Of a stretch of DNA of 64,000 nucleotides, positions 1 to 64,000 are shown piece after piece (within the stretch, counting starts at the first letter, position 1; the number at the start of each line of letters is the position of its first letter). The position numbers and the translations under genes are program-made. A model generated the notes under the pieces. That model was given only the letters and a program-made list of their open reading frames with translations, made no database searches and was not told the origin of the DNA. The stretch lies in the NCBI GenBank assembly GCA_017495115.1, contig JAFEIJ010000015.1:73481-137480 (forward strand), read 5' to 3'. This DNA is from Chitinophagaceae bacterium. Its GTDB lineage: Bacteria > Bacteroidota > Bacteroidia > Chitinophagales > JADJOU01.

Positions 1-1010
1 TTTCCAACATTATTATAACTGTAATGTAATTGTAATGCTCCAAAATGAAGCCCAATTCCAACAGAAGGTTGCATGCTCAAAAAGGTCTCTCCTATTGGAT
101 TTATAGCTTTTGTAAAATTGGATAACCCTAATCTAAGATAAGCCGTATTCCAAAAACCAATTTCAGTTCCAACGGCTGCATCAATACTTAAAGGACCAAT
201 TGGTAATAATACATTACGTTGATCGGTATAAGCTACAAACTTAATAGAAGGCATAACGGTTATATTCTCATCATTAAAATCAAATTTAAAGCTTCCTCCA
301 AAATGGACAGCCGGTGCCGTTATTTCGATAGCCGAATTTGGAATTTCATTATCGGTAGCTTGAAAAACTTCTCGTTCTTTATCTGTAAAGGAGAAAGACC
401 ATGTATTAAATGTTGTCGTTCCGTCTTGCAAAAAAGCACCAATAATCAATTTTTCTTTTTTGTATTGAGCGCCTACATCAAAACCAAAACCCCATGCTTT
501 GGCAAAAGAACCATACGTTCGATGAATAATCTTTGCATTTCCTCCAATAGAAAGGCCTTCTATTTTATCTATTTTTTGAGCATAGGTTACAAATAAAGCA
601 TAATCGGCTATTGAAAAAGATCGAATATTATCGTAATTAATCGTATTATCAGGATTGTATAATTCGATAGTATTGGGTATATTATCGATTCCAAAACGCA
701 AAAGTGAAACGCCAAATGCTTTTCCTTCATTTAGTGGTAAAACGATTCCTGCATAATCAAAATTGGCTATACCGGCAAAATAAGACGTATGCATCGCTCC
801 AACGGTCGTGTATTCTATTTCAGAAATTGCTGATGGATTATAAAAAACTGAAGAAACATCTTCGGAACTACCAATTAATGATCCTCCCATAGCTGCATTT
901 CGACCACCAACATTTATTTTTAAAAACTCATTACTGTATTTCCTTACTGTCTGTCCTTTAATTTCAGACAAAATACTTAAAAGTAAAAAGATGTAAATTG
1001 TATTTTTCAT
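1..1010 (-). CDS. PorV/PorQ-family (FadL-like) outer-membrane beta-barrel protein; C-terminal end cut by the window edge
   Basis: Not in the ORF track because it runs off the edge. My own reverse translation from the ATG at 1010..1008 is open to position 1: MKNTIYIFLLLSILSEIKGQTVRKYSNEFLKINVGGRNAAMGGSLIGSSEDVSSVFYNPSAIS...GIGLHFGALQLHYSYNNVG. It has a signal peptide, the N-terminal G-x-R-x-A-A-M-G-G / YNP motif and an alternating beta-strand pattern, all typical of T9SS PorV/PorQ-type porins. Confidence 0.6.
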   Translation of the reverse strand, partial: MKNTIYIFLLLSILSEIKGQTVRKYSNEFLKINVGGRNAAMGGSLIGSSEDVSSVFYNPSAISEIEYTTVGAMHTSYFAGIANFDYAGIVLPLNEGKAFGVSLLRFGIDNIPNTIELYNPDNTINYDNIRSFSIADYALFVTYAQKIDKIEGLSIGGNAKIIHRTYGSFAKAWGFGFDVGAQYKKEKLIIGAFLQDGTTTFNTWSFSFTDKEREVFQATDNEIPNSAIEITAPAVHFGGSFKFDFNDENITVMPSIKFVAYTDQRNVLLPIGPLSIDAAVGTEIGFWNTAYLRLGLSNFTKAINPIGETFLSMQPSVGIGLHFGALQLHYSYNNVG

Positions 1011-1014
1011 TAAT

Positions 1015-1668
1015 TTAAAACTCAATCGAACTTAAAGTATATTTGTTATTTATTTGTTCCATAAATTCCAAAAATGCGTTGGTCGTATTTTGATTTTTTT
1101 CCCATTTTGAAATCTTTCCTGTCACCTGATTTAAGGCTTTAATTAAAATTTCTTTATCAGAATAAAAACGCATATACTCATGTTTTGTAAAGGACGAAAA
1201 CTGCTTCAAAAATAACTGATTTGCTACTTTATCATTGATTTTTTTTTCAACAAATGACTCAATGATACTTTCATCTATTAAACTAAGATCATTATAAAAA
1301 TCTTTTTCAATTCCTGGATAGTTTAGAACAATTAAATGATCTAGCCAAATTTCATAAAAAATATGTGCTAAAAAATTTTTTCTTTGGATATCTTTTAAAT
1401 ACGGATGATTTTGCATAAATACAATCATTTCATGCAAGAATGCTTTAAACTCTTCTCTTTGATGAAAGATAACATCATCATCATAATGTTTCAAAATTCC
1501 TTTTGAAATGCATTGAAATGTTTGATTTGTTTCTTCTTCAAGATTTTCTTTTGCGAGATATTTATTGAAATAAAATGAAAATTTTGGATAAATATCCGGA
1601 ATTGCCGCTCCTATTTTATAATATGGATTGGTATCTTTGATTCTAAAATAATGGGAAAGAAAGTTCAA
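1015..1668 (-). CDS. acyl carrier protein phosphodiesterase (AcpH)-like protein
   Basis: The N-terminal MNFLSHYF and the internal EIWLDHLIV resemble the MNFLAH and WDHFL motifs of the AcpH family. The gene starts 3 nt after the J-domain gene upstream of it and ends 4 nt before the PorV/PorQ-like gene downstream of it. Confidence 0.5.
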   Translation of the reverse strand: MNFLSHYFRIKDTNPYYKIGAAIPDIYPKFSFYFNKYLAKENLEEETNQTFQCISKGILKHYDDDVIFHQREEFKAFLHEMIVFMQNHPYLKDIQRKNFLAHIFYEIWLDHLIVLNYPGIEKDFYNDLSLIDESIIESFVEKKINDKVANQLFLKQFSSFTKHEYMRFYSDKEILIKALNQVTGKISKWEKNQNTTNAFLEFMEQINNKYTLSSIEF

Positions 1669-1671
1669 ATT

Positions 1672-2550
1672 CTAATATCTATTTTTGTAATACTTTTGTT
1701 CAAAATTTTCAATCAAAAAATATAAACTATCTGTTAAAGCCTCATCAGAAATATTTTTATTTTTCTTTTCGATATTTATCATTTTATTTAAAAAATCTTT
1801 TTTAACCTTATTTGAATCAATATTATAATCACAACGCAAAATAATCAGATTTGTTTTATATTCTATTTGTACTTCTTGAGTTTTTCGGCTACTTGCAAAT
1901 ATCATAAAAATAGTAACTAATCCAAAGAAAAATAACGGATAAAGAATTGGCTTATATTTTCTTACAAAAGTTTTAAATCGTTTTAAAAGGATTGGAAATT
2001 TATCTTTATTCGACAAATGCGAAATATTAATAATTTCAAAATATCTTTTAGTTTTCTTTTTACTTATTGAATTGTAGGCGGCTAACTCTACGTTTGTACT
2101 TTTGGCTTTAAACGCATTAAACCGTATTTTCTTATAACCCGAAGCACTTACTAATCCAATTGGATAAAGATAGACCGCATCGGCATTTTTAGTCCTCCAA
2201 TAAAATTCAATAACTTCGTTTGAAAAAATTTGTGAACGATTGCAATAAAAAAACTCAATTTCAGGAATCAAACTTGAATAATTCGTTGGATTTGGATTCG
2301 GTATTTGATTTGAAAAATTGTTAGATTTTAAAGAATGATCGTAAAGACTTTTTTTTGTTGGATCTGAAAGCGTTTCATATGCTTCTACGATTTGAATAAA
2401 TAAATCTTGGTGGTTTGGATTTTTATCGGGATGATATTTTATCACCAATTTTCGATACGCCGTTTTGACTTCATTTAATGAAGCATTAGTTGATACGTTT
2501 AAAATTTGATAGTAATTTTTTCTCAAAATAAAGTCAAATATTTTTTGCAA
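1672..2550 (-). CDS. J-domain (DnaJ-like) membrane protein
   Basis: YYQILNVSTNASLNEVKTAYRKLVIKYHPDKN is a canonical J domain with the HPD tripeptide. There is one hydrophobic helix (ILYPLFFFGLVTIFMIFASS). Confidence 0.8.
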   Translation of the reverse strand: MQKIFDFILRKNYYQILNVSTNASLNEVKTAYRKLVIKYHPDKNPNHQDLFIQIVEAYETLSDPTKKSLYDHSLKSNNFSNQIPNPNPTNYSSLIPEIEFFYCNRSQIFSNEVIEFYWRTKNADAVYLYPIGLVSASGYKKIRFNAFKAKSTNVELAAYNSISKKKTKRYFEIINISHLSNKDKFPILLKRFKTFVRKYKPILYPLFFFGLVTIFMIFASSRKTQEVQIEYKTNLIILRCDYNIDSNKVKKDFLNKMINIEKKNKNISDEALTDSLYFLIENFEQKYYKNRY

Positions 2551-2576
2551 TTATAATCAAATATAATAGAACTTAA

Positions 2577-4133
2577 CTAAATTTTAGATTCATAAAAAGC
2601 TATTGGTATAATCATTTCTTCAAGAGAAATACCTCCATGTTGATAGCTTTCTTTAAAAAAATTAACAAACTGATTGTAGTTATTTTGATATATGAGAAAA
2701 TAATCTTCTTTAGCAAAAATATAAGATGTACTGACATTGGATTGAGGCAATTCTATATCTTGTGGATTTCGAACTAAAAAAACTTCTTTTTCATTAAACT
2801 GTAAATTTTTCCCTGCTTTATACCTTATATTGTTTGATGTTTGTTTATCGCCTTGGCATTTTGAAGGTTTTTGAACTTGAGTCGTTCCATGGTCGGTAGT
2901 TATGATGATATTTACTTTTCGATCGGCTAATTTTTTCAGTAAACTATGCAAACTGGAATTTTCAAACCAAGTCAACGTTAAAGCTCTAAAGGCTTTATCA
3001 TCTCTTGCTAATTCTTTCATCACTTCCATTTCGGTGCGTGCATGGGAAACCATATCGACAAAATTATAAACAATAACATTTACCTTATTTTCCATAAAAT
3101 GATTGATATTCTGAACGACTTCGTTTCCTTGTTCCCGTTTAATAACTTTTGAATAGGAGTACTTAATAGGATCTTTAAAGTTTTGTTTTAACTGATTTTC
3201 AAACAATTCTTTTTCATACATATTCTTACCGCCTTCTTCATCATCATAGACCCATAATTTCGGGTATTTTTGCTGAATTTGCAATGGAGTAAGTCCTGAA
3301 AAAATAGCATTTCTGCTGTATTGAGTAGCTGTAGGTAAAATACTTAAAAACAACTCTTCCTTTTTGTAATCTAAAATTTCATCAAAATATGGTTGAATCA
3401 TTTTCCATTGATCATATCTCAGATTATCTATTAAAATTAAAAATGTCGGACGATCTTTTACAAACCAATCATAAGCATATTTTTTCAAAACATTATGAGA
3501 CATTGCTGGTGCATCCGCAGGATTTTTGAGCCAATTTTGATAATTTTTTATGACAAATTTATTAAATTCGGTATTAGCTTCTTTTTTCTGCAAATTATAA
3601 ATCTGCTCCATTTCACTACTATTGCTGTTAACAAGTTCAAGCTCCCAATAGGTTAAATTTTTATATAGTTCAAACCACTCTTTGTAATCATTAACTGATT
3701 GAATTTCAGCAAACAATCGTTGAAATTCTTGTTGATAGGCTCTACTTGTTTTTTGAGTAACCAACTTTTTATTTTCAGTTAGTTTTTTTAAAGTCAATAC
3801 TATTTGTTGAGGTTTAACCGGTTTTATTAAATAATCTGCAATTTGAGAACCAATTGCTTCTTCCATTAAATCTTCTTCTTCATTTTTTGTAATTAAAACA
3901 ACTGGAATATTCGGTTTTATCCTTTTAATTTCTTGAAGCGTTTCCAAACCACTCAATCCTGGCATACTTTCATCTAAAAAAATAATGTCGAAAGGTTCTT
4001 CTTTAGTCATTTGAATGGCGTCATTTCCATTACTAACCGAACTAACCTGATAGCCTTTGTCTTCGAGATAAATAATATGTGATTTAAGAAAATCGACCTC
4101 ATCATCTGCCCATAGTATTCTGATTTTTTCCAT
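2577..4133 (-). CDS. porX: T9SS response regulator PorX (receiver domain plus PglZ/alkaline-phosphatase-like domain)
   Basis: The 518-aa protein has an N-terminal CheY-like receiver (ILWADDE...FLDESMPGLSGLE...LIKPV). The C-terminal part has PglZ-like motifs (LIDNLRYDQW, TTDHGT, HGGISLEE). Length and architecture match PorX. Confidence 0.8.
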   Translation of the reverse strand: MEKIRILWADDEVDFLKSHIIYLEDKGYQVSSVSNGNDAIQMTKEEPFDIIFLDESMPGLSGLETLQEIKRIKPNIPVVLITKNEEEDLMEEAIGSQIADYLIKPVKPQQIVLTLKKLTENKKLVTQKTSRAYQQEFQRLFAEIQSVNDYKEWFELYKNLTYWELELVNSNSSEMEQIYNLQKKEANTEFNKFVIKNYQNWLKNPADAPAMSHNVLKKYAYDWFVKDRPTFLILIDNLRYDQWKMIQPYFDEILDYKKEELFLSILPTATQYSRNAIFSGLTPLQIQQKYPKLWVYDDEEGGKNMYEKELFENQLKQNFKDPIKYSYSKVIKREQGNEVVQNINHFMENKVNVIVYNFVDMVSHARTEMEVMKELARDDKAFRALTLTWFENSSLHSLLKKLADRKVNIIITTDHGTTQVQKPSKCQGDKQTSNNIRYKAGKNLQFNEKEVFLVRNPQDIELPQSNVSTSYIFAKEDYFLIYQNNYNQFVNFFKESYQHGGISLEEMIIPIAFYESKI

Positions 4134-4141
4134 AAATTTTA

Positions 4142-4149
4142 TATCTTTG
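4142..4149 (+). promoter_or_regulatory. candidate Bacteroidota -7 box (TAnnTTTG)
   Basis: TATCTTTG ends 17 nt upstream of the ATG at 4167. Confidence 0.35.
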
Positions 4150-4166
4150 TATTTTACTTCATTTTA

Positions 4167-5135
4167 ATGTTTCGAATTATTCTTCTTATTATATTAAACC
4201 TAACGTTTGTTCTTCTAAATTTATTATTTAAAGATGGTATAAATATAATGCAAATCTATCAAAATGAAACCAATACCTTTGGATCTATTTTAGAACTGCG
4301 ATCTTTATCTATTCTTCTTGCTATTGGAGCGGGTGCGGGTTTATCGCTTGTTGGATTGTTTCTACAAACTATTTTCTCGAATCCTCTAGCTTCGCCATTT
4401 ACACTTGGCATATCTCCTATTGTATCTTTAATTGTGAGTATTTTTTTAATTTTCATTCCAACCTTAGGTTATTTTTCGATTTATTGGTTATATTTAGTTC
4501 AATTTTTAGTTTCGATGATTGCCGCATTAGGTCTACTTTTTTGGATTCAAAAAATCAATAAAAATAATGGTAATGCAACATTTATAATTTTAATTGGTGT
4601 TTTATTGGGTTCATTTTCAGGCGCGATTCAACAAATTATTGAGTTTAACCTAAGCGCCGATTTATTAAAACAAAATGCTTTATGGAATTTAGGGAATTTT
4701 CAAGCTTTTGCGCTTTGGATTCCAATTGCCGTTTTGTTTATCATCATTATTTGTTCCATATTTTTAAAAAAAATGACATATCAAGCCAATATTTTTTTAC
4801 TAGGAATACAATATGCTCGAAATTTAGGATTGGATACAAATCAATTTATAAAAATTATTATTTTTATTTCTTCAATAATTACTTCTGTTATTACAATTAC
4901 ATGCGGACCTATTGGATTTATTGGACTAATGGCACCTCATATATCTAAAATTTGGCTCAAATCTAATAATCATAAAGTTGTTTTTCTGCCTACTTTATTA
5001 ATTGGAATTTTCTTTTGCCTTTTTGCTTTATGGACAAGTCAACTTGAATTTTGGAATGGCTCTTTATCAATAAATATTGTTTTGAGCATTATTGGCGTGC
5101 CATTCACACTTTTTTTACTTTTAAAAAGAAATTAA
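4167..5135 (+). CDS. FecCD/BtuC-family ABC transporter permease (iron-chelate/cobalamin type)
   Basis: The 322-aa protein is polytopic, with the FecCD-like segments GAGLSLVGLFLQTIFSNPLASPFTLGIS and GPIGFIGLMAPHI. Confidence 0.7.
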   Translation: MFRIILLIILNLTFVLLNLLFKDGINIMQIYQNETNTFGSILELRSLSILLAIGAGAGLSLVGLFLQTIFSNPLASPFTLGISPIVSLIVSIFLIFIPTLGYFSIYWLYLVQFLVSMIAALGLLFWIQKINKNNGNATFIILIGVLLGSFSGAIQQIIEFNLSADLLKQNALWNLGNFQAFALWIPIAVLFIIIICSIFLKKMTYQANIFLLGIQYARNLGLDTNQFIKIIIFISSIITSVITITCGPIGFIGLMAPHISKIWLKSNNHKVVFLPTLLIGIFFCLFALWTSQLEFWNGSLSINIVLSIIGVPFTLFLLLKRN

Positions 5136-5147
5136 AAGGAAAGTAAA

Positions 5148-6182
5148 ATGACGGAACCATTTATTTTTGTTGATTTTGATTCGTTTGAAATTTCAAAAAA
5201 TGATTTTCAGGATTCCTATTATGATCAAGTTTTAGATTTTATTATTTCTTTGAAAAATGAAAACTGGACCTTACAAGTTAAATCTTCGGGAAGTACTGGA
5301 ACACCAAAAGTTTTTAATTTTACAAAAGAACAAGCCATCACAAGCGCAAAAATTTCCAATTCTTTTTTTGGAATTAATAAAAACTCAACATTATTACTTC
5401 CTCTTTCTATTGAATTTATCGCTGCAAAAATGCTTCTCATTCGAGCATTTGAAGCCAAATGTAAAATTTACATTCAAAAACCAAATACAAATCCAATCAA
5501 AGATTTACTTAAAAAAATTGATTTTATTTCATTATCGCCTTATCAAGTTCAAAATATTTTAGAACAAAACCCTGAAAAATTTAATTTAATTAAAAAGTGT
5601 TTGATTGGTGGCGCCGCATTGCATCCAAAGTGGATAGAAAAACTAAAAGAACTCAATTCAAATTGTCTATTTTACGAAAGTTTTGGAATGACGGAAACAC
5701 TCAGTCATTTTGCAATAAAAGAATTATTAACGGATCATTTAGGTTTTAAAAAATTATCAGAATATCAAATAGCAACCAATTTAGAGCAACAATTAATCAT
5801 TTCGCATCCAATTATCGTTCCAAATCCATTAACTACAAATGACATCGTTGAAATTATAGATTCAGAGGATTTTAATTTTATTGGGCGAAAAGATTTTACA
5901 GTAAATAGTGGTGGCATTAAAATCCAAATTGAACCTTTAGAAAAGGAGATGGAAAAATTCATTAATTTTCCTTTTTTTCTTTCAAAAAAAAATAATGAAA
6001 AATTTGGAGAAATATTGGTGTTTTGTTTTCTAAAAAATGAAAACATTTTGGATGAACAAATTTTTGAGTTGTTCAAATCAATTCCAATTACAAAATATCA
6101 AATCCCTAGAGAAGTGATTCGCTTAGAAACTTTTAAACATACGGAAAACGGAAAAATTATTCGTAAGTTAGACCAATATTAA
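5148..6182 (+). CDS. short adenylate-forming (AMP-binding) enzyme, MenE/o-succinylbenzoate-CoA ligase-like
   Basis: It carries the SSGSTGTPK AMP-binding signature, the ESFGMTET motif and a C-terminal GKIIRK. Confidence 0.6.
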   Translation: MTEPFIFVDFDSFEISKNDFQDSYYDQVLDFIISLKNENWTLQVKSSGSTGTPKVFNFTKEQAITSAKISNSFFGINKNSTLLLPLSIEFIAAKMLLIRAFEAKCKIYIQKPNTNPIKDLLKKIDFISLSPYQVQNILEQNPEKFNLIKKCLIGGAALHPKWIEKLKELNSNCLFYESFGMTETLSHFAIKELLTDHLGFKKLSEYQIATNLEQQLIISHPIIVPNPLTTNDIVEIIDSEDFNFIGRKDFTVNSGGIKIQIEPLEKEMEKFINFPFFLSKKNNEKFGEILVFCFLKNENILDEQIFELFKSIPITKYQIPREVIRLETFKHTENGKIIRKLDQY

Positions 6183-6189
6183 AGTCAAA

Positions 6190-6711
6190 TTATTCTTTTA
6201 CATGAAGAATTCGCTGTAATTCTTTGGCTTCCGAGATTTTAATTCGACCCGCCAAAAACAATCGCATTTCTCTTCGTTGTTGCGCCAACTCAAAATCATT
6301 TTTCTCCTCATCAGTTTCTGCTAATATGGGTGCAATATTTTTAGGTTTTCCGTTACTATCCAAAGCTACAAATGTATAAAACGCACTATTACACTTATAT
6401 TTATTTTTTGTTGGTAAATTTTCGGCCCAAACTTCAATTTTGACTTCCATCGAAGTACTAAAAGCGCGTGTTACTTTTGACGCTATTTGCACGACATCAC
6501 CCATTTTAATAGGATTTTCAAAAGAAACTTGATCTACAGATACCGTAACAACGACTGCTTCGGCGTGTCTTCCTGCACTGATTGCAGAACAGATATCCAT
6601 CCAATGTAATATTTTGCCTCCTCTTAAATTATGAATCGCATTCGTATCATTTGGCAATACCATTTCCATCATATTTGCATATGATTCACTCGCTTTTTTA
6701 GGTTGTAACAT
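6190..6711 (-). CDS. acyl-CoA thioesterase (hotdog fold, YciA/BFIT-like)
   Basis: MMEMVLPNDTNAIHNLRGGKILHWMD...VVTVSVDQVSFENPIKMGD is typical of hotdog acyl-CoA thioester hydrolases. Confidence 0.8.
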   Translation of the reverse strand: MLQPKKASESYANMMEMVLPNDTNAIHNLRGGKILHWMDICSAISAGRHAEAVVVTVSVDQVSFENPIKMGDVVQIASKVTRAFSTSMEVKIEVWAENLPTKNKYKCNSAFYTFVALDSNGKPKNIAPILAETDEEKNDFELAQQRREMRLFLAGRIKISEAKELQRILHVKE

Positions 6712-7321
6712 TGTTTTTTTTATTTAAAAAATGAAGAAATAAATACATTGAAAAAGTCGCCCAAAATACACCAATCAAACTACCAACCAAAACATCTTCT
6801 TTAAAATGAGCCAAAAGATATATCCGAGCCACACCTACCAATATTGCGGATAGTATAAGGATTAACATATACCTCTTTTTAGGATTTAAAAATAAAGCAA
6901 TTGTAGTTAAAATAAAAAATGCCGTTGTCGTATGGCCCGAAGGAAAACTTTGATGATATAATAAAGGAATATTCTCGGGCATTTGAAAATCATAATTTTT
7001 GAAATACGATAATGGACGAGGGAAGTTAAAATATTTTTTGAGCAATCTGACAGTTAACATTTGACCTAAAAATCCTATTAAAAAAAAACACAATTGAAAT
7101 CTATGTTTTAAAAGAAGATAAACTCCTATAATCATAACTAAAAACCATTCGCCTAAGATATTAAATACTTTAAACAAAACATCAAAAAAGGGAGTTTGTA
7201 GCTTATTTAATAAAATAACTTCATCGCCTTTATTTATATAAAACATACTGATTGAAGCTAAAATAACAAATAATAAATAAACCAAAAAGTAAAATTTGAT
7301 TGCATTAAAATTCTTGATCAT
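6698..7321 (-). CDS. PAP2-family phosphatase (membrane)
   Basis: All three PAP2 motifs are present: KKYFNFPRP (K-x6-RP), FPSGHTT (PSGH) and ARIYLLAHFKED (R-x5-H-x3-D). Confidence 0.85.
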   Translation of the reverse strand: MIKNFNAIKFYFLVYLLFVILASISMFYINKGDEVILLNKLQTPFFDVLFKVFNILGEWFLVMIIGVYLLLKHRFQLCFFLIGFLGQMLTVRLLKKYFNFPRPLSYFKNYDFQMPENIPLLYHQSFPSGHTTTAFFILTTIALFLNPKKRYMLILILSAILVGVARIYLLAHFKEDVLVGSLIGVFWATFSMYLFLHFLNKKNNVTT

Positions 7322-8766
7322 TTCCTTTTTTTAAATTTATTTTTTAACTTGACAAAATACATTTGATAGGAATCAAAATCCAATAAAGCGCTGTCATTTT
7401 TAGCTTTTATTGTGAGGTAAAAACCAAATAATCCAAAAACTACCGTCGGAATCCACATGCCTATCCAAGGCAATAAGGCTTCATTTTCACAAATCTTTTT
7501 TATCGAAATATTAGACATTAAATAAATAATAAACAAGACTACTGAAATCAACATTGGCCAACCCAATCCGCCTTTTTTGATAATAGCGCCCAAAGGAGCT
7601 CCAACAAAAAATAAAACCAAACAAGACAACGCAAAGGTGTATTTAAAATGCCATTCGACTTTGAATAAATTTTGTAAAGAACGATTATAAGTTATTTCTG
7701 AAACGGCTACATAAATATTATTTTTAATATTCCTAGCTTTGTTTGTTGCAATAACTCGAAATTGTTTAATTTGATCCGGACTCAATTTTTTCAAACTATC
7801 TTTCAAATTGACTTTCCCCAAATTATTTTTTGAAACTAGGGCTTGATTAATTTGTAAAGATTGCAATTGAATCGACATTTCTTTATTCTTTTTGGCAATA
7901 AATGACTCAAAGGTATCGATTTCTTTATTTAGCTCATTGGCAGTAAGCATAAATCTTCGATCTTCCGAAGATTTACCAAATTTATCATTGAGCTTAAATT
8001 GCGTAAGGTCAAATCGTTTTTCATAGCTTTTAAATTTCACTTTATAAAATGGAAACTTAGGATTATCTGAACTATTTGAAGCCTCTTCGGTATATCGAAC
8101 ACCAGAATCCAAGCGCATTATCAATACTTTTCCATCTTCCGACTGTTTAAATGTTCCTTTTTGAGCCATCAAAATGTTTTCATTTCCTTTACCTTCTTGA
8201 TGATTATATATTTTTAAATTAAATAAATCGCCCGTTTTTTCATTTTTTTCTTCAATCCGAATACTAACTCCAGCAATTCCATTATAAAATGTTTTGGGTT
8301 TGATTAACAACGCAGGTTTTAAATTCCTTACATCTTGAAGCATACTATCCGCAACATTTTTAACTTCTGTGAGAACAAAATTTGCAAAATAAAATGCAAA
8401 AATGGAAAGAAAGAAACTAAAGAAAATCAAGCTTTTGAAAAAACGAAACAACGAAATACCAGAAGCTTTGGCAGCCGAAAGCTCAAAGTGTTCACCAAAT
8501 CGACCCATCGTCATGATACTACTTAATAAAACTGCAATAGGCAGAGCCATTGGTATTAGCGTTAATGCCATATAGTAAATCAACTTAAGAATAATCATTG
8601 TACTTAAGCCTTTACCAATCATATCATCGATATATTTCCAAAGAAATTGCATTATAACCACAAACCATGCAATTAGAAATGTAGCCAAAAAAGGCCCAAT
8701 GTATGATTTTAAAACATACCAATCTATTTTCTTAAACTTAAAAAAATCGATAAATCGATACTTCAT
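7318..8766 (-). CDS. LptF/LptG-family (YjgP/YjgQ) permease
   Basis: The 482-aa protein has the N-terminal ILKSYIGPF-type start, three TM helices, a large periplasmic insert, then three more TM helices. It overlaps the next gene by 4 nt. Confidence 0.75.
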   Translation of the reverse strand: MKYRFIDFFKFKKIDWYVLKSYIGPFLATFLIAWFVVIMQFLWKYIDDMIGKGLSTMIILKLIYYMALTLIPMALPIAVLLSSIMTMGRFGEHFELSAAKASGISLFRFFKSLIFFSFFLSIFAFYFANFVLTEVKNVADSMLQDVRNLKPALLIKPKTFYNGIAGVSIRIEEKNEKTGDLFNLKIYNHQEGKGNENILMAQKGTFKQSEDGKVLIMRLDSGVRYTEEASNSSDNPKFPFYKVKFKSYEKRFDLTQFKLNDKFGKSSEDRRFMLTANELNKEIDTFESFIAKKNKEMSIQLQSLQINQALVSKNNLGKVNLKDSLKKLSPDQIKQFRVIATNKARNIKNNIYVAVSEITYNRSLQNLFKVEWHFKYTFALSCLVLFFVGAPLGAIIKKGGLGWPMLISVVLFIIYLMSNISIKKICENEALLPWIGMWIPTVVFGLFGFYLTIKAKNDSALLDFDSYQMYFVKLKNKFKKRK

Positions 8767-8777
8767 TTAAAAATATA

Positions 8778-11630
8778 TTAATGCATCATACGAAACATAG
8801 GATTCTGCTCATCTCGATCTCCTCCAGACTTAAATTTCTTAAAATTGTATGTAGCCGTTAGCATAAAATAACGATTTAAAGCGTTGATTCTTGTGTCCGT
8901 AATCATATTTTCATTCACATTTCTCGAAATATTTCTATTTTGGTCAAATAAGTCAAATACAGCAAATTTAATTTCTAAATCTCGCTTTTTAAGCATTTTG
9001 TAAGCCACACTAGATCCTAATAAAAATACATGCTGATTAAGATTCGGATCAATTTGACTATTATAGTTATATGAAAAATCTGAATTAAAAACAAAATGTT
9101 TTAAAAATGTAATTTTTAAATTTGATGTTAATGAATGAATCCAGAAATTATTTTCTAAGTTTTTAAATTGAGAATACGTATTGATGATATATTTAGGATT
9201 ATAGCCTAAAGAAAAATCTACATCTTCGCTTATATTACTAGATAACATCGCTCCATTGCTCAACGTCCAATTATTTGTGATATTCTCTATATTATTAACT
9301 AAAGTTGGTGAACGATTATAATTTACATTAGCATTAAAACTTAAATTTGACTTAATCGATTTGATTGGTGTCGTATAATTTCCAAAAACCATACCATTAA
9401 AATTGCCATCTAAATTGACAATCGTATTATACTGCACTCCTTTTCGGATTAATAAATTCGCAATTGTTGTATCGTTGAGCGCTGTAAAATTTGACGAGGC
9501 ATTTTTGTTTTGTGTATAATTCATATTAGACATAAAAAACAAAAAGGTTCCTTTGGCCAAATTAGGTTTGATAAATTGGAAAAACAAATTATGATTATAT
9601 TCTGCTTTTAAATTTGGATTTCCTCTAAAAATCGACTGTGGATTACTGATATCTGTAAGTGGCTGAATATTTGAAGCCGAAGGGGTATTCATAGATGTCG
9701 TATAATTCAAACGAATTTTAAACATTTTTTGAGGTTGAAATTGAATGTTAAAATAAGGTAATATTCCAAAAAAATCCTGAGAAATTGCGGAAGTATTATA
9801 AACATTATTTTGTGCACTAAAGTTTATGTTTTGAACATTCGTTCCAAACATAAAACGCCATTTGGAAAACTGTAAACGATAACTAACCCCTCCTATATTA
9901 TAAAAAATGGGATTTTGTAAAATATTACTTAAGTTGCTATCTATGTCACCAGGTGTTCCAAAAACTTCGGAATAGGTGTTAATCACTTCATTTCTTTTGT
10001 ATGCAATTGAAGGACTGTATGTTAAAAGCCATTGCCCAAACTTACCGCTCGGTTCGGTGTAACTAAAAATAGCGCTTACCGTATTACTCCATTGGGTTGA
10101 GTTATTATTAAGCTCAAATTGAGAAATACCCATTGCGGTGGTACTATTATTTTGTTGAATTGAAGTTCCATTTTGTCTTGTAATATCAAAAATTGGGTTA
10201 AATGAAAATGTTCTTCCCGCTTTTTTCAATTTTAATCGATATAAGAAATTGGTACTAAAACTTACGTTTTGAGAGGTATTATCCGAAGTTTGATTATTTT
10301 CAAAAGCTCTTGAATTATTTTGAAACGTATTGACAATTTTAGAATTTGAATAACTATTACTTTCACTTAAATTTAATGCATTGGTCCAAACGATTGAATT
10401 ATTTGCATCCAAATAGGTTTCCATTCTACTATTAAAACGGGTATTAAAAAGTGTTTGCTTTCGATCGGTATTTCCATTTGTAAATAACGTATTTCCTTCA
10501 TTTACAAAATTTCTACTGTTCATTATTTCATTATAAACATTATCGGTTCTGTTTGTAAAAATACTTGAAGACAATCTCGTATTTCTATTTTTACCCCATC
10601 GATCCACATAATTAGCTCCAAAAGAATACGCACTATTAACCCCATCTTGATTACTCACCGTAAAATTAGAGAAACCGCCTCCTCCTCTATTTCCTCCAGC
10701 AACTCGCATTCCAAAACCCATATTTCGCATCATCGAACGACCTTGCATGCCACCCATTCCGCTGCTTCCCGAAACGGCTCCGATAATTTCAGACGTTGAA
10801 AAATTTAAATTATTAATATTATTGGCTAATCCTAAAATCGAAATCCTTTTATCTCCATCAAAATAATTCATATTTCCACCACCTTGAAATGTAGATTCTG
10901 TACCTCCTCCACCATAAACCTTACCAAAATATCCATGTTTCATGCCGGCTTTAGTTTTAAGATTAATCGTCTTAGTCGTATTACCATCATTAAAACCTGT
11001 AAAACTAGCTCGATCGCTTTGTCCGTCAAAAACTTCAACTTTATCAATCGTTTCTGCAGGTAAGTTTCTTAATGCTACATTAACATCATCTCCAAAAAAC
11101 TCTTGACCATCAACCGTAATTTTTCGTACTTCCTCACCTTGAGCTTTTAAAGTCCCGCCTTCGGTTGTAATACCTGGCATTTTTTTCACCAAATCTTCAA
11201 CATTTGCATCTTTATGTGTTTTAAATGCTTTTGCATCATAAATAATAGTATCATCTTTTATTGTAGCTCGAGCTCGAGTCCCTTCTATTTCAACTTCTTT
11301 AATTTTTGTTTGTGTATTTACAAGTTTTACATTTAGCAAACTAGGTATATTTGAAACACTAATTTTTCTTTCAAAATTAGCATAGCCCATCATCTGAACT
11401 TTAAAATAAAAATCTTTTTTTGGATTAACCGAAATTTGATATTTTCCTTCAAAATCTGAAAAAGCCGTTTGAAACGCTTGATTTTCATCCGTATAAACCA
11501 ATGCAATTACAGCGCGTCCTACTGGACTATTTTTTTTTGAATCGGTTACTTTACCTGCAATTTTTTGTTGCGCAAAAATGGATACGCTTGAAATTAGAAC
11601 TAAAAAAAGTGTTGAAACGAATTGATTCAT
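8778..11630 (-). CDS. outer-membrane beta-barrel protein with an N-terminal carboxypeptidase-regulatory-like domain (TonB-dependent-receptor-like)
   Basis: It has a signal peptide, a CarboxypepD_reg-like start (IAGKVTDSKKNSPVGRAVIAL), a plug-like segment, a long beta-strand-rich body and a terminal aromatic beta-barrel end (TATYNFKKF). Confidence 0.7.
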   Translation of the reverse strand: MNQFVSTLFLVLISSVSIFAQQKIAGKVTDSKKNSPVGRAVIALVYTDENQAFQTAFSDFEGKYQISVNPKKDFYFKVQMMGYANFERKISVSNIPSLLNVKLVNTQTKIKEVEIEGTRARATIKDDTIIYDAKAFKTHKDANVEDLVKKMPGITTEGGTLKAQGEEVRKITVDGQEFFGDDVNVALRNLPAETIDKVEVFDGQSDRASFTGFNDGNTTKTINLKTKAGMKHGYFGKVYGGGGTESTFQGGGNMNYFDGDKRISILGLANNINNLNFSTSEIIGAVSGSSGMGGMQGRSMMRNMGFGMRVAGGNRGGGGFSNFTVSNQDGVNSAYSFGANYVDRWGKNRNTRLSSSIFTNRTDNVYNEIMNSRNFVNEGNTLFTNGNTDRKQTLFNTRFNSRMETYLDANNSIVWTNALNLSESNSYSNSKIVNTFQNNSRAFENNQTSDNTSQNVSFSTNFLYRLKLKKAGRTFSFNPIFDITRQNGTSIQQNNSTTAMGISQFELNNNSTQWSNTVSAIFSYTEPSGKFGQWLLTYSPSIAYKRNEVINTYSEVFGTPGDIDSNLSNILQNPIFYNIGGVSYRLQFSKWRFMFGTNVQNINFSAQNNVYNTSAISQDFFGILPYFNIQFQPQKMFKIRLNYTTSMNTPSASNIQPLTDISNPQSIFRGNPNLKAEYNHNLFFQFIKPNLAKGTFLFFMSNMNYTQNKNASSNFTALNDTTIANLLIRKGVQYNTIVNLDGNFNGMVFGNYTTPIKSIKSNLSFNANVNYNRSPTLVNNIENITNNWTLSNGAMLSSNISEDVDFSLGYNPKYIINTYSQFKNLENNFWIHSLTSNLKITFLKHFVFNSDFSYNYNSQIDPNLNQHVFLLGSSVAYKMLKKRDLEIKFAVFDLFDQNRNISRNVNENMITDTRINALNRYFMLTATYNFKKFKSGGDRDEQNPMFRMMH

Positions 11631-11708
11631 TTGTTTAAAAATTAATTGGCAAAGATAATCATACCTTTTTAATCTATATGTTTTAATTCAAAATAGAATC
11701 ATGCTTTT

Positions 11709-11791
11709 ATGTTAAGACTAACTATGTTAATTTAATGTTAAGCAAAAGTGTGTTTTTTATATTTTTTGTTACGTTAATGTTATTATGTTAA
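11709..11791. promoter_or_regulatory. cluster of ATGTTAA heptamers in a divergent intergenic region
   Basis: Exact ATGTTAA occurs at 11709, 11724, 11735 and 11785. Variants are ACGTTAA at 11771 and ATGTTAT at 11777. Confidence 0.3.
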
Positions 11792-11831
11792 TAAATACTA
11801 TATTAATTGTAAACAAAAAAACACATTCTTG

Positions 11832-11839
11832 TAATTTTG
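11832..11839 (+). promoter_or_regulatory. candidate -7 box (TAnnTTTG)
   Basis: TAATTTTG lies 26 nt upstream of the ATG at 11866. Confidence 0.35.
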
Positions 11840-11865
11840 CAATGAAATAAAAAACGTATAAAAAA

Positions 11866-13074
11866 ATGAAAAAAATAATAATGATACTACTTTCAGTATC
11901 TTTTAACTTTGTATTTTGTCAAGAAGAATTAGTAAAAGACAACAACTTAAAAAATAAAACAAAAAATTGGTTTGAAAGCTTTTCTATTAGAGGCTATACT
12001 CAAATACGATATAATAGATTACTCGAAACAAATGAAAACTTAAAATGTGAGCAATGCGATCGATCTATTGGAAAAGATGGTGGCTTTTTTATTCGTCGAT
12101 CACGTATTATTTTTTCTGGACAAATAAATGAACAAGTATTTTTTTATATTCAACCCGATTTTGCAAGCAGCCCAAGTGCTGACAGATTGCATTTTGTGCA
12201 GTTAAGAGATGCTTATTTTGATGTTGGTGTTGATCCAAATAATGAATTTCGTTTTAGAATAGGGCAAAGTAAAGTACCTTATGGCTTTGAAAATATGCAA
12301 TCAAGTCAAAACCGTTTAACTCTAGATCGAAATGACGCACTAAATAGTGCCGTATCTAACGAGCGAGACTTAGGTGTGTTTTTCTATTGGGCACCAAAAG
12401 CAAAAAGAAAACTATTAAGTCAATTAGTAGCTAGTGGATTAAAAGGAAGTGGAGATTATGGAATTTTAGGATTTGGTATTTATAATGGTCAAACTGCAAA
12501 TAATGTCGAATTAAACGATAATCCACATATTGTTGCTCGCGCTACATATCCTTTTGAATATAAAAATCAAATTTTTGAATTTGGTGTACAAGCATATACA
12601 GGAGACTTTGTCATTTCAAAAACGAGCTTAACAAATGGTGTAAAATATAAAAGCGATTTAAACTATACAGACCAAAGAGCCGCGGCAACTATAGTAATGT
12701 ATCCAAAACCTTTTGGATTCCAAGCGGAGTATAATATTGGAAAAGGACCTGAATACAATAAAACAACAGATTCAATTGAAGTTCAAAATCTATATGGAGG
12801 TTATGCAATGGTTAATTATATGGCAAAATATAAAAATCATACATTTATTCCATTTGTAAAATACCAACATTATAACGGCGGTAAAAAACATGAACGTGAT
12901 GCCCGAAGTTACGATATTAATGAATTGGAAATTGGCGTAGAATGGCAACCTGCAAAACAATTTGAATTGGTAGCGTGCTACACCATTTCTGATAGAAGAT
13001 ATGAAGATTTTGGATTAAGGAACAATAGACAACAAGGGAATTTTTTAAGACTACAAGCTCAGGTTAATTTTTAG
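11866..13074 (+). CDS. phosphate-selective porin O/P-family porin
   Basis: It has a signal peptide, a SIRGYTQIRYN start and a C-terminal LRLQAQVNF beta-barrel terminus. The overall pattern resembles porin O/P family proteins. Confidence 0.55.
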   Translation: MKKIIMILLSVSFNFVFCQEELVKDNNLKNKTKNWFESFSIRGYTQIRYNRLLETNENLKCEQCDRSIGKDGGFFIRRSRIIFSGQINEQVFFYIQPDFASSPSADRLHFVQLRDAYFDVGVDPNNEFRFRIGQSKVPYGFENMQSSQNRLTLDRNDALNSAVSNERDLGVFFYWAPKAKRKLLSQLVASGLKGSGDYGILGFGIYNGQTANNVELNDNPHIVARATYPFEYKNQIFEFGVQAYTGDFVISKTSLTNGVKYKSDLNYTDQRAAATIVMYPKPFGFQAEYNIGKGPEYNKTTDSIEVQNLYGGYAMVNYMAKYKNHTFIPFVKYQHYNGGKKHERDARSYDINELEIGVEWQPAKQFELVACYTISDRRYEDFGLRNNRQQGNFLRLQAQVNF

Positions 13075-14188
13075 CATACAAAGCTTCAATGGCATTCACT
13101 AAATTTTCCCAGCTAAATCGTTTTTTTTGGGATCGAACGCCTTCGATCCAATCTTTTTCTATTTTAAAAAAATGCACCAATCCTTCATAAATTGAAATTG
13201 GATTTGGCTCAACAACAACACCTGAAACATCCTGAACAACGATTTCGGCTAAACCGCCTACATTAGTTATAAGCATCGGTTTTTCAAAATGATAGGCAAT
13301 TTGAGCAATCCCACTTTGCGTGGCATTTCGGTATGGTTGAACGACCAAATCACTGGCTGCAAAGTAATATTTCACTTCGTCATGCGGGATAAATTGATTA
13401 AATAAATGTACTTTATTTTCAATTTTAAAATCCGAAATTAACATTTTATAAGGCAACTCATTTTCATAAAATTCACCCGCTATGATAAGATGAATATCAT
13501 TTTTTTCCAATATTAATTTATTAAAAGCTTCAATTAATAAATCCAAGCCTTTATATTTGCGAATAAAACCAAAAAATAATAAATATTTTTTATCTAGATC
13601 CAATCCCAATTTTATTCTAGCTTCATCTTTTGAAACAGCGGCACCAAAATTATCAAAAACAGGATGTGGCGCATAAGCAACATCTTTATTTTTTGTAAAA
13701 CGTTGAATATCTTTAGTAACTTTATCTGACATCGATACCAATTGATGCATAGCGCTTAAAAAGTATTTTGAAAACAATGTATCAAAAAACTTAGGTTCGT
13801 GCGGAATCATATTATCAACAATAGAAATATTTCTTGTTTTTGAAAAACATTTAACTACCCAACCAATCGTTCCCAAACAAGGTGCCAAAAATGAAAGCCA
13901 ATATCTAAAAATAAGCAAATCTGCTTTTTTTTGACTTAGATAAAACCCAACATAAAGCCAATTAAAAGGATTAATAGCGTTTATTTTTCGTTCCACTAAA
14001 TAATTAAAATGCATTTCATTTTCATGATATTGCGTTGTTCCTGGAAATAAAAATTTAGGATATTGTAAGGTAAATGTAACCATTTCAACAACGTGGCCGG
14101 CTTCTATCAATGCTTCAGCCAAACGATGATTGGTGTCTGAAATGCCACCACGATAAGGAAAAGCTGGTCCAACAATAACTATTTTCAT
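13064..14188 (-). CDS. glycosyltransferase family 4 (GT-B)
   Basis: The start MKIVIVGPAFPYRGGIS and the C-terminal sequences AASDLVVQPY...SGIAQIAYHFEKPML are typical of GT4/RfaB-like enzymes. Confidence 0.75.
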   Translation of the reverse strand: MKIVIVGPAFPYRGGISDTNHRLAEALIEAGHVVEMVTFTLQYPKFLFPGTTQYHENEMHFNYLVERKINAINPFNWLYVGFYLSQKKADLLIFRYWLSFLAPCLGTIGWVVKCFSKTRNISIVDNMIPHEPKFFDTLFSKYFLSAMHQLVSMSDKVTKDIQRFTKNKDVAYAPHPVFDNFGAAVSKDEARIKLGLDLDKKYLLFFGFIRKYKGLDLLIEAFNKLILEKNDIHLIIAGEFYENELPYKMLISDFKIENKVHLFNQFIPHDEVKYYFAASDLVVQPYRNATQSGIAQIAYHFEKPMLITNVGGLAEIVVQDVSGVVVEPNPISIYEGLVHFFKIEKDWIEGVRSQKKRFSWENLVNAIEALYAKN

Positions 14189-14266
14189 GAAAAATATACA
14201 ATTTATAAATACAAAAATACGGAATTTTATTAAAACATAAAGATATCAAGAAAAAATGAATTAATA

Positions 14267-14830
14267 TTGGGCTCCAAAATTAAAAAACGCTTTTTAAGAA
14301 TTATGTTTCGATTTATTTTTACGATTTTCACATTGACCTTTTATTTTAGCATGGAATGTCAAAAAAATGAACTAAATCCAAACCAGACGTATAAAGTGAT
14401 TGCTGTTTTAGATGGAGACACTTATGACATTTTAGTCGATAATCAATCCGTCCGGATTCGTATAGATGGTATCGATGCGCCAGAAAAAGGAATGCCTTAT
14501 TCAAAAGTTAGTAAAAAATATTTAAGCAAATTGTGTTTTGGAAAATATATCAAAATCAAGAAAACTGACGAAGATGGTCGAGGGAGATGGGTTTGCCGTG
14601 GCTATACACCCGAAGGACTTGACATTTCAGAAGAAATGATTCGAGCGGGATTGGCTTGGCATTATAAAAAATATTCAAGTGATAAAAAACTTGCTGCTTT
14701 AGAAATTGAAGCACGCTCCAAAAAAATAGGTTTATGGACCGAACCTAATCCAATTGCGCCATGGGAAATACGCAAATTACATAAGAAAGGTATTTCTACA
14801 AAAGAATATTTTAAAAATTCCGTGAAATAA
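14267..14830 (+). CDS. thermonuclease (SNase) family protein
   Basis: DGDTYDILVDNQSVRIRIDGIDAPE...GRWVCRGY...GLAWHYKKY match staphylococcal-nuclease motifs. The real start may be the ATG at 14303 (MFRFIFTIF...), because 14267 is a TTG. Confidence 0.85.
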   Translation: MGSKIKKRFLRIMFRFIFTIFTLTFYFSMECQKNELNPNQTYKVIAVLDGDTYDILVDNQSVRIRIDGIDAPEKGMPYSKVSKKYLSKLCFGKYIKIKKTDEDGRGRWVCRGYTPEGLDISEEMIRAGLAWHYKKYSSDKKLAALEIEARSKKIGLWTEPNPIAPWEIRKLHKKGISTKEYFKNSVK

Positions 14831-14867
14831 AATACAAGGTTTTTAAAATGACTTATTTAAAATAGAA

Positions 14868-14875
14868 TAAATTTG
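14868..14875 (+). promoter_or_regulatory. candidate -7 box (TAnnTTTG)
   Basis: TAAATTTG lies 17 nt upstream of the TTG start at 14893. Confidence 0.35.
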
Positions 14876-14892
14876 TAGCAAATAAAAATACA

Positions 14893-16704
14893 TTGAAAAA
14901 TTATTTAACGCTATTACGCTTTTTACTTCCTTATAAAAAATTCATTTTTTGGTTTATTATTTTTTCAATATTAACTGTAATTTTTTCTTTAGTGAGCCTC
15001 GTGATGTTGGTTCCTTTTCTAGAATTACTTTTTGATAAAACGGAATTAATTACCGAAAAACCAAATTTTGAATGGAATCAAAAAAGCATCATTAATACCT
15101 TTTATTACTTCCTTTCGGTTCAAATTATTGAAAATGGAAAAACCGCAGCACTAGGATTTTTTTGTATTTTAGTGGTCATTATATTTTTCTTAAAAAACAT
15201 TTTTAGATACCTGGCTCTTTTTATATTAGCACCTCTTCGAAATCGATTAATTCTTGATTTAAGAGACTTATTATATCGAAAATTGCTAAAATTAGAATTA
15301 TCCTTTTTTCAAAAAAACCAAAAAGGTGATTTAATCACTAAATTTACGACAGATTTAACAGAGATTGAATATAGCATCATGAATACATTGGAAACATCCA
15401 TTCAATCGCCATTAAATATCATATTATTTCTTGGAGCGATGATGACGATAAGCTATCAATTGACTTTTTTTGTATTTGGCATGATTTTGGTGATGGCTTT
15501 GTTTATCGGGAAAATTGGGAAAAGCCTCAAAAAAGAAAGCAAAAATGCCAAGGATGTACTTGGAAAGTTAACTTCAATCATTGATGAAACCATTCATGGA
15601 ATAAAAATCATTCAAGCCTATTTTGTTCAACATTGGATTTATGAAAAATTTAAAACCGAAAATACTCGAATTTACAATGTCTATAATAAAATGTATCGAA
15701 AAAGAGACCTCTCTTCTCCACTTACCGAATTCTTAGCTATTGTTGTCATTTGTATTGTTTTGTGGTTTGGAGGAAATATGGTATTAAGCGGAACAGGCTT
15801 AAGCCCTTCCAAATTTATTGGATTTATGGTTATTTTTTCGCAACTTATTCCTCCTGCAAAAAGTTTTAGTTCTGCCATTTATGAAATTAAAAAAGGCATG
15901 GCGTCCTACGAAAGAATACAAACGATTTTAAATGAAGCCAGTTTTTATGAAAATGAAGCCAATTCTAAAAAAATGGATTTTTTTAATCATGCTCTTGATT
16001 TTAAAAATGTTAGTTTTCATTATCCAAATGGCCCTATTGCTATTCAAGATTTTAATTTTAGTTTTGAAAAAGGAAAAAAATATGCGCTTGTTGGAGCCAG
16101 CGGGGCTGGAAAAAGTACGATTTTTGATTTAATATTACGTTTTATTAATCCTACAAATGGTCAAATTTTAATTGATCAACAACCCATTGATATTATTGAC
16201 TTGAAAAGTTATCGGTATTTATATGGAATTGTAACTCAAGAAGCCATTTTATTTAATTATTCCGTTGCTGAAAATATTTCATTTCAAACTATTGAAAATG
16301 AAAACTTTAAAAAAGCGCTTCAAATTTCAAACGCGGTTGATTTTGTTGAAAAAATGAATGAGGAAACAAAAGAAGCCATAGGTGAGCGTGGTAGTAAACT
16401 TAGTGGTGGAGAAAAACAACGATTAAATATCGCCCGAATTGCCTATTTGAATCCTGAAATTATATTATTAGATGAAGCCACTTCGGCCTTAGATAGCAAA
16501 AATGAAAAAGAGGTTCATGCCGCTTTAGAAAAACTAATGGAAAATAAAACAAGCATTATTATTGCACATCGTTTGAGTACGATTCAAAATGTGGATGCAA
16601 TACTTGTTATTGAAAATGGGCAGTTGAAAGAATTTGGAAGTCATCAAGATTTAATTGCCAAAAACGGTCTTTATTCCGAAATGGTTCGACTTCAAAAAAT
16701 TTAA
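14893..16704 (+). CDS. ABC exporter, fused permease/ATPase (MsbA-like)
   Basis: It has six N-terminal TM helices, Walker A GASGAGKST, the signature LSGGEKQR and Walker B ILLLDEATSALD. Confidence 0.9.
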   Translation: MKNYLTLLRFLLPYKKFIFWFIIFSILTVIFSLVSLVMLVPFLELLFDKTELITEKPNFEWNQKSIINTFYYFLSVQIIENGKTAALGFFCILVVIIFFLKNIFRYLALFILAPLRNRLILDLRDLLYRKLLKLELSFFQKNQKGDLITKFTTDLTEIEYSIMNTLETSIQSPLNIILFLGAMMTISYQLTFFVFGMILVMALFIGKIGKSLKKESKNAKDVLGKLTSIIDETIHGIKIIQAYFVQHWIYEKFKTENTRIYNVYNKMYRKRDLSSPLTEFLAIVVICIVLWFGGNMVLSGTGLSPSKFIGFMVIFSQLIPPAKSFSSAIYEIKKGMASYERIQTILNEASFYENEANSKKMDFFNHALDFKNVSFHYPNGPIAIQDFNFSFEKGKKYALVGASGAGKSTIFDLILRFINPTNGQILIDQQPIDIIDLKSYRYLYGIVTQEAILFNYSVAENISFQTIENENFKKALQISNAVDFVEKMNEETKEAIGERGSKLSGGEKQRLNIARIAYLNPEIILLDEATSALDSKNEKEVHAALEKLMENKTSIIIAHRLSTIQNVDAILVIENGQLKEFGSHQDLIAKNGLYSEMVRLQKI

Positions 16705-16739
16705 TGTAAATATTATAATTCCATCTATCCATTTTTATA

Positions 16740-16747
16740 TAAATTTG
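16740..16747 (+). promoter_or_regulatory. candidate -7 box (TAnnTTTG)
   Basis: TAAATTTG lies 22 nt upstream of the TTG start at 16770. Confidence 0.35.
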
Positions 16748-16769
16748 CGTAATCATAAAAATCATCACT

Positions 16770-17744
16770 TTGAAATCTTTTGAAGCATACAAAGAAATTT
16801 TAGAAAGTTATATCCAAAAAGAAATACCAAAAATTTCTCCTAAAGAGCTTTATGAGCCATATCTTTACTTGATTGACTTACCTTCAAAACGCATAAGACC
16901 CGTGATGCTTATGAGCGTTTATGAGTGTTATCGGCCACTTGAAAACCATGTATTAAACTGCGCCATGGCTATCGAATTTTTCCATAATTTTACACTAATG
17001 CATGATGACATTATGGATGCTTCTGATACTCGGAGAGGATTACCAACCGTTCATAAAAAATTTAATGAAAATAGCGCGATATTATCTGGTGACGTTCTTT
17101 TAATAATAACATATCAGCTTCTTGAAAATCTTTTAGAAACAAAATATTTTAAAGAAATATTTAAATTATATAATCACACAGCGATTCAAATATGCAGTGG
17201 TCAGCAATTGGATATGAATTTTGAAAATGAATATACGATTACCGAATTGGAATATTTAATGATGATTGAATATAAAACAGCGGTTTTATTGGCTACTAGC
17301 TTTAAAATAGGAGCGATTTTAGGAGAAGCAACTCCTCAAGATGCCGATGCATTTTATCAATTTGGATTAAACATTGGAATGGCATTTCAAATTCAAGATG
17401 ATTTATTAGACAGCTTCGGTTCGACAGAACAAACCGGAAAGGTAGTCGGAGGAGATATTTGTAATAATAAAAAAACGCTTTTAATGATAAAAGCACTTCA
17501 AAGTAATAATCGATATCATAAAGAATTACTCAATAATTGGTTGCAAACCAAATCTTTTGACGAGCAAAAAGTTACAGATATAAAACAAATTTTTAAGGAT
17601 AGTGGCGCATTAGATTATACGATTCAGAAACGAGATGCCTATTGCGAAAAAGCAATATCATTTCTTAATAAAATCAATATCCAACATGAGGATAAAGAAG
17701 CGTTAATTCAATTTGCTAAAAAATCCATTCAAAGAGTAAGTTAA
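16770..17744 (+). CDS. polyprenyl diphosphate synthase (trans-isoprenyl, IspA/GGPPS-like)
   Basis: Both aspartate-rich motifs are present: LMHDDIMD and FQIQDDLLD. Confidence 0.85.
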   Translation: MKSFEAYKEILESYIQKEIPKISPKELYEPYLYLIDLPSKRIRPVMLMSVYECYRPLENHVLNCAMAIEFFHNFTLMHDDIMDASDTRRGLPTVHKKFNENSAILSGDVLLIITYQLLENLLETKYFKEIFKLYNHTAIQICSGQQLDMNFENEYTITELEYLMMIEYKTAVLLATSFKIGAILGEATPQDADAFYQFGLNIGMAFQIQDDLLDSFGSTEQTGKVVGGDICNNKKTLLMIKALQSNNRYHKELLNNWLQTKSFDEQKVTDIKQIFKDSGALDYTIQKRDAYCEKAISFLNKINIQHEDKEALIQFAKKSIQRVS

Positions 17745-18451
17745 TGACAGCTATTGATTATTGGTTTAAGGATTTTCGTGAAAATTGGGGTATTTTTTTA
17801 AAAAATAAAAAAAATACAATAGATTTAGCGATCACAATTATCTTTTTTATAGCGGTCTCCTATTCATTTAAAGTATACTTAATCAAAATGGAGTCCATAA
17901 AAGGAGTCCTTCTTGAAGATAAACTTTTAAACATTTTGCCGTCATACGATTTTTCAATGCCCATTTTTGTTATTTTGTATTGGATTGTTTTTGTTACTTA
18001 TATTTTTTTATTTGCGTATCCCATTCGACTTAAATTAATATTACAATTTTATTCAATAAGTCTATTGATTCGGCTTATCATGATTTTTTTAATCAATCTG
18101 GAACCTCCAATAAATTTAATTTATTTAATTGATCCGATATTAAATGAAACGACATATAATGGTCAATTTATCACTAAAGATTTGTTTTTTAGTGGTCATG
18201 CCATATCTTGCTTAGTTTGTTATTATGCTATGCCAAATTTATTAATAAAACGAATTATTGGATTTTTAAGTATTATACTATTAATAATGCTATTATTCCA
18301 GCATATTCATTATACAATTGATTTGATTGGAGCATATATTGTAGTTCATTTAATCTATAAAATCTATTTCAAAAGAGCTTGCGAGCTAAAAAGTAAATCC
18401 TATTTAAATTCTCCTTTAATTTTTAACAAAAACGCAAATTATGAATCTTGA
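17744..18451 (+). CDS. polytopic membrane protein, PAP2_C / sphingomyelin-synthase-like
   Basis: FFSGHAISC...HYTIDLIGAY resembles the SGH and H-Y-T-x-D motifs of the PAP2_C family. Its start overlaps the preceding stop codon (TAATG). Confidence 0.4.
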   Translation: MTAIDYWFKDFRENWGIFLKNKKNTIDLAITIIFFIAVSYSFKVYLIKMESIKGVLLEDKLLNILPSYDFSMPIFVILYWIVFVTYIFLFAYPIRLKLILQFYSISLLIRLIMIFLINLEPPINLIYLIDPILNETTYNGQFITKDLFFSGHAISCLVCYYAMPNLLIKRIIGFLSIILLIMLLFQHIHYTIDLIGAYIVVHLIYKIYFKRACELKSKSYLNSPLIFNKNANYES

Positions 18452-20069
18452 AGCAAATCAAAATGAAGATGCTATGAAGCTTAAAATTTCAAAACTAAAT
18501 AGTTTGAGAAAAGTTCAGCATTTAGGAGGTGGAATAAAAAGTATTGAAAAACTTCATAGTCAAGGAAAATTAACGGCAAGAGAACGTATTGATTTATTAT
18601 TAGATAAAAATACCGATTCCATCGAAATTGGAGAATTTACTGGATACGAAATGTATAAAGAACATGGAGGATGCACGGCTGGAGGTGTTGTAGTTGTTAT
18701 GGGTTATGTATCCGGAAAAATGGTAATTGTAGTTGCAAACGATGCTACTGTAAAAGCGGGAGCCTGGTTTCCGATTACGGGTAAGAAGAATCTAAGAGCT
18801 CAAGAAATTGCTATGGAAAATAAAATTCCAATTATTTACTTAGTAGATAGTGCCGGCGTTTATTTACCGATGCAAGATGAAATATTTCCTGACAAAGAAC
18901 ATTTTGGTCGTATTTTTAGAAATAATGCTAAAATGAGTGCCATGGGCATTACACAAATAGCCGCAATTATGGGAAGTTGTGTAGCAGGCGGTGCCTATTT
19001 GCCGATAATGAGCGACGAATCTTTAATCGTAAATAAAACAGGCAATATCTTTTTGGCAGGTTCTTTTTTAGTTAAAGCTGCTATAGGCGAAGATATTGAC
19101 AATGAAACACTCGGAGGAGCCACAACACATTGCGAGATTAGCGGTGTAACCGATTATAAAATGGAAAACGACGAAGCATGCTTGATGCAAATTCGTCGGA
19201 TTATGGATAAAATTGGAGGTATAAAAAATGCGGGTTTTAATCGTATTGAGCCGCAATTACCAAAAGTTGATCCCGAAAACATTTACCATCATATTAGTGA
19301 AGATAATTCAAAACAATATGATACCCGCGAGCTAATTGCTAGTTTTGTCGATCAAAGTGAGTTTGAAGAATATAAAGCACTTTATGGTCAAAGTATTGTT
19401 TGTGGTTATGCGCGAGTTAATGGATGGAGTGTTGGAATCGTGGCCAATCAAAGAAAAGTGGTAAAATCCAAAAAAGGCGAAATGCAGTTTGGAGGTGTTA
19501 TATACAGCGATAGCGCCGATAAAGCCGCACGTTTTGTAATGAATTGTAATCAGAAAAAAATCCCTCTTGTATTTTTGCAAGATGTGACTGGTTTTATGGT
19601 TGGAAGCCGAAGTGAACACGGCGGAATCATTAAAGATGGCGCCAAATTGGTGAATGCCATGAGCAACAGCATCGTTCCTAAATTTACAATAGTGGTAGGC
19701 AACTCTTATGGTGCTGGAAATTATGCGATGTGTGGAAAAGCTTATGACCCAAGATTTATGATCGCATGGCCCTCTGCAAAAATTGCCGTAATGGGAGGCG
19801 CTCAAGCAGCTAATACCATTTTACAAATTCAAGTAAGTGCGCTTCAAAAGAAAGGAGAAACCATAACGGACGAACGAAAAAAAGAAATCCTTGACGAAAT
19901 TACGAAAAAATATGAAGAAACAACGACTCCATATTATGCCGCTTCAAGACTTTGGGTTGATGCGATTATAGATCCAATAGATACTCGCAAATGGATTTCA
20001 ATGGGAATTGAAGCAGCTAACCATAATCCAATAACCGAAGATTATAAATTAGGCGTTATTCAATCTTAA
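18441..20069 (+). CDS. acyl-CoA carboxylase carboxyltransferase (beta) subunit, methylcrotonyl-/propionyl-CoA carboxylase type
   Basis: The 542-aa protein has two crotonase-like halves (GGCTAGGVVVVMGYVSGK...ANDATVKAGAW and VGIVANQ...GVIYSDSADKAARF). Confidence 0.85.
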   Translation: MNLEANQNEDAMKLKISKLNSLRKVQHLGGGIKSIEKLHSQGKLTARERIDLLLDKNTDSIEIGEFTGYEMYKEHGGCTAGGVVVVMGYVSGKMVIVVANDATVKAGAWFPITGKKNLRAQEIAMENKIPIIYLVDSAGVYLPMQDEIFPDKEHFGRIFRNNAKMSAMGITQIAAIMGSCVAGGAYLPIMSDESLIVNKTGNIFLAGSFLVKAAIGEDIDNETLGGATTHCEISGVTDYKMENDEACLMQIRRIMDKIGGIKNAGFNRIEPQLPKVDPENIYHHISEDNSKQYDTRELIASFVDQSEFEEYKALYGQSIVCGYARVNGWSVGIVANQRKVVKSKKGEMQFGGVIYSDSADKAARFVMNCNQKKIPLVFLQDVTGFMVGSRSEHGGIIKDGAKLVNAMSNSIVPKFTIVVGNSYGAGNYAMCGKAYDPRFMIAWPSAKIAVMGGAQAANTILQIQVSALQKKGETITDERKKEILDEITKKYEETTTPYYAASRLWVDAIIDPIDTRKWISMGIEAANHNPITEDYKLGVIQS

Positions 20070-20080
20070 ATTAAGAATTA

Positions 20081-20875
20081 ATGCGTTGCATTACATATTC
20101 TTCAGACATTCCATCAAATCAAGAAATCCCTGCGTGGTTTCAATCTCAAATCAAAAGCGATTTAAGTGAATATACCTTATTTAAATCGGAGTATAAAAGA
20201 AATGAAACGATTGATTATGAGGAAATTTGCTATTATTTAATGCAAACGCTTTTAAATTTTCCAGAGCAATCCATACATCTATTCTTTTCAAACTATTTTA
20301 TGCGAGATGGGAATATTATAATTTTAGAAATTAATAATCAACTGCTATTTTTACCCGATAATGGAATGGTTTCCCATTTTGAAAATTTACAACTTCCATA
20401 TCAAGTTTATTTAGTTAATGCCGATAAAATTACGTTGAAAGCTCCAATAAAAGAGCTTTATAAAAGGTATGAAATGATTATTAAAACCCTCGAAAATCAA
20501 AAACTGAGTCAAATTGGGCTTCCTTACGAAAACTTCAAACGATTTATTCCATTTTCGAATGATTTTTTCCCAAGTCAAGATCAAATTTTATTTCGAACGA
20601 TATTTACAACGTCTTCTGGACATTTAATCACCAATTTTTCAAAAGCCAATTTTGATTTTTATGTAAAAAATCGTTCCTTTTTTATAACCATTGTGGATCC
20701 CAAATTTCGAATTGAACAAATTTCAAGTTACATCGATGAAATCTACTCTAAAAATGAATTATGTGCATTTTTTAATGAAATGGGATTTTTAGAAATATTT
20801 ATGGTGGATGAAAATATGGTTAAAATATTAAGTATCCAAAAAAACACAAAAGTTAGATTAGAATTTAATGATTAG
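20081..20875 (+). CDS. hypothetical protein, possibly a divergent SAM hydroxide adenosyltransferase (DUF62)-like fold
   Basis: There are only weak motif resemblances (LFLPDNGMVSHF; SGHLITNF; GFLEIFMV). The N-terminal D-F-G-type motif is not recognisable. Confidence 0.25.
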   Translation: MRCITYSSDIPSNQEIPAWFQSQIKSDLSEYTLFKSEYKRNETIDYEEICYYLMQTLLNFPEQSIHLFFSNYFMRDGNIIILEINNQLLFLPDNGMVSHFENLQLPYQVYLVNADKITLKAPIKELYKRYEMIIKTLENQKLSQIGLPYENFKRFIPFSNDFFPSQDQILFRTIFTTSSGHLITNFSKANFDFYVKNRSFFITIVDPKFRIEQISSYIDEIYSKNELCAFFNEMGFLEIFMVDENMVKILSIQKNTKVRLEFND

Positions 20876-21149
20876 AATTGTAAAATTGTATATAAAAAAA
20901 GAATACTGTGAGGTTTTCAAAAGCTTTTTTGAAAACAATAAGCATAAGATATTGTCTCAAGAAGGTTGCCAGCATGTCGAACTTTTAAATTCGATTGACA
21001 ATTCCCAAATATTTTTTACCTACAGTCACTGGGAGCATCCTGATTATCTTGAGAAATACCGTCAAAGCGAATTCTTTAATAATGTTTGGAGTCAAGTAAA
21101 ACCTTGGTTCGAACAAAAAGCAGAAGCGTGGAGCGTAGAGAAATTATAA
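20868..21149 (+). CDS. small ABM (antibiotic-biosynthesis-monooxygenase)-fold protein
   Basis: The 93-aa protein shows the ferredoxin-like pattern VKLYIKKEY...F...GC..VELL......IFFTYSHWE....LEKYR.S..F. Confidence 0.45.
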   Translation: MIRIVKLYIKKEYCEVFKSFFENNKHKILSQEGCQHVELLNSIDNSQIFFTYSHWEHPDYLEKYRQSEFFNNVWSQVKPWFEQKAEAWSVEKL

Positions 21150-21167
21150 TTTAACTTGTAATTTAAG

Positions 21168-22388
21168 CTAAAAATCTTTTTTAAACCATTTTAAGGCTTC
21201 AAAAATGGCGACTACAGCCACCGTTTCTTTATTTTTATTTCTTCCATAAAATAAATCTACTTTTCGGCTAACTACTTTGCCTTGGATAGCAATTGCTATA
21301 AACGCAAAAGGTTTTTGGTCTTTTGTAGCCTCCAAAATGCCAGTTGAAGCAATTGCAATATGACTTTTTGATTTTTCTAAACAAGCAATAGCCATCGCTT
21401 CGGCGCATTCGGCACTGTAAACGGTATGCGCATCAATGATTTCTTTAGCAACGCCAAGTTTATCCATTTTTGAAGCTTCGGAATAAACCACATAACTTTC
21501 GGATAAAATCCTAGAAGCACCCGAAATATTCGTCATTTCATTTACCAAAAATCCACCCGTACAGCTTTCTGCAAATGAAACCAACCATTTTCTATGGTCT
21601 AAAAAATTAAAAAAATGTTCAAAAATAGTATTTGTAGATTCACCATAAACGGCATCTCCAAGTTCTTGAATCATTTGATTTTTAAAGCTAAGCATATCAT
21701 TTTCATATTCTTGAGTAGTACTTAGCCTCAAATTTACTCGATAAGGGTTAGGTAAATAGGAAAGCTTAATATAATCAGGCAAAGCCTCTTCGATAAATTC
21801 AATATTTTTAGCTAAAAAACTCTCTCCAATCCCAGCCGTTTGAATATAACTATATATTAATGCAGGCGTTTTGGATCGTTTTTTTAAACGTGGAATAACT
21901 TCGTATTCCATCAAATATTCCATTTCGAAAGGAACACCAGGCAATGAAATTAAAATAGCTCCTTGATGTTCAATCCACATGCCAGGTGCTGTTCCTGCTT
22001 TATTAAATAACACCTCACAATTTGAAGGAACGTCTGCCTGATAATGATTTACATCTAAAAAAGGACGATTTCGTTTTTCAAAAAAAGCTTTTACATGTTC
22101 AAATGTTTTGTCATGACGAATTAAAGGTACATTAAAAAAATCTGCGATTGTTTTTTTAGTTATATCATCTTTAGTAGGCCCTAATCCTCCTGTAAAAATA
22201 ATGACGTTATGATTTTGCATACCATAAGCAATCGCATCCAAAATGGCCTTACGGTCATCTGCAATGGATCTTCGTTCCATAATTTTTATTCCAATAGGGT
22301 TTAATTTTTGAGCAATAAAAGCAGAGTTGGTATCTATTGTCTGCCCCATAAGCAACTCATCTCCAATAGTATAAATAATACAATTCAT
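21168..22388 (-). CDS. cinA: CinA-family protein (MoCF-binding domain plus nicotinamide-nucleotide amidase domain)
   Basis: MNCIIYTIGDELLMGQTIDTNS...FTGGLGPTKDDITK...ESCTGG. I placed the start at the internal ATG (22388), which gives the canonical N-terminus. The ORF track begins 7 codons earlier. Confidence 0.85.
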   Translation of the reverse strand: MNCIIYTIGDELLMGQTIDTNSAFIAQKLNPIGIKIMERRSIADDRKAILDAIAYGMQNHNVIIFTGGLGPTKDDITKKTIADFFNVPLIRHDKTFEHVKAFFEKRNRPFLDVNHYQADVPSNCEVLFNKAGTAPGMWIEHQGAILISLPGVPFEMEYLMEYEVIPRLKKRSKTPALIYSYIQTAGIGESFLAKNIEFIEEALPDYIKLSYLPNPYRVNLRLSTTQEYENDMLSFKNQMIQELGDAVYGESTNTIFEHFFNFLDHRKWLVSFAESCTGGFLVNEMTNISGASRILSESYVVYSEASKMDKLGVAKEIIDAHTVYSAECAEAMAIACLEKSKSHIAIASTGILEATKDQKPFAFIAIAIQGKVVSRKVDLFYGRNKNKETVAVVAIFEALKWFKKDF

Positions 22389-22499
22389 TTCTAATTTATT
22401 AATGTTCAAAATTACATATTTCTTTTTTAAAAATTAGAGGGATTTAATAAAAATTACGGATTAATTAGTTAAAATCAGCACACTTTATCTTTTTTCAAT

Positions 22500-22507
22500 T
22501 ATATTTG
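22500..22507 (+). promoter_or_regulatory. candidate -7 box (TAnnTTTG)
   Basis: TATATTTG lies 29 nt upstream of the ATG at 22537. Confidence 0.4.
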
Positions 22508-22536
22508 CTTTGAAAATTTCAAACAAAACATAAACT

Positions 22537-25500
22537 ATGAAGCATAAATTATTATTTTTAATTTTATTTTTCACAAATTGTATTTATTCTCAATTCGATA
22601 ATTTGAAAAATAATTCGAATGAACTTGAAGCAAAATATATTAAAAATCAGCTTTTTGTTAAAATTAAAGACGAAATTGATTTTAACCCAATAAACTCGAT
22701 CGAGCCCCGCGAATTTTCAAATAAAATAAAAATAACCAAGGCCTTTAAACTGATCGAATTACAAAAAATATATTTAGTTGAAGTGCTCGATTCATCAATT
22801 ACTACAGATTCGGTTATTCGATTTTTCACAAAAAATGAAGCTGTAGAATATGTAGAACGCGTTCCGCTATACGAGTTATTTTGGACGCCCAATGACCCTA
22901 TGTATTTGCAACAGTGGAATTTACAAAAAATTCAAGCCGATTTAGCGTGGAACATATCGCAAGGTAAACAGCAAATTCGAGTTGCAATTACGGATGATGG
23001 TTTTTTAATGAATCATGAAGATTTGACCAGCAAGTGGTTTATTAATAGTGCCGAAAATCCGACAAACGGAATTGATGATGATAATAACGGATATATTGAT
23101 GATTGGAGAGGTTGGGATGCGGCAGATAATGACAATAATCCAGCGGCGTTTAATCCAAGTAATAATTATTTTGACCATGGCACCCATGTAGCCGGAATTA
23201 CAACCGTTGCAACAAATAATGCAAAAGGTATCGCTGGAATTGGTGGAAACATCCTTTTGATTCCTGTGAAAATTGGGGCTAATTCAAATGCTTCATTTAC
23301 AGGAGCGTATCAAGGTGTGGAATATGCTATTATTGCCAATGCCAATGTCATCAATATGAGCTGGGGCGGAGGTGCCTTTTCTCAGACATATCAGAATTTA
23401 TTTAATGTAGCAAAGTCAAAAAATATTGTTTGTGTAGCGGCTGCAGGTAATAGCTCAACAAGTTCCTGGATGTATCCAGCCTCTTATCAAAATGTAATTA
23501 GTGTAGCGTCTACAACCAATACGGATGCTTTATCATGGTTTAGTAATTTTGGTAGTGCAATTGATGTTTGCGCGCCAGGTTCCGACATATTAAGTTGCCA
23601 CGCAACAGGCATTACTAATTATACCAATATGTCTGGTACGTCTATGGCAGCGCCATTGGTCTCTGGTCTTTGTGGATTAATGTTGAGTCATAACTTGATG
23701 CCCGCAGATTCTATAGAAGCATGTCTTAAACGAACAAGCAACAACATAAATGCGAATAATCCTAACCGAATTGGGCAAATCGGAGCTGGCCGAATTAATG
23801 CATTTCAGGCATTGCAATGCGTTACTAAAAATCCAATTTCTAGTTTTGATATTCTAGATACGTTTCAATGTTCTGGTCAATTGGTTCGATATCAAGCTAC
23901 AAGCAATGGCGCACAACCCCTAACCTATCAATGGATTTTCCCTGGAGGCTCTCCGAGCACTTCTACATTTGCAAATCCTGGGGTAATATACAGTTCAGCT
24001 GGTCTCAAGTCGGCGACTTTAATTACATGTAATACCCTTGGTTGTGATACCATAACAAAAACAAATATCGTTCGAATTGATACGCCATCGGCTTGGCTTA
24101 CGGGTAGAAAATACACGACTTATAATTCAAATCCTGCAGTAATTGCAGTCAATTTTAAAGGAAATCCACCATATAACGTAACACTTACCGACGGAACAAA
24201 CACTTGGACTGAAAATAATATCACAGCAAACCCCTATTTTTTCTCTATTGTGCCTCAACTAAACACAAGTCTCATTTCTATACAAAGTTTTTCTGCTAAA
24301 AATTGTATAGGAAAGGTTTCAAAACAAGATACTATTGAGAAAAATGATTTGAATGCGGTAACGATGCGGGATACTTGTATTTTTTTAAATAATTTTCCAA
24401 TGGTAGTTGAAGATGCCGGAATTTCGTCATTTACTCCTAACACAAACTACGCTTTACATCCAGAATATGGAGCCCTTTCTTGGACTTGTGGAGGTAGTCC
24501 TTGTCAAGGTAGATCTTTAATGAAATTCAATTTAAATGAAATCCCTCAAAATGCTATTATTAATGATGCCACCTTATACTTAACAGCGGAAAACCCTTCA
24601 AATGGTTATTCCAATCAACCCACTTTTGGCACCAATAATGCGTCTGCTATAAAAAGAATAACTCAATCTTGGTCAGAAAATACCGTAACGTGGAATAATC
24701 AACCTACAACAACTACATTAAATCAAGTCACGCTTCCACAAAGTTCTTCATCAAAACAAAATTATGTGGTTAATATGACCCAATTAATAAATGACAGTAG
24801 AGCCAATCCAAATAACAGTCATGGCTTCATGCTACAACATCTAGCCGAACCAACTTGGTATAATTGTATGTTATTTGCTAGTACTGATTTTGTGGATATA
24901 AGCAAAAGACCAAAATTAAAAATTTGTTATTCGTATCCTATTCAAAACAATAATGATAACAATTGCGACACCACCAATTTAAATGTTGGCAGGGTTTTAC
25001 ATTTGGATTTTAATGGTAATACGCAAGATAAAAGTGGCAATAATAATCACGCCACCAATTTTGGAGCCACTCCAGTAGCAGGTAAAAATGGTGTTGCAAA
25101 TACCGCATATCGTTTTGACGGTATTAATGATTATATGAAAGTTAATCATCATACGAGCTTAAATATGACGAATATTACTTTAACTGCTGTTCTTAAACCC
25201 AATGGATTTTATAATGGAACTTGCTATGGTAATCAAATTATAAAAAAAGGCAATACTGATTTTGTATCTGGTGAATATGGTCTTGTATATAGTCCAAATG
25301 GTTACACAAACTCATGTTTTGTATTCGACACCATACATCAAAATTATGCAGGCTATGTATTTAATAATAGACCAAGTCCAAATTTAAACAATACGAGTCC
25401 TTATGTAATTAAAGGGCAATGGGATTGTTTAGTTTATACAAAAAACAATGACTCCACTAAATTTTATATAAATGGTGTACTAAAATATGCAACCGCCTCA

Positions 25501-28356
25501 AACAGTCACGGGAGCAATTTAGATGATATTTTTATAGGAAAATTGAATAATTGGCAATATCCTTATTGGCTTAATGCCGACATCGATGATATTCGAATCT
25601 ACAATCGCGTGCTTTCCGCTTTAGAAGTTAAAGGCTATTGTGGTTCTTGTAACATTTCAAGTCCTATTGAAAAGGCTTGTTCAAAAGGATTTAAACAAAC
25701 AATCCCAAAATGTACTCAAGAAACATTGATATTAAACAGTTCGAATGGAACAAAACACCTTTGGTCTCCAAAATTAGGTCTTTCAAACGATACCAATCAA
25801 AATCCAATCTGTTCTATAAATCAAAATACGACGTATTATTCAACCAAAATCGATAGTGTGGGCTGTCAAATTGTAGATACATTTATCATTCAAATACGTG
25901 CCGTTTCAAAATTTGAGCCTATTTCTGATACACTGATTTGTATCGGTGATAGCGCTACCATTAATATTAAAAACCGAACGAATCCCATCTGGTCTCCAAA
26001 CACCCATATCCGAGCATTTGGAACAAATGATTTTAAACTCTTTCCTAATCAATCGACGGATTATATATTAAATTATCAGGATACGTTTGGTTGCTCATTT
26101 AAAGATACAATTTCTATAAAAACCAAAATTTGTTGTTCTTTGCGTGCGCAATTTGAAATGAGTAAAACGAATTTATGTTTTGGAGATTCTTTAATGGTCA
26201 ATAATAGCTCTTCATCCATTTCAGGCGTTTCTTTTAGTTGGTCTATCCAACCCAATTCGGTTTCTATGGCAAACTATAACGGTATTCAACCGCCTACCTT
26301 ATTTTTTGAAAATGCGGGAGATTATACCATCGAACTTATTGGCGATAATGGATCTTGTAAAGATACCTTTGTAAAAACAATCTTAGTTACTAAACTCAAT
26401 CCTAATGCGGGAAATGATACCTTCTATTGTGGCAATGCATTGCAATATCAACTTGGAGAAAGTCCAATTAGAGGATTTAAATATTCATGGAATCCTCCAA
26501 CGGGATTAAATAATCCATCCCAATCCAACCCCATATTGTCGCTTGCAAATCAAAAAATAGATTACATTTTACAAATGGAAGATACGTTAAGTGGTTGTCG
26601 TTTTTACGACACGGTCACAGTAAGCGCTTTTAATTTTAAAAATTTCTCAAAAATTATCGATACGCTGATATGTGATCGCGATAGTATAATGGTTTTGCTT
26701 CCAAGTTTCACCAAATCAGCCACATGGAAAAATGCAATACATATTTCGGATTCGTTATCAAAACAACCTTTACTTTTCCCTAAAGATACACAAAGGTATA
26801 TTGTTCATTTTGAAGACTCCAATCGTTGTCAATATCAAGATACTTTTGATCTCTTTACTAAAATTTGTTGTGAACATATCCCCCATTTTTTAGTTGCTAA
26901 AAACACGATTTGTTTTGGAGAAACACTACAAATTACTGAAAATTCCACCTATAAAACGCCCGTTAATCACAAATGGAAGGTTATACCAAATACGGTATCT
27001 CCTAGTTTTTCATCTGGAAAAACACCGCCAAACTTCCAATTTTTAGATTCAGGAAAATATCAAATTTGGCTCACTATTTATGATTCTTATTGTATAGATT
27101 CCTTTTTACGCGAAGTTAAGGTAGTTCGTATTTATCCAAATGCAGGATTGGATCAATCTTCATGTCGATTACAAAATAATTTTTCATTAGGTTTCCCTCC
27201 AGTAGATGGCTATCAATATGTATGGACACCAAGTCTTTATTTATCCAATCCTTTTATTTCCAATCCAACGGCGTCAGTTTTCCGAGACTCTATTAGATAT
27301 ATTCTTGAAACAAGAGATATTGCTAGTCAATGTGTCTTTAATTATGCGGTAGATATTAAAACGAAAAGAGTAATTGACTCTTCCATTACTTTCGATACCC
27401 TTTGTGAGAAATCAACACTTGATTTTCATGGCAATATACTCAATGCTTCAGGATTCTATGACACCATACTTTCGGATGTATTAAATACCTGTGATAGTAT
27501 ATATAAAGCAACTCATTTATTCATTTATCCAAGAAAAGATTCGTTGTGGACGCAACAATATGGTTGCAAATACTTCCAATATAAAAATACCGTTTTTGAA
27601 AAAGATACGTTTTTATTAGACTCAATTTTTAATTCCAAAGGTTGTTTGGTTTCTATTTTACAAATTCCAATAGAAATTTTAAATACAACTATAGAAGATT
27701 CAACAATTATTGCATGTGGAAGTTATCTTCATAATGGACTTTTATTAACCGAAAGTTATAAACGAATTAAAACGAATCGTGTTCCTTTTTTCAGAAGACC
27801 TACTTGTGATAGTGTTTGGCGAAATATTGGACTTAACATATTACCCGCTCCTAAAGCAATCATAGAACCCAACAATAAAAACAATCCAATTCCTTACGGA
27901 ACCAAATTGAATTTGGAGGGTAAGGGCGGTGATTTTTATCAATGGAATTTTGAGAACAGTACCGAAAAAAGTATTGTATATGAGGCGTTTCAAGACTACA
28001 GATTTACGTTAGTAGTGAGTCTTCAAAATGAATGTAAAGACACTGCAACATACTTTGTAAAAGTGGGCGAGATTCCTGATGGTAAAATCGTATTTCCAAA
28101 TGCATTTTCGCCTAATGGCGATCAAGTAAATGATTACTTTAAACCCAATTCCTATCAATTTGGGGCACTGGTTTCATTAAGCATTTTCAATCGTTGGGGC
28201 GAGAAAATATTTGAAAATTTCAATCAAGATGCGTATTGGGATGGAACATACAAAAATGAAATTCAACCGAGTGGAGTTTATATTTATATCGCTACATTTA
28301 AATCGCCTAAAGGGGAGTTAAAAACGATAAAAGGAGACTTTTTATTGGTTAGATAA
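22537..28356 (+). CDS. 1939-aa secreted multidomain subtilisin-like (S8) protease/adhesin with a T9SS type-B C-terminal sorting domain
   Basis: It has a signal peptide and an intact S8 triad context (ITDDG, DHGTHVAG, SGTSMAAP). PKD-like modules, a TWNNQP-containing beta-sandwich and a LamG/ConA-like domain follow. Cys-rich repeated modules come next, and the C-terminus is PNAFSPNGDQVNDYF...FNRWGEKIF...WDGTY...GVYIY. Confidence 0.9.
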   Translation: MKHKLLFLILFFTNCIYSQFDNLKNNSNELEAKYIKNQLFVKIKDEIDFNPINSIEPREFSNKIKITKAFKLIELQKIYLVEVLDSSITTDSVIRFFTKNEAVEYVERVPLYELFWTPNDPMYLQQWNLQKIQADLAWNISQGKQQIRVAITDDGFLMNHEDLTSKWFINSAENPTNGIDDDNNGYIDDWRGWDAADNDNNPAAFNPSNNYFDHGTHVAGITTVATNNAKGIAGIGGNILLIPVKIGANSNASFTGAYQGVEYAIIANANVINMSWGGGAFSQTYQNLFNVAKSKNIVCVAAAGNSSTSSWMYPASYQNVISVASTTNTDALSWFSNFGSAIDVCAPGSDILSCHATGITNYTNMSGTSMAAPLVSGLCGLMLSHNLMPADSIEACLKRTSNNINANNPNRIGQIGAGRINAFQALQCVTKNPISSFDILDTFQCSGQLVRYQATSNGAQPLTYQWIFPGGSPSTSTFANPGVIYSSAGLKSATLITCNTLGCDTITKTNIVRIDTPSAWLTGRKYTTYNSNPAVIAVNFKGNPPYNVTLTDGTNTWTENNITANPYFFSIVPQLNTSLISIQSFSAKNCIGKVSKQDTIEKNDLNAVTMRDTCIFLNNFPMVVEDAGISSFTPNTNYALHPEYGALSWTCGGSPCQGRSLMKFNLNEIPQNAIINDATLYLTAENPSNGYSNQPTFGTNNASAIKRITQSWSENTVTWNNQPTTTTLNQVTLPQSSSSKQNYVVNMTQLINDSRANPNNSHGFMLQHLAEPTWYNCMLFASTDFVDISKRPKLKICYSYPIQNNNDNNCDTTNLNVGRVLHLDFNGNTQDKSGNNNHATNFGATPVAGKNGVANTAYRFDGINDYMKVNHHTSLNMTNITLTAVLKPNGFYNGTCYGNQIIKKGNTDFVSGEYGLVYSPNGYTNSCFVFDTIHQNYAGYVFNNRPSPNLNNTSPYVIKGQWDCLVYTKNNDSTKFYINGVLKYATASNSHGSNLDDIFIGKLNNWQYPYWLNADIDDIRIYNRVLSALEVKGYCGSCNISSPIEKACSKGFKQTIPKCTQETLILNSSNGTKHLWSPKLGLSNDTNQNPICSINQNTTYYSTKIDSVGCQIVDTFIIQIRAVSKFEPISDTLICIGDSATINIKNRTNPIWSPNTHIRAFGTNDFKLFPNQSTDYILNYQDTFGCSFKDTISIKTKICCSLRAQFEMSKTNLCFGDSLMVNNSSSSISGVSFSWSIQPNSVSMANYNGIQPPTLFFENAGDYTIELIGDNGSCKDTFVKTILVTKLNPNAGNDTFYCGNALQYQLGESPIRGFKYSWNPPTGLNNPSQSNPILSLANQKIDYILQMEDTLSGCRFYDTVTVSAFNFKNFSKIIDTLICDRDSIMVLLPSFTKSATWKNAIHISDSLSKQPLLFPKDTQRYIVHFEDSNRCQYQDTFDLFTKICCEHIPHFLVAKNTICFGETLQITENSTYKTPVNHKWKVIPNTVSPSFSSGKTPPNFQFLDSGKYQIWLTIYDSYCIDSFLREVKVVRIYPNAGLDQSSCRLQNNFSLGFPPVDGYQYVWTPSLYLSNPFISNPTASVFRDSIRYILETRDIASQCVFNYAVDIKTKRVIDSSITFDTLCEKSTLDFHGNILNASGFYDTILSDVLNTCDSIYKATHLFIYPRKDSLWTQQYGCKYFQYKNTVFEKDTFLLDSIFNSKGCLVSILQIPIEILNTTIEDSTIIACGSYLHNGLLLTESYKRIKTNRVPFFRRPTCDSVWRNIGLNILPAPKAIIEPNNKNNPIPYGTKLNLEGKGGDFYQWNFENSTEKSIVYEAFQDYRFTLVVSLQNECKDTATYFVKVGEIPDGKIVFPNAFSPNGDQVNDYFKPNSYQFGALVSLSIFNRWGEKIFENFNQDAYWDGTYKNEIQPSGVYIYIATFKSPKGELKTIKGDFLLVR
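22894..23820 (+). other. peptidase S8 (subtilisin) catalytic domain of the giant protein
   Basis: This covers aa ~120-428, with Asp in ITDDG, His in DHGTHVAG, Asn in AAAGNSS and Ser in GTSMAAP. There is an Asp/Asn-rich insert, NGIDDDNNGYIDDW. Confidence 0.85.
23830..24081 (+). other. PKD-like domain
   Basis: This covers aa ~432-515: F..C.G..V.Y...SNG..PLTYQW.FPGGSP..S....P.V.Y...G......L...N..GCD. Confidence 0.6.
24979..25632 (+). other. LamG / concanavalin-A-like lectin domain
   Basis: This covers aa ~815-1032: LHLDFNGNTQDKSGNNNHATNFGATPVAGKNGVANTAYRFDG...KFYINGVL...DDIRIYNRVLSALEV. Confidence 0.7.
25669..27366 (+). repeat. about 2.3 tandem copies of a ~245-aa Cys-containing module inside the giant ORF (protein-level repeat)
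   Basis: The motif string recurs: ...W.P...L.N....NP...Y......D..GC...DT..I.TKICC then F.....N.CFG..L.......W.......G..PP...F...G.Y.I.L......C.D.F...... then PNAG.D. Anchors are TKICC at aa 1196-1200 and 1441-1445, and PNAG at aa 1288 and 1533. Confidence 0.6.
28084..28353 (+). other. T9SS type-B (gliding-motility-associated, CHU_C-like) C-terminal sorting domain
   Basis: The last ~90 aa read IVFPNAFSPNGDQVNDYFKP...SIFNRWGEKIFE...WDGTYKNEIQPSGVYIYIATF...GDFLLVR. Confidence 0.8.
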
Positions 28357-28420
28357 TCACAAATGTTATAAAATTATGAGCATATTATCAAAAAGATTGG
28401 GTCTCATTGTTTCTAATTTT

Positions 28421-28482
28421 GAGACCACGGATAAATTTTTCAAAGTGAACTAGCTATTCAGGAAAAATTTTCCGAGGTGACG
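28421..28482 (+). repeat. hairpin module A1
   Basis: GAGACCA CGGATAAATTTTTC [loop AAAGTGAACTAGCTATTCA] GGAAAAATTTTCCG AGGTGACG. The stem is 13 bp with one bulged T. Confidence 0.85.
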
Positions 28483-28566
28483 ACATATGTGAATTCCAAC
28501 TCTTCGTACCCGTTCCCGAATTCCCGAATCGTGCCTCTCTGGACAGTCGCAGGATCTCGGGATAGG

Positions 28567-28643
28567 CGTCATCCTCGAAAATTTTCAGCAACAATATTTT
28601 TATTAATATACTAAATCTTTTTTGAAAATTTATCGGGGATCTC
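28567..28643 (-). repeat. hairpin module D1 (A-type design in reverse orientation)
   Basis: CGTCATCCTCGAAAATTTTCA ...loop... TGAAAATTTATCGGGGATCTC. Compare the reverse complement of A: CGTCACCTCGGAAAATTTTTCC...GAAAAATTTATCCGTGGTCTC. Confidence 0.8.
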
Positions 28644-28660
28644 ATTGTTTCGCTTCAGAG

Positions 28661-28718
28661 ATTCCGCATATTTTTTTTATAAGCTGACTAGATAGTCAAA
28701 AAAAATTGCGGAATGACG
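28661..28718 (+). repeat. hairpin module B1
   Basis: ATTCCGCATATTTTTTTT [loop ATAAGCTGACTAGATAGTC] AAAAAAAATTGCGGAAT GACG. Confidence 0.85.
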
Positions 28719-28791
28719 AAGTGGTTATAAGCAATCCTTTCAAATCACTAATAACTAAAACCTAAAGTCTAATCCCTTTTAAAAGCTTTTT

Positions 28792-28853
28792 GAGACCACG
28801 GATAAATTTTTCAAAGTGGACTAGCTATTCAGGAAAAATTTTCCGAGGTGACG
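28792..28853 (+). repeat. hairpin module A2
   Basis: Same as A1 with one loop change (AAAGTGGACTAGC). Confidence 0.85.
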
Positions 28854-28906
28854 GGAGTCCCGAGATGAAGGATTCGGGAACGTAATATATGTGAATTCCA
28901 ATATCA

Positions 28907-28981
28907 CGTCATCCTCGAAAATTTTCAGCAACTAAATGTTTTTTCTCTTGAAATTATAATTGAAAATTTATCGGGGATCTC
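28907..28981 (-). repeat. hairpin module D2
   Basis: CGTCATCCTCGAAAATTTTCAGCAAC...TTGAAAATTTATCGGGGATCTC. It ends 10 nt from the GIY-YIG stop codon. Confidence 0.8.
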
Positions 28982-28991
28982 TTTAGAAAAT

Positions 28992-29291
28992 TTATAAATC
29001 TACAACTTGATTTATTAAATCAATCCAATCTTTGTTATATTTTTCTACAAGTTGCATCTTCCATTCACGTTTCCATTTTTTAAGTTGTTTCTCTCTTGAA
29101 ATAGCTTCTTCGATACTTATAAATGATTCAAAATAAACTAATTTATTACAATTATATTTTGAAGTAAATGAAGTAGGATATATTTTATCTTTATGTTCCA
29201 TAACTCTAAAATATAGTTGACTTGTAACTCCAATATAAAAAACGGAATTTAATTTATTTGTCATTATATAAACATAGCCCCCACGCTCCAT
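28992..29291 (-). CDS. stand-alone GIY-YIG (URI-domain) nuclease family protein, COG2827/YhbQ-like
   Basis: The 99-aa protein reads MERGGYVYIMTN...VFYIGVTSQLYFRVMEHK...SFTSKYNCNKLVYFE...EEAISREKQLKKW. This gives the GIY and YIG motifs, a conserved Arg and a conserved Glu. Confidence 0.9.
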   Translation of the reverse strand: MERGGYVYIMTNKLNSVFYIGVTSQLYFRVMEHKDKIYPTSFTSKYNCNKLVYFESFISIEEAISREKQLKKWKREWKMQLVEKYNKDWIDLINQVVDL

Positions 29292-29295
29292 TGTA

Positions 29296-29303
29296 CAAAT
29301 ATA
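29296..29303 (-). promoter_or_regulatory. candidate -7 box (TATATTTG) only 4 nt upstream of the GIY-YIG ATG
   Basis: The reverse complement of 29296-29303 is TATATTTG. If functional, it implies a leaderless or near-leaderless mRNA. Confidence 0.3.
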
Positions 29304-29313
29304 CTAATTATAT

Positions 29314-29375
29314 GAGACCACGGATAAATTTTTCAAAGTGAACTAACTATTCAGGAAAAATTTTCCGAGGCGACG
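29314..29375 (+). repeat. hairpin module A3
   Basis: GAGACCACGGATAAATTTTTCAAAGTGAACTAACTATTCAGGAAAAATTTTCCGAGGCGACG. It starts 22 nt from the GIY-YIG start codon. Confidence 0.85.
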
Positions 29376-29399
29376 GGAGATGGTGTCAGCACTTTAGAG

Positions 29400-29455
29400 A
29401 TTCCGCATATTTTTTTGTAAGCGTACTAGATTGTCAAAAAAAATGCGGAATGACG
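29400..29455 (+). repeat. hairpin module B (unit 3)
   Basis: ATTCCGCATATTTTTTT [GTAAGCGTACTAGATTGTC] AAAAAAAATGCGGAAT GACG. Confidence 0.85.
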
Positions 29456-29542
29456 AGGTGGTTATAACCAAGCCCTTCAAATCACTAATCACAAGTCACT
29501 AATCACTAAAACCTAAAGCCTAATCCCTTTTAAAAGCTTTTT

Positions 29543-29604
29543 GAGACCACGGATAAATTTTTCAAAGTGAACTAACTATTCAAGAAAAATTTTCCGAGGT
29601 GACG
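29543..29604 (+). repeat. hairpin module A4
   Basis: Same design as A1. The loop ends ...CTATTCAA. Confidence 0.85.
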
Positions 29605-29628
29605 GGAGATGGTGTCAGCACTTTAGAG

Positions 29629-29681
29629 ATTCCGCATATTTTTTAATAAGCAGACTAAATGGTCAAAAAAAATTGCGGAAT
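29629..29681 (+). repeat. hairpin module B (unit 4)
   Basis: ATTCCGCATATTTTTT [AATAAGCAGACTAAATGGTC] AAAAAAAATTGCGGAAT. Confidence 0.85.
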
Positions 29682-29798
29682 GCTTTAAGTCCCGAGACGA
29701 AGGATTCGGGAACGCAACGATTATGAATCCCTTCAAATCACTAATCACAGGTCACTAATCACTAAAACCTAAAGCCTAATCCCTTTTAAAAGCTTTTT

Positions 29799-29860
29799 GA
29801 GACCACGGATAAATTTTTCAAAGTGAACTAACTATTCAAGAAAAATTTTCCGAGGTGACG
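29799..29860 (+). repeat. hairpin module A5
   Basis: Identical to A4. Confidence 0.85.
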
Positions 29861-29884
29861 GGAGATGGTGTCAGCACTTTAGAG

Positions 29885-29937
29885 ATTCCGCATATTTTTT
29901 AATAAGCAGACTAAATGGTCAAAAAAAATTGCGGAAT
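29885..29937 (+). repeat. hairpin module B (unit 5)
   Basis: Identical to the unit-4 copy. Confidence 0.85.
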
Positions 29938-30054
29938 GCTTTAAGTCCCGAGACGAAGGATTCGGGAACGCAACGATTATGAATCCCTTCAAATCACTAA
30001 TCACAGATCACTAATCACTAAAACCCAATCCCTAATCCCTTTTAAAAGTTTTTT

Positions 30055-30113
30055 GAGACCACGGATAAATTTTTCAAAGTGCACTAACTAATCAAGAAAA
30101 ATTTTCCGAGGTG
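30055..30113 (+). repeat. hairpin module A6 (terminal, slightly diverged)
   Basis: GAGACCACGGATAAATTTTTCAAAGTGCACTAACTAATCAAGAAAAATTTTCCGAGGTGA. Confidence 0.8.
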
Positions 30114-30175
30114 AAGAGGCGTCTTAAAATATTCATTACCTTAAAAAAAATGTCCTATTTTGATCGATTTAGTTC

Positions 30176-30183
30176 TATATTTG
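30176..30183 (+). promoter_or_regulatory. candidate -7 box (TAnnTTTG)
   Basis: TATATTTG lies 21 nt upstream of the ATG at 30205. The extended context TATATTTGCTTT matches the one upstream of the protease gene at 22500. Confidence 0.4.
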
Positions 30184-30204
30184 CTTTTAATAAATTGCTA
30201 AAAC

Positions 30205-32601
30205 ATGAATTTAAATCAACTTAAAGGGCTTTTACCTTATTTTGGAATACTTATTATTTTCTCATGCTTTATTTTTTTTCCTGAAATACAAGGGAAAAAA
30301 CTAGGAAGTCACGACTCAGTGAGTTGGTATGGAGCAGGAAAAGAATTATTAGATTATCAAGGAAAAGGAGAAAATATCAAGTGGACAAATCGTGTTTTCT
30401 CAGGAATGCCCTTGTACACTATAGGTGGAGAATTTAATGGCAACCCATTTTTTAAATACTATTATAAAATCACACAAATACTTCCATTAAATATTACATT
30501 GATGTTTTTATTAACTGTTACGATTTTCTTTTCTTTTCTTTTAATAAATATAGATAAAAGAATTTCTTTGATATCTGCTTTAGTTTTAGGAGTTAATACA
30601 TGGATTATAGATTCTTTAGTAGCTTCTCACGGAACTAAAATTTTAGCTTTAGTTTTTTTATTTCCTATTATCAGTGGATTAATAGCCTTTTATAAAAAAA
30701 ACAAATTAAATGGATTGGTAGGCATTGGAATCGGACTACTTTGTCAAATAGGAATCAATCACCTTCAAATCACATATTATGGTGCTATAGTATGCGGAAT
30801 TATAGGTATATACCTTTTTTATGATGCAATCAAAACCAAACAAATAATAACATTTTTAAAAAAATCAATTTTAGTAATTGTTGTTGTTGCTCTAGCTATT
30901 TTAGCCAATTATTCTTATTTATGGATTCTAAAAGATTACAGCAAAGATACCATGCGCGGTGGTAAAACCGAATTGATCAAACCTGAAGCGAATAGTACTG
31001 GAAAGGAAGGCGGTTTAGACATCAATTATGCATTTAGTTGGAGTTATACACCAACCGAATTATTTAATTTTATTGTCGCAGATGCAAAAGGCGGCGCAAG
31101 TGGCTACAAAGTGAATCCATCAAAATCCAAATTAGCTCAAGCGATAGGACAAGATAAAATACCTATGTATTGGGGCGAACAACCTTTTACGGGTGCTCCT
31201 AATTATATAGGCGTTGTATTAATTTTCTTAGCTATTTTCACCTTATTTTATTGGAAAAATAATTTACGTTGGCCGTTTTTAATTCTTATTGGTTTATTTT
31301 CTGCAATGGGACTCGGTCGTTTCTTCCTTGAATGGAATCAAATTTTGTTTGATTATTTGCCATTTTATAATAAATTTAGAACACCTACGATGTCTTTCTC
31401 TATTGTGAGTATGAGTTTTATATTTCTTTCAGGTTTGGGCTTAAATCACCTAATTTCAAATAAGGAAAATACAAAAGATGTTTTAATCGCATTAAAATAT
31501 TCGTTATACACCATTATGGGTTTTATGATTTTAGGTTTTATAACCATACAAAATGAAGGTTTCACCTCCTCTTCAGACACACAAGTCTTTGGTCAAAACG
31601 TTCAAGCGCTTCAATTGATTATCGAAGACCGAGCCAGTTTCTTTAAAAGTGATTTTATAAGAAGTTTATTTTTGATTGCATTAGCTGCAGGTCTGATTTG
31701 GGGATATATTACTCAAAAAATAAGCCAACGAATTTTTATTATTATATTGGGCGTTGTAATGGTTGGTGAACTCTTTTTAGTAAGCAATCGTTTTTATGAT
31801 CGGGAAGCCTTTACAAAAACCCAAAAAGTTGAAGATTTAGTTCCGAATGAACCATATAATCAATATATGATGGGCGATACCACCCATTTTAGAATGGTCA
31901 ATACCACCACCAATGTATTTAATGACAATACCGATGGATACAGATATAGCAATGTGGGAGGCTATTCACCTGCCAAGCTCTATAGATATCAAGATTTAAT
32001 TGACGTGCATTTGAGCAAGATGAATATCAATGTACTTAATATGCTCAATACGAAATATTTTGTAGTGGACCAAGGTGGTCAAAAGGTCGTGCAGCAGAAT
32101 CCAGACGCTTGTGGTAATGTATGGTTTCCTACCCAAGTTAAATTTGCTAAAAATGCCAATGAAGAAATGGATTCTATTGGAACTTCCAATCCTAAAGAAA
32201 AAGTATGGGTCGATCAACGATATCAAAGTGAATCTAAATTTGATGCCAATACCGATCCCAATGCAACCATATATTTATCTAAATACCATCCCGAAAAAAT
32301 GGAATACCAATCTCAAAGTACTTCGGGAGGTTTTGCTACATTCAGCGAAATATGGTATCGTGGCAATGAAGATTGGAAAATTTTCATCGATGGAAAGGAA
32401 AGTAAAATGATACGCACCAATTATGTTTTGAGAGGTACCTATATTCCTGCAGGGAATCACAAAATAGAAATGCGATTTGAGCAACCTAAACTTGATTTAT
32501 TAATCAAAGTTGGACAAGTTGCAACCTTGATATTATTATTGCTTGTCTTTATACTTCCATTTGCTCAAAAGCGATTGATTAAAGTTAAACATGAACAATA
32601 A
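30205..32601 (+). CDS. YfhO-family polytopic membrane protein (GT-C-type glycosyltransferase candidate)
   Basis: The 798-aa protein has about 12 N-terminal TM helices, a soluble C-terminal domain and a final TM helix. The N-terminal region (GKKLGSHDSVSWYGAGKELLDYQGKGENIKWTNRVFSGMPLY) has the pattern of Bacteroidota YfhO homologues. Confidence 0.6.
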   Translation: MNLNQLKGLLPYFGILIIFSCFIFFPEIQGKKLGSHDSVSWYGAGKELLDYQGKGENIKWTNRVFSGMPLYTIGGEFNGNPFFKYYYKITQILPLNITLMFLLTVTIFFSFLLINIDKRISLISALVLGVNTWIIDSLVASHGTKILALVFLFPIISGLIAFYKKNKLNGLVGIGIGLLCQIGINHLQITYYGAIVCGIIGIYLFYDAIKTKQIITFLKKSILVIVVVALAILANYSYLWILKDYSKDTMRGGKTELIKPEANSTGKEGGLDINYAFSWSYTPTELFNFIVADAKGGASGYKVNPSKSKLAQAIGQDKIPMYWGEQPFTGAPNYIGVVLIFLAIFTLFYWKNNLRWPFLILIGLFSAMGLGRFFLEWNQILFDYLPFYNKFRTPTMSFSIVSMSFIFLSGLGLNHLISNKENTKDVLIALKYSLYTIMGFMILGFITIQNEGFTSSSDTQVFGQNVQALQLIIEDRASFFKSDFIRSLFLIALAAGLIWGYITQKISQRIFIIILGVVMVGELFLVSNRFYDREAFTKTQKVEDLVPNEPYNQYMMGDTTHFRMVNTTTNVFNDNTDGYRYSNVGGYSPAKLYRYQDLIDVHLSKMNINVLNMLNTKYFVVDQGGQKVVQQNPDACGNVWFPTQVKFAKNANEEMDSIGTSNPKEKVWVDQRYQSESKFDANTDPNATIYLSKYHPEKMEYQSQSTSGGFATFSEIWYRGNEDWKIFIDGKESKMIRTNYVLRGTYIPAGNHKIEMRFEQPKLDLLIKVGQVATLILLLLVFILPFAQKRLIKVKHEQ

Positions 32602-33868
32602 AAACATTCTAATAATTACTTACTATTGGCCGCCAAGTGGAGGACCTGCTGTACAAAGATGGTTAGATTTTGCCAATCGTTTTGCTTCAGATGGATATAA
32701 CACGAATGTATTAACCGTATCTCAAAATACGGCAACATATACTTCAAATGATGCATCTTTATTAAATGAAATCAATAAGAACATCAACGTATATCATGCC
32801 GATGCTATTGATTATTTTTCGTTTTACAAAAAATTTATTGGTAAAGGTAAAGTACCAGGAAATGCTTTGGCAGATGATCATAATCCAAACGTAATCAAAA
32901 AAATTACTAGATTTATTAGAGGTAATTTTTTCATACCTGACCCAAGAATAGGATGGAACAAAAAGGCTATCTTAAAAGCAAAAGAAATTATAATATTAGA
33001 AAATATTGATACGATTATTACCGCAGGGCCACCTCAATCAACCCATCTTATAGGACTTGCAATAAAGAGCAAAATACCTGCTATACATTGGGTTACAGAT
33101 TTTCATGATTATTGGACCAATGTATTTTATCTAAAGAAATTTTATAGAACTTTTTGGGCGCAGTGGATCGATTTATACTTAGAAAAAAAAGTTATCGAAA
33201 ATGCAAATCAAATATTGGTACATACCGATAATAATAAGTCTTATTTAACGAGTAGAACCTCAAAACCATTAAATATAGAAGTCATTCGTATAGGTTATGA
33301 CGAAAAGAAGTTTGAAAATATTACAAGAAAAAAAAATGAGATCTATACAATCGTTTATGCAGGTACGCTTCCAGATTATTATTACCCACAATCCTTTTTT
33401 GAAGCATTAGTTTTATTAAAAAAAGAAAATACATCGCTTAAAATTAGGGTACGATTTATTGGTATTATTAGTGGCGATATAAAAGAGATGGTTCAAAAAT
33501 ATGAGCTCGAAGATTGGGTCACTTTTGAAGGATATAAACCCCATGCCGAATCAATACAAGCCATTATCCAAGCGGACTTATTATTACTCATTAATCCACG
33601 ATTAGAAAACGACGCCGCTATAGTTCCTGGCAAAATATTTGAATATATTGCTACAGGTAACCCAATTTTATCCATTTCGAGCCAAGGTAGTGAAAATGAA
33701 CAGATTTTAGACGAATCTAACGGCGGAGCAAATTTTGACTGGAATGAAATTGACGCTATTAAAAACTATATTCAACAATCAATACAACATTCCAAACTAT
33801 TGCAAACTAAAGAGAAAATAAAATATTCAAGATTCTATCAATTTGAAAAATTAAAAAAAACAATTTAA
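32591..33868 (+). CDS. glycosyltransferase family 4-like (GT-B)
   Basis: ILIITYYWPPSGGPAVQRWLDF at the N-terminus and a C-terminal GKIFEYIATGNPIL motif. It overlaps the yfhO-like stop by 11 nt. Confidence 0.7.
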   Translation: MNNKNILIITYYWPPSGGPAVQRWLDFANRFASDGYNTNVLTVSQNTATYTSNDASLLNEINKNINVYHADAIDYFSFYKKFIGKGKVPGNALADDHNPNVIKKITRFIRGNFFIPDPRIGWNKKAILKAKEIIILENIDTIITAGPPQSTHLIGLAIKSKIPAIHWVTDFHDYWTNVFYLKKFYRTFWAQWIDLYLEKKVIENANQILVHTDNNKSYLTSRTSKPLNIEVIRIGYDEKKFENITRKKNEIYTIVYAGTLPDYYYPQSFFEALVLLKKENTSLKIRVRFIGIISGDIKEMVQKYELEDWVTFEGYKPHAESIQAIIQADLLLLINPRLENDAAIVPGKIFEYIATGNPILSISSQGSENEQILDESNGGANFDWNEIDAIKNYIQQSIQHSKLLQTKEKIKYSRFYQFEKLKKTI

Positions 33869-33887
33869 TCCATTAATCCTAAATCAA

Positions 33888-34844
33888 ATGCACGCAATTC
33901 GTATCTTATTAAACATTATTGATTTTTTTATCACACCCTTTGTGTTTTTATCGGTATTTCTATTAAAAATGATACGGAAATTCAATGTTAAACGAAATTT
34001 CCCATTAGCCCATAAAATATTTATTCAATTAGGAATATTTCCCATACGAGATCATTATTACGATCCACTATTTAATCCAAAGCATTTATCCAAACCTCTT
34101 GAAACACCAAGAAATTTGAGTGCTATAGATTTTAATATAGAGGGGCAACTAAAATTATTAGAAGCATTTAAATATTCGGATGAAATTCTTCAATTGGTTA
34201 ATAAAAAAGATTTTTTTGATTTTAACAATAATAGTTTTGGGAAAATTGATGCCGACATGTGGTATAATTATATTCGACATTTTAAACCAAAACGTATTAT
34301 TGAAATAGGATCTGGGAATTCAACCAAATTAGCAACATTAGCAATTGCTAAAAATAAAGAAATAGATGCAACGTATCAGTGTGAACACATTTGTATAGAA
34401 CCTTATGAAATGCCTTGGCTCGAAAGCTTAAATATAAAAGTACATCGCGATAAAGTAGAAGCATTTCCGCTCGATTTTTTTATGCAACTCGAAGCTAATG
34501 ATATTTTATTTATTGATTCATCGCATGTTTTGAGACCACAAGGCGATGTTTTATTTGAATTTTTAGAAATTTTACCCGTTCTAAAACAAGGCGTTATTGT
34601 TCATATTCATGATATTTTTTCTCCACAAGACTATCCGCATCAGTGGGTTGTGGATGACAACCGACTATGGAACGAGCAATATCTCGTTGAAGCATTTCTA
34701 AGTTATAATAATCAATGGCAAATTACCTCAGCATTAAATTTATTAAGATTAAATCATTATGAAAATCTTGTTAAATGTTGTCCTAATTTAAATGTTGGTA
34801 TAACTGGAAGTTCTTTCTATATTCAGAAAAAACAATCTACTTAA
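33888..34844 (+). CDS. class I SAM-dependent methyltransferase (Methyltransf_24-like)
   Basis: IIEIGSGNSTKLA (motif I) and ILFIDSSHVLRPQGDV. Confidence 0.55.
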   Translation: MHAIRILLNIIDFFITPFVFLSVFLLKMIRKFNVKRNFPLAHKIFIQLGIFPIRDHYYDPLFNPKHLSKPLETPRNLSAIDFNIEGQLKLLEAFKYSDEILQLVNKKDFFDFNNNSFGKIDADMWYNYIRHFKPKRIIEIGSGNSTKLATLAIAKNKEIDATYQCEHICIEPYEMPWLESLNIKVHRDKVEAFPLDFFMQLEANDILFIDSSHVLRPQGDVLFEFLEILPVLKQGVIVHIHDIFSPQDYPHQWVVDDNRLWNEQYLVEAFLSYNNQWQITSALNLLRLNHYENLVKCCPNLNVGITGSSFYIQKKQST

Positions 34845-36066
34845 ACTTGTAATAACCCATTTTAAGTCCAACGTATTTTATAAACAAAACAATTACATTA
34901 TTAAAAATGAATGTATTCTTATTTTGTTTATAATTTAATTTGGACGCATCATATACATTTCCAGAAGTTTTTTTTAAAAAAACAAAATTCAATAATTGCT
35001 CATTTATAATTTGATAATAAAATCTTTTTAAGTTATTTATAAATCCGAACTTGAAATGGTTATCAGAAATTAATTTACTAATTACGTCATTATTTATATT
35101 ATTTAGTTCCTTAATTTTTAAAAGATCTTCGCGAATTTGAATAAAGGTTTTGTGATATTTAATCCATTGCGCATTTTTAAATGCAATTTCTAATAGATGT
35201 TCAATTGAATAAATAGTGTTTTTAAGAAAACCAAGTTCTTTAGCATAGTATACACTATCTGCCAAAAGAATTGGCAAAGAGTTAGACATAACAAGTTTAG
35301 GATGAAATGGTATATTGTTTTCTTTAATAAACTGTTCTGCTAAGTTTTTATTATTTTCTGGTGATGAAAATGCAAAACCATTACTTTGACCAGAAATACC
35401 ACTTAAAAAAAAAGAATAATTTTCAAATAAATATTGAGGTATTTCATCTGCAAGAACTATTGCTGAATATACATCTGGAATCGAAGAATTGAAAAAAAAA
35501 CCATTTGATTTTTCTTTAATTCTTTTTATTGGATCAAGACTAATAAAACCAATAGAATAAATACAAGGCAATTTTGAATAATCAAATGTTTCGTTCAGGA
35601 CTTTTTTTAGCATTTCTGAACTTTTAATTAACTCAGATTTTTTATTTACTTCATACCTAATGATACCTTTCTCATTTTTTTCAGTTACATCATTCCACTT
35701 GTAATAGTCTTTACGACCAATTAAAGCTTCTATTTTATATTTTTTAATTAATATATCTGCTGTTATTAGTGCATTAGGCATTAATGCATCATCAGATCCT
35801 AAAAAAGAAACATATCCATTGTCAACTAAAGATAAAGCATATTCAAAATTTTGAGTCATACTTATCGTTTGTGGTATATGGTAATACTTTATTTTATCTG
35901 AATTAAAACCTTCAACAACTTGTTTTGTATTATCTTGACTGTTATTATCACTGATAATAATTTCATAATTATCATAATCTTGTTCCAAACAAGTCTTAAT
36001 AGTCCAGTAGAGTGTAGATGCTCTATTTCTTGTTGGTATGATAATTGAAAATTTAGTATTTTCCAT
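34837..36066 (-). CDS. glycosyltransferase family 2
   Basis: FSIIIPTRNRASTL...YEIIISDNNSQDNT...SFLGSDD shows GT-A motifs, including a DxD-like element. Confidence 0.8.
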   Translation of the reverse strand: MENTKFSIIIPTRNRASTLYWTIKTCLEQDYDNYEIIISDNNSQDNTKQVVEGFNSDKIKYYHIPQTISMTQNFEYALSLVDNGYVSFLGSDDALMPNALITADILIKKYKIEALIGRKDYYKWNDVTEKNEKGIIRYEVNKKSELIKSSEMLKKVLNETFDYSKLPCIYSIGFISLDPIKRIKEKSNGFFFNSSIPDVYSAIVLADEIPQYLFENYSFFLSGISGQSNGFAFSSPENNKNLAEQFIKENNIPFHPKLVMSNSLPILLADSVYYAKELGFLKNTIYSIEHLLEIAFKNAQWIKYHKTFIQIREDLLKIKELNNINNDVISKLISDNHFKFGFINNLKRFYYQIINEQLLNFVFLKKTSGNVYDASKLNYKQNKNTFIFNNVIVLFIKYVGLKMGYYKFK

Positions 36067-36069
36067 AAT

Positions 36070-36810
36070 CTACTTTACTCTTTTTAAATATCCATCAGGA
36101 GCTACTGAAATCAATATTTTATGATCAATAGATTTGTCTATTTCAAAATTATCATTACTTTTTAAAAATTCAAAAACCGCAGTTTTAGGATTATTACCAG
36201 GATTCCAAGGACGACCACCTGGCATATAATCTGCAGGTAAATCTTCAACAATGGTGTCAAAAACAACACAATAACTGCCTACAGAAGTAAGTGGAGCATA
36301 TAGCTCAAGTTCTTTTAAAACATGGTCATGGGTATGATTGGAATCCAAACAAACTAGAATTCTTTTTTTATCTTTTGCTAATTCATATACTTGATTGGCT
36401 ACTTCTTGAGACGTCGAATCACCTTCAATCATTTTGATACGTTTCATCATTGGATGCGCTTCTATCAAATCACGATTGTGTTTTCGAATATCAATATCCA
36501 AACCTAATACATATCCATCTCCACCCATCAATTCAAGCAATGATGCATAATAAACTAACGAACCTCCATGTGCAATACCCGCTTCGATAATTAAATCAGG
36601 CTTAATATCCCAAATAATTTCTTGCATGGCTAACATATCTTGTGGATAGGCAATTATAGGGCGTCCCATCCAAGAAAAATTATATGAATATTTCGCTTTA
36701 TTTGAATGTTCATTAAATAATTGTTTTGCGTTTTGCAACTCATGATTTGAAGCATTTGAGTCAATTAACGCCTTTTTTTCGTTGTTAAATTTTTTAATTT
36801 CTTCGTGCAT
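36070..36810 (-). CDS. CmcI / cephalosporin-hydroxylase-family methyltransferase (sugar O-methyltransferase type)
   Basis: WMGRPIIAYPQDMLAMQEIIWDIKPDLIIEAGIAHGGSLVYYASLLE...LDSNHTHDHVLKELE is characteristic of the CmcI family. Confidence 0.8.
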   Translation of the reverse strand: MHEEIKKFNNEKKALIDSNASNHELQNAKQLFNEHSNKAKYSYNFSWMGRPIIAYPQDMLAMQEIIWDIKPDLIIEAGIAHGGSLVYYASLLELMGGDGYVLGLDIDIRKHNRDLIEAHPMMKRIKMIEGDSTSQEVANQVYELAKDKKRILVCLDSNHTHDHVLKELELYAPLTSVGSYCVVFDTIVEDLPADYMPGGRPWNPGNNPKTAVFEFLKSNDNFEIDKSIDHKILISVAPDGYLKRVK

Positions 36811-36814
36811 ACTT

Positions 36815-37954
36815 TTAAATTTTATCTATTTCTGGGTTATATAATTCAAAATCTAATTTCAAATTTTCACATTTCAATCTAATCTCTTCTGTATAATTTG
36901 GATTCATACAAATTATTGATAATTTTTTATCCTTTGGTAAATTTTCAGGAGATACTATTTTTTTTCCAATCTTTGGAATGTATTTTTCTTGTTTATTGTG
37001 ATTAACATCTATATAGTAATCTATTTTTGTATTCAAATTATTAGCAATTAAAGAATAAATAATTCCTTTACTAGCCATTCCCCATATAACAATTTCAGAA
37101 GCTTCTGACTTCTTCTTAATTTTATTATTATATCTTTCAATTAATTCATTAAAAACAGAATTAGAATAATCTTTTAGAATAAAAGGATTGTTTTTATTTT
37201 CAATTTCAGGATTAATAATTGCTTGAGCCCATAAATATTGGTCCCCAAATTCATTTTTAATAGCTTCAACATAACCTCCGGCTTCTTTAATACAATTAAA
37301 TAAGCTATATTTTGAAAAATAATTTACATGTTCATAGAAAAAATCCCAATAACACTTATTGTCAAAAATCCAATCAACATCTGGAACCTCAATAAAGATA
37401 GGAATATTTTTATATTTATTAGAATCAAACAATTGAAACAATTGTTTTAAAAATGAAGTTGGATTTTCAATATGCTCTAAAGTATGTCTTAAAATAATCA
37501 ATGAAATGTTATCAATATTATTAAGATGCTCTTTATTAAAATATTCCCTAATAAACAATAAACGCCCCTCATTTAATATTAATGCTCCTTCATAGCTAGG
37601 GTCTATTCCGACGCCTTTCACATTTTTATCTAACTCTTCAATTGTTTGCATTAAAAAATTACCTTTGCCACATCCAATATCTAAAATTAAAGGATTCGAA
37701 TGGTTTAAATATGATTCATCTAAGAATTTTATTATTTTTGAGTAATAGTTTTTGTGAAATTCTGAAGGAACTAAATTGTCATAATTTTCATCATAATACA
37801 TTTTGCTATTATCAAAAAGTTTATTGCAAATAAATCCATTTTCATCAATACTGATATCAATGTCTACCAAAGGTGTATTTATTGATTCTTCTATTTTTGA
37901 ATAAACTCTATTTTGTAAAATTGGATAATTAATTGCTTTATATAATGAAATCAT
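36815..37954 (-). CDS. SAM-dependent methyltransferase related to NDP-hexose C-methyltransferases but lacking the zinc ribbon
   Basis: It has ILDIGCGKGNF (motif I) and LRHTLEHIENP. The C-terminal half (EIVIWGMASKGIIYS...YIDVNHNKQEKYIP) parallels the C-terminal domain of the neighbouring C-methyltransferase (VVGYGAAAKGNTLLN...TMDASPFKQNKYLP). Confidence 0.6.
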   Translation of the reverse strand: MISLYKAINYPILQNRVYSKIEESINTPLVDIDISIDENGFICNKLFDNSKMYYDENYDNLVPSEFHKNYYSKIIKFLDESYLNHSNPLILDIGCGKGNFLMQTIEELDKNVKGVGIDPSYEGALILNEGRLLFIREYFNKEHLNNIDNISLIILRHTLEHIENPTSFLKQLFQLFDSNKYKNIPIFIEVPDVDWIFDNKCYWDFFYEHVNYFSKYSLFNCIKEAGGYVEAIKNEFGDQYLWAQAIINPEIENKNNPFILKDYSNSVFNELIERYNNKIKKKSEASEIVIWGMASKGIIYSLIANNLNTKIDYYIDVNHNKQEKYIPKIGKKIVSPENLPKDKKLSIICMNPNYTEEIRLKCENLKLDFELYNPEIDKI

Positions 37955-38790
37955 AAATTTTTATACTTTTTATTACATCCCCAAAACTCCATAGGCTCTA
38001 TAGTTGAGTATGGATAAAAACCTAAATTGAGTTCGATATCCTTTCCTATAGTTTTCAGATAATTACTGACAAAATTACGTAATTTTATTGGTTTTCCGCT
38101 AGAAATATTAAAAATACCGTAAGATTCTTTCTTTAAAGCAGCTTTAACTATCATTTCTGCAACTTCTTCAATGGGTAAATAGTCTCTTATTTGCTCACCG
38201 CCACTCATGTTAAAGGACTTTTCTCCTTTGGCCAAAGCTTCTTCTAGTTGAGGAATAATTGAATTAGCACTTTGACCTTCTCCATACATATAAAACAATC
38301 GTAACCAAAGAAAATCAAAATGATGTTGTGTTTTTTTGAATTCTAAAAATCGTCTTAACGTATCTTTTGCAATAGCATAAGGATTGTTTGGGAATGTGGG
38401 TAAACTCTCATCCAATGCGCCTTCCTGCATACCATATTCAAAACAAGTGCCCGCAACTGCAATTTTTTGAATTCCATTCTCAATCATTTGTTCCAAAAAT
38501 CGAATTTCATTTGGAAGATTATCGGTAAGGTGAAATGATTTATTATAGTTTGGTAAATTGGACCAAGCAAGATGAATAAGAATATCAGGTTTCTTAAGAT
38601 TTTTAAATTGATTTAAAGTAGCATCATAAAGGTCTGTTTCTATAAATTCTACTTTTGAAAACCATGACTTATCAATTACTTTTTTACGATTACGAGCTGT
38701 TGCTATAATTTCATATTTCGTATTTGATACCAAATAGTTTAAAACATGATTTCCAACAAATCCAGATGCACCCGTAACCAATATTTTCAT
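37951..38790 (-). CDS. NAD-dependent epimerase/dehydratase-family SDR (probable NDP-4-ketohexose reductase)
   Basis: MKILVTGASGFVGNHV Rossmann motif and YAIAK (YxxxK). It has 4-nt overlaps typical of an operon. Confidence 0.8.
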   Translation of the reverse strand: MKILVTGASGFVGNHVLNYLVSNTKYEIIATARNRKKVIDKSWFSKVEFIETDLYDATLNQFKNLKKPDILIHLAWSNLPNYNKSFHLTDNLPNEIRFLEQMIENGIQKIAVAGTCFEYGMQEGALDESLPTFPNNPYAIAKDTLRRFLEFKKTQHHFDFLWLRLFYMYGEGQSANSIIPQLEEALAKGEKSFNMSGGEQIRDYLPIEEVAEMIVKAALKKESYGIFNISSGKPIKLRNFVSNYLKTIGKDIELNLGFYPYSTIEPMEFWGCNKKYKNL

Positions 38791-38799
38791 AAGATAATT

Positions 38800-40023
38800 T
38801 TAGAAAACCTCTAAAGATGGAATAGCTACAACAAATTTCCCACCCCATTCTTTAATAAATGCTAACTGATTCGATATTTCTTCTCTAAGATTCCAAGGAA
38901 AAATAACTACAAAGTCGGGTTTGGTCTCTTTTATTTTTTCTGGAGAATAAACAGGAATTCTAGCCCCCGGCAAATATTTATTTTGTTTAAAAGGAGAGGC
39001 ATCCATAGTATATTCTATAAGATCATTACCTTTTATACCACAAAAATTGAGGAGTGTATTTCCTTTTGCGGCTGCACCATACCCAACAACTTTTTTGCCT
39101 TCGTTTTTACTTTGTATCAAGAATTGTATAAAATCATTTTTAATATTTTCTACTTTTTCTTGAAATCCTTTATAATATTCTAATGAATCGACTCCAAGTT
39201 CTTGTTCCATTTTCAACATATTTGCAACAGTAGGTAAAACTTCTTTTGAAGTATCTTCGATATGTTTTGTAAATATTCTTAAACTACCACCATGTGTAGG
39301 CAATTCCTGTACATCAAAAAATTCAAGACCTTGTTTTTCAAAAACTGATTTTAGTGCCGTAAATGATAAATATGAAAAATGTTCGTGGTAAATGGTGTCA
39401 AACTGATTGAACTGAACTAATTTACATAAGTGAGGGAATTCAAATGTATTCACGCCATTTGGTTTTAAAGCTATTTTAACTCCTTTTACAAAATCATTAA
39501 TATCTGGGACATGTGCTAATACATTATTCCCTAAAATCAAGTCGGCTTTTCCAGCTAATTTTTCTTTCGCTATTTTCTCTCCAAAAAAATCAACAATACT
39601 TTTTATTCCTTTTTCTTCCGCTACTTTTGCAGTATTTGCAGTGGGTTCTATTCCTAAAACTGGAATATTTTTTTCTTTAAAATATTGTAAAAGATAACCA
39701 TCGTTTGAAGCGACTTCAATGACCAATGAATCTTGATTATAACCAAATCTTTCGGTCATATAATCTGTATATTTTTTAGCATGAGCTAACCAAGAGGTAC
39801 TAAACGAAGAAAAATAGGTATATTCATCATTAAAAATATTTTCCGCTTTTTCTATTTCATCCACTTGAACCAGCCAGCATTTTTCACATACAAAAACTTT
39901 CAATGGAAAATAGGTTTCGGGGTGATTCAAAGTTTCACTTTTGACCATTGCATTAGATGGCGGGCACGTTTGCAAATCGCAAAACACATGAGTTAAATGA
40001 TGATTACAATGTCTACAATTCAT
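38800..40023 (-). CDS. NDP-hexose C-methyltransferase (TylC3-like; zinc ribbon, class I MTase and C-terminal domain)
   Basis: N-terminal Cys cluster CRHCNHHL...CDLQTCPPSNA, then EVASNDGYLLQYF (motif I), then the C-terminal VVGYGAAAKGNTLLNF domain. Confidence 0.8.
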   Translation of the reverse strand: MNCRHCNHHLTHVFCDLQTCPPSNAMVKSETLNHPETYFPLKVFVCEKCWLVQVDEIEKAENIFNDEYTYFSSFSTSWLAHAKKYTDYMTERFGYNQDSLVIEVASNDGYLLQYFKEKNIPVLGIEPTANTAKVAEEKGIKSIVDFFGEKIAKEKLAGKADLILGNNVLAHVPDINDFVKGVKIALKPNGVNTFEFPHLCKLVQFNQFDTIYHEHFSYLSFTALKSVFEKQGLEFFDVQELPTHGGSLRIFTKHIEDTSKEVLPTVANMLKMEQELGVDSLEYYKGFQEKVENIKNDFIQFLIQSKNEGKKVVGYGAAAKGNTLLNFCGIKGNDLIEYTMDASPFKQNKYLPGARIPVYSPEKIKETKPDFVVIFPWNLREEISNQLAFIKEWGGKFVVAIPSLEVF

Positions 40024-40034
40024 ACTTATTTTAA

Positions 40035-40565
40035 TTAAAGCGCTTTATGTTTTTTATCCCTATCCGAAATCACTTTTGGATATACAGGTAATTGAAAATT
40101 TATTTTTATATCATCAAAACGAACACCATTTTCAAATTCAGGTTGATAGAATTCATCGTGTAAATAAATCAACTCTGAATTATCTTCTAAAGTTAGAAAT
40201 CCATGAGCAAATCCTTTTGGAATAAAGAGCATTTTATTATTTTCAACACTCAATTCAACTTGAAATACTTTTAAAAAAGTATCCGAAGTTTCTCTTAAAT
40301 CCAAAACACAATCCAACACAGCGCCTCTAATACATCTTACTACTTTGGTCTCTTGATATGGTTCTTTTTGAAAATGAAATCCTCTCCAAGTATATTTCTC
40401 AGCACTAAAAGAATGATTCATCTGCATCCAATTTCCTGAAAAATTTGGTATATTTTCTTTAAACAAATTCTGATCGAAAGTCCTCATAAACCATCCTCTA
40501 TCATCTCCTTTTTTTTCTAGATGAATTTCATACAACCCTTCAAAATCTGTTTTTATGAATTTCAT
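40035..40565 (-). CDS. dTDP-4-dehydrorhamnose 3,5-epimerase (RfbC)-family cupin
   Basis: GDDRGWFMRTF...RGFHFQ...KVVRCIRGAVLDCVLDLR...PKGFAHGF. Confidence 0.85.
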   Translation of the reverse strand: MKFIKTDFEGLYEIHLEKKGDDRGWFMRTFDQNLFKENIPNFSGNWMQMNHSFSAEKYTWRGFHFQKEPYQETKVVRCIRGAVLDCVLDLRETSDTFLKVFQVELSVENNKMLFIPKGFAHGFLTLEDNSELIYLHDEFYQPEFENGVRFDDIKINFQLPVYPKVISDRDKKHKAL

Positions 40566-41617
40566 AAAACTATATATTGATTTAACTGATTTTCTGTAAC
40601 AACTTGATTGGAGAGATAAAATTCTTTATACCACTCAATGGTATTTTTAATAGAAATCTCATTACTCCATTTGGGTGACCAACCTAACCTTGATTTTGCT
40701 TTATTAATATTCAAACTCAATAATCCCGCTTCGTGAAAATGTTCATTTTGTATATCCACTTCAAAGTCAATTTTATCCCAAATATTTTTAGCTATTTCCA
40801 ATACTTCTCCTACGGTCAACACTTCATGTTCTTCTGGGCCAAAATTCCAACCTTCTGCAAAATCTTTTTCACCATTTAATAATCGTTCTCCAAGCATCAA
40901 ATAGCCCGAAATAGGTTCCAAAACATGCTGCCAAGGTCTAGTAGCTTTTGGGTATCTAATATTCGTTTTTTCACCTTTAATAGCACTTTTTATTATATCT
41001 GGAATCAATCGATCGATACTCCAATCTCCACCTCCAATAACATTTCCTGCTCGAGCCGAGGCTAATAAAATTTGATGTTTTTTACTATAATCATTCAAAT
41101 TAAAAAATGAATTCCGATAGGAACTAACGGCCAATTCAGCACATCCTTTGGAGCTACTATATGGATCAAAACCTCCCATTCGATCGGTCTCAATATATCC
41201 AATATTTTGTTCTACATTTTCATAGCATTTATCTGTTGTCACTACAATTATCGCTTTTACGGAATCACAAAATCGAGCCGCTTCCATTACATTTATAGTT
41301 CCCATTACATTGGTAGAATAGGTTTCTATGGGATTTTGATACGAATATCGTACCAATGGTTGAGCAGCTAAATGAAAAACAATATCGGGTTTGGTTTCAA
41401 GCATAGCTTTAGAGAGTGTTTCAAGATCTCTAACATCTTCGAAATATGATTTATAATCCGAATTTAACAATGAAAAATGATTTGGTTCGGTGTTTGGAGG
41501 CAAGGCATATCCAACCACCTCAGCACCTAATTTCTGAAGCCAATAGGCCATCCATGAACCTTTAAAGCCCGTGTTTCCAGTTAAAAAAATCCTTTTTCCT
41601 TTGTATGATCCAAACAT
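40562..41617 (-). CDS. rfbG: CDP-glucose 4,6-dehydratase
   Basis: MFGSYKGKRIFLTGNTGFKGSWM..., YSSSKGCAEL (YxxxK) and a WxPxW-type C-terminus. I placed the start at the ATG at 41617 rather than the ORF-track start at 41716, which would overlap rfbF by 95 nt. Confidence 0.85.
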   Translation of the reverse strand: MFGSYKGKRIFLTGNTGFKGSWMAYWLQKLGAEVVGYALPPNTEPNHFSLLNSDYKSYFEDVRDLETLSKAMLETKPDIVFHLAAQPLVRYSYQNPIETYSTNVMGTINVMEAARFCDSVKAIIVVTTDKCYENVEQNIGYIETDRMGGFDPYSSSKGCAELAVSSYRNSFFNLNDYSKKHQILLASARAGNVIGGGDWSIDRLIPDIIKSAIKGEKTNIRYPKATRPWQHVLEPISGYLMLGERLLNGEKDFAEGWNFGPEEHEVLTVGEVLEIAKNIWDKIDFEVDIQNEHFHEAGLLSLNINKAKSRLGWSPKWSNEISIKNTIEWYKEFYLSNQVVTENQLNQYIVL

Positions 41618-41621
41618 ATTC

Positions 41622-42401
41622 TTAATTCCAAATTTTCCATGGAGCCTTACCATTATTCCATAACTCTTCAAGCTCAATTTTATCACGCATGGCATCCATA
41701 CATTTCCAAAATCCATAATGCTTGTATGTAGCTAATTCTCCAGATTTAGTAATATCAATTAATGGACCTTTCTCAAATTGAATTTCATCCATATTTCCGT
41801 CTAAAAAATTAAATACAGAGGGTTCTAAAACCATAAAGCCGCCATTAATCCATACGCCATCATCCTCAGGTTTTTCTACAAATCTTAACACATTTCCATT
41901 GTCATCAATATCTAAATTTCCAAATTTACCCGGTAATTGAATAGACGTTAAAGTAGCTACTTTACCTTTGGATTGATGAAAAGCCAATAATTCTTTAATA
42001 TTGATATCTGAAACACCATCACCATAAGTCAACAAAAAAGATTCATTTCCAATATATTTTTGAATTCTTTTTAAACGACCCGCCGTATTGGTTTCAAACC
42101 CAGTGTCCACTAAAGTTACTTTGAAATTTTCTTGCGTGGGCTGGTGAACGGTCGTTTCATTTTTTGATAAATCAATAGTAATATCTGAATTGGTAAAATA
42201 ATAATTCATGAAATATTCTTTGATCATAGCTTGTTTATACCCCAAACAAACGATAAACTCATTAAACCCTTGAGCCTCATATATTTTCATAATATGCCAC
42301 AAAATGGGCTTGCCACCAATTTCAACCATAGGTTTTGGTCGCGCCTCGGTTTCTTCCATCAAACGAGTACCTAATCCACCTGCAAATATTACAACTTTCA
42401 T
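41622..42401 (-). CDS. rfbF: glucose-1-phosphate cytidylyltransferase
   Basis: MKVVIFAGGLGTRL.EET..RPKPMVEIGGKPILWHIMK.Y...G...F..CLGYK; 259 aa. Confidence 0.9.
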   Translation of the reverse strand: MKVVIFAGGLGTRLMEETEARPKPMVEIGGKPILWHIMKIYEAQGFNEFIVCLGYKQAMIKEYFMNYYFTNSDITIDLSKNETTVHQPTQENFKVTLVDTGFETNTAGRLKRIQKYIGNESFLLTYGDGVSDINIKELLAFHQSKGKVATLTSIQLPGKFGNLDIDDNGNVLRFVEKPEDDGVWINGGFMVLEPSVFNFLDGNMDEIQFEKGPLIDITKSGELATYKHYGFWKCMDAMRDKIELEELWNNGKAPWKIWN

Positions 42402-43426
42402 ATAAATTTAGATTTTGGTTTTGCTACTAAAATAATATAACTACTCATAAAATTACCTAAATAGCCCACTTTAGAAATAACAAAATTAAGACACTTAGAA
42501 CTAAAACACGCTAATCGAAATGAATAATCCTCATCCCAAATCCCTGGCTTGATATCAACATCATAATCTTTAGCTAAACGTTTATGCGTTTGATAAGGCA
42601 ATAAATTTTCACCCCAAACACCATATTCATTACAAATATTGGTATAATTACTTGGGAATTGAGTTTTAATTTTATTTTTTAAATAATCTTCCATGGCTTC
42701 GTCCAATTTAGGGCCACCAGCAGTAGCTATATTCCCAATTGCTTTATCTATATCATTTGAATCTTTTAGATTATATTTTTTCGTTAAAAATTCTTTTTTA
42801 GCTTCAATGATTTTACTTCGATTCTTTAAATGTATATACACGTGCTGCATATGCGCGAAAGGATTATTCCAATTTGCAGTAGTACTACTTACAATAATTG
42901 CATTTGGATAATTAGTCGAAATGTCGTGATAATAGTTTTCTAAATCATAAATATGCTCAATGACATTTCTACTCATCACTATATCCAGTTCATAACCTTT
43001 TTCGCGCATTTGTTTGAAAGTAATATCTGAATCTCCAACGATATAATCATCCATTTTGACACCGAAAATAGTATCTATTTCCATTGCCATTTGAGCAAAT
43101 TTCGCATCGTAATCATTATAAAACACTTGCTTACAACCTATCATTTTGGCCAAAACATATAAAGAACCAACACCCGCTCCATAATCTATTAAAGATACTT
43201 CATAATAGGGCTTACCAGATATTTTTATGGCATCATATAGCAATTTTGCACTGGTTTTAAGCGAAAAAAATGGTCGCTCGGTATGACATTTTTTAAAATA
43301 CCATTTATAAAATGGATCAATATCCAATGCTTCTACATCCGTATTTGCTATTAAATGAAAAATTTCATTGCATTTTTCATTTATAATTTTTGATAATTCA
43401 TCTTTAATTTTAATAAATTCCTTCAT
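42398..43426 (-). CDS. class I SAM-dependent methyltransferase
   Basis: LIDYGAGVGSLYVLAKMIG (motif I), FYNDYD and DIVMSRNVIEHIYD. Confidence 0.6.
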   Translation of the reverse strand: MKEFIKIKDELSKIINEKCNEIFHLIANTDVEALDIDPFYKWYFKKCHTERPFFSLKTSAKLLYDAIKISGKPYYEVSLIDYGAGVGSLYVLAKMIGCKQVFYNDYDAKFAQMAMEIDTIFGVKMDDYIVGDSDITFKQMREKGYELDIVMSRNVIEHIYDLENYYHDISTNYPNAIIVSSTTANWNNPFAHMQHVYIHLKNRSKIIEAKKEFLTKKYNLKDSNDIDKAIGNIATAGGPKLDEAMEDYLKNKIKTQFPSNYTNICNEYGVWGENLLPYQTHKRLAKDYDVDIKPGIWDEDYSFRLACFSSKCLNFVISKVGYLGNFMSSYIILVAKPKSKFI

Positions 43427-43496
43427 CCTCTACCCTTTTCTAATTAAACTAACTACCTCGATGGCTTTTTTGCTTTCGGCGATGCGAGAACCATTA
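43427..43496 (-). pseudogene. orphan 22-codon 3'-terminal fragment of a Gfo/Idh/MocA oxidoreductase gene (left copy of the 81-bp direct repeat)
   Basis: The reverse strand reads AAT GGT TCT CGC ATC GCC GAA AGC AAA AAA GCC ATC GAG GTA GTT AGT TTA ATT AGA AAA GGG TAG, which is NGSRIAESKKAIEVVSLIRKG*. The intact gene end at 44174-44240 reads NGFRIAESKKAIEVVSLIRKG*. Confidence 0.85.
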
Positions 43497-43575
43497 TTTT
43501 TAAAAACATATTGATATCTATTTGACTTCATTTTCTCACTTTTCTACTTAGCAAATTTATTAAATTTAATCTATT

Positions 43576-43881
43576 CTATACGAATTCATTTTTATACTCC
43601 CCTATTGGTATACTTATTTCAAAACATAACTCAGGGGAAATGTCATAATTCCATATACTCCCATTTGGATATTCTATGAGACCTTCCCAAAACAATTCTC
43701 CCATTTCTCCAATCTGCACTTTTTTAAATAAATCTATATCTAATAATTTCTTAAGTGATTCAAATTGAATTAAATCTTTTTGAATAATTGGTAAAAAGTC
43801 CAAAACTTTTTGGTCTAAATTATTGAACACCAATTTCAATTTATAATCTTCAAAATAAGATACTTGAATCACTTTTTTCAT
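43576..43881 (-). CDS. DUF2442-family small protein
   Basis: This 101-aa protein sits immediately downstream of a DUF4160 gene, which is the usual pairing. The pattern V..V....DYKL.L.F.N......DF is consistent with the family. Confidence 0.6.
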   Translation of the reverse strand: MKKVIQVSYFEDYKLKLVFNNLDQKVLDFLPIIQKDLIQFESLKKLLDIDLFKKVQIGEMGELFWEGLIEYPNGSIWNYDISPELCFEISIPIGEYKNEFV

Positions 43882-43885
43882 TATT

Positions 43886-44134
43886 TTAAGTTAAAGGAGT
43901 TATTTTACTAAAATTTTTGGTATCCCACATTTTTAATAGTTCATTTTTGTGGATTTCAGCCCAAGCTTGAACTAATTTATGTTTACTAATTGGAAGGTCT
44001 CCATTCAAAATTTGACCATTTTCAATTAAGATATTTGCTTCAAATTCACCATATTTTACTTTAAAATGAGGAGGATTATGATCATTAAAGAACATATAAA
44101 CAATAATTCCATAAAATCTGCTTATCTCTGGCAT
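43886..44134 (-). CDS. DUF4160-family small protein
   Basis: MPEISRFYGIIVYMFFNDHNPPHFKVKYGEFEA matches the hallmark N-terminus of DUF4160 (ISRFYGI...NDH.PPHFH..YGE). Confidence 0.8.
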   Translation of the reverse strand: MPEISRFYGIIVYMFFNDHNPPHFKVKYGEFEANILIENGQILNGDLPISKHKLVQAWAEIHKNELLKMWDTKNFSKITPLT

Positions 44135-44173
44135 TATTTTTTTATTTTAAACTAATTTTAATTCCTTCATCCT

Positions 44174-45070
44174 CTACCCTTTTCTAATTAAACTAACCAC
44201 TTCAATCGCTTTTTTGCTTTCGGCGATGCGGAAACCATTACCAGCTAAAATTTCTTTATAACTATCGGTATGTAATTCCGTAAATCCATCCGAAAACTCA
44301 ATTTCTTCGCCTTCCATTTGGAGTGTGCGATACGTTCTTTTTCCTGCATCGCGCACCGCTTGAGGTATGCGCATATAATCGATACTCAACAACCATTCTA
44401 CTCGAGCTCTTTGAAGATGTAATCTGCCGGAAGCCGTTTCATCTGATTGTTCAATAACTTTATTCTCAACAATATCACCAAAAATCCATGTCAGCATATC
44501 AAAAAAATGGACTCCGATGTTCGTAGCAATGCCACCCGATTTTTTAGCATCCCCTTTCCAACTATGATGATACCATTTGCCTCGTGAGGTCATATATTGA
44601 AGCTTGATATCAAACACATGATCGGCAGGTGCGTTTGCTACGCGCTCTTTTAGCGCTATAATACTCGGATGTAATCGCAATTGAAGAATTGTGTAGGCAT
44701 TTTTACCCGTTTCTTTTTCCATTTCTACTAAAGCGTCTACATTCCATGGATTTAAAACGAGTGGTTTTTCGCAAATCACATCACAACCGCTGCGAAGCCC
44801 AAAACGAATATGCGCATCGTGCAAATAATTAGGACTACAAATACTAATGATATCAATAGGATTTCCTTCGCGTTTTAACTTATCGATATGTCGATCAAAT
44901 CGCTCAAATTCGGTAAAAAAATCGGCATCCGGAAAATAACTATCCATAATTCCCACGCCATCATAAGGATCATACGCACACACCAATTCATGCCCTAAAT
45001 CTTTAATGGCTTTCATATGTCTTGGAGCGATATAACCCGCTGCACCAATTAACGCAAATCGTTTTTTCAT
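44174..45070 (-). CDS. Gfo/Idh/MocA-family NAD(P)-dependent oxidoreductase (sugar-nucleotide dehydrogenase type)
   Basis: FALIGAAGYIAPRHMKAI Rossmann start, then ICSPNYLH..H.......G..V.CEKP. Confidence 0.85.
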   Translation of the reverse strand: MKKRFALIGAAGYIAPRHMKAIKDLGHELVCAYDPYDGVGIMDSYFPDADFFTEFERFDRHIDKLKREGNPIDIISICSPNYLHDAHIRFGLRSGCDVICEKPLVLNPWNVDALVEMEKETGKNAYTILQLRLHPSIIALKERVANAPADHVFDIKLQYMTSRGKWYHHSWKGDAKKSGGIATNIGVHFFDMLTWIFGDIVENKVIEQSDETASGRLHLQRARVEWLLSIDYMRIPQAVRDAGKRTYRTLQMEGEEIEFSDGFTELHTDSYKEILAGNGFRIAESKKAIEVVSLIRKG

Positions 45071-45102
45071 TAATGCTTTTGATTATGTTTTATAACATTT
45101 CG

Positions 45103-45110
45103 CAAATATA
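45103..45110 (-). promoter_or_regulatory. candidate -7 box (TATATTTG) for the 45070->34837 glycan operon
   Basis: The reverse complement of 45103-45110 is TATATTTG, 32 nt upstream of the ATG at 45070. Confidence 0.4.
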
Positions 45111-45195
45111 ATAGGAATTGATTATTTTGAAGAAAAAAGGTTTGGAAGATTAGATTGGAGACGAGAGATGTTAGATTTGAGAGAAGGGGTTAAGA

Positions 45196-45220
45196 ATTAG
45201 GGATTAGTAACTAGTGATTA
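45196..45220 (-). repeat. E-linker-like fragment (inverted)
   Basis: ATTAGGGATTAGTAACTAGTGATTA is the reverse complement of TAATCACTAGTTACTAATCCCTAAT. Compare the array linker AATCACTAATCACTAAAACCCAATCCCTAATCCC. Confidence 0.55.
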
Positions 45221-45286
45221 CAATAATCTAATGCCTTTAACCTTCTATTATCTACTATCTTTTCTCTAATTTCTATTCACAAATAC

Positions 45287-45307
45287 AAATCACTATAACC
45301 TAAAGCC
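45287..45307 (+). repeat. E-linker-like fragment (direct)
   Basis: AAATCACTATAACCTAAAGCC compared with the array's AAATCACTAAAACCTAAAGCC (29756-29776) has 1 mismatch in 21. Confidence 0.65.
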
Positions 45308-45368
45308 AAAAAACCTCCAATAGAAATTGCGTTTATTCTTTTAAAGTAGACTGTTTATCAAAAATAAA

Positions 45369-46748
<1,380 letters not shown>

Positions 46749-46819
46749 CTATTTTTTTTTAACTATAATCTAATTATTGTTAAAAAAATACAAAATCATA
46801 GATTGAGGAAATGGTTCGT

Positions 46820-46835
46820 AGCTTTAGATTTTAGT
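46820..46835 (-). repeat. E-linker-like fragment (inverted)
   Basis: The reverse complement ACTAAAATCTAAAGCT compared with the array's ACTAAAACCTAAAGCC matches at 14 of 16 positions. Confidence 0.4.
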
Positions 46836-46966
46836 CTAGAGCTTCTAAAAACAGGTATTTGATTTTAGTAAAACAACCAGAATTATCAACTTATTTAAGA
46901 TCCAAAATATATACATCTAAAATCGGTCATCTCATATCTAAACTAACTCAACAAAAAATCATCATC

Positions 46967-49369
46967 TTACTTTAAATATTTCTCTAAAAATTGATCTTGT
47001 TCCCAAAGTAAATGCAAAATATTTTCCTTAGCCAAATAGCCATGACTTTCTTTTGGTAAAATGACCATACGGACGGGTGCGCCCAAACCTTTGAGTGCTT
47101 GAAAATACCGCTCGGTTTGCAGCGTAAAAGTTCCAGGATTGTTATCGGCTTCGCCGTGGGTTAAAAGTAAAGGCGTTTTCATTTTATTTGCATTCATAAA
47201 TGGCGACATTTTGTTATAAACATCCGGAATATCCCAATAATTTCGCTGCTCACTCTGAAAACCAAAAGGTGTAAGTGTGCGGTTATACGCGCCACTTCTA
47301 GCGATTCCACATTTAAATAAATTGGTATGCGTGAGTAAATTAGCCGTCATAAAAGCCCCGTAGGAATGCCCACCTATCGCTACTTTTTGCGTATCAATAT
47401 AACCTAATTGATTTACCGCTTGAATGGCCGCATGTGCATTATCAATTAATTGCTCTATAAAAAAGTCATTCGGTTCTTTTTTTCCTTCTCCCAAAATTGG
47501 AAATGATGCGTTATCCAAAATAGCATACCCTTTTGTAACCCAATATACAAAGGATCCATAATATGGAAACGTAAATGCGTTAGGATTCGATGTTACTTGC
47601 CCTGCGGTATTTTTGTCTTTAAATTCTCTTGGATACGCCCAAATTAAAAGTGGTAATTTTTGTTTCTTAGATTTTCGATCATAACCTTCGGGTAAATAAA
47701 AGGTTCCTGAAAGTTCCACGCCGTCTTTTCGGTTGTATTTGATAACTTCTTTATACACATTATTCAACTTTAAGAAAGGATTTTTAAAGTTAGTTATCGC
47801 TTGAATGGCTTGCGATTTGATATCTTTGAAAAAATAATTTGGATACTCATTTTTTGATTCCAATCGAACTAAAATTCTTTTGGAAGCTACATCAAAAAAA
47901 TCAACAATCTCTTCTTTTTGATTTTTGGACTTAAATGTATATATACGTTTTTTTGTATTCAAATTCGGGTCGTATTCATCAATAAAAGGAAATTGTCCCT
48001 CTTTAGTATAACCATCACCGATCAAAAACATTTTATTTTTAACTACTCCAGCTACATTTTTATTAAATTCATTTTTAACGGTATAAAAATTTCCTGGATC
48101 GGAATACACATCTTGATAATTTCTAGAATCAAAAATGAATCCTTCTTGTTGTATCGTATCAGGATTTATTTTAAAAGTGGTACTCATTCGAGTATCATAC
48201 CAAGATTCAATCACCATAGCAAAATTCGCATTTGTCCATTGAATATCCGAAAAACGCCATTTCGTTTTAAAAAATAAATTAGGCTCATTATTAAATGGCG
48301 CTTCCCAGCGGTATAACGCATCGCGAAACGGAGCTTCTTTAGCAGGATCGCCTTCATCCAATGCTTCTACAAAAAATAAAGTTGCCGCTTTATCATCTCG
48401 CCATTGAATAGCCCTTTTTCCTTTAATTGTAGCTGAAAATCCTTTTGGAATAATTTCGAGTAATGGATTTTTATGAATCAATTTAACAAATTGAGCATTG
48501 TTATCATAGATATTATAAGCACTAGGAAAACGATTCATCGGAACGATATACGAAAAAGGTTTTTCAATATTATTTACCAATAGATAATTTCCATCAGGTG
48601 AATAATCAAATCCGGTATACATAGCTTCTGGCAGAAAAGGAGTTATCGCTCCTTCAATAGTTATTTTTTGAATGGAAGACGTCACCAATTGCTCAAAATT
48701 AGACTCATCCGTTTTATTTTTTAATAAATCTTGATACGTTCGATTTTGTGAAATCTTTCCATCACTTGAAGAAACTATAGGACCATCAGGCAACGATTTA
48801 GAACCATCTATAAGTGGATTTCTATTTTTATTCATCGAACAAATCAAAAGATATTGACTGCTCGGATGCCATTCAAAAGGCCTTCCCAAATTAGCATTTA
48901 AATAATCTTTTGATATTTTTTTTGCGGTTGCATTTTCAACATTTAAAATCCATAATGAAACTCCAAAATTTTCCGTATGGCAAAAAGCAATCCATTTTTC
49001 ATCGGGCGACCAATTCAAATAAGAAATTTTAGGAATTTCGGGTAATCCTTTCACTTGAATTTCTGTTTTAGAATTCAAATTTCGAATTTTAAGATTATTG
49101 ATATAACTTATAGTACTACTAATATTGGTGTTTGGATTGATGCGAAGTCCACCTAATTTCATTTCAGGTTGATTAAGTTCATCGAGGGCTTTATATGTAT
49201 TGCGATACGAAAGCAATATCATCGTTTTTTTACTATTCAAATTTACACTTGGTGCTCTTTCAAAATCCGCAAGTTCCAAAATTTCTTTTGGAGGTTTTTG
49301 ATACGTTATATTTTCTTGAGAAAACAATAAAATGGGGAAAAAGAAAAAACAAAATACAATTTTATGCAT
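46967..49369 (-). CDS. S9 (prolyl oligopeptidase-family) serine peptidase with an N-terminal beta-propeller
   Basis: GGHSYGAFM nucleophile elbow, C-terminal LLTHGEADNN and ESHGY. I placed the start at MHKIVFCFFFFPILLFSQ (49369), which gives a signal peptide. Confidence 0.85.
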   Translation of the reverse strand: MHKIVFCFFFFPILLFSQENITYQKPPKEILELADFERAPSVNLNSKKTMILLSYRNTYKALDELNQPEMKLGGLRINPNTNISSTISYINNLKIRNLNSKTEIQVKGLPEIPKISYLNWSPDEKWIAFCHTENFGVSLWILNVENATAKKISKDYLNANLGRPFEWHPSSQYLLICSMNKNRNPLIDGSKSLPDGPIVSSSDGKISQNRTYQDLLKNKTDESNFEQLVTSSIQKITIEGAITPFLPEAMYTGFDYSPDGNYLLVNNIEKPFSYIVPMNRFPSAYNIYDNNAQFVKLIHKNPLLEIIPKGFSATIKGKRAIQWRDDKAATLFFVEALDEGDPAKEAPFRDALYRWEAPFNNEPNLFFKTKWRFSDIQWTNANFAMVIESWYDTRMSTTFKINPDTIQQEGFIFDSRNYQDVYSDPGNFYTVKNEFNKNVAGVVKNKMFLIGDGYTKEGQFPFIDEYDPNLNTKKRIYTFKSKNQKEEIVDFFDVASKRILVRLESKNEYPNYFFKDIKSQAIQAITNFKNPFLKLNNVYKEVIKYNRKDGVELSGTFYLPEGYDRKSKKQKLPLLIWAYPREFKDKNTAGQVTSNPNAFTFPYYGSFVYWVTKGYAILDNASFPILGEGKKEPNDFFIEQLIDNAHAAIQAVNQLGYIDTQKVAIGGHSYGAFMTANLLTHTNLFKCGIARSGAYNRTLTPFGFQSEQRNYWDIPDVYNKMSPFMNANKMKTPLLLTHGEADNNPGTFTLQTERYFQALKGLGAPVRMVILPKESHGYLAKENILHLLWEQDQFLEKYLK

Positions 49370-49428
49370 GAAATAAAAATTAAGTAGCAAAGTTAAGGCA
49401 ATTTTGAATTCGATTAAAAAAATAAAAT

Positions 49429-49436
49429 TATATTTG
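49429..49436 (+). promoter_or_regulatory. candidate -7 box (TATATTTG), with TTTG 23 nt upstream
   Basis: TATATTTG is at 49429 and TTTG at 49402-49405. The CDS starts at a TTG at 49508. Confidence 0.35.
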
Positions 49437-49507
49437 CTCTAAAATAATAAATAAGGCGATTTTTCGTTCTTAAAGTTCATGGTTTCATCAATAATTCTTG
49501 TCGAAAA

Positions 49508-52225
49508 TTGTTTTTAAAAAAATATTTTGTTTGGGTTGTTTTACTTTTGATAGTTAGTGGCTGCTCCAATACGAAATATAAAGGATTTCGTCAGACCGTT
49601 ACGAATTTTACGGCATACTACAATACGTATTTTAATGCAAAATATAAATTCCGATTGGGCTATAAAGAAGTGGCCAACAACAATCCCGAATATTTTTACC
49701 AATTTTACCCCATATTTCCTTACGATTATAATACGGATCAGTTTAAAAATGTAGCGAAGTTTAAGGAAATTGGCGCTAAAAGTTCTAAAATTTTCACAAA
49801 GAAAAAAAATAGTAAATGGGTTGATGACGCTTTGTTGGTTAATGGAAAACGTTTTTATTACAGCGGCGAGCTAGATTCGGCAATCATACAATTTGATTAT
49901 ATCGTTACTAATTTTGAACGAGGATACCGAAGCACGCACATCAAATCCGGAAGACCTAAAAAGTTGATTGCCGATATTAATTATGCTAAAAAACGAAGCA
50001 AAAAACCGATTTCGGAGCGCAAACTGATGCACAAATTAGCCCGAAATGAAGCCATTGTTTGGTTGGTGCGTTCTTATATCCGAAAAGGCAATTATTATGA
50101 AGCGCAGCGCATCATTTCTAATGCAGAGGCCGACTTAAGTTTTCCGATACAATATCGAGCCGATTTGCGAAAAACGCAAGTGCTCTTGCATATGGCAAAA
50201 AAAGAATATAAACCCGCTATTGACATTATCAATCCAATGTTGGAATCTGCACAAAAAAAAGAACTATCGAGGCTACGTTTTATTTTAGCCCAACTGTATG
50301 AAGCGGATAATGATAAATTTAAAGCCGTTGGGCAATACAACCGAATTTTGATGCAAAATGATAATGAAGCCATCGTTTTTGAAACACAAATGCGCATGGC
50401 CGAGTTAGCTGGAGCAGGTCAAGCCAGTGCGACGATCGATGAGCTAAAAGCTATGGCGCGAAAAGGAAAATATTTGGATCGTATCGAACGAATTTATTAT
50501 GCAATCGGGATATCGTATGCCAAACTAAAAGATTATAAAAACGCTGAGTTATACTTGACAAAAGCGGCTCAAAATGCCAATAAAAATCCAAATATCAAGT
50601 TCATGGCTTTTGAACGAATCGGAAGTATGTATTTTGATGCAAAAAACTATAAACCCTCTGCAAAATATTACGACAGCGCAAATATGATTATTCCAGCTTC
50701 GTATGATCAAAAAGAAGAATTTAAACAAAAAGCAAAGTATTTGATAGAATTAAGTAAATATTTTGATTCTTTACAAAAAAATGATTCTATCCTAAATTTA
50801 GTTTCATTGAGTAAAAAAGAAGCTTCAAAACGTATTGCAAAAAATTTAGCTAAAGAAAAGAAAAACAAAGAAAATGAAAATATCATTGCATCCACTAAGT
50901 TAGAAGCAACCAAAGTAGAAACGACAGGAGCCAGATCCAATTGGTATTTTGATAACCCTTCACAAATTGAAAACGGTCGAATTGCTTTTAAGAAAAAGTT
51001 TGGAAATATAAAACGACAAGAGAACTGGAAGTTTGGTGGAAGTAGCGTGATGGCTGAAGAAAGTCAAAATTCAAAAGAAAATTCAGAAAAAATATCGTCT
51101 AAAGAAGATATCGATACCGACGAGATTAGCGATATTATGATTGCAGATTTGCCTTTTGAAGAAGAAAAAAAATCTGAATTTATTAGAAGTACACAGGGTA
51201 TTATTCATAAAATTGCTCAGATTTTTCATTATGAAATCAATGATGTACCTGAAGCCATATTGTATTACAAAATGATTTTAAATCGTTTTAAGGTAAAATA
51301 TTATCAAGAAGAAGAAGTTCTATATGCATTGTATTTATTGAGTAGAGAAAATGGAGATTTTGCAGGCTCCGAAGTATATCAAAATGCACTGGCGCAAGAT
51401 TATCCAGAATCAAAATTCAACAAATTGATTTCCAATCCAAATTATGCTAAAGATTTGCTGAAAGAAAATGAAGTTGCCGAAAATAAATACAAACAAATTT
51501 TTACTTCTTTTGACCTTAAAAATTATAAAAAAGTTATTGCCCAATGCGACCAATTTATTGCAGAAAATAAAGATAATCCTTTGGTGCCAAAATATAAATT
51601 GTTAAAAGCGCTTTGTCATACTAGATTTTATCAATTTGATGAATATTTGGCTACATTAAAAGATTTGAATGAAAATCATACCAATAGCGATGAATATCCA
51701 ACGGCTAAAGAATGGCTAGAATATGCCCTAAAAGTAAATAGAGATTCGTTAAAAGTTTCAAACCAAAAAGAAGAAGATGCGTTGAAAGTAAGGGAAAATG
51801 AAAACTTATTTACTTCCAATATTGAAAATGCAGAAAATCAAGTGACGTCTATTGCCAAAGAGGAAGCGAATGTCAATTTCTTTTTTAATGCCAATGCACC
51901 ACATTTAAGCTTAATTCGTATTGACGGCACCGAAAACATTTATCAAATAAAACGGGATATTGAAAATGTAATTTTTGAAATGGAACCGAATTTAAACTTT
52001 GAAATACAAATTCATCGTGGCTCCAAATCTCAATATTTAACGGTAGAACGTGTCAATAAAATATTCAAATGTTTGAGTATCAGCGAAGATTTAAGAAACA
52101 GTCCAAAATTAGCTAAATATAATGACGCATTGGAGTTTTCGGTGATTTCCAAACCAAACTTCGACTTATTGGTCATTTCGGGAAGTTATAAAAAATACTT
52201 TGAGTTTTATAAACTAAACTATTAA
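49508..52225 (+). CDS. porW: TPR-containing lipoprotein, PorW/SprE-like T9SS component
   Basis: It has a lipoprotein signal (LLLIVSGC) followed by TNFTAYYNTYFNAKYKF, which resembles the conserved N-terminal HxxTxxYNxxFNG region of SprE/PorW. The 905-aa length and TPR-like helical repeats are consistent. The start codon is TTG. Confidence 0.6.
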   Translation: MFLKKYFVWVVLLLIVSGCSNTKYKGFRQTVTNFTAYYNTYFNAKYKFRLGYKEVANNNPEYFYQFYPIFPYDYNTDQFKNVAKFKEIGAKSSKIFTKKKNSKWVDDALLVNGKRFYYSGELDSAIIQFDYIVTNFERGYRSTHIKSGRPKKLIADINYAKKRSKKPISERKLMHKLARNEAIVWLVRSYIRKGNYYEAQRIISNAEADLSFPIQYRADLRKTQVLLHMAKKEYKPAIDIINPMLESAQKKELSRLRFILAQLYEADNDKFKAVGQYNRILMQNDNEAIVFETQMRMAELAGAGQASATIDELKAMARKGKYLDRIERIYYAIGISYAKLKDYKNAELYLTKAAQNANKNPNIKFMAFERIGSMYFDAKNYKPSAKYYDSANMIIPASYDQKEEFKQKAKYLIELSKYFDSLQKNDSILNLVSLSKKEASKRIAKNLAKEKKNKENENIIASTKLEATKVETTGARSNWYFDNPSQIENGRIAFKKKFGNIKRQENWKFGGSSVMAEESQNSKENSEKISSKEDIDTDEISDIMIADLPFEEEKKSEFIRSTQGIIHKIAQIFHYEINDVPEAILYYKMILNRFKVKYYQEEEVLYALYLLSRENGDFAGSEVYQNALAQDYPESKFNKLISNPNYAKDLLKENEVAENKYKQIFTSFDLKNYKKVIAQCDQFIAENKDNPLVPKYKLLKALCHTRFYQFDEYLATLKDLNENHTNSDEYPTAKEWLEYALKVNRDSLKVSNQKEEDALKVRENENLFTSNIENAENQVTSIAKEEANVNFFFNANAPHLSLIRIDGTENIYQIKRDIENVIFEMEPNLNFEIQIHRGSKSQYLTVERVNKIFKCLSISEDLRNSPKLAKYNDALEFSVISKPNFDLLVISGSYKKYFEFYKLNY

Positions 52226-52236
52226 TGATTCAATGC

Positions 52237-53280
52237 TCAACGCTTTTGAATCTTATCAATTTTAGGATTCATAATCGAAAACCATAAAGGCGGAATTAAG
52301 CACAAAATCATCATGCCTGGATATCCTGTAGGCATCATCGGACTATTTTCATGACTTCTTAAAATTTGATATTTTCGACTTGCAATATAGTGATGGTCCG
52401 AATGACGGCTAAGTTCTAAAAGCAACAATCGACCAAATTGATGGTCGCTATTCCAAGAATGAATAGGCGTCGTACGTTCATAGTCCTCGCCATTTTTTTG
52501 ACGCGAAAGTCCGTAATGCTCAATATAATTAACCGTTTCGAGCAATAGAATCCCAATACATGCTGCAAGAATATAAAAACAAAGCACTTGAAAATTGGTA
52601 AACCAAAAAATAAGAAATAAAAAGATACTTTCTATCAATAAAAATTGAATCATTTCGTTTTTAATAGTCAAATGCGATTGATCTTTTTTTACAAAACGAT
52701 CTTTTTCTATTTGCCAAGCAGATAAAAATGAATTTAAAATGGAACGAAAATAAAACGCATAAATCGTCTCACCATACCTAGCCGAAGCAGGATCATGTTC
52801 GGTGGAAACATTTTTATGATGACCACGGTTGTGCTCGATATAAAAATGCATATAAAGGCTTGTCATCAAAAGTAATTTACTCATATTGATTTCATACGTT
52901 TTTGAACGATGTCCCAATTCATGAGCCGCATTTATTCCTAAAACACCACAGCTAATTCCATACGCAGTAATCCATCCAATCTTTATAAAAAGATCAATAT
53001 CTTCTTTTTGAATTTGTATGCAAAATAAGAAAAGTAAATAAAAATGTATAGGGACTAAACCATACAATATCCAATCGTATATTTTCTGATTTTTTAATGT
53101 TTCTTCAACCTCTTTAGAATGATTTTCAGAGTTTTTGGGAATAAAAAACTCCATAAGCGGCACAAAACCAAACGTAAATATTAATGCAATATATGACCAT
53201 GCATCATATGAATTTAGCGATACCCATCCAAAAAATGGACTACTATAAACCAAAAGATATTTAAGTACATTTGACTTCAT
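52237..53280 (-). CDS. alkB: alkane 1-monooxygenase (AlkB, membrane di-iron hydroxylase)
   Basis: The histidine boxes are HELGHR, EHNRGHH and LSRHSDHH. NYIEHYGL is also present. Confidence 0.85.
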   Translation of the reverse strand: MKSNVLKYLLVYSSPFFGWVSLNSYDAWSYIALIFTFGFVPLMEFFIPKNSENHSKEVEETLKNQKIYDWILYGLVPIHFYLLFLFCIQIQKEDIDLFIKIGWITAYGISCGVLGINAAHELGHRSKTYEINMSKLLLMTSLYMHFYIEHNRGHHKNVSTEHDPASARYGETIYAFYFRSILNSFLSAWQIEKDRFVKKDQSHLTIKNEMIQFLLIESIFLFLIFWFTNFQVLCFYILAACIGILLLETVNYIEHYGLSRQKNGEDYERTTPIHSWNSDHQFGRLLLLELSRHSDHHYIASRKYQILRSHENSPMMPTGYPGMMILCLIPPLWFSIMNPKIDKIQKR

Positions 53281-53291
53281 TTTTTTAAAAT

Positions 53292-53870
53292 TTAAGTTAA
53301 AAAAAGTTGTAAGAATTTGTATATTTTATGAACAGGAAACCCCATAACATTATAAAAACAACCGTCGATGCGTTCAACGCCAATTTGCCCTATCCACTCT
53401 TGAATACCATAACCACCCGCTTTATCTAAAGGTTGACCTTTTTTAATATAATAATCAATATCTTCGCTTCTTAAATTGCCAAATTTCACAAACGTTTTTT
53501 CAGAAAATACTTGATAATCTTTATGATTCCCTATACAAACTCCCGTGATGACTTCATGGCTATTATTTGACAAAGAATGTAATATGGTTTTAGCTTCTTC
53601 TATATCTTTAGGTTTATCTATAATTTTATTGTTTAAAATAACGGTGGTATCGGCCGTAATTAAAATTTCATTGGGTTGCAAAGGAAATTGAATACAAAGT
53701 GATTTGAATTTATTTAAAGCCAATTCACTTGCAATATTCCGAACTTCTATTTCATGATAAATTTGTTCATCAATATTAGGAATGCGCACTTCAGGTTTGA
53801 TGCCTAAAATATCTTTTAGTAATTGTATACGACGAGGTGAGCTTGAACCTAATATGATTTTTTTATTCAT
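53292..53870 (-). CDS. maf: Maf-family nucleoside-triphosphate pyrophosphatase
   Basis: MNKKIILGSSSPRR..LL, ADT and KAGGYGIQ. I placed the start at the internal ATG at 53870, which avoids overlap with the upstream gene. Confidence 0.85.
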   Translation of the reverse strand: MNKKIILGSSSPRRIQLLKDILGIKPEVRIPNIDEQIYHEIEVRNIASELALNKFKSLCIQFPLQPNEILITADTTVILNNKIIDKPKDIEEAKTILHSLSNNSHEVITGVCIGNHKDYQVFSEKTFVKFGNLRSEDIDYYIKKGQPLDKAGGYGIQEWIGQIGVERIDGCFYNVMGFPVHKIYKFLQLFLT

Positions 53871-53884
53871 TCTAACTTCTTTAT

Positions 53885-54676
53885 TTATAGACAAGCCGTT
53901 CTGCCTCCATCCACAGGAATATTAATACCCGTAATATAACTTGCTTGTGGAGAGGCCAAAAAACCAACAGCCGCGGCAATTTCTTCAGGTTTCCCAAATC
54001 GTTTCATCGGAATTTCGTTGATCATTTCATCCGCTACATGCGAAGCATCAATTTGATTTTGATTGGCTTTATTGTTGATAATTGCTTCTAATCTTTGAGT
54101 ACTCGTTGCACCTGGCAATACATTATTTACCGTAATACCAAAAGGCGCTAACTCACTCGCTAACGTTTTAGACCAATTGGCTACAGCAGCACGAATTGTA
54201 TTAGAAACTCCTAAATTTGGCAGGGGTTGCTTTACCGAAGTAGAAATAATATTGATAATTCTTCCAAAATTATTTTTAATCATCGCCTCTTTTAGAGCTA
54301 AAACGTTGATATGATTCGCTAATAAATGATTATTAAATGCTTGTTTAAATGCCTCAATTTCTGCTTTCACTATAGGTCCTGAAGGCGGCCCACCCGTATT
54401 ATTAATTAAAATATCATAAGAATATGAAATTTTTGAAAGATGTGCTTCCAAATCCTTTTGATACTGATTTAAATCCGAAACATCGGCAATCAAATAATGA
54501 TGAAATTGTTGATCATGAATTATTGATAATGATTTAAGCGCTTCTTGCAAGCTTTTTTCATTACGTCCCATTAAGCAAACGTTAGCTCCCATTGTAGCTA
54601 AATATTGAGCAGAAGCCAGTCCAATGCCTTGACTACTACCACATACCAACGCATTTTTATTTATAAGTAAATTCAT
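53885..54676 (-). CDS. SDR-family oxidoreductase (3-oxoacyl-ACP reductase-like)
   Basis: ALVCGSSQGIGLA (TGxxxGIG-type), NNTGG, and S...N....PG. I placed the start at the ATG at 54676 (MNLLINK...). Confidence 0.8.
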   Translation of the reverse strand: MNLLINKNALVCGSSQGIGLASAQYLATMGANVCLMGRNEKSLQEALKSLSIIHDQQFHHYLIADVSDLNQYQKDLEAHLSKISYSYDILINNTGGPPSGPIVKAEIEAFKQAFNNHLLANHINVLALKEAMIKNNFGRIINIISTSVKQPLPNLGVSNTIRAAVANWSKTLASELAPFGITVNNVLPGATSTQRLEAIINNKANQNQIDASHVADEMINEIPMKRFGKPEEIAAAVGFLASPQASYITGINIPVDGGRTACL

Positions 54677-54836
54677 TATATTTGTTTTTTTGTAAAAATA
54701 TTTAAAACAGATTAAATTGCTGTCTATTTTTTTTGCCACTAGATATATAAGTTGTTCATAATATGTTAAAAGAGTTTAATTTTTATTACTTATTTTTGTT
54801 GTAGAATTATTAAAATTAACTTTAAATTAATATAAC

Positions 54837-55547
54837 GTGTTTAAAAAGTTATTTGGTAAAGATAAAGAAAAAAACCAAGATGAGCATTTGCTTGCAAAAA
54901 CACTTATTGGAAAAAAAATCGATGCAGAATTTCAGCCCCATCGTTTCAATACTTACAATTATGTGCCTGAAGAAGTAGAACCTAAAATTGAAGATCTTCC
55001 TGATGAGCCATTAGATATTTTATTTGCAAAAAACTATACCGAAAAAGGTGGTAGATTTATTTATTGTGAAGATAAATCTCAATTGTTTGAAAAATTAAAG
55101 CTCTTCATATCCAAATTTCAAAAAAACAAAATGTTAATTTGGGAAGAATCTTTAATTGATTATTTGAGAAATCAAAATTTCTTTGATGCACAATTTACTT
55201 ATGATCGATTTGGTGAAAATTCAGATATTTCGCTAAGTTTTTGTTCAGGATTAATAGCTAAAGAAGGTCACATTGTTTTGAGTCCAATACAAAACAATCC
55301 ACGTTCCAACGATAAATTTCCAGAATTTGAAATTATTATTGCTTCTAAAGAACAAATTTTTCATAATACAGATGCTGCGGTTGCTCAATATTGCAAAGAA
55401 CATGAATCGAATCCTTATGTAATTCAATTGGAAGAAAATCCTACTTTAATTCGAAATGTAAACAACCGTTTACTTTTAAATTCGAAAAGAACTCAAAATA
55501 TAACCAATCGTATGGTATTTTTATTTTATTGCGATTCGGTTTTGTAA
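54837..55547 (+). CDS. LUD-domain (LutC-like) protein
   Basis: The resemblance is weak: the length, the FAKNYTEKGGRFIYCED segment and the GLIAKEGHIVLS segment are typical of LUD/YkgG-like proteins. The start codon is GTG. Confidence 0.4.
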   Translation: MFKKLFGKDKEKNQDEHLLAKTLIGKKIDAEFQPHRFNTYNYVPEEVEPKIEDLPDEPLDILFAKNYTEKGGRFIYCEDKSQLFEKLKLFISKFQKNKMLIWEESLIDYLRNQNFFDAQFTYDRFGENSDISLSFCSGLIAKEGHIVLSPIQNNPRSNDKFPEFEIIIASKEQIFHNTDAAVAQYCKEHESNPYVIQLEENPTLIRNVNNRLLLNSKRTQNITNRMVFLFYCDSVL

Positions 55548-55555
55548 GATTTAAT

Positions 55556-56500
55556 CTAAATCCTTTTTTTAATAGTTCCAGTGATTTTCTTTAGGAAATT
55601 CGTCATATAAGCTCGATGGATATATGCTCTAGCATTGCGACCATAGTTTTCAATATCAATTCTTTCAATATGTTTTCCTTTGTTAGAAAAATCTAAGCCC
55701 GAAACACCAAAAGTTAAAGAAATATCTTGAGCGATTTTTCCGTAAAAAGAAAGTGGGATTCCTTCAGAAGTAAAAGGAAAAGCAAAAAAGCTATTCTTTT
55801 CTAAAAATTCGTTTTGAACAAACTTACAAGAGTTTATTGTTTGAGAAACTTGTTCAAATTCACTTAACAAATTGTAATTTGGATGATCTTGACTATGTCC
55901 TCCAATGGTAAATCCATTTTTTTGAAGTGTTTTTAATTGCTCTGAAGTCAAATATGGTTTTTGAGCTTTTAAAAAATCAATAAAGTTTATATTTAGTTGA
56001 GAAGCCAGTTCATCTAACACATTTTTTTCCGAATAATTTATAGCTAAAATACGTTCTTTTTCATTCGGAAATCTATCAGCAATCAATGCCGCTTTATATC
56101 TAAAAAACAAATCTTTATTATCTACAAAATCGCTATTTATAAAAACCGTAGCTGGAACTCCTTTACTTTTTAAAATTGGCAATACTACATCATAAATTTC
56201 TTTTAAACCATCATCAAAAGATAAATGGAAAGAAGGTTTTGTTATAATCTTTTCTTTATTTGTATGGCTTAATACTTCATGAACACTAATTGGTTCAAAA
56301 TATTTTAGAATATAATCCAAATCTTTTTTAAACTCAAGGACCGTTTTAGGTTTATAAATAGGGTTAATATGAGGTAAATATTCATCGGTTACAGTATGTC
56401 CAAAAACATGAATGATATTTTGATTGGTAAATTTTATCAATCTTTTCAAGTTAATTATTTGTCCCATAAAAGGGATTAAGTTTTGTTTGATAAGTTGCAT
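55556..56500 (-). CDS. polysaccharide deacetylase (NodB/CE4) family protein
   Basis: HLSFDDGLKEIYDVVLPILKSKGVPATVFI and GGHSQDHPN. Confidence 0.75.
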   Translation of the reverse strand: MQLIKQNLIPFMGQIINLKRLIKFTNQNIIHVFGHTVTDEYLPHINPIYKPKTVLEFKKDLDYILKYFEPISVHEVLSHTNKEKIITKPSFHLSFDDGLKEIYDVVLPILKSKGVPATVFINSDFVDNKDLFFRYKAALIADRFPNEKERILAINYSEKNVLDELASQLNINFIDFLKAQKPYLTSEQLKTLQKNGFTIGGHSQDHPNYNLLSEFEQVSQTINSCKFVQNEFLEKNSFFAFPFTSEGIPLSFYGKIAQDISLTFGVSGLDFSNKGKHIERIDIENYGRNARAYIHRAYMTNFLKKITGTIKKRI

Positions 56501-56659
56501 ATTTTAAAAAAAATGATCTTTATAATTAAGCTTTCTTTTTTACAATGAATCCAAAATTACAAAAAAGAAATTAAAAGTAAAAAATATTTTTAGTCAAAAC
56601 AAGGAAAACTAGTATGAATAAACAAAATCTACCTAAAAATCCATATATTTGTGTTCTTT

Positions 56660-56698
56660 AAAAGAAAACGGCCCCAAACAGGGGAATGTTTGAGGCCG
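56660..56698 (-). terminator. intrinsic terminator downstream of ftsK
   Basis: On the minus strand, CGGCCUCAAACA-UUCCCC-UGUUUGGGGCCG forms a 12-bp stem with one G:U pair, followed by UUUUCUUUU. Confidence 0.8.
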
Positions 56699-56802
56699 AA
56701 TACTATGAAAACAAAACTAACTTGAATAGTTACCTATCCAAGAAAACCATTGCAAAAATAAAGTATTTATTTTAAATGCATCCTGTAAAATATTTTTTTA
56801 AC

Positions 56803-59226
56803 TTAATTTAACGTTTCTAGATGCCTTTCTAGCTCATCTAGTGATTTAAAATAAACTTCTCTGGGCTTACTTCCTTTGTTAGGACCTACTACTCCAAAAG
56901 CTTCAAGCTGATCGATAATTCTTCCTGCACGATTATGTCCAATACTCAATTTTCGTTGTATTAATGAAATCGAACCCATTTGACTTAAAACAATTTCACG
57001 TGCGGCATCTTTAAATAATTCGTCGATATCTTTCTTATCAAATTTCAACATCGGTATATCATCTTCACCATAATATTCAGGTAAATCATAAGCAGAAGAA
57101 TAGCTTTGTTGCTGACCAATATGACGACCAATCGCATCAACTTCTGGTGTATCGATAAACGCGCATTGTAGTCTAACAATTTCACTACCTAAACTCAACA
57201 ACATGTCTCCTTGACCAATTAATTGCTCAGCACCTTTGGTATCTAAAATCGTTTTACTATCTATAGAAGAGGAAACCGCAAATGAAATTCGGGCTGGGAA
57301 ATTTGCTTTAATCAAACCCGTAATTACATTTACCGAAGGTCTTTGCGTAGCTACAATTAAATGAATTCCAATAGCTCTAGCCAATTGTGCTAATCTTGCA
57401 ATAGGTAGCTCAACTTCTTTACCAGCGGTCATGATTAAATCGGCAAATTCATCAATTATTAAAACAAAATATGGAAGAAAACGATGCCCATTGAGCGGAC
57501 TAAGTTTTCTTGAAATAAATTTCTCATTATATTCTTTAATATTTCGTACTTGAGCCTTTTTTAATAAATCATAACGATCGTCCATTTCAATACAAAGTGA
57601 ATTCAATGTGTTAACCACTTTTTTCACATCTGTAATTATGGCGTCTTCCTCATTCGGAAGTTTAGCTAAATAGTGCTTTTCAATAGTTGAATAAATACTC
57701 AATTCCACTTTTTTAGGATCCACCAATACAAATTTAAGTTCTGCGGGATGTTTTTTATATAACAAAGAAACTAAAATAGAATTAATACCCACTGATTTTC
57801 CTTTTCCTGTGGCTCCAGCCATTAATAAATGGGGCATTTTAGCCAAATCAGCTACAAAAACTTCATTGGATATATTTTTACCTAAAGCCAAGGGAAGTTC
57901 CATATTTGAATTCTGAAATTTTTCAGATTGGATGACCGACTTCATACTTACGATTTGTTTATGAAGATTTGGCACTTCAATACCGATCGTTCCTTTGCCC
58001 GGAATTGGAGCAATAATTCGAATACCTAAAGCAGCTAACGAAAGCGCAATATCGTCTTCAAGGCTTTTTATTTTAGAAATACGAATGCCTGGAGAAGGCG
58101 TAATTTCATATAAAGTAACCGTAGGACCTACAGTAGCTCTAATCGAAGTTATTGTTATGTTAAAATCATTTAAAGTTCGAATAATTTGATTTTTATTTAA
58201 ATCCAACTGTTCTTTGTCAATTATCGTTTTACCATGACCATGATTTGCCATTAACTCAATACTAGGGAATTGATAATTTGATAACTCTTTTCTAGGATCA
58301 TAAGGAGGTAAATTTTCAAATCGTTCCTGCTGATGTTCATCGGCATCCTCTATTATATTATCTTCATTAAATTCAATTTCAATTAATGGATTTTCGTCAA
58401 AATTTGAAATCATCTCTTCATGAGGCATGATGACTTCAAAAGTACTTTCTATATCATTTTCTTCTGTTGCATCATGTACCGAAATTATATCCATTTCCAT
58501 ACTATCTTGAACTTCAGTTTCAGGTTCAATTTGAATATGATCTTGTTCAAATAAGGTATCGTAATGTTTAGCAGGTAATTCTTCATCAAAATTTTCCAGA
58601 TTTGATTTCTGATCTTGTTTCGATTGTTTTTTTATTTTATTAAATTCTTCTTTGAAATTAAATAATTTTGTAAAATCAAAATCAAAAAGCCAAATAAAAG
58701 ACGCCAAAGTAACCAATACCCATAATAAAAACACACCAATAAAACCAATTAATGGATATAAAACGCCTTCTTTTCCTGCAAGATAATAACCAAAACCGCC
58801 CCCAAGAGGCACATGAATACTATTAAAAATATTTTGCCATAATGCGAAAAAACTACTTCCAAGAATAATTAATAATATCGCATTACGAAAAGTACTAAAA
58901 AAGCCAAAAACCCTTCGTTGAAAAGCGAAGTTAATTCCATATAAAAGAAGTACAATAGGTATACAGATTGAAAATACACCAAATAAAACATCTACGAAAA
59001 AATAACCAATAAACAAACCAATTTTATTAATCCAGTTTTGTGTTTTATAATAATCTACTTTTTTTATCTGTTCCCAGCCTCCTATTGCAAGACTTTGATC
59101 GGCTCTAAAAAAAATAAGATACGAAATTATACTTAGTAAAATAATTACTGCAAAAACGATTAAAGTCAGTCCAAAAATTTTACTATTTTTATTTTTCGAA
59201 AAATAAGATTTCGATTCTTTATCCAT
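56803..59226 (-). CDS. ftsK: DNA translocase FtsK/SpoIIIE
   Basis: N-terminal TM helices, Walker A AGATGKGKS, Walker B IIDEFADL and a C-terminal gamma winged-helix domain (ISLIQRKLSIGHNRAGRIIDQLE). I placed the start at the ATG at 59226 (MDKESK...). Confidence 0.9.
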   Translation of the reverse strand: MDKESKSYFSKNKNSKIFGLTLIVFAVIILLSIISYLIFFRADQSLAIGGWEQIKKVDYYKTQNWINKIGLFIGYFFVDVLFGVFSICIPIVLLLYGINFAFQRRVFGFFSTFRNAILLIILGSSFFALWQNIFNSIHVPLGGGFGYYLAGKEGVLYPLIGFIGVFLLWVLVTLASFIWLFDFDFTKLFNFKEEFNKIKKQSKQDQKSNLENFDEELPAKHYDTLFEQDHIQIEPETEVQDSMEMDIISVHDATEENDIESTFEVIMPHEEMISNFDENPLIEIEFNEDNIIEDADEHQQERFENLPPYDPRKELSNYQFPSIELMANHGHGKTIIDKEQLDLNKNQIIRTLNDFNITITSIRATVGPTVTLYEITPSPGIRISKIKSLEDDIALSLAALGIRIIAPIPGKGTIGIEVPNLHKQIVSMKSVIQSEKFQNSNMELPLALGKNISNEVFVADLAKMPHLLMAGATGKGKSVGINSILVSLLYKKHPAELKFVLVDPKKVELSIYSTIEKHYLAKLPNEEDAIITDVKKVVNTLNSLCIEMDDRYDLLKKAQVRNIKEYNEKFISRKLSPLNGHRFLPYFVLIIDEFADLIMTAGKEVELPIARLAQLARAIGIHLIVATQRPSVNVITGLIKANFPARISFAVSSSIDSKTILDTKGAEQLIGQGDMLLSLGSEIVRLQCAFIDTPEVDAIGRHIGQQQSYSSAYDLPEYYGEDDIPMLKFDKKDIDELFKDAAREIVLSQMGSISLIQRKLSIGHNRAGRIIDQLEAFGVVGPNKGSKPREVYFKSLDELERHLETLN

Positions 59227-59335
59227 GGTTTTACTCTTATATATGCAAAATTGCGAATAAAAAATAAAAATATGCAAAGAAGTTCAAACAAAAAGTATTT
59301 TTTGTATAAAATTTTAGACAGAACTTAAAGGCTTA

Positions 59336-59791
59336 TTATTTATTTAAATGATCTAAAAAACAATCTATTGATTCCGATAACATATCATAAACTATTTGAA
59401 ATCCATCTCCTTCGCCATAATATGGATCAGGAATATCTTGAAGATTGTATTTTTTAGAAAAATGCGTCATTTTTACAATTTTGTCCAATTCATGTTCATG
59501 GGCTTGTTTACGCAAATCATTTAAATTGCTTTGATCCATAGCAAAAATCCAGTCGAAATATTCAAAGTCAATACTTCTGATTTTTCGAGCTCGTTGTGCA
59601 GTAATATCAATATTATTTTTATTTGCAATTTGGATAGATCGAAGATCCGGTTTTTCGCCCGCATGCCAGCCGCCAGTGCCCGCGCTATCAATTTCAAAAG
59701 TTAAATGATAATCTTTAACTTTATTTTCTAAAATACCTTGAGCCAATGGAGAACGACAAATATTACCAAGGCAAACCATTAAAATTTTCAT
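59336..59791 (-). CDS. low-molecular-weight protein-tyrosine phosphatase
   Basis: VCLGNICRSP (C-x5-R-S P-loop) and DPYY. Confidence 0.9.
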   Translation of the reverse strand: MKILMVCLGNICRSPLAQGILENKVKDYHLTFEIDSAGTGGWHAGEKPDLRSIQIANKNNIDITAQRARKIRSIDFEYFDWIFAMDQSNLNDLRKQAHEHELDKIVKMTHFSKKYNLQDIPDPYYGEGDGFQIVYDMLSESIDCFLDHLNK

Positions 59792-59821
59792 CTATTTGAT
59801 TTTAACACAACCTTAATTCAA

Positions 59822-60463
59822 TCACTTTTTTCTTAAGCCTTGAAACGCTTTAGTAAGTATAGGTAAAATAGAGATAAATACAATTAACATTACTACTTTT
59901 TCAAAATTATTTTTAACGATATCTACGCTTCCTAAGAAATAGCCTAGTAAAGTGATTGAAAAAACCCACAAAAAAGCTCCTGATATAGAATAACTAAGAA
60001 AAGTACGGTATTTCATTTCACCAGCCCCCGCTACAAAAGGAGCAATGGTTCTTATAATTGGGATAAAACGTGCTAGGATAATAGTTTTACCACCATTTTT
60101 TTCAAAATAGGCCTCTGTTTGATCGATATGTGTTTTTTTCAAAAATAATATTTTTTCTTTACTTTGAACAAAATCACCAAATTTTTTACCAATAAAATAA
60201 TTGAGATTATCACCTAAAAGTGCCGCTAAAATCAATAGAGGAATTATAAAGTAAATATCAATTTGCCCCGTAGTACTTGCAATTAAACCTATAGCAAATA
60301 GCAATGAATCTCCAGGAAGAAGCGGCATCACCACGACACCCGTTTCAACAAAAACAATTAAAAACAAAAAACCATAAACCCAAGGGCCATAAATATGAAT
60401 AAAATCACTTAAAAAGATTAAAGGATCTTTTAGAAAATCTAACAATAATTGAATCCACTCCAT
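59822..60463 (-). CDS. DedA-family membrane protein
   Basis: FVETGVVVMPLLPGDSLLF, GDNLNYFIGKKFG and ILARFIPIIRTIAPFVAG. Confidence 0.85.
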   Translation of the reverse strand: MEWIQLLLDFLKDPLIFLSDFIHIYGPWVYGFLFLIVFVETGVVVMPLLPGDSLLFAIGLIASTTGQIDIYFIIPLLILAALLGDNLNYFIGKKFGDFVQSKEKILFLKKTHIDQTEAYFEKNGGKTIILARFIPIIRTIAPFVAGAGEMKYRTFLSYSISGAFLWVFSITLLGYFLGSVDIVKNNFEKVVMLIVFISILPILTKAFQGLRKK

Positions 60464-60569
60464 ATAACTATTTTTTTTTACAAATATAGACGGGTATAAT
60501 TTAATGGTTTCAAAAAATATTAGTAGAAGCTTTAAATAAAGAAATTTAGTTCATTTGTTAAAAATATAA

Positions 60570-60602
60570 CAAAAAAAATGCGAAACCTTTCGATTTCGCA
60601 TT
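60570..60602 (-). terminator. intrinsic terminator after tRNA-Val
   Basis: AATGCGAAA / TTTCGCATT forms a 9-bp stem with an 8-nt loop, followed on the minus strand by a U-run. It starts 9 nt after the tRNA 3' end. Confidence 0.75.
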
Positions 60603-60610
60603 AAAATAAG

Positions 60611-60685
60611 TGGGCTCTACTGGATTCGAACCAGTGACCCTCTGCTTGTAAGGCAGATGCTCTGAACCAGCTGAGCTAAGAACCC
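60611..60685 (-). tRNA. tRNA-Val (anticodon TAC)
   Basis: The reverse complement is GGGTTCTTAGCTCAGCTGGTTCAGAGCATCTGCCTTACAAGCAGAGGGTCACTGGTTCGAATCCAGTAGAGCCCA. It has a 7-bp acceptor stem, the D-loop AGCTCAGCTGG, the anticodon loop CTTACAA and the T-loop GGTTCGAATCC. No CCA is encoded. Confidence 0.9.
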
Positions 60686-60799
60686 CTTTCTCGTTTTGAG
60701 AGTGCAAATATAAAGGTTATTTTTTAATTTCAATGTTTTTTTTAGTATTTTGTTTCAAAAATTTTACAACCTATTCATTATCATTAAGAAAAAAAATGA

Positions 60800-61525
60800 T
60801 TATTTTTTTGAATCTCGTATTTCTCGCTTCCAATATTCATATACTTTATCCGGATTTTTTATAGAAAACCATAACCATTCGTAATATAAATTGCGTTTTT
60901 CGAGCGCATTTAAGTATATTTCTTTATGATGACTTCGTACTCGTTCATTGATATGATAGCCCATTAACGCTGCAGCAACTGAAACATTATAACTTTCGGT
61001 AAAACCATACATCGGAATTTGAATAAAACCATCAGCATGAGCCATTACTTCATCGGAAACACCTGCATGTTCATTTCCTAAAACTATGGCTAATGGTTTA
61101 TCTATAGGCACTGTTTCGGGCGTAAAATTATTTTCATTATGAAGCGTACTGGCAAAAACTCGATAACCTTTGGATTTTAAATCTTGAATACAATCTACAC
61201 TTCCATTGGATTCAGGATAATTATAAATATGTGTCCAATTAAATGCGCCTCTGGTAATGGCTCTATTTCTCTTCAATGTCCCTTCAAATGGTATATTGTA
61301 AAAATCTTGAAAACCAAGACATTCAGAGGTTCGAACAACAGCATGAACATTATGATCATCTAATAATTTTTCCGCTACAAAGCAGCAATATTTTGTTCGC
61401 TGTTCTATGGTTTTCTTTAAAATTTCTTGCCGTTCTATAGTAATCATGGTTAATATGAAATCCATCAAATCAGGATTAAATGTCGTTCGATAAGGCAAAA
61501 AACTATCCGTATTTTTTATTGGCAT
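60800..61525 (-). CDS. trmH: SpoU/TrmH-family RNA 2'-O-methyltransferase
   Basis: HNVHAVVRTSECLG and LGNEHAGVSDEVMAHADGFIQIPMYGFTESYNVSVAAAL. The true start may be an internal Met, because the ORF overlaps the mtaB end by 10 nt. Confidence 0.75.
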   Translation of the reverse strand: MPIKNTDSFLPYRTTFNPDLMDFILTMITIERQEILKKTIEQRTKYCCFVAEKLLDDHNVHAVVRTSECLGFQDFYNIPFEGTLKRNRAITRGAFNWTHIYNYPESNGSVDCIQDLKSKGYRVFASTLHNENNFTPETVPIDKPLAIVLGNEHAGVSDEVMAHADGFIQIPMYGFTESYNVSVAAALMGYHINERVRSHHKEIYLNALEKRNLYYEWLWFSIKNPDKVYEYWKREIRDSKK

Positions 61526-62832
61526 ATATTTCCATTCACATATAGCAAAGGATGAACTTCATTTAAATGAACATTTTTTATCGAATTTTGAAGATTTTCT
61601 TCAAAAGGAATTCGAACTCTAATGTAATTAGGCGAATATCCATTTATAAAACCATTATCATTTTCTTGTTCAAACAAAACGGGATATTCTTTATTCAAAT
61701 GGTTTTCATAAAAAGCACGTTTCAATTTATCGCTTAAAATTCTAAAACGTTTATTTCGGTTTCTTCGAACTTCTATAGGAACCTGTATTTCTGATTTTGC
61801 AGCTCGCGTGTTCAATCTTTCTGAATATGTAAAGACATGAAGGTATGAAATATCTAAACTATTAACAAAAGCATAGCTTTCTTCAAAAAAGTCATCCGTT
61901 TCCTCAGGAAATCCAACAATGACATCGACACCTATAGCCGCATGAGGTATTTTATTTCGAATATAAGCAATTCTATTTCGATATAATTCGGTATTATACT
62001 TTCGATGCATAGCCTCCAAAATTGTATCCGAACCACTTTGTAAAGGAATATGAAAATGGGGCATTAACTTTTTGCTTTGAGCTACCAAATCAATGATTTC
62101 TTCGGTTAAAAGATTGGGTTCAATCGATGAAATACGAATTCTTACACCATCTTCAATAGCATCAATACATTTAAGAAAATCATACAAAGATTCCTCCGTA
62201 CGATTTTTACCATCTTCCGTTTTACCAAAATCACCTGTATTGACTCCTGTTAAAACTATTTCTTTTACACCTGTAGCAGCCGCTTTTTTATAAATTTCAA
62301 TGGTTTTGTCCACACTTTGACTTCGACTTCGGCCACGAGCTAGAGGAATGGTACAAAACGTACAAAAATAATCACAACCATCTTGAATTTTCAAAAACGT
62401 ACGCGTACGATCTCCAGATGAAAATGTTGGATAAAACTCGTTAACGGCTTTAATATCGCCAGAAAACACTTTTTGTTGATATTGGTCCATTTGATCTAAA
62501 TGGGTTACCAATTTATACTTATCTGAAGTACCTAAAACTAAATCGACTCCATCTATGGAAGCTATTTCCTCTGGTTTTAATTGTGCATAACATCCAATAA
62601 TAACAACTTTTGATTCTGGAGCTTTTCGCTTAACTTGACGCACTAAAAATTTACATTCTTTATCCGCATTTTCGGTAACACTACACGTATTTATCACATA
62701 AAAATCAGCCAATTCTGTAAAATCAACCTTAGAGTAACCTCCATCAATAGCTAAGTTAGCCAAACTTGAAGTTTCACTATAATTGAGCTTACATCCTAAT
62801 GTATGAAAGGCTATTTTTCGATTGTATTGCAT
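61516..62832 (-). CDS. mtaB: radical-SAM methylthiotransferase, MtaB-type
   Basis: It has the UPF0004 N-terminal domain (FHTLGCKLNYSE...NTCSVT), the radical-SAM cluster motif CDYFCTFCTIP and a C-terminal TRAM-like region. Confidence 0.85.
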   Translation of the reverse strand: MQYNRKIAFHTLGCKLNYSETSSLANLAIDGGYSKVDFTELADFYVINTCSVTENADKECKFLVRQVKRKAPESKVVIIGCYAQLKPEEIASIDGVDLVLGTSDKYKLVTHLDQMDQYQQKVFSGDIKAVNEFYPTFSSGDRTRTFLKIQDGCDYFCTFCTIPLARGRSRSQSVDKTIEIYKKAAATGVKEIVLTGVNTGDFGKTEDGKNRTEESLYDFLKCIDAIEDGVRIRISSIEPNLLTEEIIDLVAQSKKLMPHFHIPLQSGSDTILEAMHRKYNTELYRNRIAYIRNKIPHAAIGVDVIVGFPEETDDFFEESYAFVNSLDISYLHVFTYSERLNTRAAKSEIQVPIEVRRNRNKRFRILSDKLKRAFYENHLNKEYPVLFEQENDNGFINGYSPNYIRVRIPFEENLQNSIKNVHLNEVHPLLYVNGNICQ

Positions 62833-62833
62833 G

Positions 62834-63793
62834 CTAAATTTCTATATAGTTAAATGTATAGTTTTTAATTTTATATTTCTTCTTTAACGCTTCATCTTGA
62901 ATGGCATTGGGTTTAAATCCACTGTAATAAACTTCTACTTTCTTCTCATCAAATTGAATTTCTTTAGATTGAATAATACAAGTATTAGAACCTATAGCTT
63001 CATTTAAATAACTTTCAATATTATGCGTGGCAATAGCTTTTTTTAGCAATGTAGAAGAAAAATAAACACCTGAAATAAAAATAATTAAAGTTAAACTATA
63101 AACTAAAATCTGAAATTTTTTTGACAACTTGTTTTGTTGTATCCCAACAATAAAACTTAAGAAGTAAGCTCCGAATATAATAAAAAATAAAATAACTAAA
63201 AAGATATACAAAGCTTGGTGTACCAAATGAAAATCACTATGAATCAAACCAAAACCTACTATTGCTAATGGTATAATAATCCCTGTCGCAATGCTAACTG
63301 CAATCATCATCACTTGAAATCGATTTTTAAGAATAGATACAAATCCAGCTATACCACCTAAAAAGGCTACCAAAATCTCGGAAAATGAGACATTTGCAAC
63401 TTTTAAAATATTGACATCCGAAATATAAATCGGAGTAATATAAAAATATAGAATACTTACAAAAATCGAGATTAGTAAAACAATTAAAATCGTTTTGATT
63501 GATTGATGTATAATCTCTAAATCTTTAATAAATAAACCATAACCTAGAGCATAAAAAGAAAGCAGGAAAGGAAATAATAATAGGCCGCCAAATAACGCCA
63601 TATATGAACTGGTATTTAAACCAATACAAACTAAAAGTACCGATACTAACAATCCTATTAGTTGTTCTTTACGAATACTAGATTGAATTTTCATTCTTTC
63701 ATGAATCGATTTCGATAAATCCTCAATATTTATGTTTAATAATTTTTGAATTTGAATCTGAATGTTTTGCACTTTTTTAAATTTAAAATACAA
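62834..63793 (-). CDS. multi-pass membrane protein (possibly DUF389 family)
   Basis: There are about 6-7 hydrophobic helices. The family assignment rests only on a loose resemblance (GGLLLFPFL...GYGL). Confidence 0.35.
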   Translation of the reverse strand: MYFKFKKVQNIQIQIQKLLNINIEDLSKSIHERMKIQSSIRKEQLIGLLVSVLLVCIGLNTSSYMALFGGLLLFPFLLSFYALGYGLFIKDLEIIHQSIKTILIVLLISIFVSILYFYITPIYISDVNILKVANVSFSEILVAFLGGIAGFVSILKNRFQVMMIAVSIATGIIIPLAIVGFGLIHSDFHLVHQALYIFLVILFFIIFGAYFLSFIVGIQQNKLSKKFQILVYSLTLIIFISGVYFSSTLLKKAIATHNIESYLNEAIGSNTCIIQSKEIQFDEKKVEVYYSGFKPNAIQDEALKKKYKIKNYTFNYIEI

Positions 63794-63899
63794 AAATAAG
63801 ATTTTTTAAGCAAATGTTAGATTTAGTATACTTCATTATATTTAAAAATTAAAAAAATGTATTTGAATTCTTTTTGAAAATATCAACAAATTAGAAAAA

Positions 63900-63932
63900 C
63901 AAAAAAAGCCTCTGCAATAAATTGCAAAGGCT
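63900..63932 (-). terminator. intrinsic terminator after tRNA-Ala
   Basis: GCCTCTGCAA-TAAA-TTGCAAAGGC forms a 10-bp stem (one G:U on the minus-strand RNA), followed on the minus strand by U7. Confidence 0.75.
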
Positions 63933-63944
63933 TGGAAATACTAG

Positions 63945-64000
63945 TGGAGGCGACAGGAGTCGAACCTGCGACCCTCTGCGTGCAAGGCAGATGCTCTAGC
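63945..64000 (-). tRNA. tRNA-Ala (anticodon TGC), 5' part cut by the window edge
   Basis: The reverse complement is ...GCTAGAGCATCTGCCTTGCACGCAGAGGGTCGCAGGTTCGACTCCTGTCGCCTCCA. The anticodon loop is CTTGCAC and the T-loop is GGTTCGACTCC. Confidence 0.85.

Follow-up and report, generated by a model that had tools for sequence, protein, structure and literature searches.

A mosaic array of long-stemmed hairpins with a probable Ssn-family nuclease gene in a Chitinophagales genome

Modules and layout of the hairpin array

In the 64-kb stretch of Chitinophagales DNA analyzed here (hereafter the window), a 1.7-kb cluster of hairpin-forming DNA repeats separates a protease gene from a co-directional membrane-protein gene and starts 65 nt past the protease stop codon. 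The cluster is real, its modules occurring far above chance, and its only credible ORF is, as an earlier note on this DNA had proposed, a 99-aa GIY-YIG gene lying on the minus strand (28992–29291). The same note had divided the remainder into modules A to E, and pattern and repeat searches recovered every one of them at the place assigned to it, in a unit order that likewise proved correct: A-C'-D-B-E, A-C-D-[gene], A-B-E, A-B-C-E, A-B-C-E, and a last A. Neither the pattern searches nor the covariance model R1 returned a copy of the array modules outside the cluster within the window.

The large hairpins, of which R1 detects 12 copies in this one cluster, are 57–77 nt long and carry an A/T stem extension, a 20–45-nt loop, and one invariant bulged A, which bears out the single extrahelical base described before and supports the idea of one hairpin family with a common architecture. 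Most of them are treated below as candidate long-form hairpins of the Ssn-related motif (SRM) type, named by Chenal et al. in 2025 (Nat Commun 16:2388; PMC11893778). Module A occurs six times, each time as an exact pattern match where none is expected in shuffles, and always in minus-strand orientation: A1 (28421–28482), which reads CGTCACCTCGG...CCGTGGTCTC on the minus strand (76.5 bits under R1; DNA folding energy −10.7 kcal/mol, z −4.3), A2 (28792–28853; 76.4 bits), A3 (29314–29375; 71.7 bits), A4 (29543–29604; 76.8 bits), A5 (29799–29860; 76.8 bits), and A6 (30055–30116; 69.1 bits), the 5' flank of which has degenerated to CTTCA. Module B, also on the minus strand, is present four times, with starts at 28658/61, 29397/400, 29626/29, and 29882/85: B1 (28658–28718; CGTCATTCCGC...GCGGAATCTC; 66.2 bits; fold z −5.9) and B2 (29397–29455; 62.3 bits) are followed by B3 (29626–29682), in which the CGTCA flank is lost and replaced by AAGCA, and by B4 (29882–29938), which is also without this flank; both score 50.4 bits, the B3 match covering model positions 4–64 only. 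Reading of the sequence agrees with the previous description that a tag, here read as TGACG, follows the first two B copies only (28661 and 29400). The two D hairpins, D1 (28567–28643; CGTCATCCTCGA...ATCGGGGATCTC; 68.3 bits; fold z −4.3) and D2 (28907–28981; 68.8 bits), are on the plus strand and correspond, as had been thought, to the A design in opposite orientation (repeat families D5/D6).

Smaller elements complete the units. The short GC hairpin C was found by pattern match in three plus-strand copies, C1 (28857–28882; one mismatch), C2 (29689–29714; exact), and C3 (29945–29970; exact); C1 has a 6-bp stem (TCCCGA/TCGGGA) and a 10-nt loop and is SRM-like, albeit without the canonical flanks. 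The rearranged, GC-rich C' region (28511–28560, plus strand; inverted repeats I4–I6) holds the previously noted inverted relative of C, which lies at 28521–28544 and is 83% complementary to the C copies. The E linkers are low-complexity stretches with a 7-nt periodicity: E1 (28737–28791), part of direct-repeat family D1 and also read directly in the sequence, precedes A2, and E2 (29470–29542) consists of (AATCACT)n and then CTAAAAC/CTAAAGC/CTAATCC (TRF periods 7 and 14), whereas E3 (29728–29798) and E4 (29984–30054) were delineated by TRF. The last 2.5 units (29473–30114) form a plain and recent tandem duplication of a 256-bp A-B-C-E unit (TRF match 97%, score 1228), the copies of direct-repeat family D1 being 99% identical, so that simple duplication accounts for part of the array.

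Folding of both strands, which the earlier note had recommended, gave z-scores of −2.9 to −6.3 for the large hairpins as single-stranded DNA against dinucleotide shuffles, with about equal energies on the two strands and no strand preference; taken alone, the C hairpins fold weakly (z about −1.6). The sole hint of a strand is a T.G wobble that recurs in D-type clamps read on the CGTCA strand, which for D1 is the plus strand. In the hairpin alignment, 93.5% of the cells are paired and 10 of the 17 pairs change on both sides, a covariation reached by 0 of 500 shuffles.

The GIY-YIG gene, its cassette, and related loci

The 99-aa protein, whose gene we call ssn, is matched by the Pfam GIY-YIG domain over residues 5–79 (E 1.1e-15), contains no other domain, and is a candidate single-domain nuclease of the Ssn family. 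It is 48% identical over 86 aa (E 1e-28) to a 94-aa ORF that is the sole homologue in an N. gonorrhoeae chromosome and is flanked there by canonical NTS; from its length, flanks, and uniqueness, this ORF is presumably ssnA. In the published Ssn system, the nuclease is a single-domain GIY-YIG protein of ~94 aa, and the SsnA clade corresponds to CDD cd10448 (PMC11893778). The window protein keeps the invariant residues Y8, Y19, G21, R29, H33, E67, and N86; an exact-sequence look-up returned no record of it. Its matches to the UPF0213 structures 1ZG2 and 1YWL in a PDB sequence search are marginal (E 0.12–0.75), and the sole NCBIfam match, to the group I intron endonuclease family TIGR01453, is below the cut-off (E 0.004).

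The gene is bracketed by two large hairpins in inverted orientation. A3, with its SRM orientation on the coding strand, lies 22 nt upstream of the ssn ATG, and D2, which is oriented against the gene, lies 10 nt past the stop codon, a position kept in four other loci (L006, L007, L018, and L100) that also show the A-gene-D arrangement. Between A3 and the ATG, on the minus strand, a region at 29296–29336 combines TTGAAA-18-TATAAT, a sigma-70-type match at 11 of 12 positions, with a TAT.TTTGT box that is invariant in five cassettes, and may function as a promoter. The whole forms an IS-like cassette of ~470 bp (28907–29375, minus strand) of the form SRM(A)-promoter-ssn-SRM(D), which the alignment of five such cassettes places in four different genomic contexts, with homology whose limits coincide exactly with the outermost CGTC and GACG. 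Target-site duplications are unreadable, since the hairpin copies abut other modules, and no transposase gene was seen in the loci examined.

The nearest Ssn homologues (79–82% identity) have the A-gene-D arrangement in other contexts, a homologue at 69% has hairpins of the long-form design with two additional clamp variants on its flanks, and homologues at 67–70% sit within canonical short SRM arrays. Overall, SRM-type hairpins were found at 61 of 81 homologue loci (80 diverse metagenomic loci plus that of N. gonorrhoeae), and the clamp classes differ between Ssn clades. The search for modules in relatives that the earlier note had advised retrieved copies at other loci: the 5' arm of module A occurs at five loci in two Lake Mendota Chitinophagales MAGs (JBIPPB and JBIPPG), modules are also present in several metagenome contigs, and over 50 copies are detected by R1 across related loci that total ~60 kb. 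Some arrays are without an ssn gene (L001–L005). Among these, L004 contains the orthologous protease/membrane-protein spacer, where the modules are arranged differently and the GIY-YIG gene is absent, which shows that modules turn over and recombine; a decayed copy beside its membrane-protein gene (6770–6828; 40.8 bits) is orthologous to A6. The earlier preference for mobile or recombining elements over simple duplication holds in part: the dispersal of the modules and the divergent L004 spacer agree with it, but the 256-bp tandem duplication builds part of the array. Chimeric hairpins were also observed.

Likeness to the Ssn system

Read on the opposite strand, the large hairpins take the form CGTCA-[GC clamp]-...-[clamp']-TCTC, which reproduces the flanks and clamp of NTS/SRM, the Neisseria NTS being CGTCATTCCCGCG-MAV-GCGGGAATCYRG (PMC11893778). 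In an alignment of 21 hairpin sequences, six of them from the window, no variation is seen at T3, at C4, or in the TCT tail, and conservation at C1 and G2 reaches 90% or more. The C that follows the palindrome is invariant in this alignment and, by sequence reading, present in 12 of the 12 window copies, and the GTC that precedes the palindrome is found in 9 of the 12. These are the positions that Neisseria mutagenesis showed to be critical for cleavage/binding (GTC 5' of the palindrome and C directly 3'); loop identity was dispensable, and extensions at the loop position, stem-lengthening ones included, retained cleavage (PMC11893778). Altering the sequence of the Neisseria palindrome while keeping its structure, on the other hand, abolished activity (PMC11893778), which implies that a single enzyme may not act equally well on the clamps of A, B, and D.

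The published SRM pattern, HGTCWYN(0-2)YYVSBRHN(0-5)WNVSBRGN(0-2)RNCYNB (PMC11893778), has no match in the window, even with its middle gap widened to 20–70, because of the long insert and of one position before the 3' clamp. As the pattern misses all copies, membership of the SRM family is read from the flanks and clamp only. Its left half has seven sites in the 64 kb, six of them inside the array, and is fitted by the left half of B1, whose clamp is also the nearest to the Neisseria NTS; its right half is matched, among the long hairpins, by D2 alone. A strict clamp scanner found two copies only and was relaxed to a 7-nt clamp with one mismatch, a setting that yields ~0.7 false matches per 64 kb in shuffles. 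No short GTCATTTCGA...GAGAAATCT element was found in the window.

On this basis, we consider the region to be very probably a mosaic cluster of SRM (NTS-like) hairpins together with the gene for their partner, an Ssn-family GIY-YIG nuclease; on this reading the locus represents no new kind of element but a long-stemmed, lineage-specific example of the known Ssn/SRM system. With the published system (PMC11893778), it shares a single-domain GIY-YIG protein of ~95–100 aa, the directional CGTCA 5' flank, a TTCCGC/GCGGAA-type clamp and the C directly after the palindrome, repeats on both sides of the gene in an IS-like layout, and intergenic repeat clusters beside genes for surface or membrane proteins. 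It differs in its hairpins of 57–77 nt against ~28 nt, in the A/T extension, invariant bulged A, and loop of 20–45 nt against the published 3–5 nt, in the coexistence of several clamp classes (A, B, and D in one mosaic array, with F, G, and H added in relatives), in the hairpin after the stop codon, whose strand is the reverse of that in Neisseria, and in its host, a low-GC (31%) Chitinophagales bacterium. The earlier note, which recognized no named repeat family, is corrected on this point if the modules are Ssn-related motifs, as is its treatment of the GIY-YIG gene as a bystander, which would instead encode the partner enzyme of the hairpins. It had also envisaged, as a refutation, that the modules might turn out to be ends of a previously described IS/MITE family whose transposase is known; in spirit this is what we find as regards the family, although its enzyme is a characterized ssDNA nuclease and not a proven transposase.

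How such a pair would work can be proposed by homology. Four Ssn homologues bind the hairpin only as ssDNA and only on the CGTCA...TC strand, and cut a few nucleotides 5' of the motif; Ssn is inactive on RNA (PMC11893778). Recognition by the window enzyme would likewise depend on the flanking GTC, on the basal GC clamp of the hairpin, and on the C that follows the palindrome, and the A/T stem extension and large loop would take the position found to be dispensable and extendable in the published experiments; most likely, it binds the hairpin in ssDNA and cuts just 5' of CGTCA. The ssn gene sits in an IS-like unit that has its own promoter-like box and is bounded at either end by a putative SRM facing outward, and the array would grow and reshuffle through tandem duplication and through recombination among its modules. 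Biologically, the system might spread as a selfish element or control incoming or replicating single-stranded DNA.

To our knowledge, no site-specific nucleases other than those of the Ssn family act on single-stranded DNA exclusively, and the locus would provide a natural Ssn/hairpin pair from Bacteroidota, as well as a putative natural use of the extended-stem, large-loop geometry formerly engineered in vitro only. It also indicates that the published SRM pattern under-counts such motifs in AT-rich genomes, and its sharp-ended, recurrent cassette offers a test case for the unproven mobility of SRM-ssn-SRM units. These contributions leave the category of the system unchanged.

Alternative origins and other hairpin families

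A bolder possibility, which we regard as rather unlikely, is that SRM(A)-ssn-SRM(D) is an autonomous, GIY-YIG-driven mobile element of which the free hairpins are non-autonomous derivatives. The recurrence of the cassette in four contexts with exact ends, the clade-specific clamps, and the chimeric hairpins are compatible with this idea, which parallels RAYT/REP but with another catalytic family; we know of no strand-transfer activity in Ssn, unlike in RAYT. If it were true, the three or more clamp classes would represent several co-evolving enzyme/hairpin specificities, and the A/T-extended stems an adaptation for hairpin extrusion in a 31%-GC genome.

That the hairpins are REP/BIME or IS200/IS605-derived palindromes, served by a Y1 (HUH) transposase elsewhere in the genome with the GIY-YIG gene as a passenger, would account for a mosaic array with hairpins in both orientations and for the conserved extrahelical base, a feature that resembles BIMEs and IS608 ends. 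The parallel was itself drawn by Chenal et al. (PMC11893778). We nonetheless find this highly improbable, as the flanks are of the SRM-like CGTCA/TCTC type and not a GTAG-type REP head, the GIY-YIG gene, rather than a Y1/HUH gene, is the only one repeatedly bracketed by hairpins (in five loci, across four contexts), and the arrays of the window, L004, and L018 hold no other gene. Just as improbable, in our view, is that the repeats serve the protease and membrane-protein genes on either side at the RNA level, be it in termination, attenuation, or transcript processing or as small RNAs. Their position between two co-directional genes, 65 nt after the protease stop, their stable folds on either strand, and their covarying stems would suit such a role, but both orientations are present, the same modules recur in unrelated gene contexts, and the conserved single-stranded flanks and strand-specific motifs fit an enzyme that binds DNA and has no activity on RNA. 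Moreover, no Rfam match was obtained for the array: the gathering scan of the window returned two tRNAs only, and the best array matches of a permissive scan have E ~3. A terminator reading in particular is ruled out by the absence of terminator-like sites in 28300–30260 (0 found, with no U-tract, against 1.4 expected).

Very little probability attaches, in our view, to the GIY-YIG protein being a free-standing homing endonuclease that landed by chance in unrelated repeats, without functional link to them. GIY-YIG homing endonucleases are mobile, some arrays (L001–L005) are gene-less, and the sub-threshold TIGR01453 match points the same way; against this, the 99-aa protein is devoid of any DNA-binding domain, has full-length homology to an NTS-flanked Neisseria protein, and has homologues in Bacteroidota and Proteobacteria that are flanked by CGTCA...TC hairpins whatever their context. 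Scarcely any credence remains for a locus-specific segmental duplication of no wider significance, in spite of the 256-bp unit repeated 2.5 times at 97% and of the confinement of all copies to one place in the 64-kb window: it is refuted by the presence of modules elsewhere, at five or more loci of two related MAGs as well as in several metagenome contigs, and the module content of the orthologous spacer differs.

Returning to the SRM-like hairpins with their putative Ssn partner, several known families resemble them in part. The REP/BIME/RAYT (TnpA-REP) systems of Proteobacteria have a similar genome anatomy, with short extragenic hairpins bearing a conserved single-stranded head, both orientations, mosaic clusters with linker motifs, and an enzyme gene between inverted hairpins; membership was rejected on the head sequence (CGTCA here versus GTAG) and on the enzyme family (a GIY-YIG nuclease versus an HUH/Y1 transposase). 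The ends of IS200/IS605 elements such as IS608 are likewise recognized as imperfect ssDNA hairpins with an extrahelical base, and cleaved close to the foot of the hairpin on its 5' side. However, the IS608 end hairpins are on the same strand whereas the cassette ends are inverted, and the cassette has no TnpA or TnpB gene and no identified target tetranucleotide. MITEs, too, are small and non-coding, occur in multiple copies, and carry inverted repeats at their ends, but the two ends of the window hairpins are unlike (CGTCA versus TCTC), which gives them a direction, no target-site duplications are evident, and the associated gene does not encode a DDE transposase. As for the Neisseria dRS3 repeat, its palindromic core ATTCC(C)...GGGAAT is held in common with the ATTCCGC...GCGGAAT of module B, although dRS3 is a 20-bp palindrome and the two halves of the module B core are 32–56 nt apart.

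An array of modular hairpins around a GIY-YIG gene

The array fills the spacer between the stop codon, at 28356, of a 1939-aa subtilase bearing a CHU_C type IX secretion signal domain and the start of a 798-aa ORF (30205-32601) with many hydrophobic segments, described as yfhO-like in the earlier note, for which no Pfam family was found at E <= 1e-5. All the modules that had been described from the sequence alone were recovered there as listed: six A hairpins, each matching an exact 47-nt gapped pattern for which shuffles expect 0 occurrences, four B and two D hairpins, three small GC hairpins C, and four low-complexity linkers E with a period of 7 nt. The 99-aa GIY-YIG gene (minus strand, 28992-29291) likewise stands as the sole credible ORF of the spacer. 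Neither pattern searches nor R1, a covariance model built from the alignment of large hairpins described below (alignment A2), detected a further A, B, C, D or E module in the 64-kb window outside the array, and the 12 R1 matches in the window all fall inside it. Folded as single-stranded DNA, the large hairpins give z-scores of -2.9 to -6.3; the array is a real, non-random feature. The E linkers (28737-28791, 29470-29542, 29728-29798, and 29984-30054; in relatives, about 7830-7770 and 6900-6830 of locus L004 and about 4600-4680 of locus L018) are built from the units AATCACT, CTAAAAC, CTAAAGC, and CTAATCC, or (G/T)NNTTAG on the other strand, and always adjoin either an array edge or an A hairpin at its TCTC end. 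Of the intervals that separate ORFs of 120 aa or more in the window, the second largest (43426-44174, about 750 bp) holds no R1 match.

When read on the strand opposite to that initially chosen for A and B, the large hairpins adopt one common layout, namely CGTCA, a 6-nt GC clamp, A, an A/T stem, the loop, the A/T stem, T, a bulged A, T, the second side of the clamp, and TCTC. The clamps differ by class and their two sides vary together: CCTCGG/CCGTGG in A, TTCCGC/GCGGAA in B, and TCCTCG/CGGGGA in D (5'/3'), to which relatives add the classes D2 (TCCCCG/CGGGGA), F (TTCCCG/CGGGAA), G (TCCCTG/CAGGGA), and H (TCCCGC/GCGGGA). In alignment A2 (21 large hairpins, drawn from related loci as well as the window), standard pairs occupy 93.5% of cells and 10 of the 17 pairs show both-sided changes, a covariation that was reached by none of 500 shuffles and that was lost when partner columns were slid. 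The invariant bases are T3 and C4, the TAT around the bulged A, and, in the 3' tail, TCT.

Relationship to the Ssn nucleases and their repeats

Single-domain GIY-YIG proteins of ~94 aa (CDD cd10448, "Ssn") have been described as site-specific nucleases that bind and cut only single-stranded DNA, on one strand only, a few nucleotides upstream of the hairpin repeat flanking their own gene (Chenal et al. 2025, PMC11893778). In Neisseria this repeat (NTS) reads CGTCATTCCCGCGMAVGCGGGAATCYRG, and its generalized form, the Ssn-related motif (SRM), is HGTCWYN(0-2)YYVSBRHN(0-5)WNVSBRGN(0-2)RNCYNB (PMC11893778). Whereas the modules had not been recognized as a named repeat family, they share with NTS/SRM the CGTCA head, a clamp of the ATTCCGC/GCGGAAT type, and the TC tail. 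The bases conserved in the window hairpins are moreover those that mutagenesis found most critical, namely the C directly after the palindrome for binding and the three bases in front of the palindrome for cleavage (PMC11893778): the C is present in all 12 window copies and GTC precedes the palindrome in nine, the exceptions being A6 (TTC), B3, and B4 (both AGC). At the protein level, we compared the window protein with two N. gonorrhoeae chromosomes that PLSDB lists as plasmids, in which tblastn returned exactly one match, a 94-aa ORF (48% identity over 86 residues, E 1e-28) with a canonical NTS beginning 2 nt past its stop codon and further NTS copies upstream; its length, flanks, and uniqueness suggest that it is ssnA. 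Seven residues (Y8, Y19, G21, R29, H33, E67, and N86) are invariant in 27 family members. On these sequence grounds, the locus is best described as an instance, in Chitinophagales, of the Ssn/SRM system that was published in 2025. One of the two gonococcal entries, a 2.17-Mb chromosome (L019, NZ_CP119140.1), carries only 12 annotated features, and its ssnA-like ORF is unannotated.

The published SRM pattern nonetheless has no match in the window, even with its central gap widened; only its left half hits, at seven sites in the 64 kb, six of them within the array. This failure is structural: where NTS has a 3-5-nt loop, the window hairpins have 8-10 extra A/T bp, a single bulged A, and a loop of 20-45 nt, which brings them to 57-77 nt in total. 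Such a geometry fits the in-vitro result that cleavage does not depend on which bases form the loop and is kept when sequence is added there, even complementary sequence that makes the stem longer (PMC11893778). Among 81 sampled loci (80 diverse metagenomic loci with a gene for an Ssn homologue, and the N. gonorrhoeae locus), 61 have SRM-type hairpins, with loops mostly of 3-5 nt, and a minority show intermediate extensions, such as L076 and L070, which have in common with the window D hairpins the clamp CATCCTCGA/TCGGGGATC with its T.G wobble, as well as a bulged A. Given also that Bacteroidota homologues at 67-70% identity are accompanied by arrays of canonical short SRMs (GTCATTCCTGCGAAGGCAGGAATCT, ~145 bp spacing) and that R1 scores are no more than marginal beyond the window's own lineage, the A/T-extended form looks lineage-restricted within the sampled loci. 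What stands out locally is these long hairpins with their bulged A, a BIME-like mosaic of clamp classes, and a sharply bounded SRM-ssn-SRM cassette. A regular array of canonical short SRMs with the ~145-bp spacing also flanks an ssn homologue on either side at L105 (990-2275, on a 304-kb contig), with all repeats on the gene's strand and small unannotated ORFs (80-104 aa) called across them.

The ssn cassette and the alternatives to it

In the window, the cassette spans 28907-29375 and comprises, in order, an A hairpin in CGTCA orientation on the coding strand, ~22 nt, the ORF, ~10 nt, and a D-type hairpin on the opposite strand. The earlier note gave the gene no part in the repeat system, but the genes of its closest homologues (P0002, P0003, and P0020, 79-82% identity) are each bracketed in the same way while adjoining an FG-GAP/ASPIC protein, a HipA toxin pair, or an unrelated ORF. 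In five aligned cassettes, homology extends no further than the outer CGTC at one end and GACG at the other. The SRM-ssn-SRM unit is thereby sharply bounded, and it is seen in four contexts. The ~22-nt spacer holds an invariant TAT.TTTGT, which fits the Bacteroidetes box consensus TAnnTTTG and is a putative promoter element; a sigma-70-like TTGAAA-18-TATAAT (11/12 match, minus strand, 29336-29307) lies partly within hairpin A3. Further away, the gene of P0007 (69% identical to the window protein) sits between holA and a nucleotidyl-transferase gene with two further clamp variants upstream, the ATGACG tail of one of them overlapping its start codon. At the P0007-type locus (L008 2942-3006, and likewise L013 and L016), the ssn start codon is supplied by the ATGACG tail of an H-type hairpin, the hairpin and the gene having the opposite relative orientation to that of the window cassette. 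In L018 (2944-3243), the ssn copy, which lies in a 2.1-kb array of 15 hairpins, has a 1-nt insertion (GGAGTTTACC vs GGAGTTACC) and loses its reading frame after 24 codons, and the called 80-aa product, P0020, begins downstream of that point; either the copy is a pseudogene or the insertion is a sequencing error.

The same observations bear on other explanations. A homing endonuclease inserted by chance among the repeats is hard to reconcile with a window protein that is a full-length Ssn homologue and with homologues that everywhere have the same flanks. REP/RAYT or IS200-type elements do not fit either, their head sequence being different and their associated enzyme of the wrong kind. If the hairpins acted at the RNA level, one could expect other features than those of the array, which has no terminator-like site and no Rfam match, and whose hairpins occur in both orientations and in unrelated gene contexts. 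Lastly, a purely local duplication is refuted by the search for modules elsewhere that the earlier note had proposed: the 21-nt A arm alone occurs at five loci of two Chitinophagales MAGs from Lake Mendota, where B, C, and D modules are also present, and R1 finds >50 copies in related loci.

Turnover of the modules

As Ssn binds the hairpin in single-stranded DNA and cuts 5' of it (PMC11893778), the window enzyme would do the same at the A- and D-type hairpins that flank its gene, and possibly at B hairpins too. Because palindrome sequence matters to the Neisseria enzyme beyond structure (PMC11893778), the several clamp classes found here could imply either a relaxed specificity or several enzymes. 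The array itself may have grown through tandem duplication and recombination between modules. In this regard, the proposal that recombining modules, rather than simple duplication, shaped the array holds in part: in L004, the orthologous protease/membrane-protein spacer, module order differs, the A6 copy is decayed, and the GIY-YIG gene is absent, but 29473-30114 is a plain 256-bp tandem duplication (2.5 units, 97% identity), so part of the array is ordinary duplication. Recombination between modules is suggested by the head loss of B3 and B4 at their junction with C and by chimeric hairpins in L002 (1485-1546 and 1653-1714), which join a B-type arm (GAGATTCCGCATATTTTT) to an A-type arm (GAAAAATTTTCCGAGGTGACG). 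On the SRM strand, their 5' half is A-type and their 3' half B-type, with clamps unable to pair (R1, 34.5 bits), which suggests exchange between module classes at their A/T stems or loops.

Short GTCATTTCGAGC(N)GCGAGAAATCTAG elements, of which the 64-kb window has none, lie at array edges in L001 (about 5600-5570, 5505-5475, and 5195-5170) and L018 (about 4483-4510 and 4584-4612), and seem to form a class of short SRMs whose stem is imperfect.

Follow-up and report, generated by a model that had tools for sequence, protein, structure and literature searches.

What is the relationship between a small nuclease gene and the two inverted hairpins that bracket it? The question is raised by a 469-bp unit at positions 28907–29375 of a 64,000-nucleotide stretch of Chitinophagaceae DNA, referred to here as the window. 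An earlier note on this DNA had presented the unit as a candidate autonomous element ending in terminal inverted repeats, and its author was aware of no described system of the kind. Such a system has in fact been described. The Ssn nuclease family and its NTS/SRM hairpin repeats, with the architecture NTS–ssnA–NTS, were reported by Chenal 2025 (Nat Commun, PMC11893778), and the hairpins themselves are CGTC-tagged REPs, a super-family defined by Di Nocera, De Gregorio and Rocco (BMC Genomics 2013, PMC3733652). The window unit is probably a member of the Ssn system, an ssn gene flanked by its cognate CGTC-tagged hairpin repeats. The features of the locus are as follows.

28357–30204, no strand: whole hairpin array, 1.85 kb, between an S8-peptidase/CHU_C gene and a YfhO-like gene
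28421–28482, minus strand: hairpin A1, from arm patterns
28567–28718, no strand: gene-less pair with tags outward, D1 + 14-nt spacer + B1, the 'empty' counterpart of D2–gene–A3
28567–28643, plus strand: hairpin D1 of the D1–B1 pair
28658–28718, tag on minus strand: hairpin B1 of the D1–B1 pair
28792–28853, minus strand: hairpin A2, from arm patterns
28907–28981, plus strand: downstream hairpin D2, reading CGTCATCCTCGAAAATTTT-loop-AAAATTTATCGGGGATCTC on the plus strand, tag outward from the gene
28992–29291, minus strand: ssn-like gene for a 99-aa single-domain GIY-YIG nuclease, from the ORF, Pfam PF01541 and homologue identity
29296–29303, minus strand: Bacteroidota-type -7 promoter box TATATTTG, 4 nt before the ATG
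29314–29375, minus strand: upstream hairpin A3, reading CGTCGCCTCGGAAAATTTTT-loop-AAAAATTTATCCGTGGTCTC on the gene-sense strand, tag outward from the gene
29397–29455, minus strand: hairpin B2, proximal stem ATTCCGC/GCGGAAT, near the Neisseria NTS stem ATTCCCGC/GCGGGAAT
29543–29604, minus strand: hairpin A4, from arm patterns
29626–29681, minus strand: hairpin B3, AAGC in place of the CGTC tag
29799–29860, minus strand: hairpin A5, from arm patterns
29882–29937, minus strand: hairpin B4, tag lost as in B3 (AAGC)
30055–30116, minus strand: hairpin A6, tag CTTC

The layout of the unit is as first reported. The position of the ORF and the coordinates of D2 and A3 are exact, as are the distances of 10 nt from the stop codon to D2 and 22 nt from the ATG to A3. 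The two hairpins are inverted versions of a single design, A3 reading CGTC-GCCTCGG...CCGTGGT-C-TC and D2 reading CGTC-ATCCTCG...CGGGGAT-C-TC. The termini, CGTCATCCTCGAAAATTTT on the left and, reverse-complemented, CGTCGCCTCGGAAAATTTT on the right, are imperfect inverted repeats, about 70–80% alike. In both flanking hairpins the palindrome is still preceded by GTC and followed by C.

The nuclease gene is present as a single copy in the 64-kb window. Its product matches Pfam PF01541 over residues 5–79 (E 1.1e-15) and carries no other Pfam domain, and an exact look-up returned no identical protein record. No defence-system model of PADLOC matched, and a tRNA scan found no tRNA gene near the region. 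Published criteria for Ssn proteins are a length below 150 aa, a BLASTP E value below 1e-10 to Neisseria meningitidis SsnA and cd10448 (GIY-YIG_unchar_3) as top CDD assignment (PMC11893778). At 99 aa with a single GIY-YIG domain, the window protein lies within the size limit. Thirty-two homologues all share five residues, Y8, Y19, R29, E62 and E67; judged by spacing, Y8, Y19 and a glutamate would correspond to SsnA Y6, Y17 and E64, so that the GIY/YIG tyrosines and the metal-binding glutamate seem to be conserved. The placement in the Ssn family is drawn from two proteobacterial homologues that match the window protein over its full length, L081 with 54% identity (E 4e-35) and L086 with 47% (E 5e-32). 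Both have flanking repeats of the canonical NTS type: each side of the gene carries GTCATTCCCGCG[C/A]AAGCGGGAATCC, which is the Neisseria NTS (CGTCATTCCCGCGMAVGCGGGAATCYRG) save for the first base and the 3' tail.

This identity also bears on the suggestion that the protein is of the YhbQ/SLX1 lineage, which we do not uphold. The fold, the size and the single domain are those of the UPF0213/YhbQ–YazA proteins (PDB 1ZG2 and 1YWL), but the similarity is only remote, with phmmer E values of 0.12 against 1ZG2 and 0.75 against 1YWL and a profile-search E value of 6e-5, and membership was rejected on these grounds. In CDD, UPF0213/YhbQ is cd10456, an entry separate from the Ssn entry cd10448.

The promoter-like TATATTTG lies exactly where it had been placed, at 29303–29296 and 4 nt from the ATG, which implies a leaderless or near-leaderless mRNA. 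The same spacing recurs in the homologous locus L003, as TATTTTTG-TGTA-ATG, and in L218. Across homologues, 14 boxes of the form TAnnTTT[GA] occur within 80 nt upstream of the gene, and nine of these, belonging to nine of 82 scanned loci, are 3–4 nt from the ATG. The proposal of a leaderless transcript thus gains some support.

The window holds 12 genuine hairpins of three subtypes, all within 28421–30116, so that the hairpins are confined to one array and are not dispersed through the window. A 27-nt arm pattern and a 21-nt arm pattern each occur six times, where 0.00–0.01 occurrences of each are expected. The hairpins are 58–77 nt long, with stems of about 16–19 bp that have an AT-rich distal part and one conserved extrahelical base, and loops of 20–40 nt. 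Stems of types B and D start with AT...AT and those of type A with AC...GT. All have the NTS orientation, CGTC-A[T/C]-stem...stem-C-TC, and the CGTC tag itself is present in nine of the 12, the variants being B3, B4 and A6. By analogy with the characterised enzymes, B3, in which CGTC has become AAGC, is predicted to be bound and not cut.

That these sequences fold is supported by an alignment of 17 distinct long hairpins from the window and 11 other contigs, in which 97% of cells are paired and four pairs show compensatory changes; the observed value was reached by none of 500 shuffles. Folded as ssDNA, D2 and A3 score better than shuffled sequence (z −2.9 to −3.4), and the B type reaches z −6.4. 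No T-run follows the window hairpins. Rfam searches of the window (E up to 1) and of 12 homologue loci placed no family on the hairpins, which makes a described structured RNA unlikely. Integron attC sites were considered on account of the extrahelical base and rejected, since there is neither an R/L box consensus nor a neighbouring integrase.

In the pairs 28421–28643 and 28792–28981, which had been read as gene-less, non-autonomous derivatives of the unit, the CGTC tags point inward, whereas those of the gene-bearing unit point outward. Owing to this opposite geometry, the A...D pairs did not arise from the unit by simple deletion; its real counterpart without a gene is the D1–B1 pair.

The link between gene and hairpin was assessed by searching for the tag CGTCAY/RTGACG within 120 nt of the gene in 79 homologue loci and of control genes. 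A tag is present at 57% of homologue loci (45/79), leaving 43% without one, and at 16.5% of control genes. Tags on both sides occur at 30% of the 79 loci and at 0.9% of controls (odds ratio 46, p 9e-16). The association is not due to chance. Moreover, hairpins of this design flank homologues from Bacteroidota and other phyla alike and, together with the biochemistry of the family (PMC11893778), these findings bear out the idea of the earlier note that nuclease and hairpins belong together. With free flanks, a generic search for hairpins gave too much noise in AT-rich DNA; once anchored, it ranked GACG first among hairpin-associated 4-mers, yet no more than about 3-fold above the median. Because the hairpins occur as inverted dimers, a count of all tags shows only a weak bias in orientation relative to the gene.

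The published SRM pattern, HGTCWYN(0-2)YYVSBRHN(0-5)WNVSBRGN(0-2)RNCYNB, with at least one match required within 500 bp on both sides of the gene (PMC11893778), has no match in the whole window, as it does not allow such long stems and loops. It matches within 500 bp at 10 of 82 homologue loci, and on both sides at five. Surveys based on this pattern must therefore undercount the system, given that the tag test recovers 45 of 79 loci.

Relatives show how the module is distributed. The hairpin–gene–hairpin module is found in three unrelated contexts, the window, L002/L003 and L218, the homologues outside the window being 79–82% identical. When the window is aligned with L003, the homologous segment runs from one CGTC tag to the other; L218 has the same layout by inspection, and an A3-type hairpin stands at the equivalent place in both. 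The 1.85-kb array has defined empty sites in relatives: the orthologous loci L215 (81%) and L217 (70%) have spacers of about 100 nt and no hairpins, and the whole array is absent from L216. A further orthologous contig, L214 (87%), starts inside an A-type hairpin at the position of A6. Gene-less pairs with outward tags were found in metagenome loci L099, L117, L182 and L201, with spacers of roughly 12–100 nt (12–29 nt in four). The scan of metagenomes with an 18-nt degenerate arm pattern gave mostly chance matches, only about 12 of 120 being genuine hairpins. The gene is nearby in one of these approximately 12 loci, most hairpin pairs being empty, and no recent identical copies were seen among them.

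Do these observations mean that the module moves? Hints of insertion with target duplication come from Flavobacteriaceae. In L045, a 397-nt hairpin–ssn–hairpin insert lies between two perfect 48-nt copies of host sequence that contain the first part of an E2 acyltransferase gene. L036 (98 nt, 93% identical) and L046 (53 nt) have like duplications at the same host gene. Flanking direct repeats as a class are frequent, at 34 of 76 homologue loci and 9 of 495 controls, but mostly reflect hairpin dimers on both sides and so, except at the E2 gene, do not argue for target duplication. Transposon-like mobility of the module is only indirectly suggested.

Two related readings build on this evidence. 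The first, which we regard as unlikely though the better of the two, is that Ssn is the mobilising enzyme of CGTC-tagged REPs, the tag-bounded module moving and seeding hairpin arrays at new loci. The tag-bounded homology, the three contexts, the clean empty sites and the 397-nt module within its 48-nt duplication are all compatible with it and, if it were true, the long hairpins of Bacteroidota, marked by an extrahelical base, would form a recognition class of their own. The second, slightly less probable again and itself compatible with assignment to the Ssn system, is that the 469-bp unit is itself mobile, an active and autonomous element whose nuclease moves the module and, in trans, the gene-less pairs; the nuclease would then be the missing 'transposase' of CGTC-tagged REPs. 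Its architecture is like that of an insertion sequence, its homology to L003 ends exactly at the tags, three different contexts hold this module, orthologous loci lack the whole array, host-sequence duplications surround the modules in L045, L036 and L046, and many homologues lie on contigs of ≤1 kb, as expected of repeated DNA. Several observations nevertheless argue against it. No target-site duplication surrounds the window unit, the flanks being ...AATATCA|CGTC and GACG|GGAGATG, and its protein contains no transposase domain known to Pfam; despite the imperfect inverted ends, an insertion sequence or MITE-type transposon was rejected on these two counts. GIY-YIG nucleases cut DNA, and we know of no strand-transfer chemistry for them. 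The inverted hairpins place the predicted cuts on opposite strands, unlike the situation in IS200/IS605. P0007 occupies one fixed site at all 10 places listed (23 contigs read), at least four Flavobacteriaceae loci look syntenic, pointing to vertical inheritance, and the rarity of the gene at genuine metagenome hairpins and the lack of recent identical copies there weigh in the same direction. The description of the unit as autonomous and bounded by terminal inverted repeats thus loses its footing for want of a target-site duplication and a strand-transfer enzyme, and with predicted cuts on opposite strands.

It is more doubtful still that the gene is a selfish element of the homing type, gene-less pairs being cut and repair copying the gene from an occupied pair through hairpin homology. 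Such pairs do share the geometry of occupied sites, in the metagenome loci as in the window at 28567–28718; there are weak PHROG homing-endonuclease matches (E 2.6e-5); and in two genera the E2-gene site holds an insert, where each genome has duplicates of its own, an exact match in L045 and a 93% match in L036. However, the protein, at only 99 aa, has no DNA-binding domain and scores 17.2 bits against a cut-off of 56 with the intron-endonuclease model TIGR01453, for which reasons the I-TevI class, built of a catalytic domain, a linker and a DNA-binding domain, was rejected. Characterised members of the family spare duplex DNA, so that a double-strand break is not expected, and most hairpin pairs are still empty. 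Finally, incidental adjacency of ordinary repeats or terminators to a YhbQ-like housekeeping nuclease is strongly disfavoured: some homologues in Flavobacteriaceae have only short GC-rich stem-loops beside them, potential terminators, and 43% of homologue loci lack a nearby tag, but the two-sided association, the conserved orientation of the tags, the covarying stems, the lack of T-runs, the remoteness of YhbQ and the published biochemistry of homologues (PMC11893778) all speak against it.

If the unit is a member of the Ssn system, its likely mode of action can be outlined from the Neisseria and Wolbachia enzymes. Ssn enzymes bind their hairpins only as ssDNA, with cleavage a few nucleotides to the 5' side of the tag; cleavage depends critically on the GTC that precedes the palindrome and binding on the C behind it, and the characterised members do not cleave duplex DNA (PMC11893778). 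By analogy, the window protein would bind its hairpins where DNA is single-stranded, at replication forks or in incoming conjugative or transforming DNA, guided by the unpaired CGTC tag, by the sequence of the stem and by the C directly after the palindrome. It would cut the hairpin strand a few nucleotides 5' of the tag and leave duplex DNA, RNA and the complementary strand uncut. With the tags facing outward and all three determinants kept in both hairpins, the predicted cuts fall just left of 28907 on the plus strand, at D2, and right of 29375 on the minus strand, at about 29376–29382, for A3. The hairpins exceed the described range of 20–50 nt, and recognition may differ for that reason. 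As to function, control of recombination or restriction of hairpin-bearing ssDNA is the likely role, and spread of the repeats by the nuclease is a further possibility. The sole biological role demonstrated for the family is the lowering of natural transformation in Neisseria (PMC11893778), which may not apply to the organism studied here.

Since the Ssn system was published in 2025, the locus opens no new category. What is new is the long hairpin variant, the defined empty sites and the hints of target-duplicating insertion. The empty sites, the tag-bounded modules and the target-duplication case bear on whether Ssn spreads repeats, and new pairs of hairpin and enzyme are of practical interest because Ssn enzymes are under development as site-specific ssDNA cutters.

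Among known systems, REP/BIME elements with their RAYT (TnpA-REP) genes resemble the window unit in outline: a small nuclease gene lies between inverted copies of an intergenic hairpin repeat, and a hairpin with a short tag would likewise be recognised on ssDNA. The analogy, drawn in the earlier note and in PMC11893778 too, is apt. Membership of this IS200/IS605-related group was rejected, as the enzyme is GIY-YIG and not an HUH/Y1 transposase and the tag is CGTC and not GTAG. The window hairpins do belong to the CGTC-tagged REP super-family. They share with it the unpaired terminal CGTC (in nine of 12), the A–T first stem pairs (AT...AT in types B and D), the short tail after the stem, frequent inverted dimers, Bacteroidetes hosts and the lack of a nearby tyrosine transposase. 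They differ in their dimensions, the families described having stems of 8–9 bp and loops of 4–5 nt (PMC3733652) in contrast to the long, bulged stems and large loops seen here. They differ also in the associated GIY-YIG gene, present here and in Chenal 2025; no dedicated enzyme for these repeats was found in PMC3733652.

The closest correspondence is with the Ssn system. In both, a single-domain GIY-YIG protein of about 95–100 aa is encoded between inverted hairpin repeats with tags outward, as in NTS–ssnA–NTS; the repeats have a CGTC tag, a stem starting from AT and a C after the palindrome, and lie in intergenic arrays that are mostly gene-less elsewhere. The B-type stem is almost that of the NTS. 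Unlike the NTS (28 nt) and SRMs (20–50 nt), the window hairpins extend to 58–77 nt, with their AT-rich distal stem, extrahelical base and large loops, and three subtypes share one array with a single gene. The host belongs to a low-GC (31%), uncultured Bacteroidota lineage, a group absent from the main-text discussion of PMC11893778. The Ssn family probably extends to such Bacteroidota, with hairpins much longer than the published pattern allows.

The window system is the already known Ssn/SRM system, in which hairpin-cutting GIY-YIG nucleases (Ssn) are flanked by Ssn-related motifs (SRMs), and its hairpins are CGTC-tagged REPs. The earlier note knew of no described system of this kind; Ssn/SRM had already been published (PMC11893778). 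The layout of gene and hairpins that it gave was reproduced in coordinates and distances:

28992-29291, minus strand: GIY-YIG ORF, 99 codons
28907-28981: hairpin D2, 10 nt from the ORF stop codon
29314-29375: hairpin A3, 22 nt from the ORF ATG

The encoded protein, from the only GIY-YIG gene in the 64-kb window, consists of a GIY-YIG domain (residues 5–79, E 1.1e-15), with no further domain found in Pfam. At E ≤ 0.001 its family counts 2,826 relatives, and many of these sit on contigs no longer than 1 kb, which the adjoining repeats would lead one to expect. The previous assignment to the YhbQ/SLX1 lineage proved imprecise, since the likeness to UPF0213/YhbQ structures exists but is remote (E 0.12). 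The box TATATTTG, which lies 4 nt ahead of the nuclease ATG, agrees with the Bacteroidota −7 box, TAnnTTTG. Its spacing from the ATG is identical in two homologue loci, L003 and L218, and among 14 boxes found within 80 nt upstream of homologues, nine lie 3–4 nt from the ATG. The proposal that the nuclease transcript is leaderless, or near-leaderless, is plausible.

All genuine hairpin copies of the window (A1–A6, B1–B4, D1 and D2) are confined to an intergenic array of 1.85 kb at 28357-30204. Oriented alike, the three types follow one common plan, in which the CGTC tag stays unpaired, the GC-rich proximal stem begins A-T, the distal stem is AT-rich, a single base is extrahelical and the palindrome is directly followed by a C:

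A-type: CGTC-ACCTCGG-AAAATTTTT-loop-AAAAATTT-A-TCCGTGGT-C-TC
B-type: CGTC-ATTCCGCA-TTTTTTTT-loop-AAAAAAAT-ATGCGGAAT-C-TC
D-type: CGTC-ATCCTCG-AAAATTTT-loop-AAAATTT-A-TCGGGGAT-C-TC

A 27-nt arm and a 21-nt arm each occur in six exact or near-exact copies in the window, where 0.00–0.01 are expected. Folded as single-stranded DNA, D2 and A3 score better than shuffled sequence on either strand (z about −3), and the B hairpins reach z values down to −6.4. Across 17 distinct copies of the A/D type, gathered from the window and from 11 further contigs, 97.1% of the cells on the scored 16-bp stem are paired and four stem pairs carry compensatory changes (15 cells). None of 500 shuffles did as well, and sliding the partner columns lowers pairing to 26–69%. 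At columns 8 and 73 of alignment A3 (window A hairpins, L003, L100, L180 and L213), eight of the 17 distinct long hairpins conserve a proximal-stem T-T mismatch; in the remaining copies the position is C-G or T-A.

The association of gene and hairpins extends to other loci. Close relatives have the module in other genomic settings: the 79% homologue (L002/L003) adjoins an FG-GAP/ASPIC gene and the 82% homologue (L218) an ATPase gene, and in each case the hairpin on the upstream side of the gene is of A type and that on the downstream side of D type. When L003 is aligned to the window, homology runs from the upstream CGTC tag to the GACG of the downstream hairpin, with no similarity in the alignment outside the two tags. 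Eighty further loci were taken from species-representative genomes. In most of the Bacteroidota among them the gene has flanking hairpins whose stems differ and whose tags are the same; Pedobacter, for instance, has cgtcaccctgaatttatttcagggtct and agatgctgaaataaattcagcatgacg, and a Flavobacteriales MAG has gagattgcgggtcaagcccgcaatgacg. With other genes of the same loci as controls, 45 of 79 homologue loci have the tag (CGTCA[CT]/[AG]TGACG) no further than 120 nt from the gene, versus 53 of 321 control genes. Enrichment at both gene ends, the check put forward in the earlier note, is marked: 24 of 79 versus 3 of 321 (odds ratio 46, p 9e-16). Within 260 nt to either side, the gene is bracketed by exact direct repeats of at least 14 nt at 34 of 76 homologue loci, compared with 9 of 495 random controls; for the most part these repeats are hairpin dimers that stand on both sides of the gene.

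The long hairpin form (…CCGGAAAATTTT…AAAATTTATCCGG…) was found in about 12 metagenome contigs, nearly always without the gene; on one, L190, it adjoins visibly GC-rich sequence. These gene-less copies are typically tags-outward pairs with spacers of about 12–100 nt (12–29 nt in four of six), a geometry equal to the gene-bearing one minus the gene. The window holds such a pair in D1, 14 nt and B1 (28567-28718). In the A...D pairs, which to the earlier note looked like non-autonomous derivatives, the tags point inward, so these pairs do not derive from the gene-bearing unit by deletion.

Two tandem 256-bp units (29470-29725 and 29726-29981) are 99% identical, each with one A hairpin, one B hairpin and one small stem-loop; the array grows through tandem duplication, besides any insertion process. 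The stubs ATGACGA(A/G)GTGGTTATAA that come after B1 and B2 (28713-28730, 29450-29467) look like putative 5′-end relics of a second, deleted MTRGG-type ssn gene, because the ATG within the hairpin end ...GGGATGACG doubles, in homologue locus L004, as the nuclease start codon (ATGACGCGAGGTGGCTATAT, MTRGGYI). Two further motifs recur:

TCCCGA-N10-TCGGGA stem-loop, context (A)CGTTCCCGA...TCGGGAC: window 28858-28879, 29690-29711, 29946-29967, inverted 28521-28544; also L001, L003, L180, L209, L213
AT-rich motifs AATCACTAATCAC...CCTAATCCC...TTTT: window 28735-28791, 29474-29542; also L003 2440-2500, L209, L213

The first accompanies long hairpins in several unrelated contigs and might represent a fourth member of this repeat family, one whose tag is degenerate. 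Both in the window and in other organisms, the second precedes A hairpins on their tail side, and the conserved repeat unit may for this reason be larger than the hairpin alone.

Corresponding sites in relatives were located by tracing orthologues of the right-hand neighbour (YfhO-like, 798 aa), whose identity is given with each locus, and three of the relatives, L215, L217 and L216, have empty sites:

L215 (81%), 1-240: S8/CHU_C to YfhO-like gap of about 100 nt, no hairpin
L217 (70%), 9860-10040: the same gap, about 100 nt, no hairpin
L216 (79%), 6620-7840: gap occupied by another ORF, no hairpins
L214 (87%), 1-160: contig begins within a hairpin of A type, at the A6 position

From these sites we conclude that the array, with its gene, is an insertion or expansion in the window lineage. 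A near-identical strain (metagenome contig L001, 99% protein identity) carries a different unit downstream of D: its positions 1-537, compared with window 28483-29340, join the downstream D hairpin to the spacer type that separates D1 and A1 in the window. Recombination between repeat units, or variation between strains, would fit this difference of roughly 340–370 bp. Hairpin-ssn-hairpin inserts at one dihydrolipoamide acyltransferase (E2) gene lie between direct duplications of unique host sequence, in which the start of that gene is included:

L045 (Flavobacterium), 4904-5396: 397-nt hairpin-ssn-hairpin insert between perfect 48-nt duplicates, which take in the first 35 nt of the E2 gene
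L036 (Winogradskyella), 4859-5382: duplication of 98 nt, 93% identical
L046, 4897-5375: duplication of 53 nt

These duplications look like a candidate insertion footprint or attachment-site duplication at one preferred target. Together with the array-free relatives and the L001 difference they speak for mobility. Other observations count against reading the gene-bearing unit as a simple transposon: no target duplication accompanies the window unit, the predicted cuts fall on opposite strands, P0007 stands at one fixed site in all ten places displayed (23 contigs read), several Flavobacteriaceae loci appear syntenic, and GIY-YIG enzymes have no known DNA-joining activity. That Ssn is the mobilising enzyme of the CGTC-tagged REPs we regard as improbable.

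CGTC-tagged REPs were defined by Di Nocera et al. 2013 (PMC3733652) as palindromic repeats with an unpaired CGTC, stems beginning A-T and frequent inverted dimers. Their hosts include alpha-Proteobacteria, Neisseria (dRS3), Rickettsia, Bacteroidetes and other groups; in the authors' words, the repeats "apparently lack a dedicated transposase" (PMC3733652). SsnA, a 94-aa single-domain GIY-YIG protein, binds and cuts the Neisseria repeat NTS (CGTCATTCCCGCGMAVGCGGGAATCYRG); it acts on single-stranded DNA only and on one strand only, and its cut precedes the 5′ side of the repeat by a few nucleotides (Chenal et al. 2025, PMC11893778). Its homologues (CDD cd10448), in various phyla, have SRMs within 500 bp in 71% of cases and on both sides in 42%; the NTS-ssnA-NTS arrangement was likened to an insertion sequence and to the RAYT/REP pairing, and SsnA reduces natural transformation by NTS-bearing DNA (PMC11893778). 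The three bases ahead of the palindrome are important for cutting, and the C that follows it for binding (PMC11893778). Because their tag bases are altered, to AAGC in B3 (29626-29685) and B4 (29882-29941) and to CTTC in A6 (30055-30116), the published mutagenesis predicts that these three should be bound yet poorly cut.

The window protein is of the same type and size as Ssn, and its gene has tags-outward hairpins on both sides with the critical bases retained. The B stem, ATTCCGC/GCGGAAT, is nearly that of NTS, and two proteobacterial homologues of the protein (47% identity, E 5e-32; 54%, E 4e-35) are bracketed by near-canonical NTS repeats. The earlier suggestion that nuclease and hairpins are functionally linked is supported. 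The published SRM search pattern has no match in the window and matches near only 10 of 82 homologue loci (L003–L093), whereas the CGTCAY tag test is positive in 45 of 79, so that surveys using the pattern probably undercount the Ssn system in Bacteroidota. Unlike the hairpins of the published description, those of the window are 58–77 nt long, with loops of 20–40 nt and a conserved extrahelical base, and we conclude that the locus is a new member of Ssn/SRM, a long-hairpin variant.

Follow-up and report, generated by a model that had tools for sequence, protein, structure and literature searches.

Chromosomal toxin-antitoxin modules have a patchy distribution and are clearly mobile, and how they move without a transposon, phage or plasmid is poorly understood. 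In streptococci, integrase-less elements located between att sites are known as CIMEs. Among the described systems that resemble the locus reported here, the closest are restriction-modification systems, for which long target duplications have been described (PMC2853133, PMC3874152). In these insertions (Nobusato et al. 2000, Gene 259:99; Furuta, Abe and Kobayashi 2010, PMC2853133) a small addiction-type module without mobility genes is flanked by host-derived repeats of more than 30 bp, which vary in length and sequence from locus to locus, often overlap the 3' end of a host gene and are present only once in an empty-site relative. Such movement has so far been described mainly for restriction-modification systems.

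The cassette analysed here lies in a 64-kb stretch of Chitinophagaceae DNA (64,000 nucleotides, "the window") and resembles the described long-target-duplication cases, which it extends from the restriction-modification to the toxin-antitoxin class. Of the items named by Furuta et al. (2010), a complete module of under 20 kb without a mobility gene, a repeat longer than 30 bp and an empty site are found, and within the 64 kb the repeat has two copies only. The cargo differs in being a putative type II toxin-antitoxin pair, and there is evidence here for a foreign functional allele in one repeat copy and for passage between lineages at a fixed junction. We consider it likely that this 663-bp cassette moved between lineages by recombination at the junction, with the flanking repeat as the footprint of a long target duplication. 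The features of the locus, all on the minus strand, are as follows.

44174-45070, minus: WbpB-like Gfo/Idh/MocA oxidoreductase gene, intact, 298 aa (Pfam PF01408, PF02894)
44160-44240, minus: right-hand (upstream) repeat copy, functional; oxidoreductase tail with TAG, AGG spacer and an 11-nt relic, ATGAAGGAATT, of the next gene's start
44135-44159, minus: cassette leader, 25 nt (leader sequences were read by eye)
43886-44134, minus: putative DUF4160 toxin gene, DhiT-like, 82 aa (PF13711, NF048015)
43576-43881, minus: putative antitoxin gene of a divergent DUF2442 type, 101 aa, 4 nt downstream of the toxin gene
43497-43575, minus: cassette 3' region, 79 nt, with the junction ..AAAAAT|AATGG to the downstream repeat copy
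43430-43531, minus: mini-ORF MKSNRYQYVFKNNGSRIAESKKAIEVVSLIRKG plus stop, 33 codons; 12 cassette-side codons and the pseudo-tail, ending 3 nt before the next ATG
43416-43496, minus: left-hand (downstream) repeat copy; oxidoreductase tail as a pseudo-copy, followed by AGG-ATG, the real start context of the methyltransferase-like gene
42398-43426, minus: methyltransferase-like gene, 342 aa (weak Pfam match only)

The direct repeat noticed in the preliminary description was recovered by alignment, with 75 of 81 positions identical and no gap, and by a local blastn search (E = 6e-29). Its exact core of 38 nt occurs twice in the window and in none of 100 shuffles, and the window contains no other such direct repeat except a tandem array and two tRNA genes. 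Each copy comprises the last 21 oxidoreductase codons plus 1 nt, followed by TAG, AGG and ATGAAGGAATT, so that the tail, stop, spacer and start of the next gene had been recognised correctly and only the count of 22 codons has to be amended. The right-hand copy is the end of the intact oxidoreductase gene and the left-hand copy holds the ATG of the 342-aa gene, both as proposed. The same six differences were found as well, namely GCG/GCC, ATT/ATC, GAA/GAG and GTG/GTA, plus the two in TTC/TCT, which gives the pseudo-copy an S at a position where F or Y is kept in 120 of the 120 homologues inspected.

The variable sites of the pseudo-copy coincide with third-codon sites that are polymorphic among the real oxidoreductase tails of related lineages, in agreement with the earlier suggestion that the left-hand copy is an allele of a functional orthologue and not a decaying fragment. 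We interpret this pattern as an indication that the downstream pseudo-copy carries the functional-gene allele of another lineage, which would explain why it differs mainly at synonymous sites, as opposed to decay in place. A purely local event, in which the junction was tandemly duplicated in the window's own lineage, the cassette landed later and the left copy drifted with no exchange between lineages, could draw on the commonness of tandem duplications and on the F to S replacement, which fits relaxed constraint; likewise the T|Y' junction at a second locus (L099, see below) can be read as a tandem-duplication joint. We regard this history as scarcely credible, given that, of the six differing sites, four to five are third-position changes of synonymous kind, at places polymorphic among functional alleles, that cassette and flanks are of unequal age, and that the closest relative has an empty site. 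The differences between the copies are mixed substitutions with no adenine bias; a diversity-generating retroelement was dismissed on the same observation and on the lack of a reverse-transcriptase domain in the annotated neighbours.

The sequences compared at this locus all come from metagenome assemblies. The arrangement also occurs in the independent assemblies L001, L002, L005 and L006 and is therefore not an assembly artefact of the window. The preliminary description had called for a cassette-free junction in relatives, and this was found in the closest ones: in seven places (L007-L013) the oxidoreductase stop is followed by AGG and the ATG of a 339-aa homologue of the downstream gene, without a cassette. 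The sequence of this empty junction is TAGAGGATGAAGGAATTT; the repeat is present once, both flanks are contiguous, and they are 95.6-98.4% identical to those of the window. The junction sequence, single in the closest relatives, is present in two copies here, and the C-terminus of the oxidoreductase and the native start context of the downstream gene have therefore both been retained. The cassette sits at the 3-nt junction of the two host genes, both of which survive, and the duplication illustrates a way for a selfish cassette to slip into the 3-nt seam of coupled genes in a polysaccharide operon with neither gene broken.

The oxidoreductase gene lies at the edge of a variable surface-polysaccharide locus, and this edge is conserved. 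Its homologues are named UDP-N-acetyl-2-amino-2-deoxyglucuronate dehydrogenase by JGI, and relatives at 82% identity sit within Wzy/Wzx-type loci. On the other side of the cassette, the 342-aa gene and its start were identified correctly before, while the label "methyltransferase" is backed by a weak, sub-threshold Pfam match. Its product shares 90% amino-acid identity with that of the gene directly abutting the oxidoreductase in the empty-site relatives, and divergence of the last ~40 codons coincides with the switch to a different downstream operon.

Occupied junctions were found in three lineages (the window, L021 and lineage K), which share the downstream junction ..AAAAAT|AATGG. Between the window and L021 the cassette is 99.2% identical, the oxidoreductase gene 87.3% and the methyltransferase-like gene 91.3%; third-codon identity is 98-99% in the cassette versus 68% in the flanks. 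Compared with lineage K the cassette is about 90% identical overall and contains a 180-column tract with only three differences, and the flanks are 86% and 76% identical. Since the cassette is 99.2% identical between flanks of 87-91%, and since it is a mosaic against lineage K, the cassette sequences indicate that it is younger than its surroundings. This agrees with the second of two options raised earlier, that the cassette travels with homology at a conserved junction. Close copies at other sites were also sought; every protein 98-100% identical to those of the cassette is encoded at the same junction, and the next relatives are at most 88% identical.

The repeat itself also changes with lineage. 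It is 81 nt long in the window and 84 nt in lineage K (3-4 nt longer), where the filler at the upstream junction is different too. It is possible that this reflects a single origin followed by conversion, or alternatively independent formation of the junction. The two repeat copies co-vary by lineage, and in lineage K close strains differ in the pseudo-copy, which points to ongoing conversion. Although the cassettes of the window and L021 are 99% identical, their pseudo-copies show differences at 8 of about 42 positions, so that one shared transfer of cassette plus arm is insufficient and extra conversion, or a crossover at the cassette edge, has to be assumed. L021 is a Logan (k = 31) contig, and although it is present in two samples there is a slight chance that it joins two strains within the shared block of 38 nt.

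The first of the two earlier options, in which the repeat is the recombination joint left by the import of a CDP-sugar operon and the cassette a mere passenger, can be weighed on the same comparisons. The window and its closest relative do have different downstream operons, at the oxidoreductase end GC content falls from 0.39 to about 0.30, and leftwards from about 44,813 divergence rises to ~4-6% compared with ~1.6% in the upstream core genes, which makes a large import that included the cassette plausible. The breakpoints, however, do not fall on the repeat: the raised divergence begins inside the oxidoreductase gene at about 44,813, and homology with the closest relative breaks at about 42,520, at the 3' end of the methyltransferase-like gene, which adjoins the repeat and is shared with the empty-site relative at 95.6% identity. 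Moreover, the cassette with its repeat is followed by a different operon in L021, and in lineage K by a CDP-sugar operon only 77-81% identical, and an operon swap via homologous recombination creates no duplication. The repeat is thus very improbable as the joint of such an import, and this part of the preliminary description is not upheld.

Under the favoured reading, the 81-nt repeat would be the footprint of a type II toxin-antitoxin cassette inserted with a long target duplication, and the cassette would since have been exchanged between diverged lineages at the same junction. The likeliest route may be homologous recombination via the repeat and the flanking genes, either by Campbell-type or "ends-in" integration of a donor fragment bearing the cassette and junction homology, or by replacement between occupied alleles; the two repeat copies could further exchange sequence inside one genome by gene conversion. 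This route, and the manner of the first insertion, we infer from the comparisons above. Single-crossover integration of the Campbell type, as with suicide plasmids, produces the same topology, in which the homology is duplicated on both sides and the copies are donor/recipient chimeras. It differs in that no circle, replicon or vector is known for the cassette and the homology amounts to only about 80 nt. A circle or tandem form would be expected to contain the junction ..TTTTTAAAAAT-AATGG..GGAATT-AAAATTAG..; no circular or excised form of the cassette was observed.

Other classes of mobile element were compared with the structure of the insert. A transposon or insertion sequence was rejected, as the insert ends have no terminal inverted repeats, there is no transposase, and the duplication is 81 nt instead of <15 bp. 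Neither the insert nor the annotated genes within about 8-13 kb on each side include an integrase or transposase. An integron gene cassette was discarded for want of an integrase in that same range; the only inverted repeat near the cassette 3' end (I3, 16 nt) spans the repeat copy and does not close the cassette.

CIMEs are similar in being short, without a recombinase of their own, and bounded by direct repeats containing a host gene's 3' end. One could accordingly take the 81-nt copies as attL and attR of an integrase targeting the oxidoreductase 3' end, and the cassette as an element reduced to two genes. Integrative elements often bring along the 3' end of their target gene and so leave imperfect direct repeats of such size, and at one surveyed locus (L035) the repeat corresponds to the C-terminal end of a gene for a tyrosine recombinase. 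CIMEs, however, have a defined att core for an ICE integrase, whereas here the repeats at other loci are unrelated, as are the targets, and share no common core; with no integrase in the range given above, and all three occupied lineages holding the two genes only, a remnant of this kind is exceedingly unlikely.

The preliminary description had also suggested a survey of other DUF4160/DUF2442 pairs for flanking duplications of host gene ends, and these do recur. Flanking direct repeats (E < 1e-6) were found at 28 of 134 chromosomal DUF4160 loci (14/74 from genomes, 14/60 from metagenomes) versus 4 of 176 shifted control positions (Fisher p = 6.6e-8), which suggests that about one in five chromosomal DUF4160 cassettes, in several phyla, bears this signature. 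The repeats are host-derived and 21-132 nt long, and each locus has a different host sequence, including the ends of uvrA, PPK2, prfC and trpB. Phage or plasmid carriers were considered and set aside, because the family members on phages and plasmids are only 36-52% identical to the window toxin and only 1 of 71 DUF4160 copies on viral contigs has flanking repeats.

An excess of synonymous differences, expected earlier for a larger sample, holds: at 10 independent loci, 39 of 59 differences between the repeat copies fall on third codon positions. These counts were curated by hand and comprise only loci with a clear long host ORF, as an automated frame assignment had chosen some spurious frames and was dropped. 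At L024, L034 and L035 the differences mix synonymous and non-synonymous changes, as decay in place predicts, and the repeats of L043 (75/75), L086 (36/36) and L120 (26/26) are fully identical. Comparison of the occupied L099 with L102 and L103 revealed a second empty site, at a PPK2 gene. At its start the L099 insert has host sequence from the target's far side, as is expected from a circularised donor fragment. A structured RNA gene was sought as a hot spot beside the L099 target, and Rfam gave no match.

The survey also bears on a transposition-like insertion, in which a host enzyme or the cassette's own toxin nicks the two strands tens of bases apart, giving a staggered double-strand break, and fill-in after ligation of the cassette leaves two copies that start out identical and recipient-derived, much in the spirit of what has been proposed for restriction-modification systems. 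That the repeats are host-derived, vary in length (21-132 nt) and occur in different phyla with no mobility genes would suit such a process, as would the identical repeats of L043, L086 and L120, and DNA breakage has been proposed for the restriction-modification parallel (PMC2853133). We nevertheless consider it quite unlikely. The downstream junction is the same in three lineages, which are therefore not independent insertions; the synonymous differences, predominant in the window, 6/6 in L099, and seen in L025 and L130, point to an allelic origin of the pseudo-copy; the L099 insert includes the far-side host flank; and the structure model of the toxin has no significant nuclease-like fold match.

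Recombination between lineages at the junction is thus preferred for the window. We hold it to be unlikely that DUF4160/DUF2442 modules in general are autonomous mobile units which, as restriction-modification systems do, enter chromosomes with long variable target duplications, the activity of the toxin or the stress of antitoxin loss either promoting the DNA breakage and recombination behind the duplication or selecting for it. If true, the flanking repeats would allow the unit to loop out, be amplified and enter related genomes again, which would provide a general mobility route for toxin-antitoxin modules without a carrier element. The survey thus links toxin-antitoxin modules to the long-target-duplication behaviour known for restriction-modification systems, and the locus is a useful case, combining an empty site, three occupied lineages, a cassette younger than its flanks and a pseudo-copy that appears to record a foreign allele. 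The mechanism is now testable with defined DNA substrates.

The 663-bp insert contains two ORFs only, as described before, although the DUF2442 label assigned to the second is sub-threshold in Pfam. The toxin matches Pfam DUF4160 (PF13711) with 76.7 bits (gathering score 23) over profile positions 1-64 of 65. It scores 91.9 bits (E = 2.8e-26) against NCBIfam NF048015, toxin_DhiT, which is under the equivalog cut-off of 100, and it was consequently filed as DhiT-like and not as a DhiT equivalog. Its structure model is of high confidence (pLDDT 94.8), and a comparison with the PDB gave no significant fold match, nuclease-like folds included. The 101-aa partner reaches 17.9 bits against DUF2442 (PF10387), below the gathering score of 23.9; it is 38% identical (E = 1e-17) to the partner ORF of L024, which passes DUF2442 at 27.9 bits.

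The closest known pairs are dhiTA of Dickeya dadantii 3937, which appears among the type II systems of Dickeya as a DUF4160/DUF2442 pair (PMC8198452), and pairs on Thermus plasmids (PMC12724237). In both, a DUF4160 gene is likewise followed on the same strand, a few bases apart, by a DUF2442-type gene; in the window the spacer is 4 nt. For such homologues, growth inhibition by the toxin and neutralisation by its partner have been reported (PMC8198452, PMC12724237), and by homology to dhiTA the cassette is predicted to have toxin-antitoxin activity. In contrast to dhiTA, the window toxin lies just below the equivalog cut-off (91.9 vs 100), and its antitoxin lies below the Pfam DUF2442 threshold.

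The TAnnTTTG promoter motif, read by eye in the leaders of most other cassettes, was not found in the cassette leader of the window, which is therefore probably co-transcribed with the operon; no terminator-like site was found in the region. The leader was also compared with codons 5-19 of the downstream gene, of which it might be a decayed remnant if the duplication had once been longer; this was rejected on alignment against shuffles (p = 0.42 in the window, 0.09 in lineage K). Upstream of the left-hand copy, 16-18 of 36 positions match a longer oxidoreductase tail in register, a level reached by 0.02-0.06 of null windows, which is a hint only of a longer decayed tail. The 33-codon mini-ORF across the pseudo-tail is intact in all occupied lineages and is called as a 33-aa gene in L014-L017, and it may play a role in translational coupling.

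The cassette of 663 bp between the repeat copies lies in a region of the window in which all genes are on the minus strand, in the following order:

45369-46721, minus strand, glutamate dehydrogenase gene (first in gene order)
44174-45070, minus strand, Gfo/Idh/MocA oxidoreductase gene, 298 aa
43886-44134, minus strand, DUF4160 gene, 82 aa
43576-43881, minus strand, ORF of 101 aa
42398-43426, minus strand, methyltransferase-like gene, 342 aa
after the methyltransferase-like gene, minus strand, CDP-sugar-type pathway genes (nucleotidyltransferase, 4,6-dehydratase, 3,5-epimerase-like, C-methyltransferase)

The direct repeat reported in the preliminary description, 43416-43496 and 44160-44240, is confirmed by ungapped alignment, with 75 of 81 positions identical and an exact 38-nt core that has 0 matches in shuffled sequence. 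Each copy holds an oxidoreductase end, a spacer and the start of the next gene as described, except that the oxidoreductase part covers 21 final codons and one further base instead of 22 codons; TAG, AGG and ATGAAGGAATT follow. The right copy is the real oxidoreductase gene end, and the left copy provides the following gene with its real start. Four of the six differences are synonymous third-position changes, and the remainder change TTC to TCT. The repeat-cassette structure recurs in four independent assemblies, and the observation therefore stands. The 384-aa dehydratase ORF as listed shares 95 nt with the gene before it (41622-41716); since its homologue in lineage K (L014-L020) is called at 352 aa, the true start probably lies further downstream.

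The first cassette ORF is a clear DUF4160 protein and matches the NCBIfam toxin_DhiT model just under the equivalog cut-off. The second is probably a divergent DUF2442 protein; it scores below the Pfam threshold but has homology to partner ORFs that score above it. DUF4160/DUF2442 is listed as dhiTA, a type II toxin-antitoxin pair of Dickeya dadantii (PMC8198452), and is described as a typical gene couple whose effector domain has an unknown fold (PMC12065111). Our own structure prediction for the putative toxin is confident, and fold comparison of this model found no significant PDB neighbour. Divergence is much more rapid in the putative antitoxin than in the toxin: between the window and L024, a DUF4160 locus elsewhere, the partner ORFs (window 43576-43881, L024 4249-4536) are 38% identical and the corresponding toxins 88%.

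The closest relatives of the window lack the cassette and represent an empty site. Contigs L007-L013 share the upstream gene order of the window and carry proteins 97% identical to its oxidoreductase. In these contigs, AGG comes after the oxidoreductase stop codon and leads to the ATG of a gene that encodes 339 aa and is homologous to the downstream gene. This is the cassette-free junction that had been sought in relatives, and the cassette is absent there. Their nucleotide identity to the window is 98.4% in the glutamate dehydrogenase gene, 95.9% in the oxidoreductase gene and 95.6% in the downstream gene. The cassette also occupies this junction in two other lineages. One is L021, where another operon lies downstream; the other is lineage K, whose CDP-sugar operon is only 77-81% identical to that of the window. 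The junction of cassette 3' region and pseudo-tail is the same in all three occupied lineages.

Cassette and flanks differ in their divergence. Over all positions L021 is 99.2% identical to the window in the cassette, 87.3% in the oxidoreductase and 91.3% in the downstream gene (at third codon positions, 98-99% in the cassette and 68% in the oxidoreductase). The corresponding values for lineage K are about 90%, 86% and 76%. The high-identity tract of L021 extends from window position 44194, within the conserved 3' portion of the upstream copy, to 43489, the start of the downstream copy, and the lineage K cassette has a 180-column tract with only three differences from the window. It follows from these identity gaps and tracts that the cassette was exchanged between lineages after their divergence. 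The two repeat copies vary together from lineage to lineage, and among close strains of lineage K the pseudo-copy equals the strain's own functional copy in some and differs in others, which indicates sequence conversion between the copies. As had been proposed, the left copy of the window resembles a functional orthologue allele: the sites at which it differs are synonymous positions that are also variable between real oxidoreductase alleles. Within the oxidoreductase gene, window 44414-44546 diverges by about 15% from L007, with 96-98% identity elsewhere, and looks like a small recombination import.

The alternative proposal, that the 81-nt repeat is the joint left by import of the CDP-sugar operon, does not agree with the breakpoints. 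A large import taking in the cassette is plausible, but homology to the closest relative, L007, stops near position 42,520, within the final ~40 codons of the downstream gene, and the zone of raised divergence starts in the oxidoreductase at about 44,813 and takes in the 44414-44546 patch, so that neither joint is at the repeat. Moreover, L021 has the repeat with another operon. Because window and L007 carry different sugar operons past 42,400-42,520, at the end of the methyltransferase-like gene, this interval is a locus-swap breakpoint within a gene.

Flanking repeats are likewise found at DUF4160 loci elsewhere. We surveyed 80 species-representative genome loci and 80 metagenome loci encoding relatives 47-88% identical to the window's toxin, counting direct repeats at E < 1e-6. 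Such repeats flank 14 of 74 genome loci and 14 of 60 metagenome loci, compared to 4 of 176 shifted control positions (Fisher p = 6.6e-8 for the combined loci), and were present in 1/71 viral contigs. They are 21-132 nt long and different in sequence at every locus, and many correspond to the end of a housekeeping gene (uvrA, PPK2, prfC, trpB), the duplicated host gene ends that the preliminary description had suggested looking for. The inserts measure 0.5-1.3 kb, and no conserved termini were found among them. At ten independent loci with a clear host ORF extending into the repeat, the differences at codon positions 1/2/3 number 9/11/39 (p = 2.7e-7), extending the synonymous excess to a larger sample; L099, L025 and L130 have synonymous differences only, and cases that look older have a mixture. 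A few repeats are hairpin elements in more than two copies and for this reason do not count as clean target duplications. The repeats of the Paludibacter-type loci L029, L049 and L118, and of L043, are hairpin- or terminator-like with a third copy inside or beside the insert, and may be dispersed repeats instead. L084 has a single insert (691-2016) between 72-nt repeats (93% identical) with two tandem toxin-antitoxin pairs, DUF4160/DUF2442 and RelB-like/ParE-like. In L035 the duplicated target (3822-3892 and 4535-4605) belongs to a gene fragment for a tyrosine recombinase (Phage_integrase), of which it forms the C-terminal end.

A second empty site is provided by L102 and L103, relatives of L099, in which the PPK2 tail is single and the sequences on the outer sides of the two L099 copies form one continuous stretch. 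The L099 insert starts with about 20 nt (TTAGAGTCTCACGAA..) that in L102 lie about 65 nt past the other side of the target (the segments concerned are L099 3913-3938 and 2598-2624, and L102 reverse complement 115-142). Because it begins with host sequence from the far side, this start is what would be expected of the junction of a circularised donor fragment. Directly after the original copy of TTAGAGTCTCACGAA.., L099 has an additional 1.1 kb with DUF2752 and DUF4190 genes.

A single crossover of the chromosome with a donor fragment, either circular or homology-cut, that carries the cassette and target homology would produce the observed topology. It would account for allelic pseudo-copies and for spread at one junction, and would leave the first insertion outside its scope; extra conversion events would be required to account for the large difference between the window's pseudo-copy and that of L021. 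Primary insertions might instead result from a staggered break that was then filled in, a route already suggested for restriction-modification systems. The "insertion with long target duplication" of these systems is the nearest described phenomenon: the repeats are host-derived, variable and longer than 30 bp, mobility genes are lacking, an empty site exists and the mechanism is unknown (PMC2853133, PMC3874152). In the searchable literature, long target duplication is ascribed to restriction-modification systems rather than toxin-antitoxin pairs.

Elsewhere in the window, an intergenic array at 28417-30237, between a 1939-aa ORF (22537-28356) and an ORF starting at 30205, is built from a unit about 256 nt long that occurs five to six times and has a conserved core of 73 nt (86-93% identical). 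Two and a half of these units stand in tandem with 97% identity, and the array has no Rfam match. The minus strand also has two tRNA genes, at 60611-60685 and 63945-64000, the second truncated by the window end.
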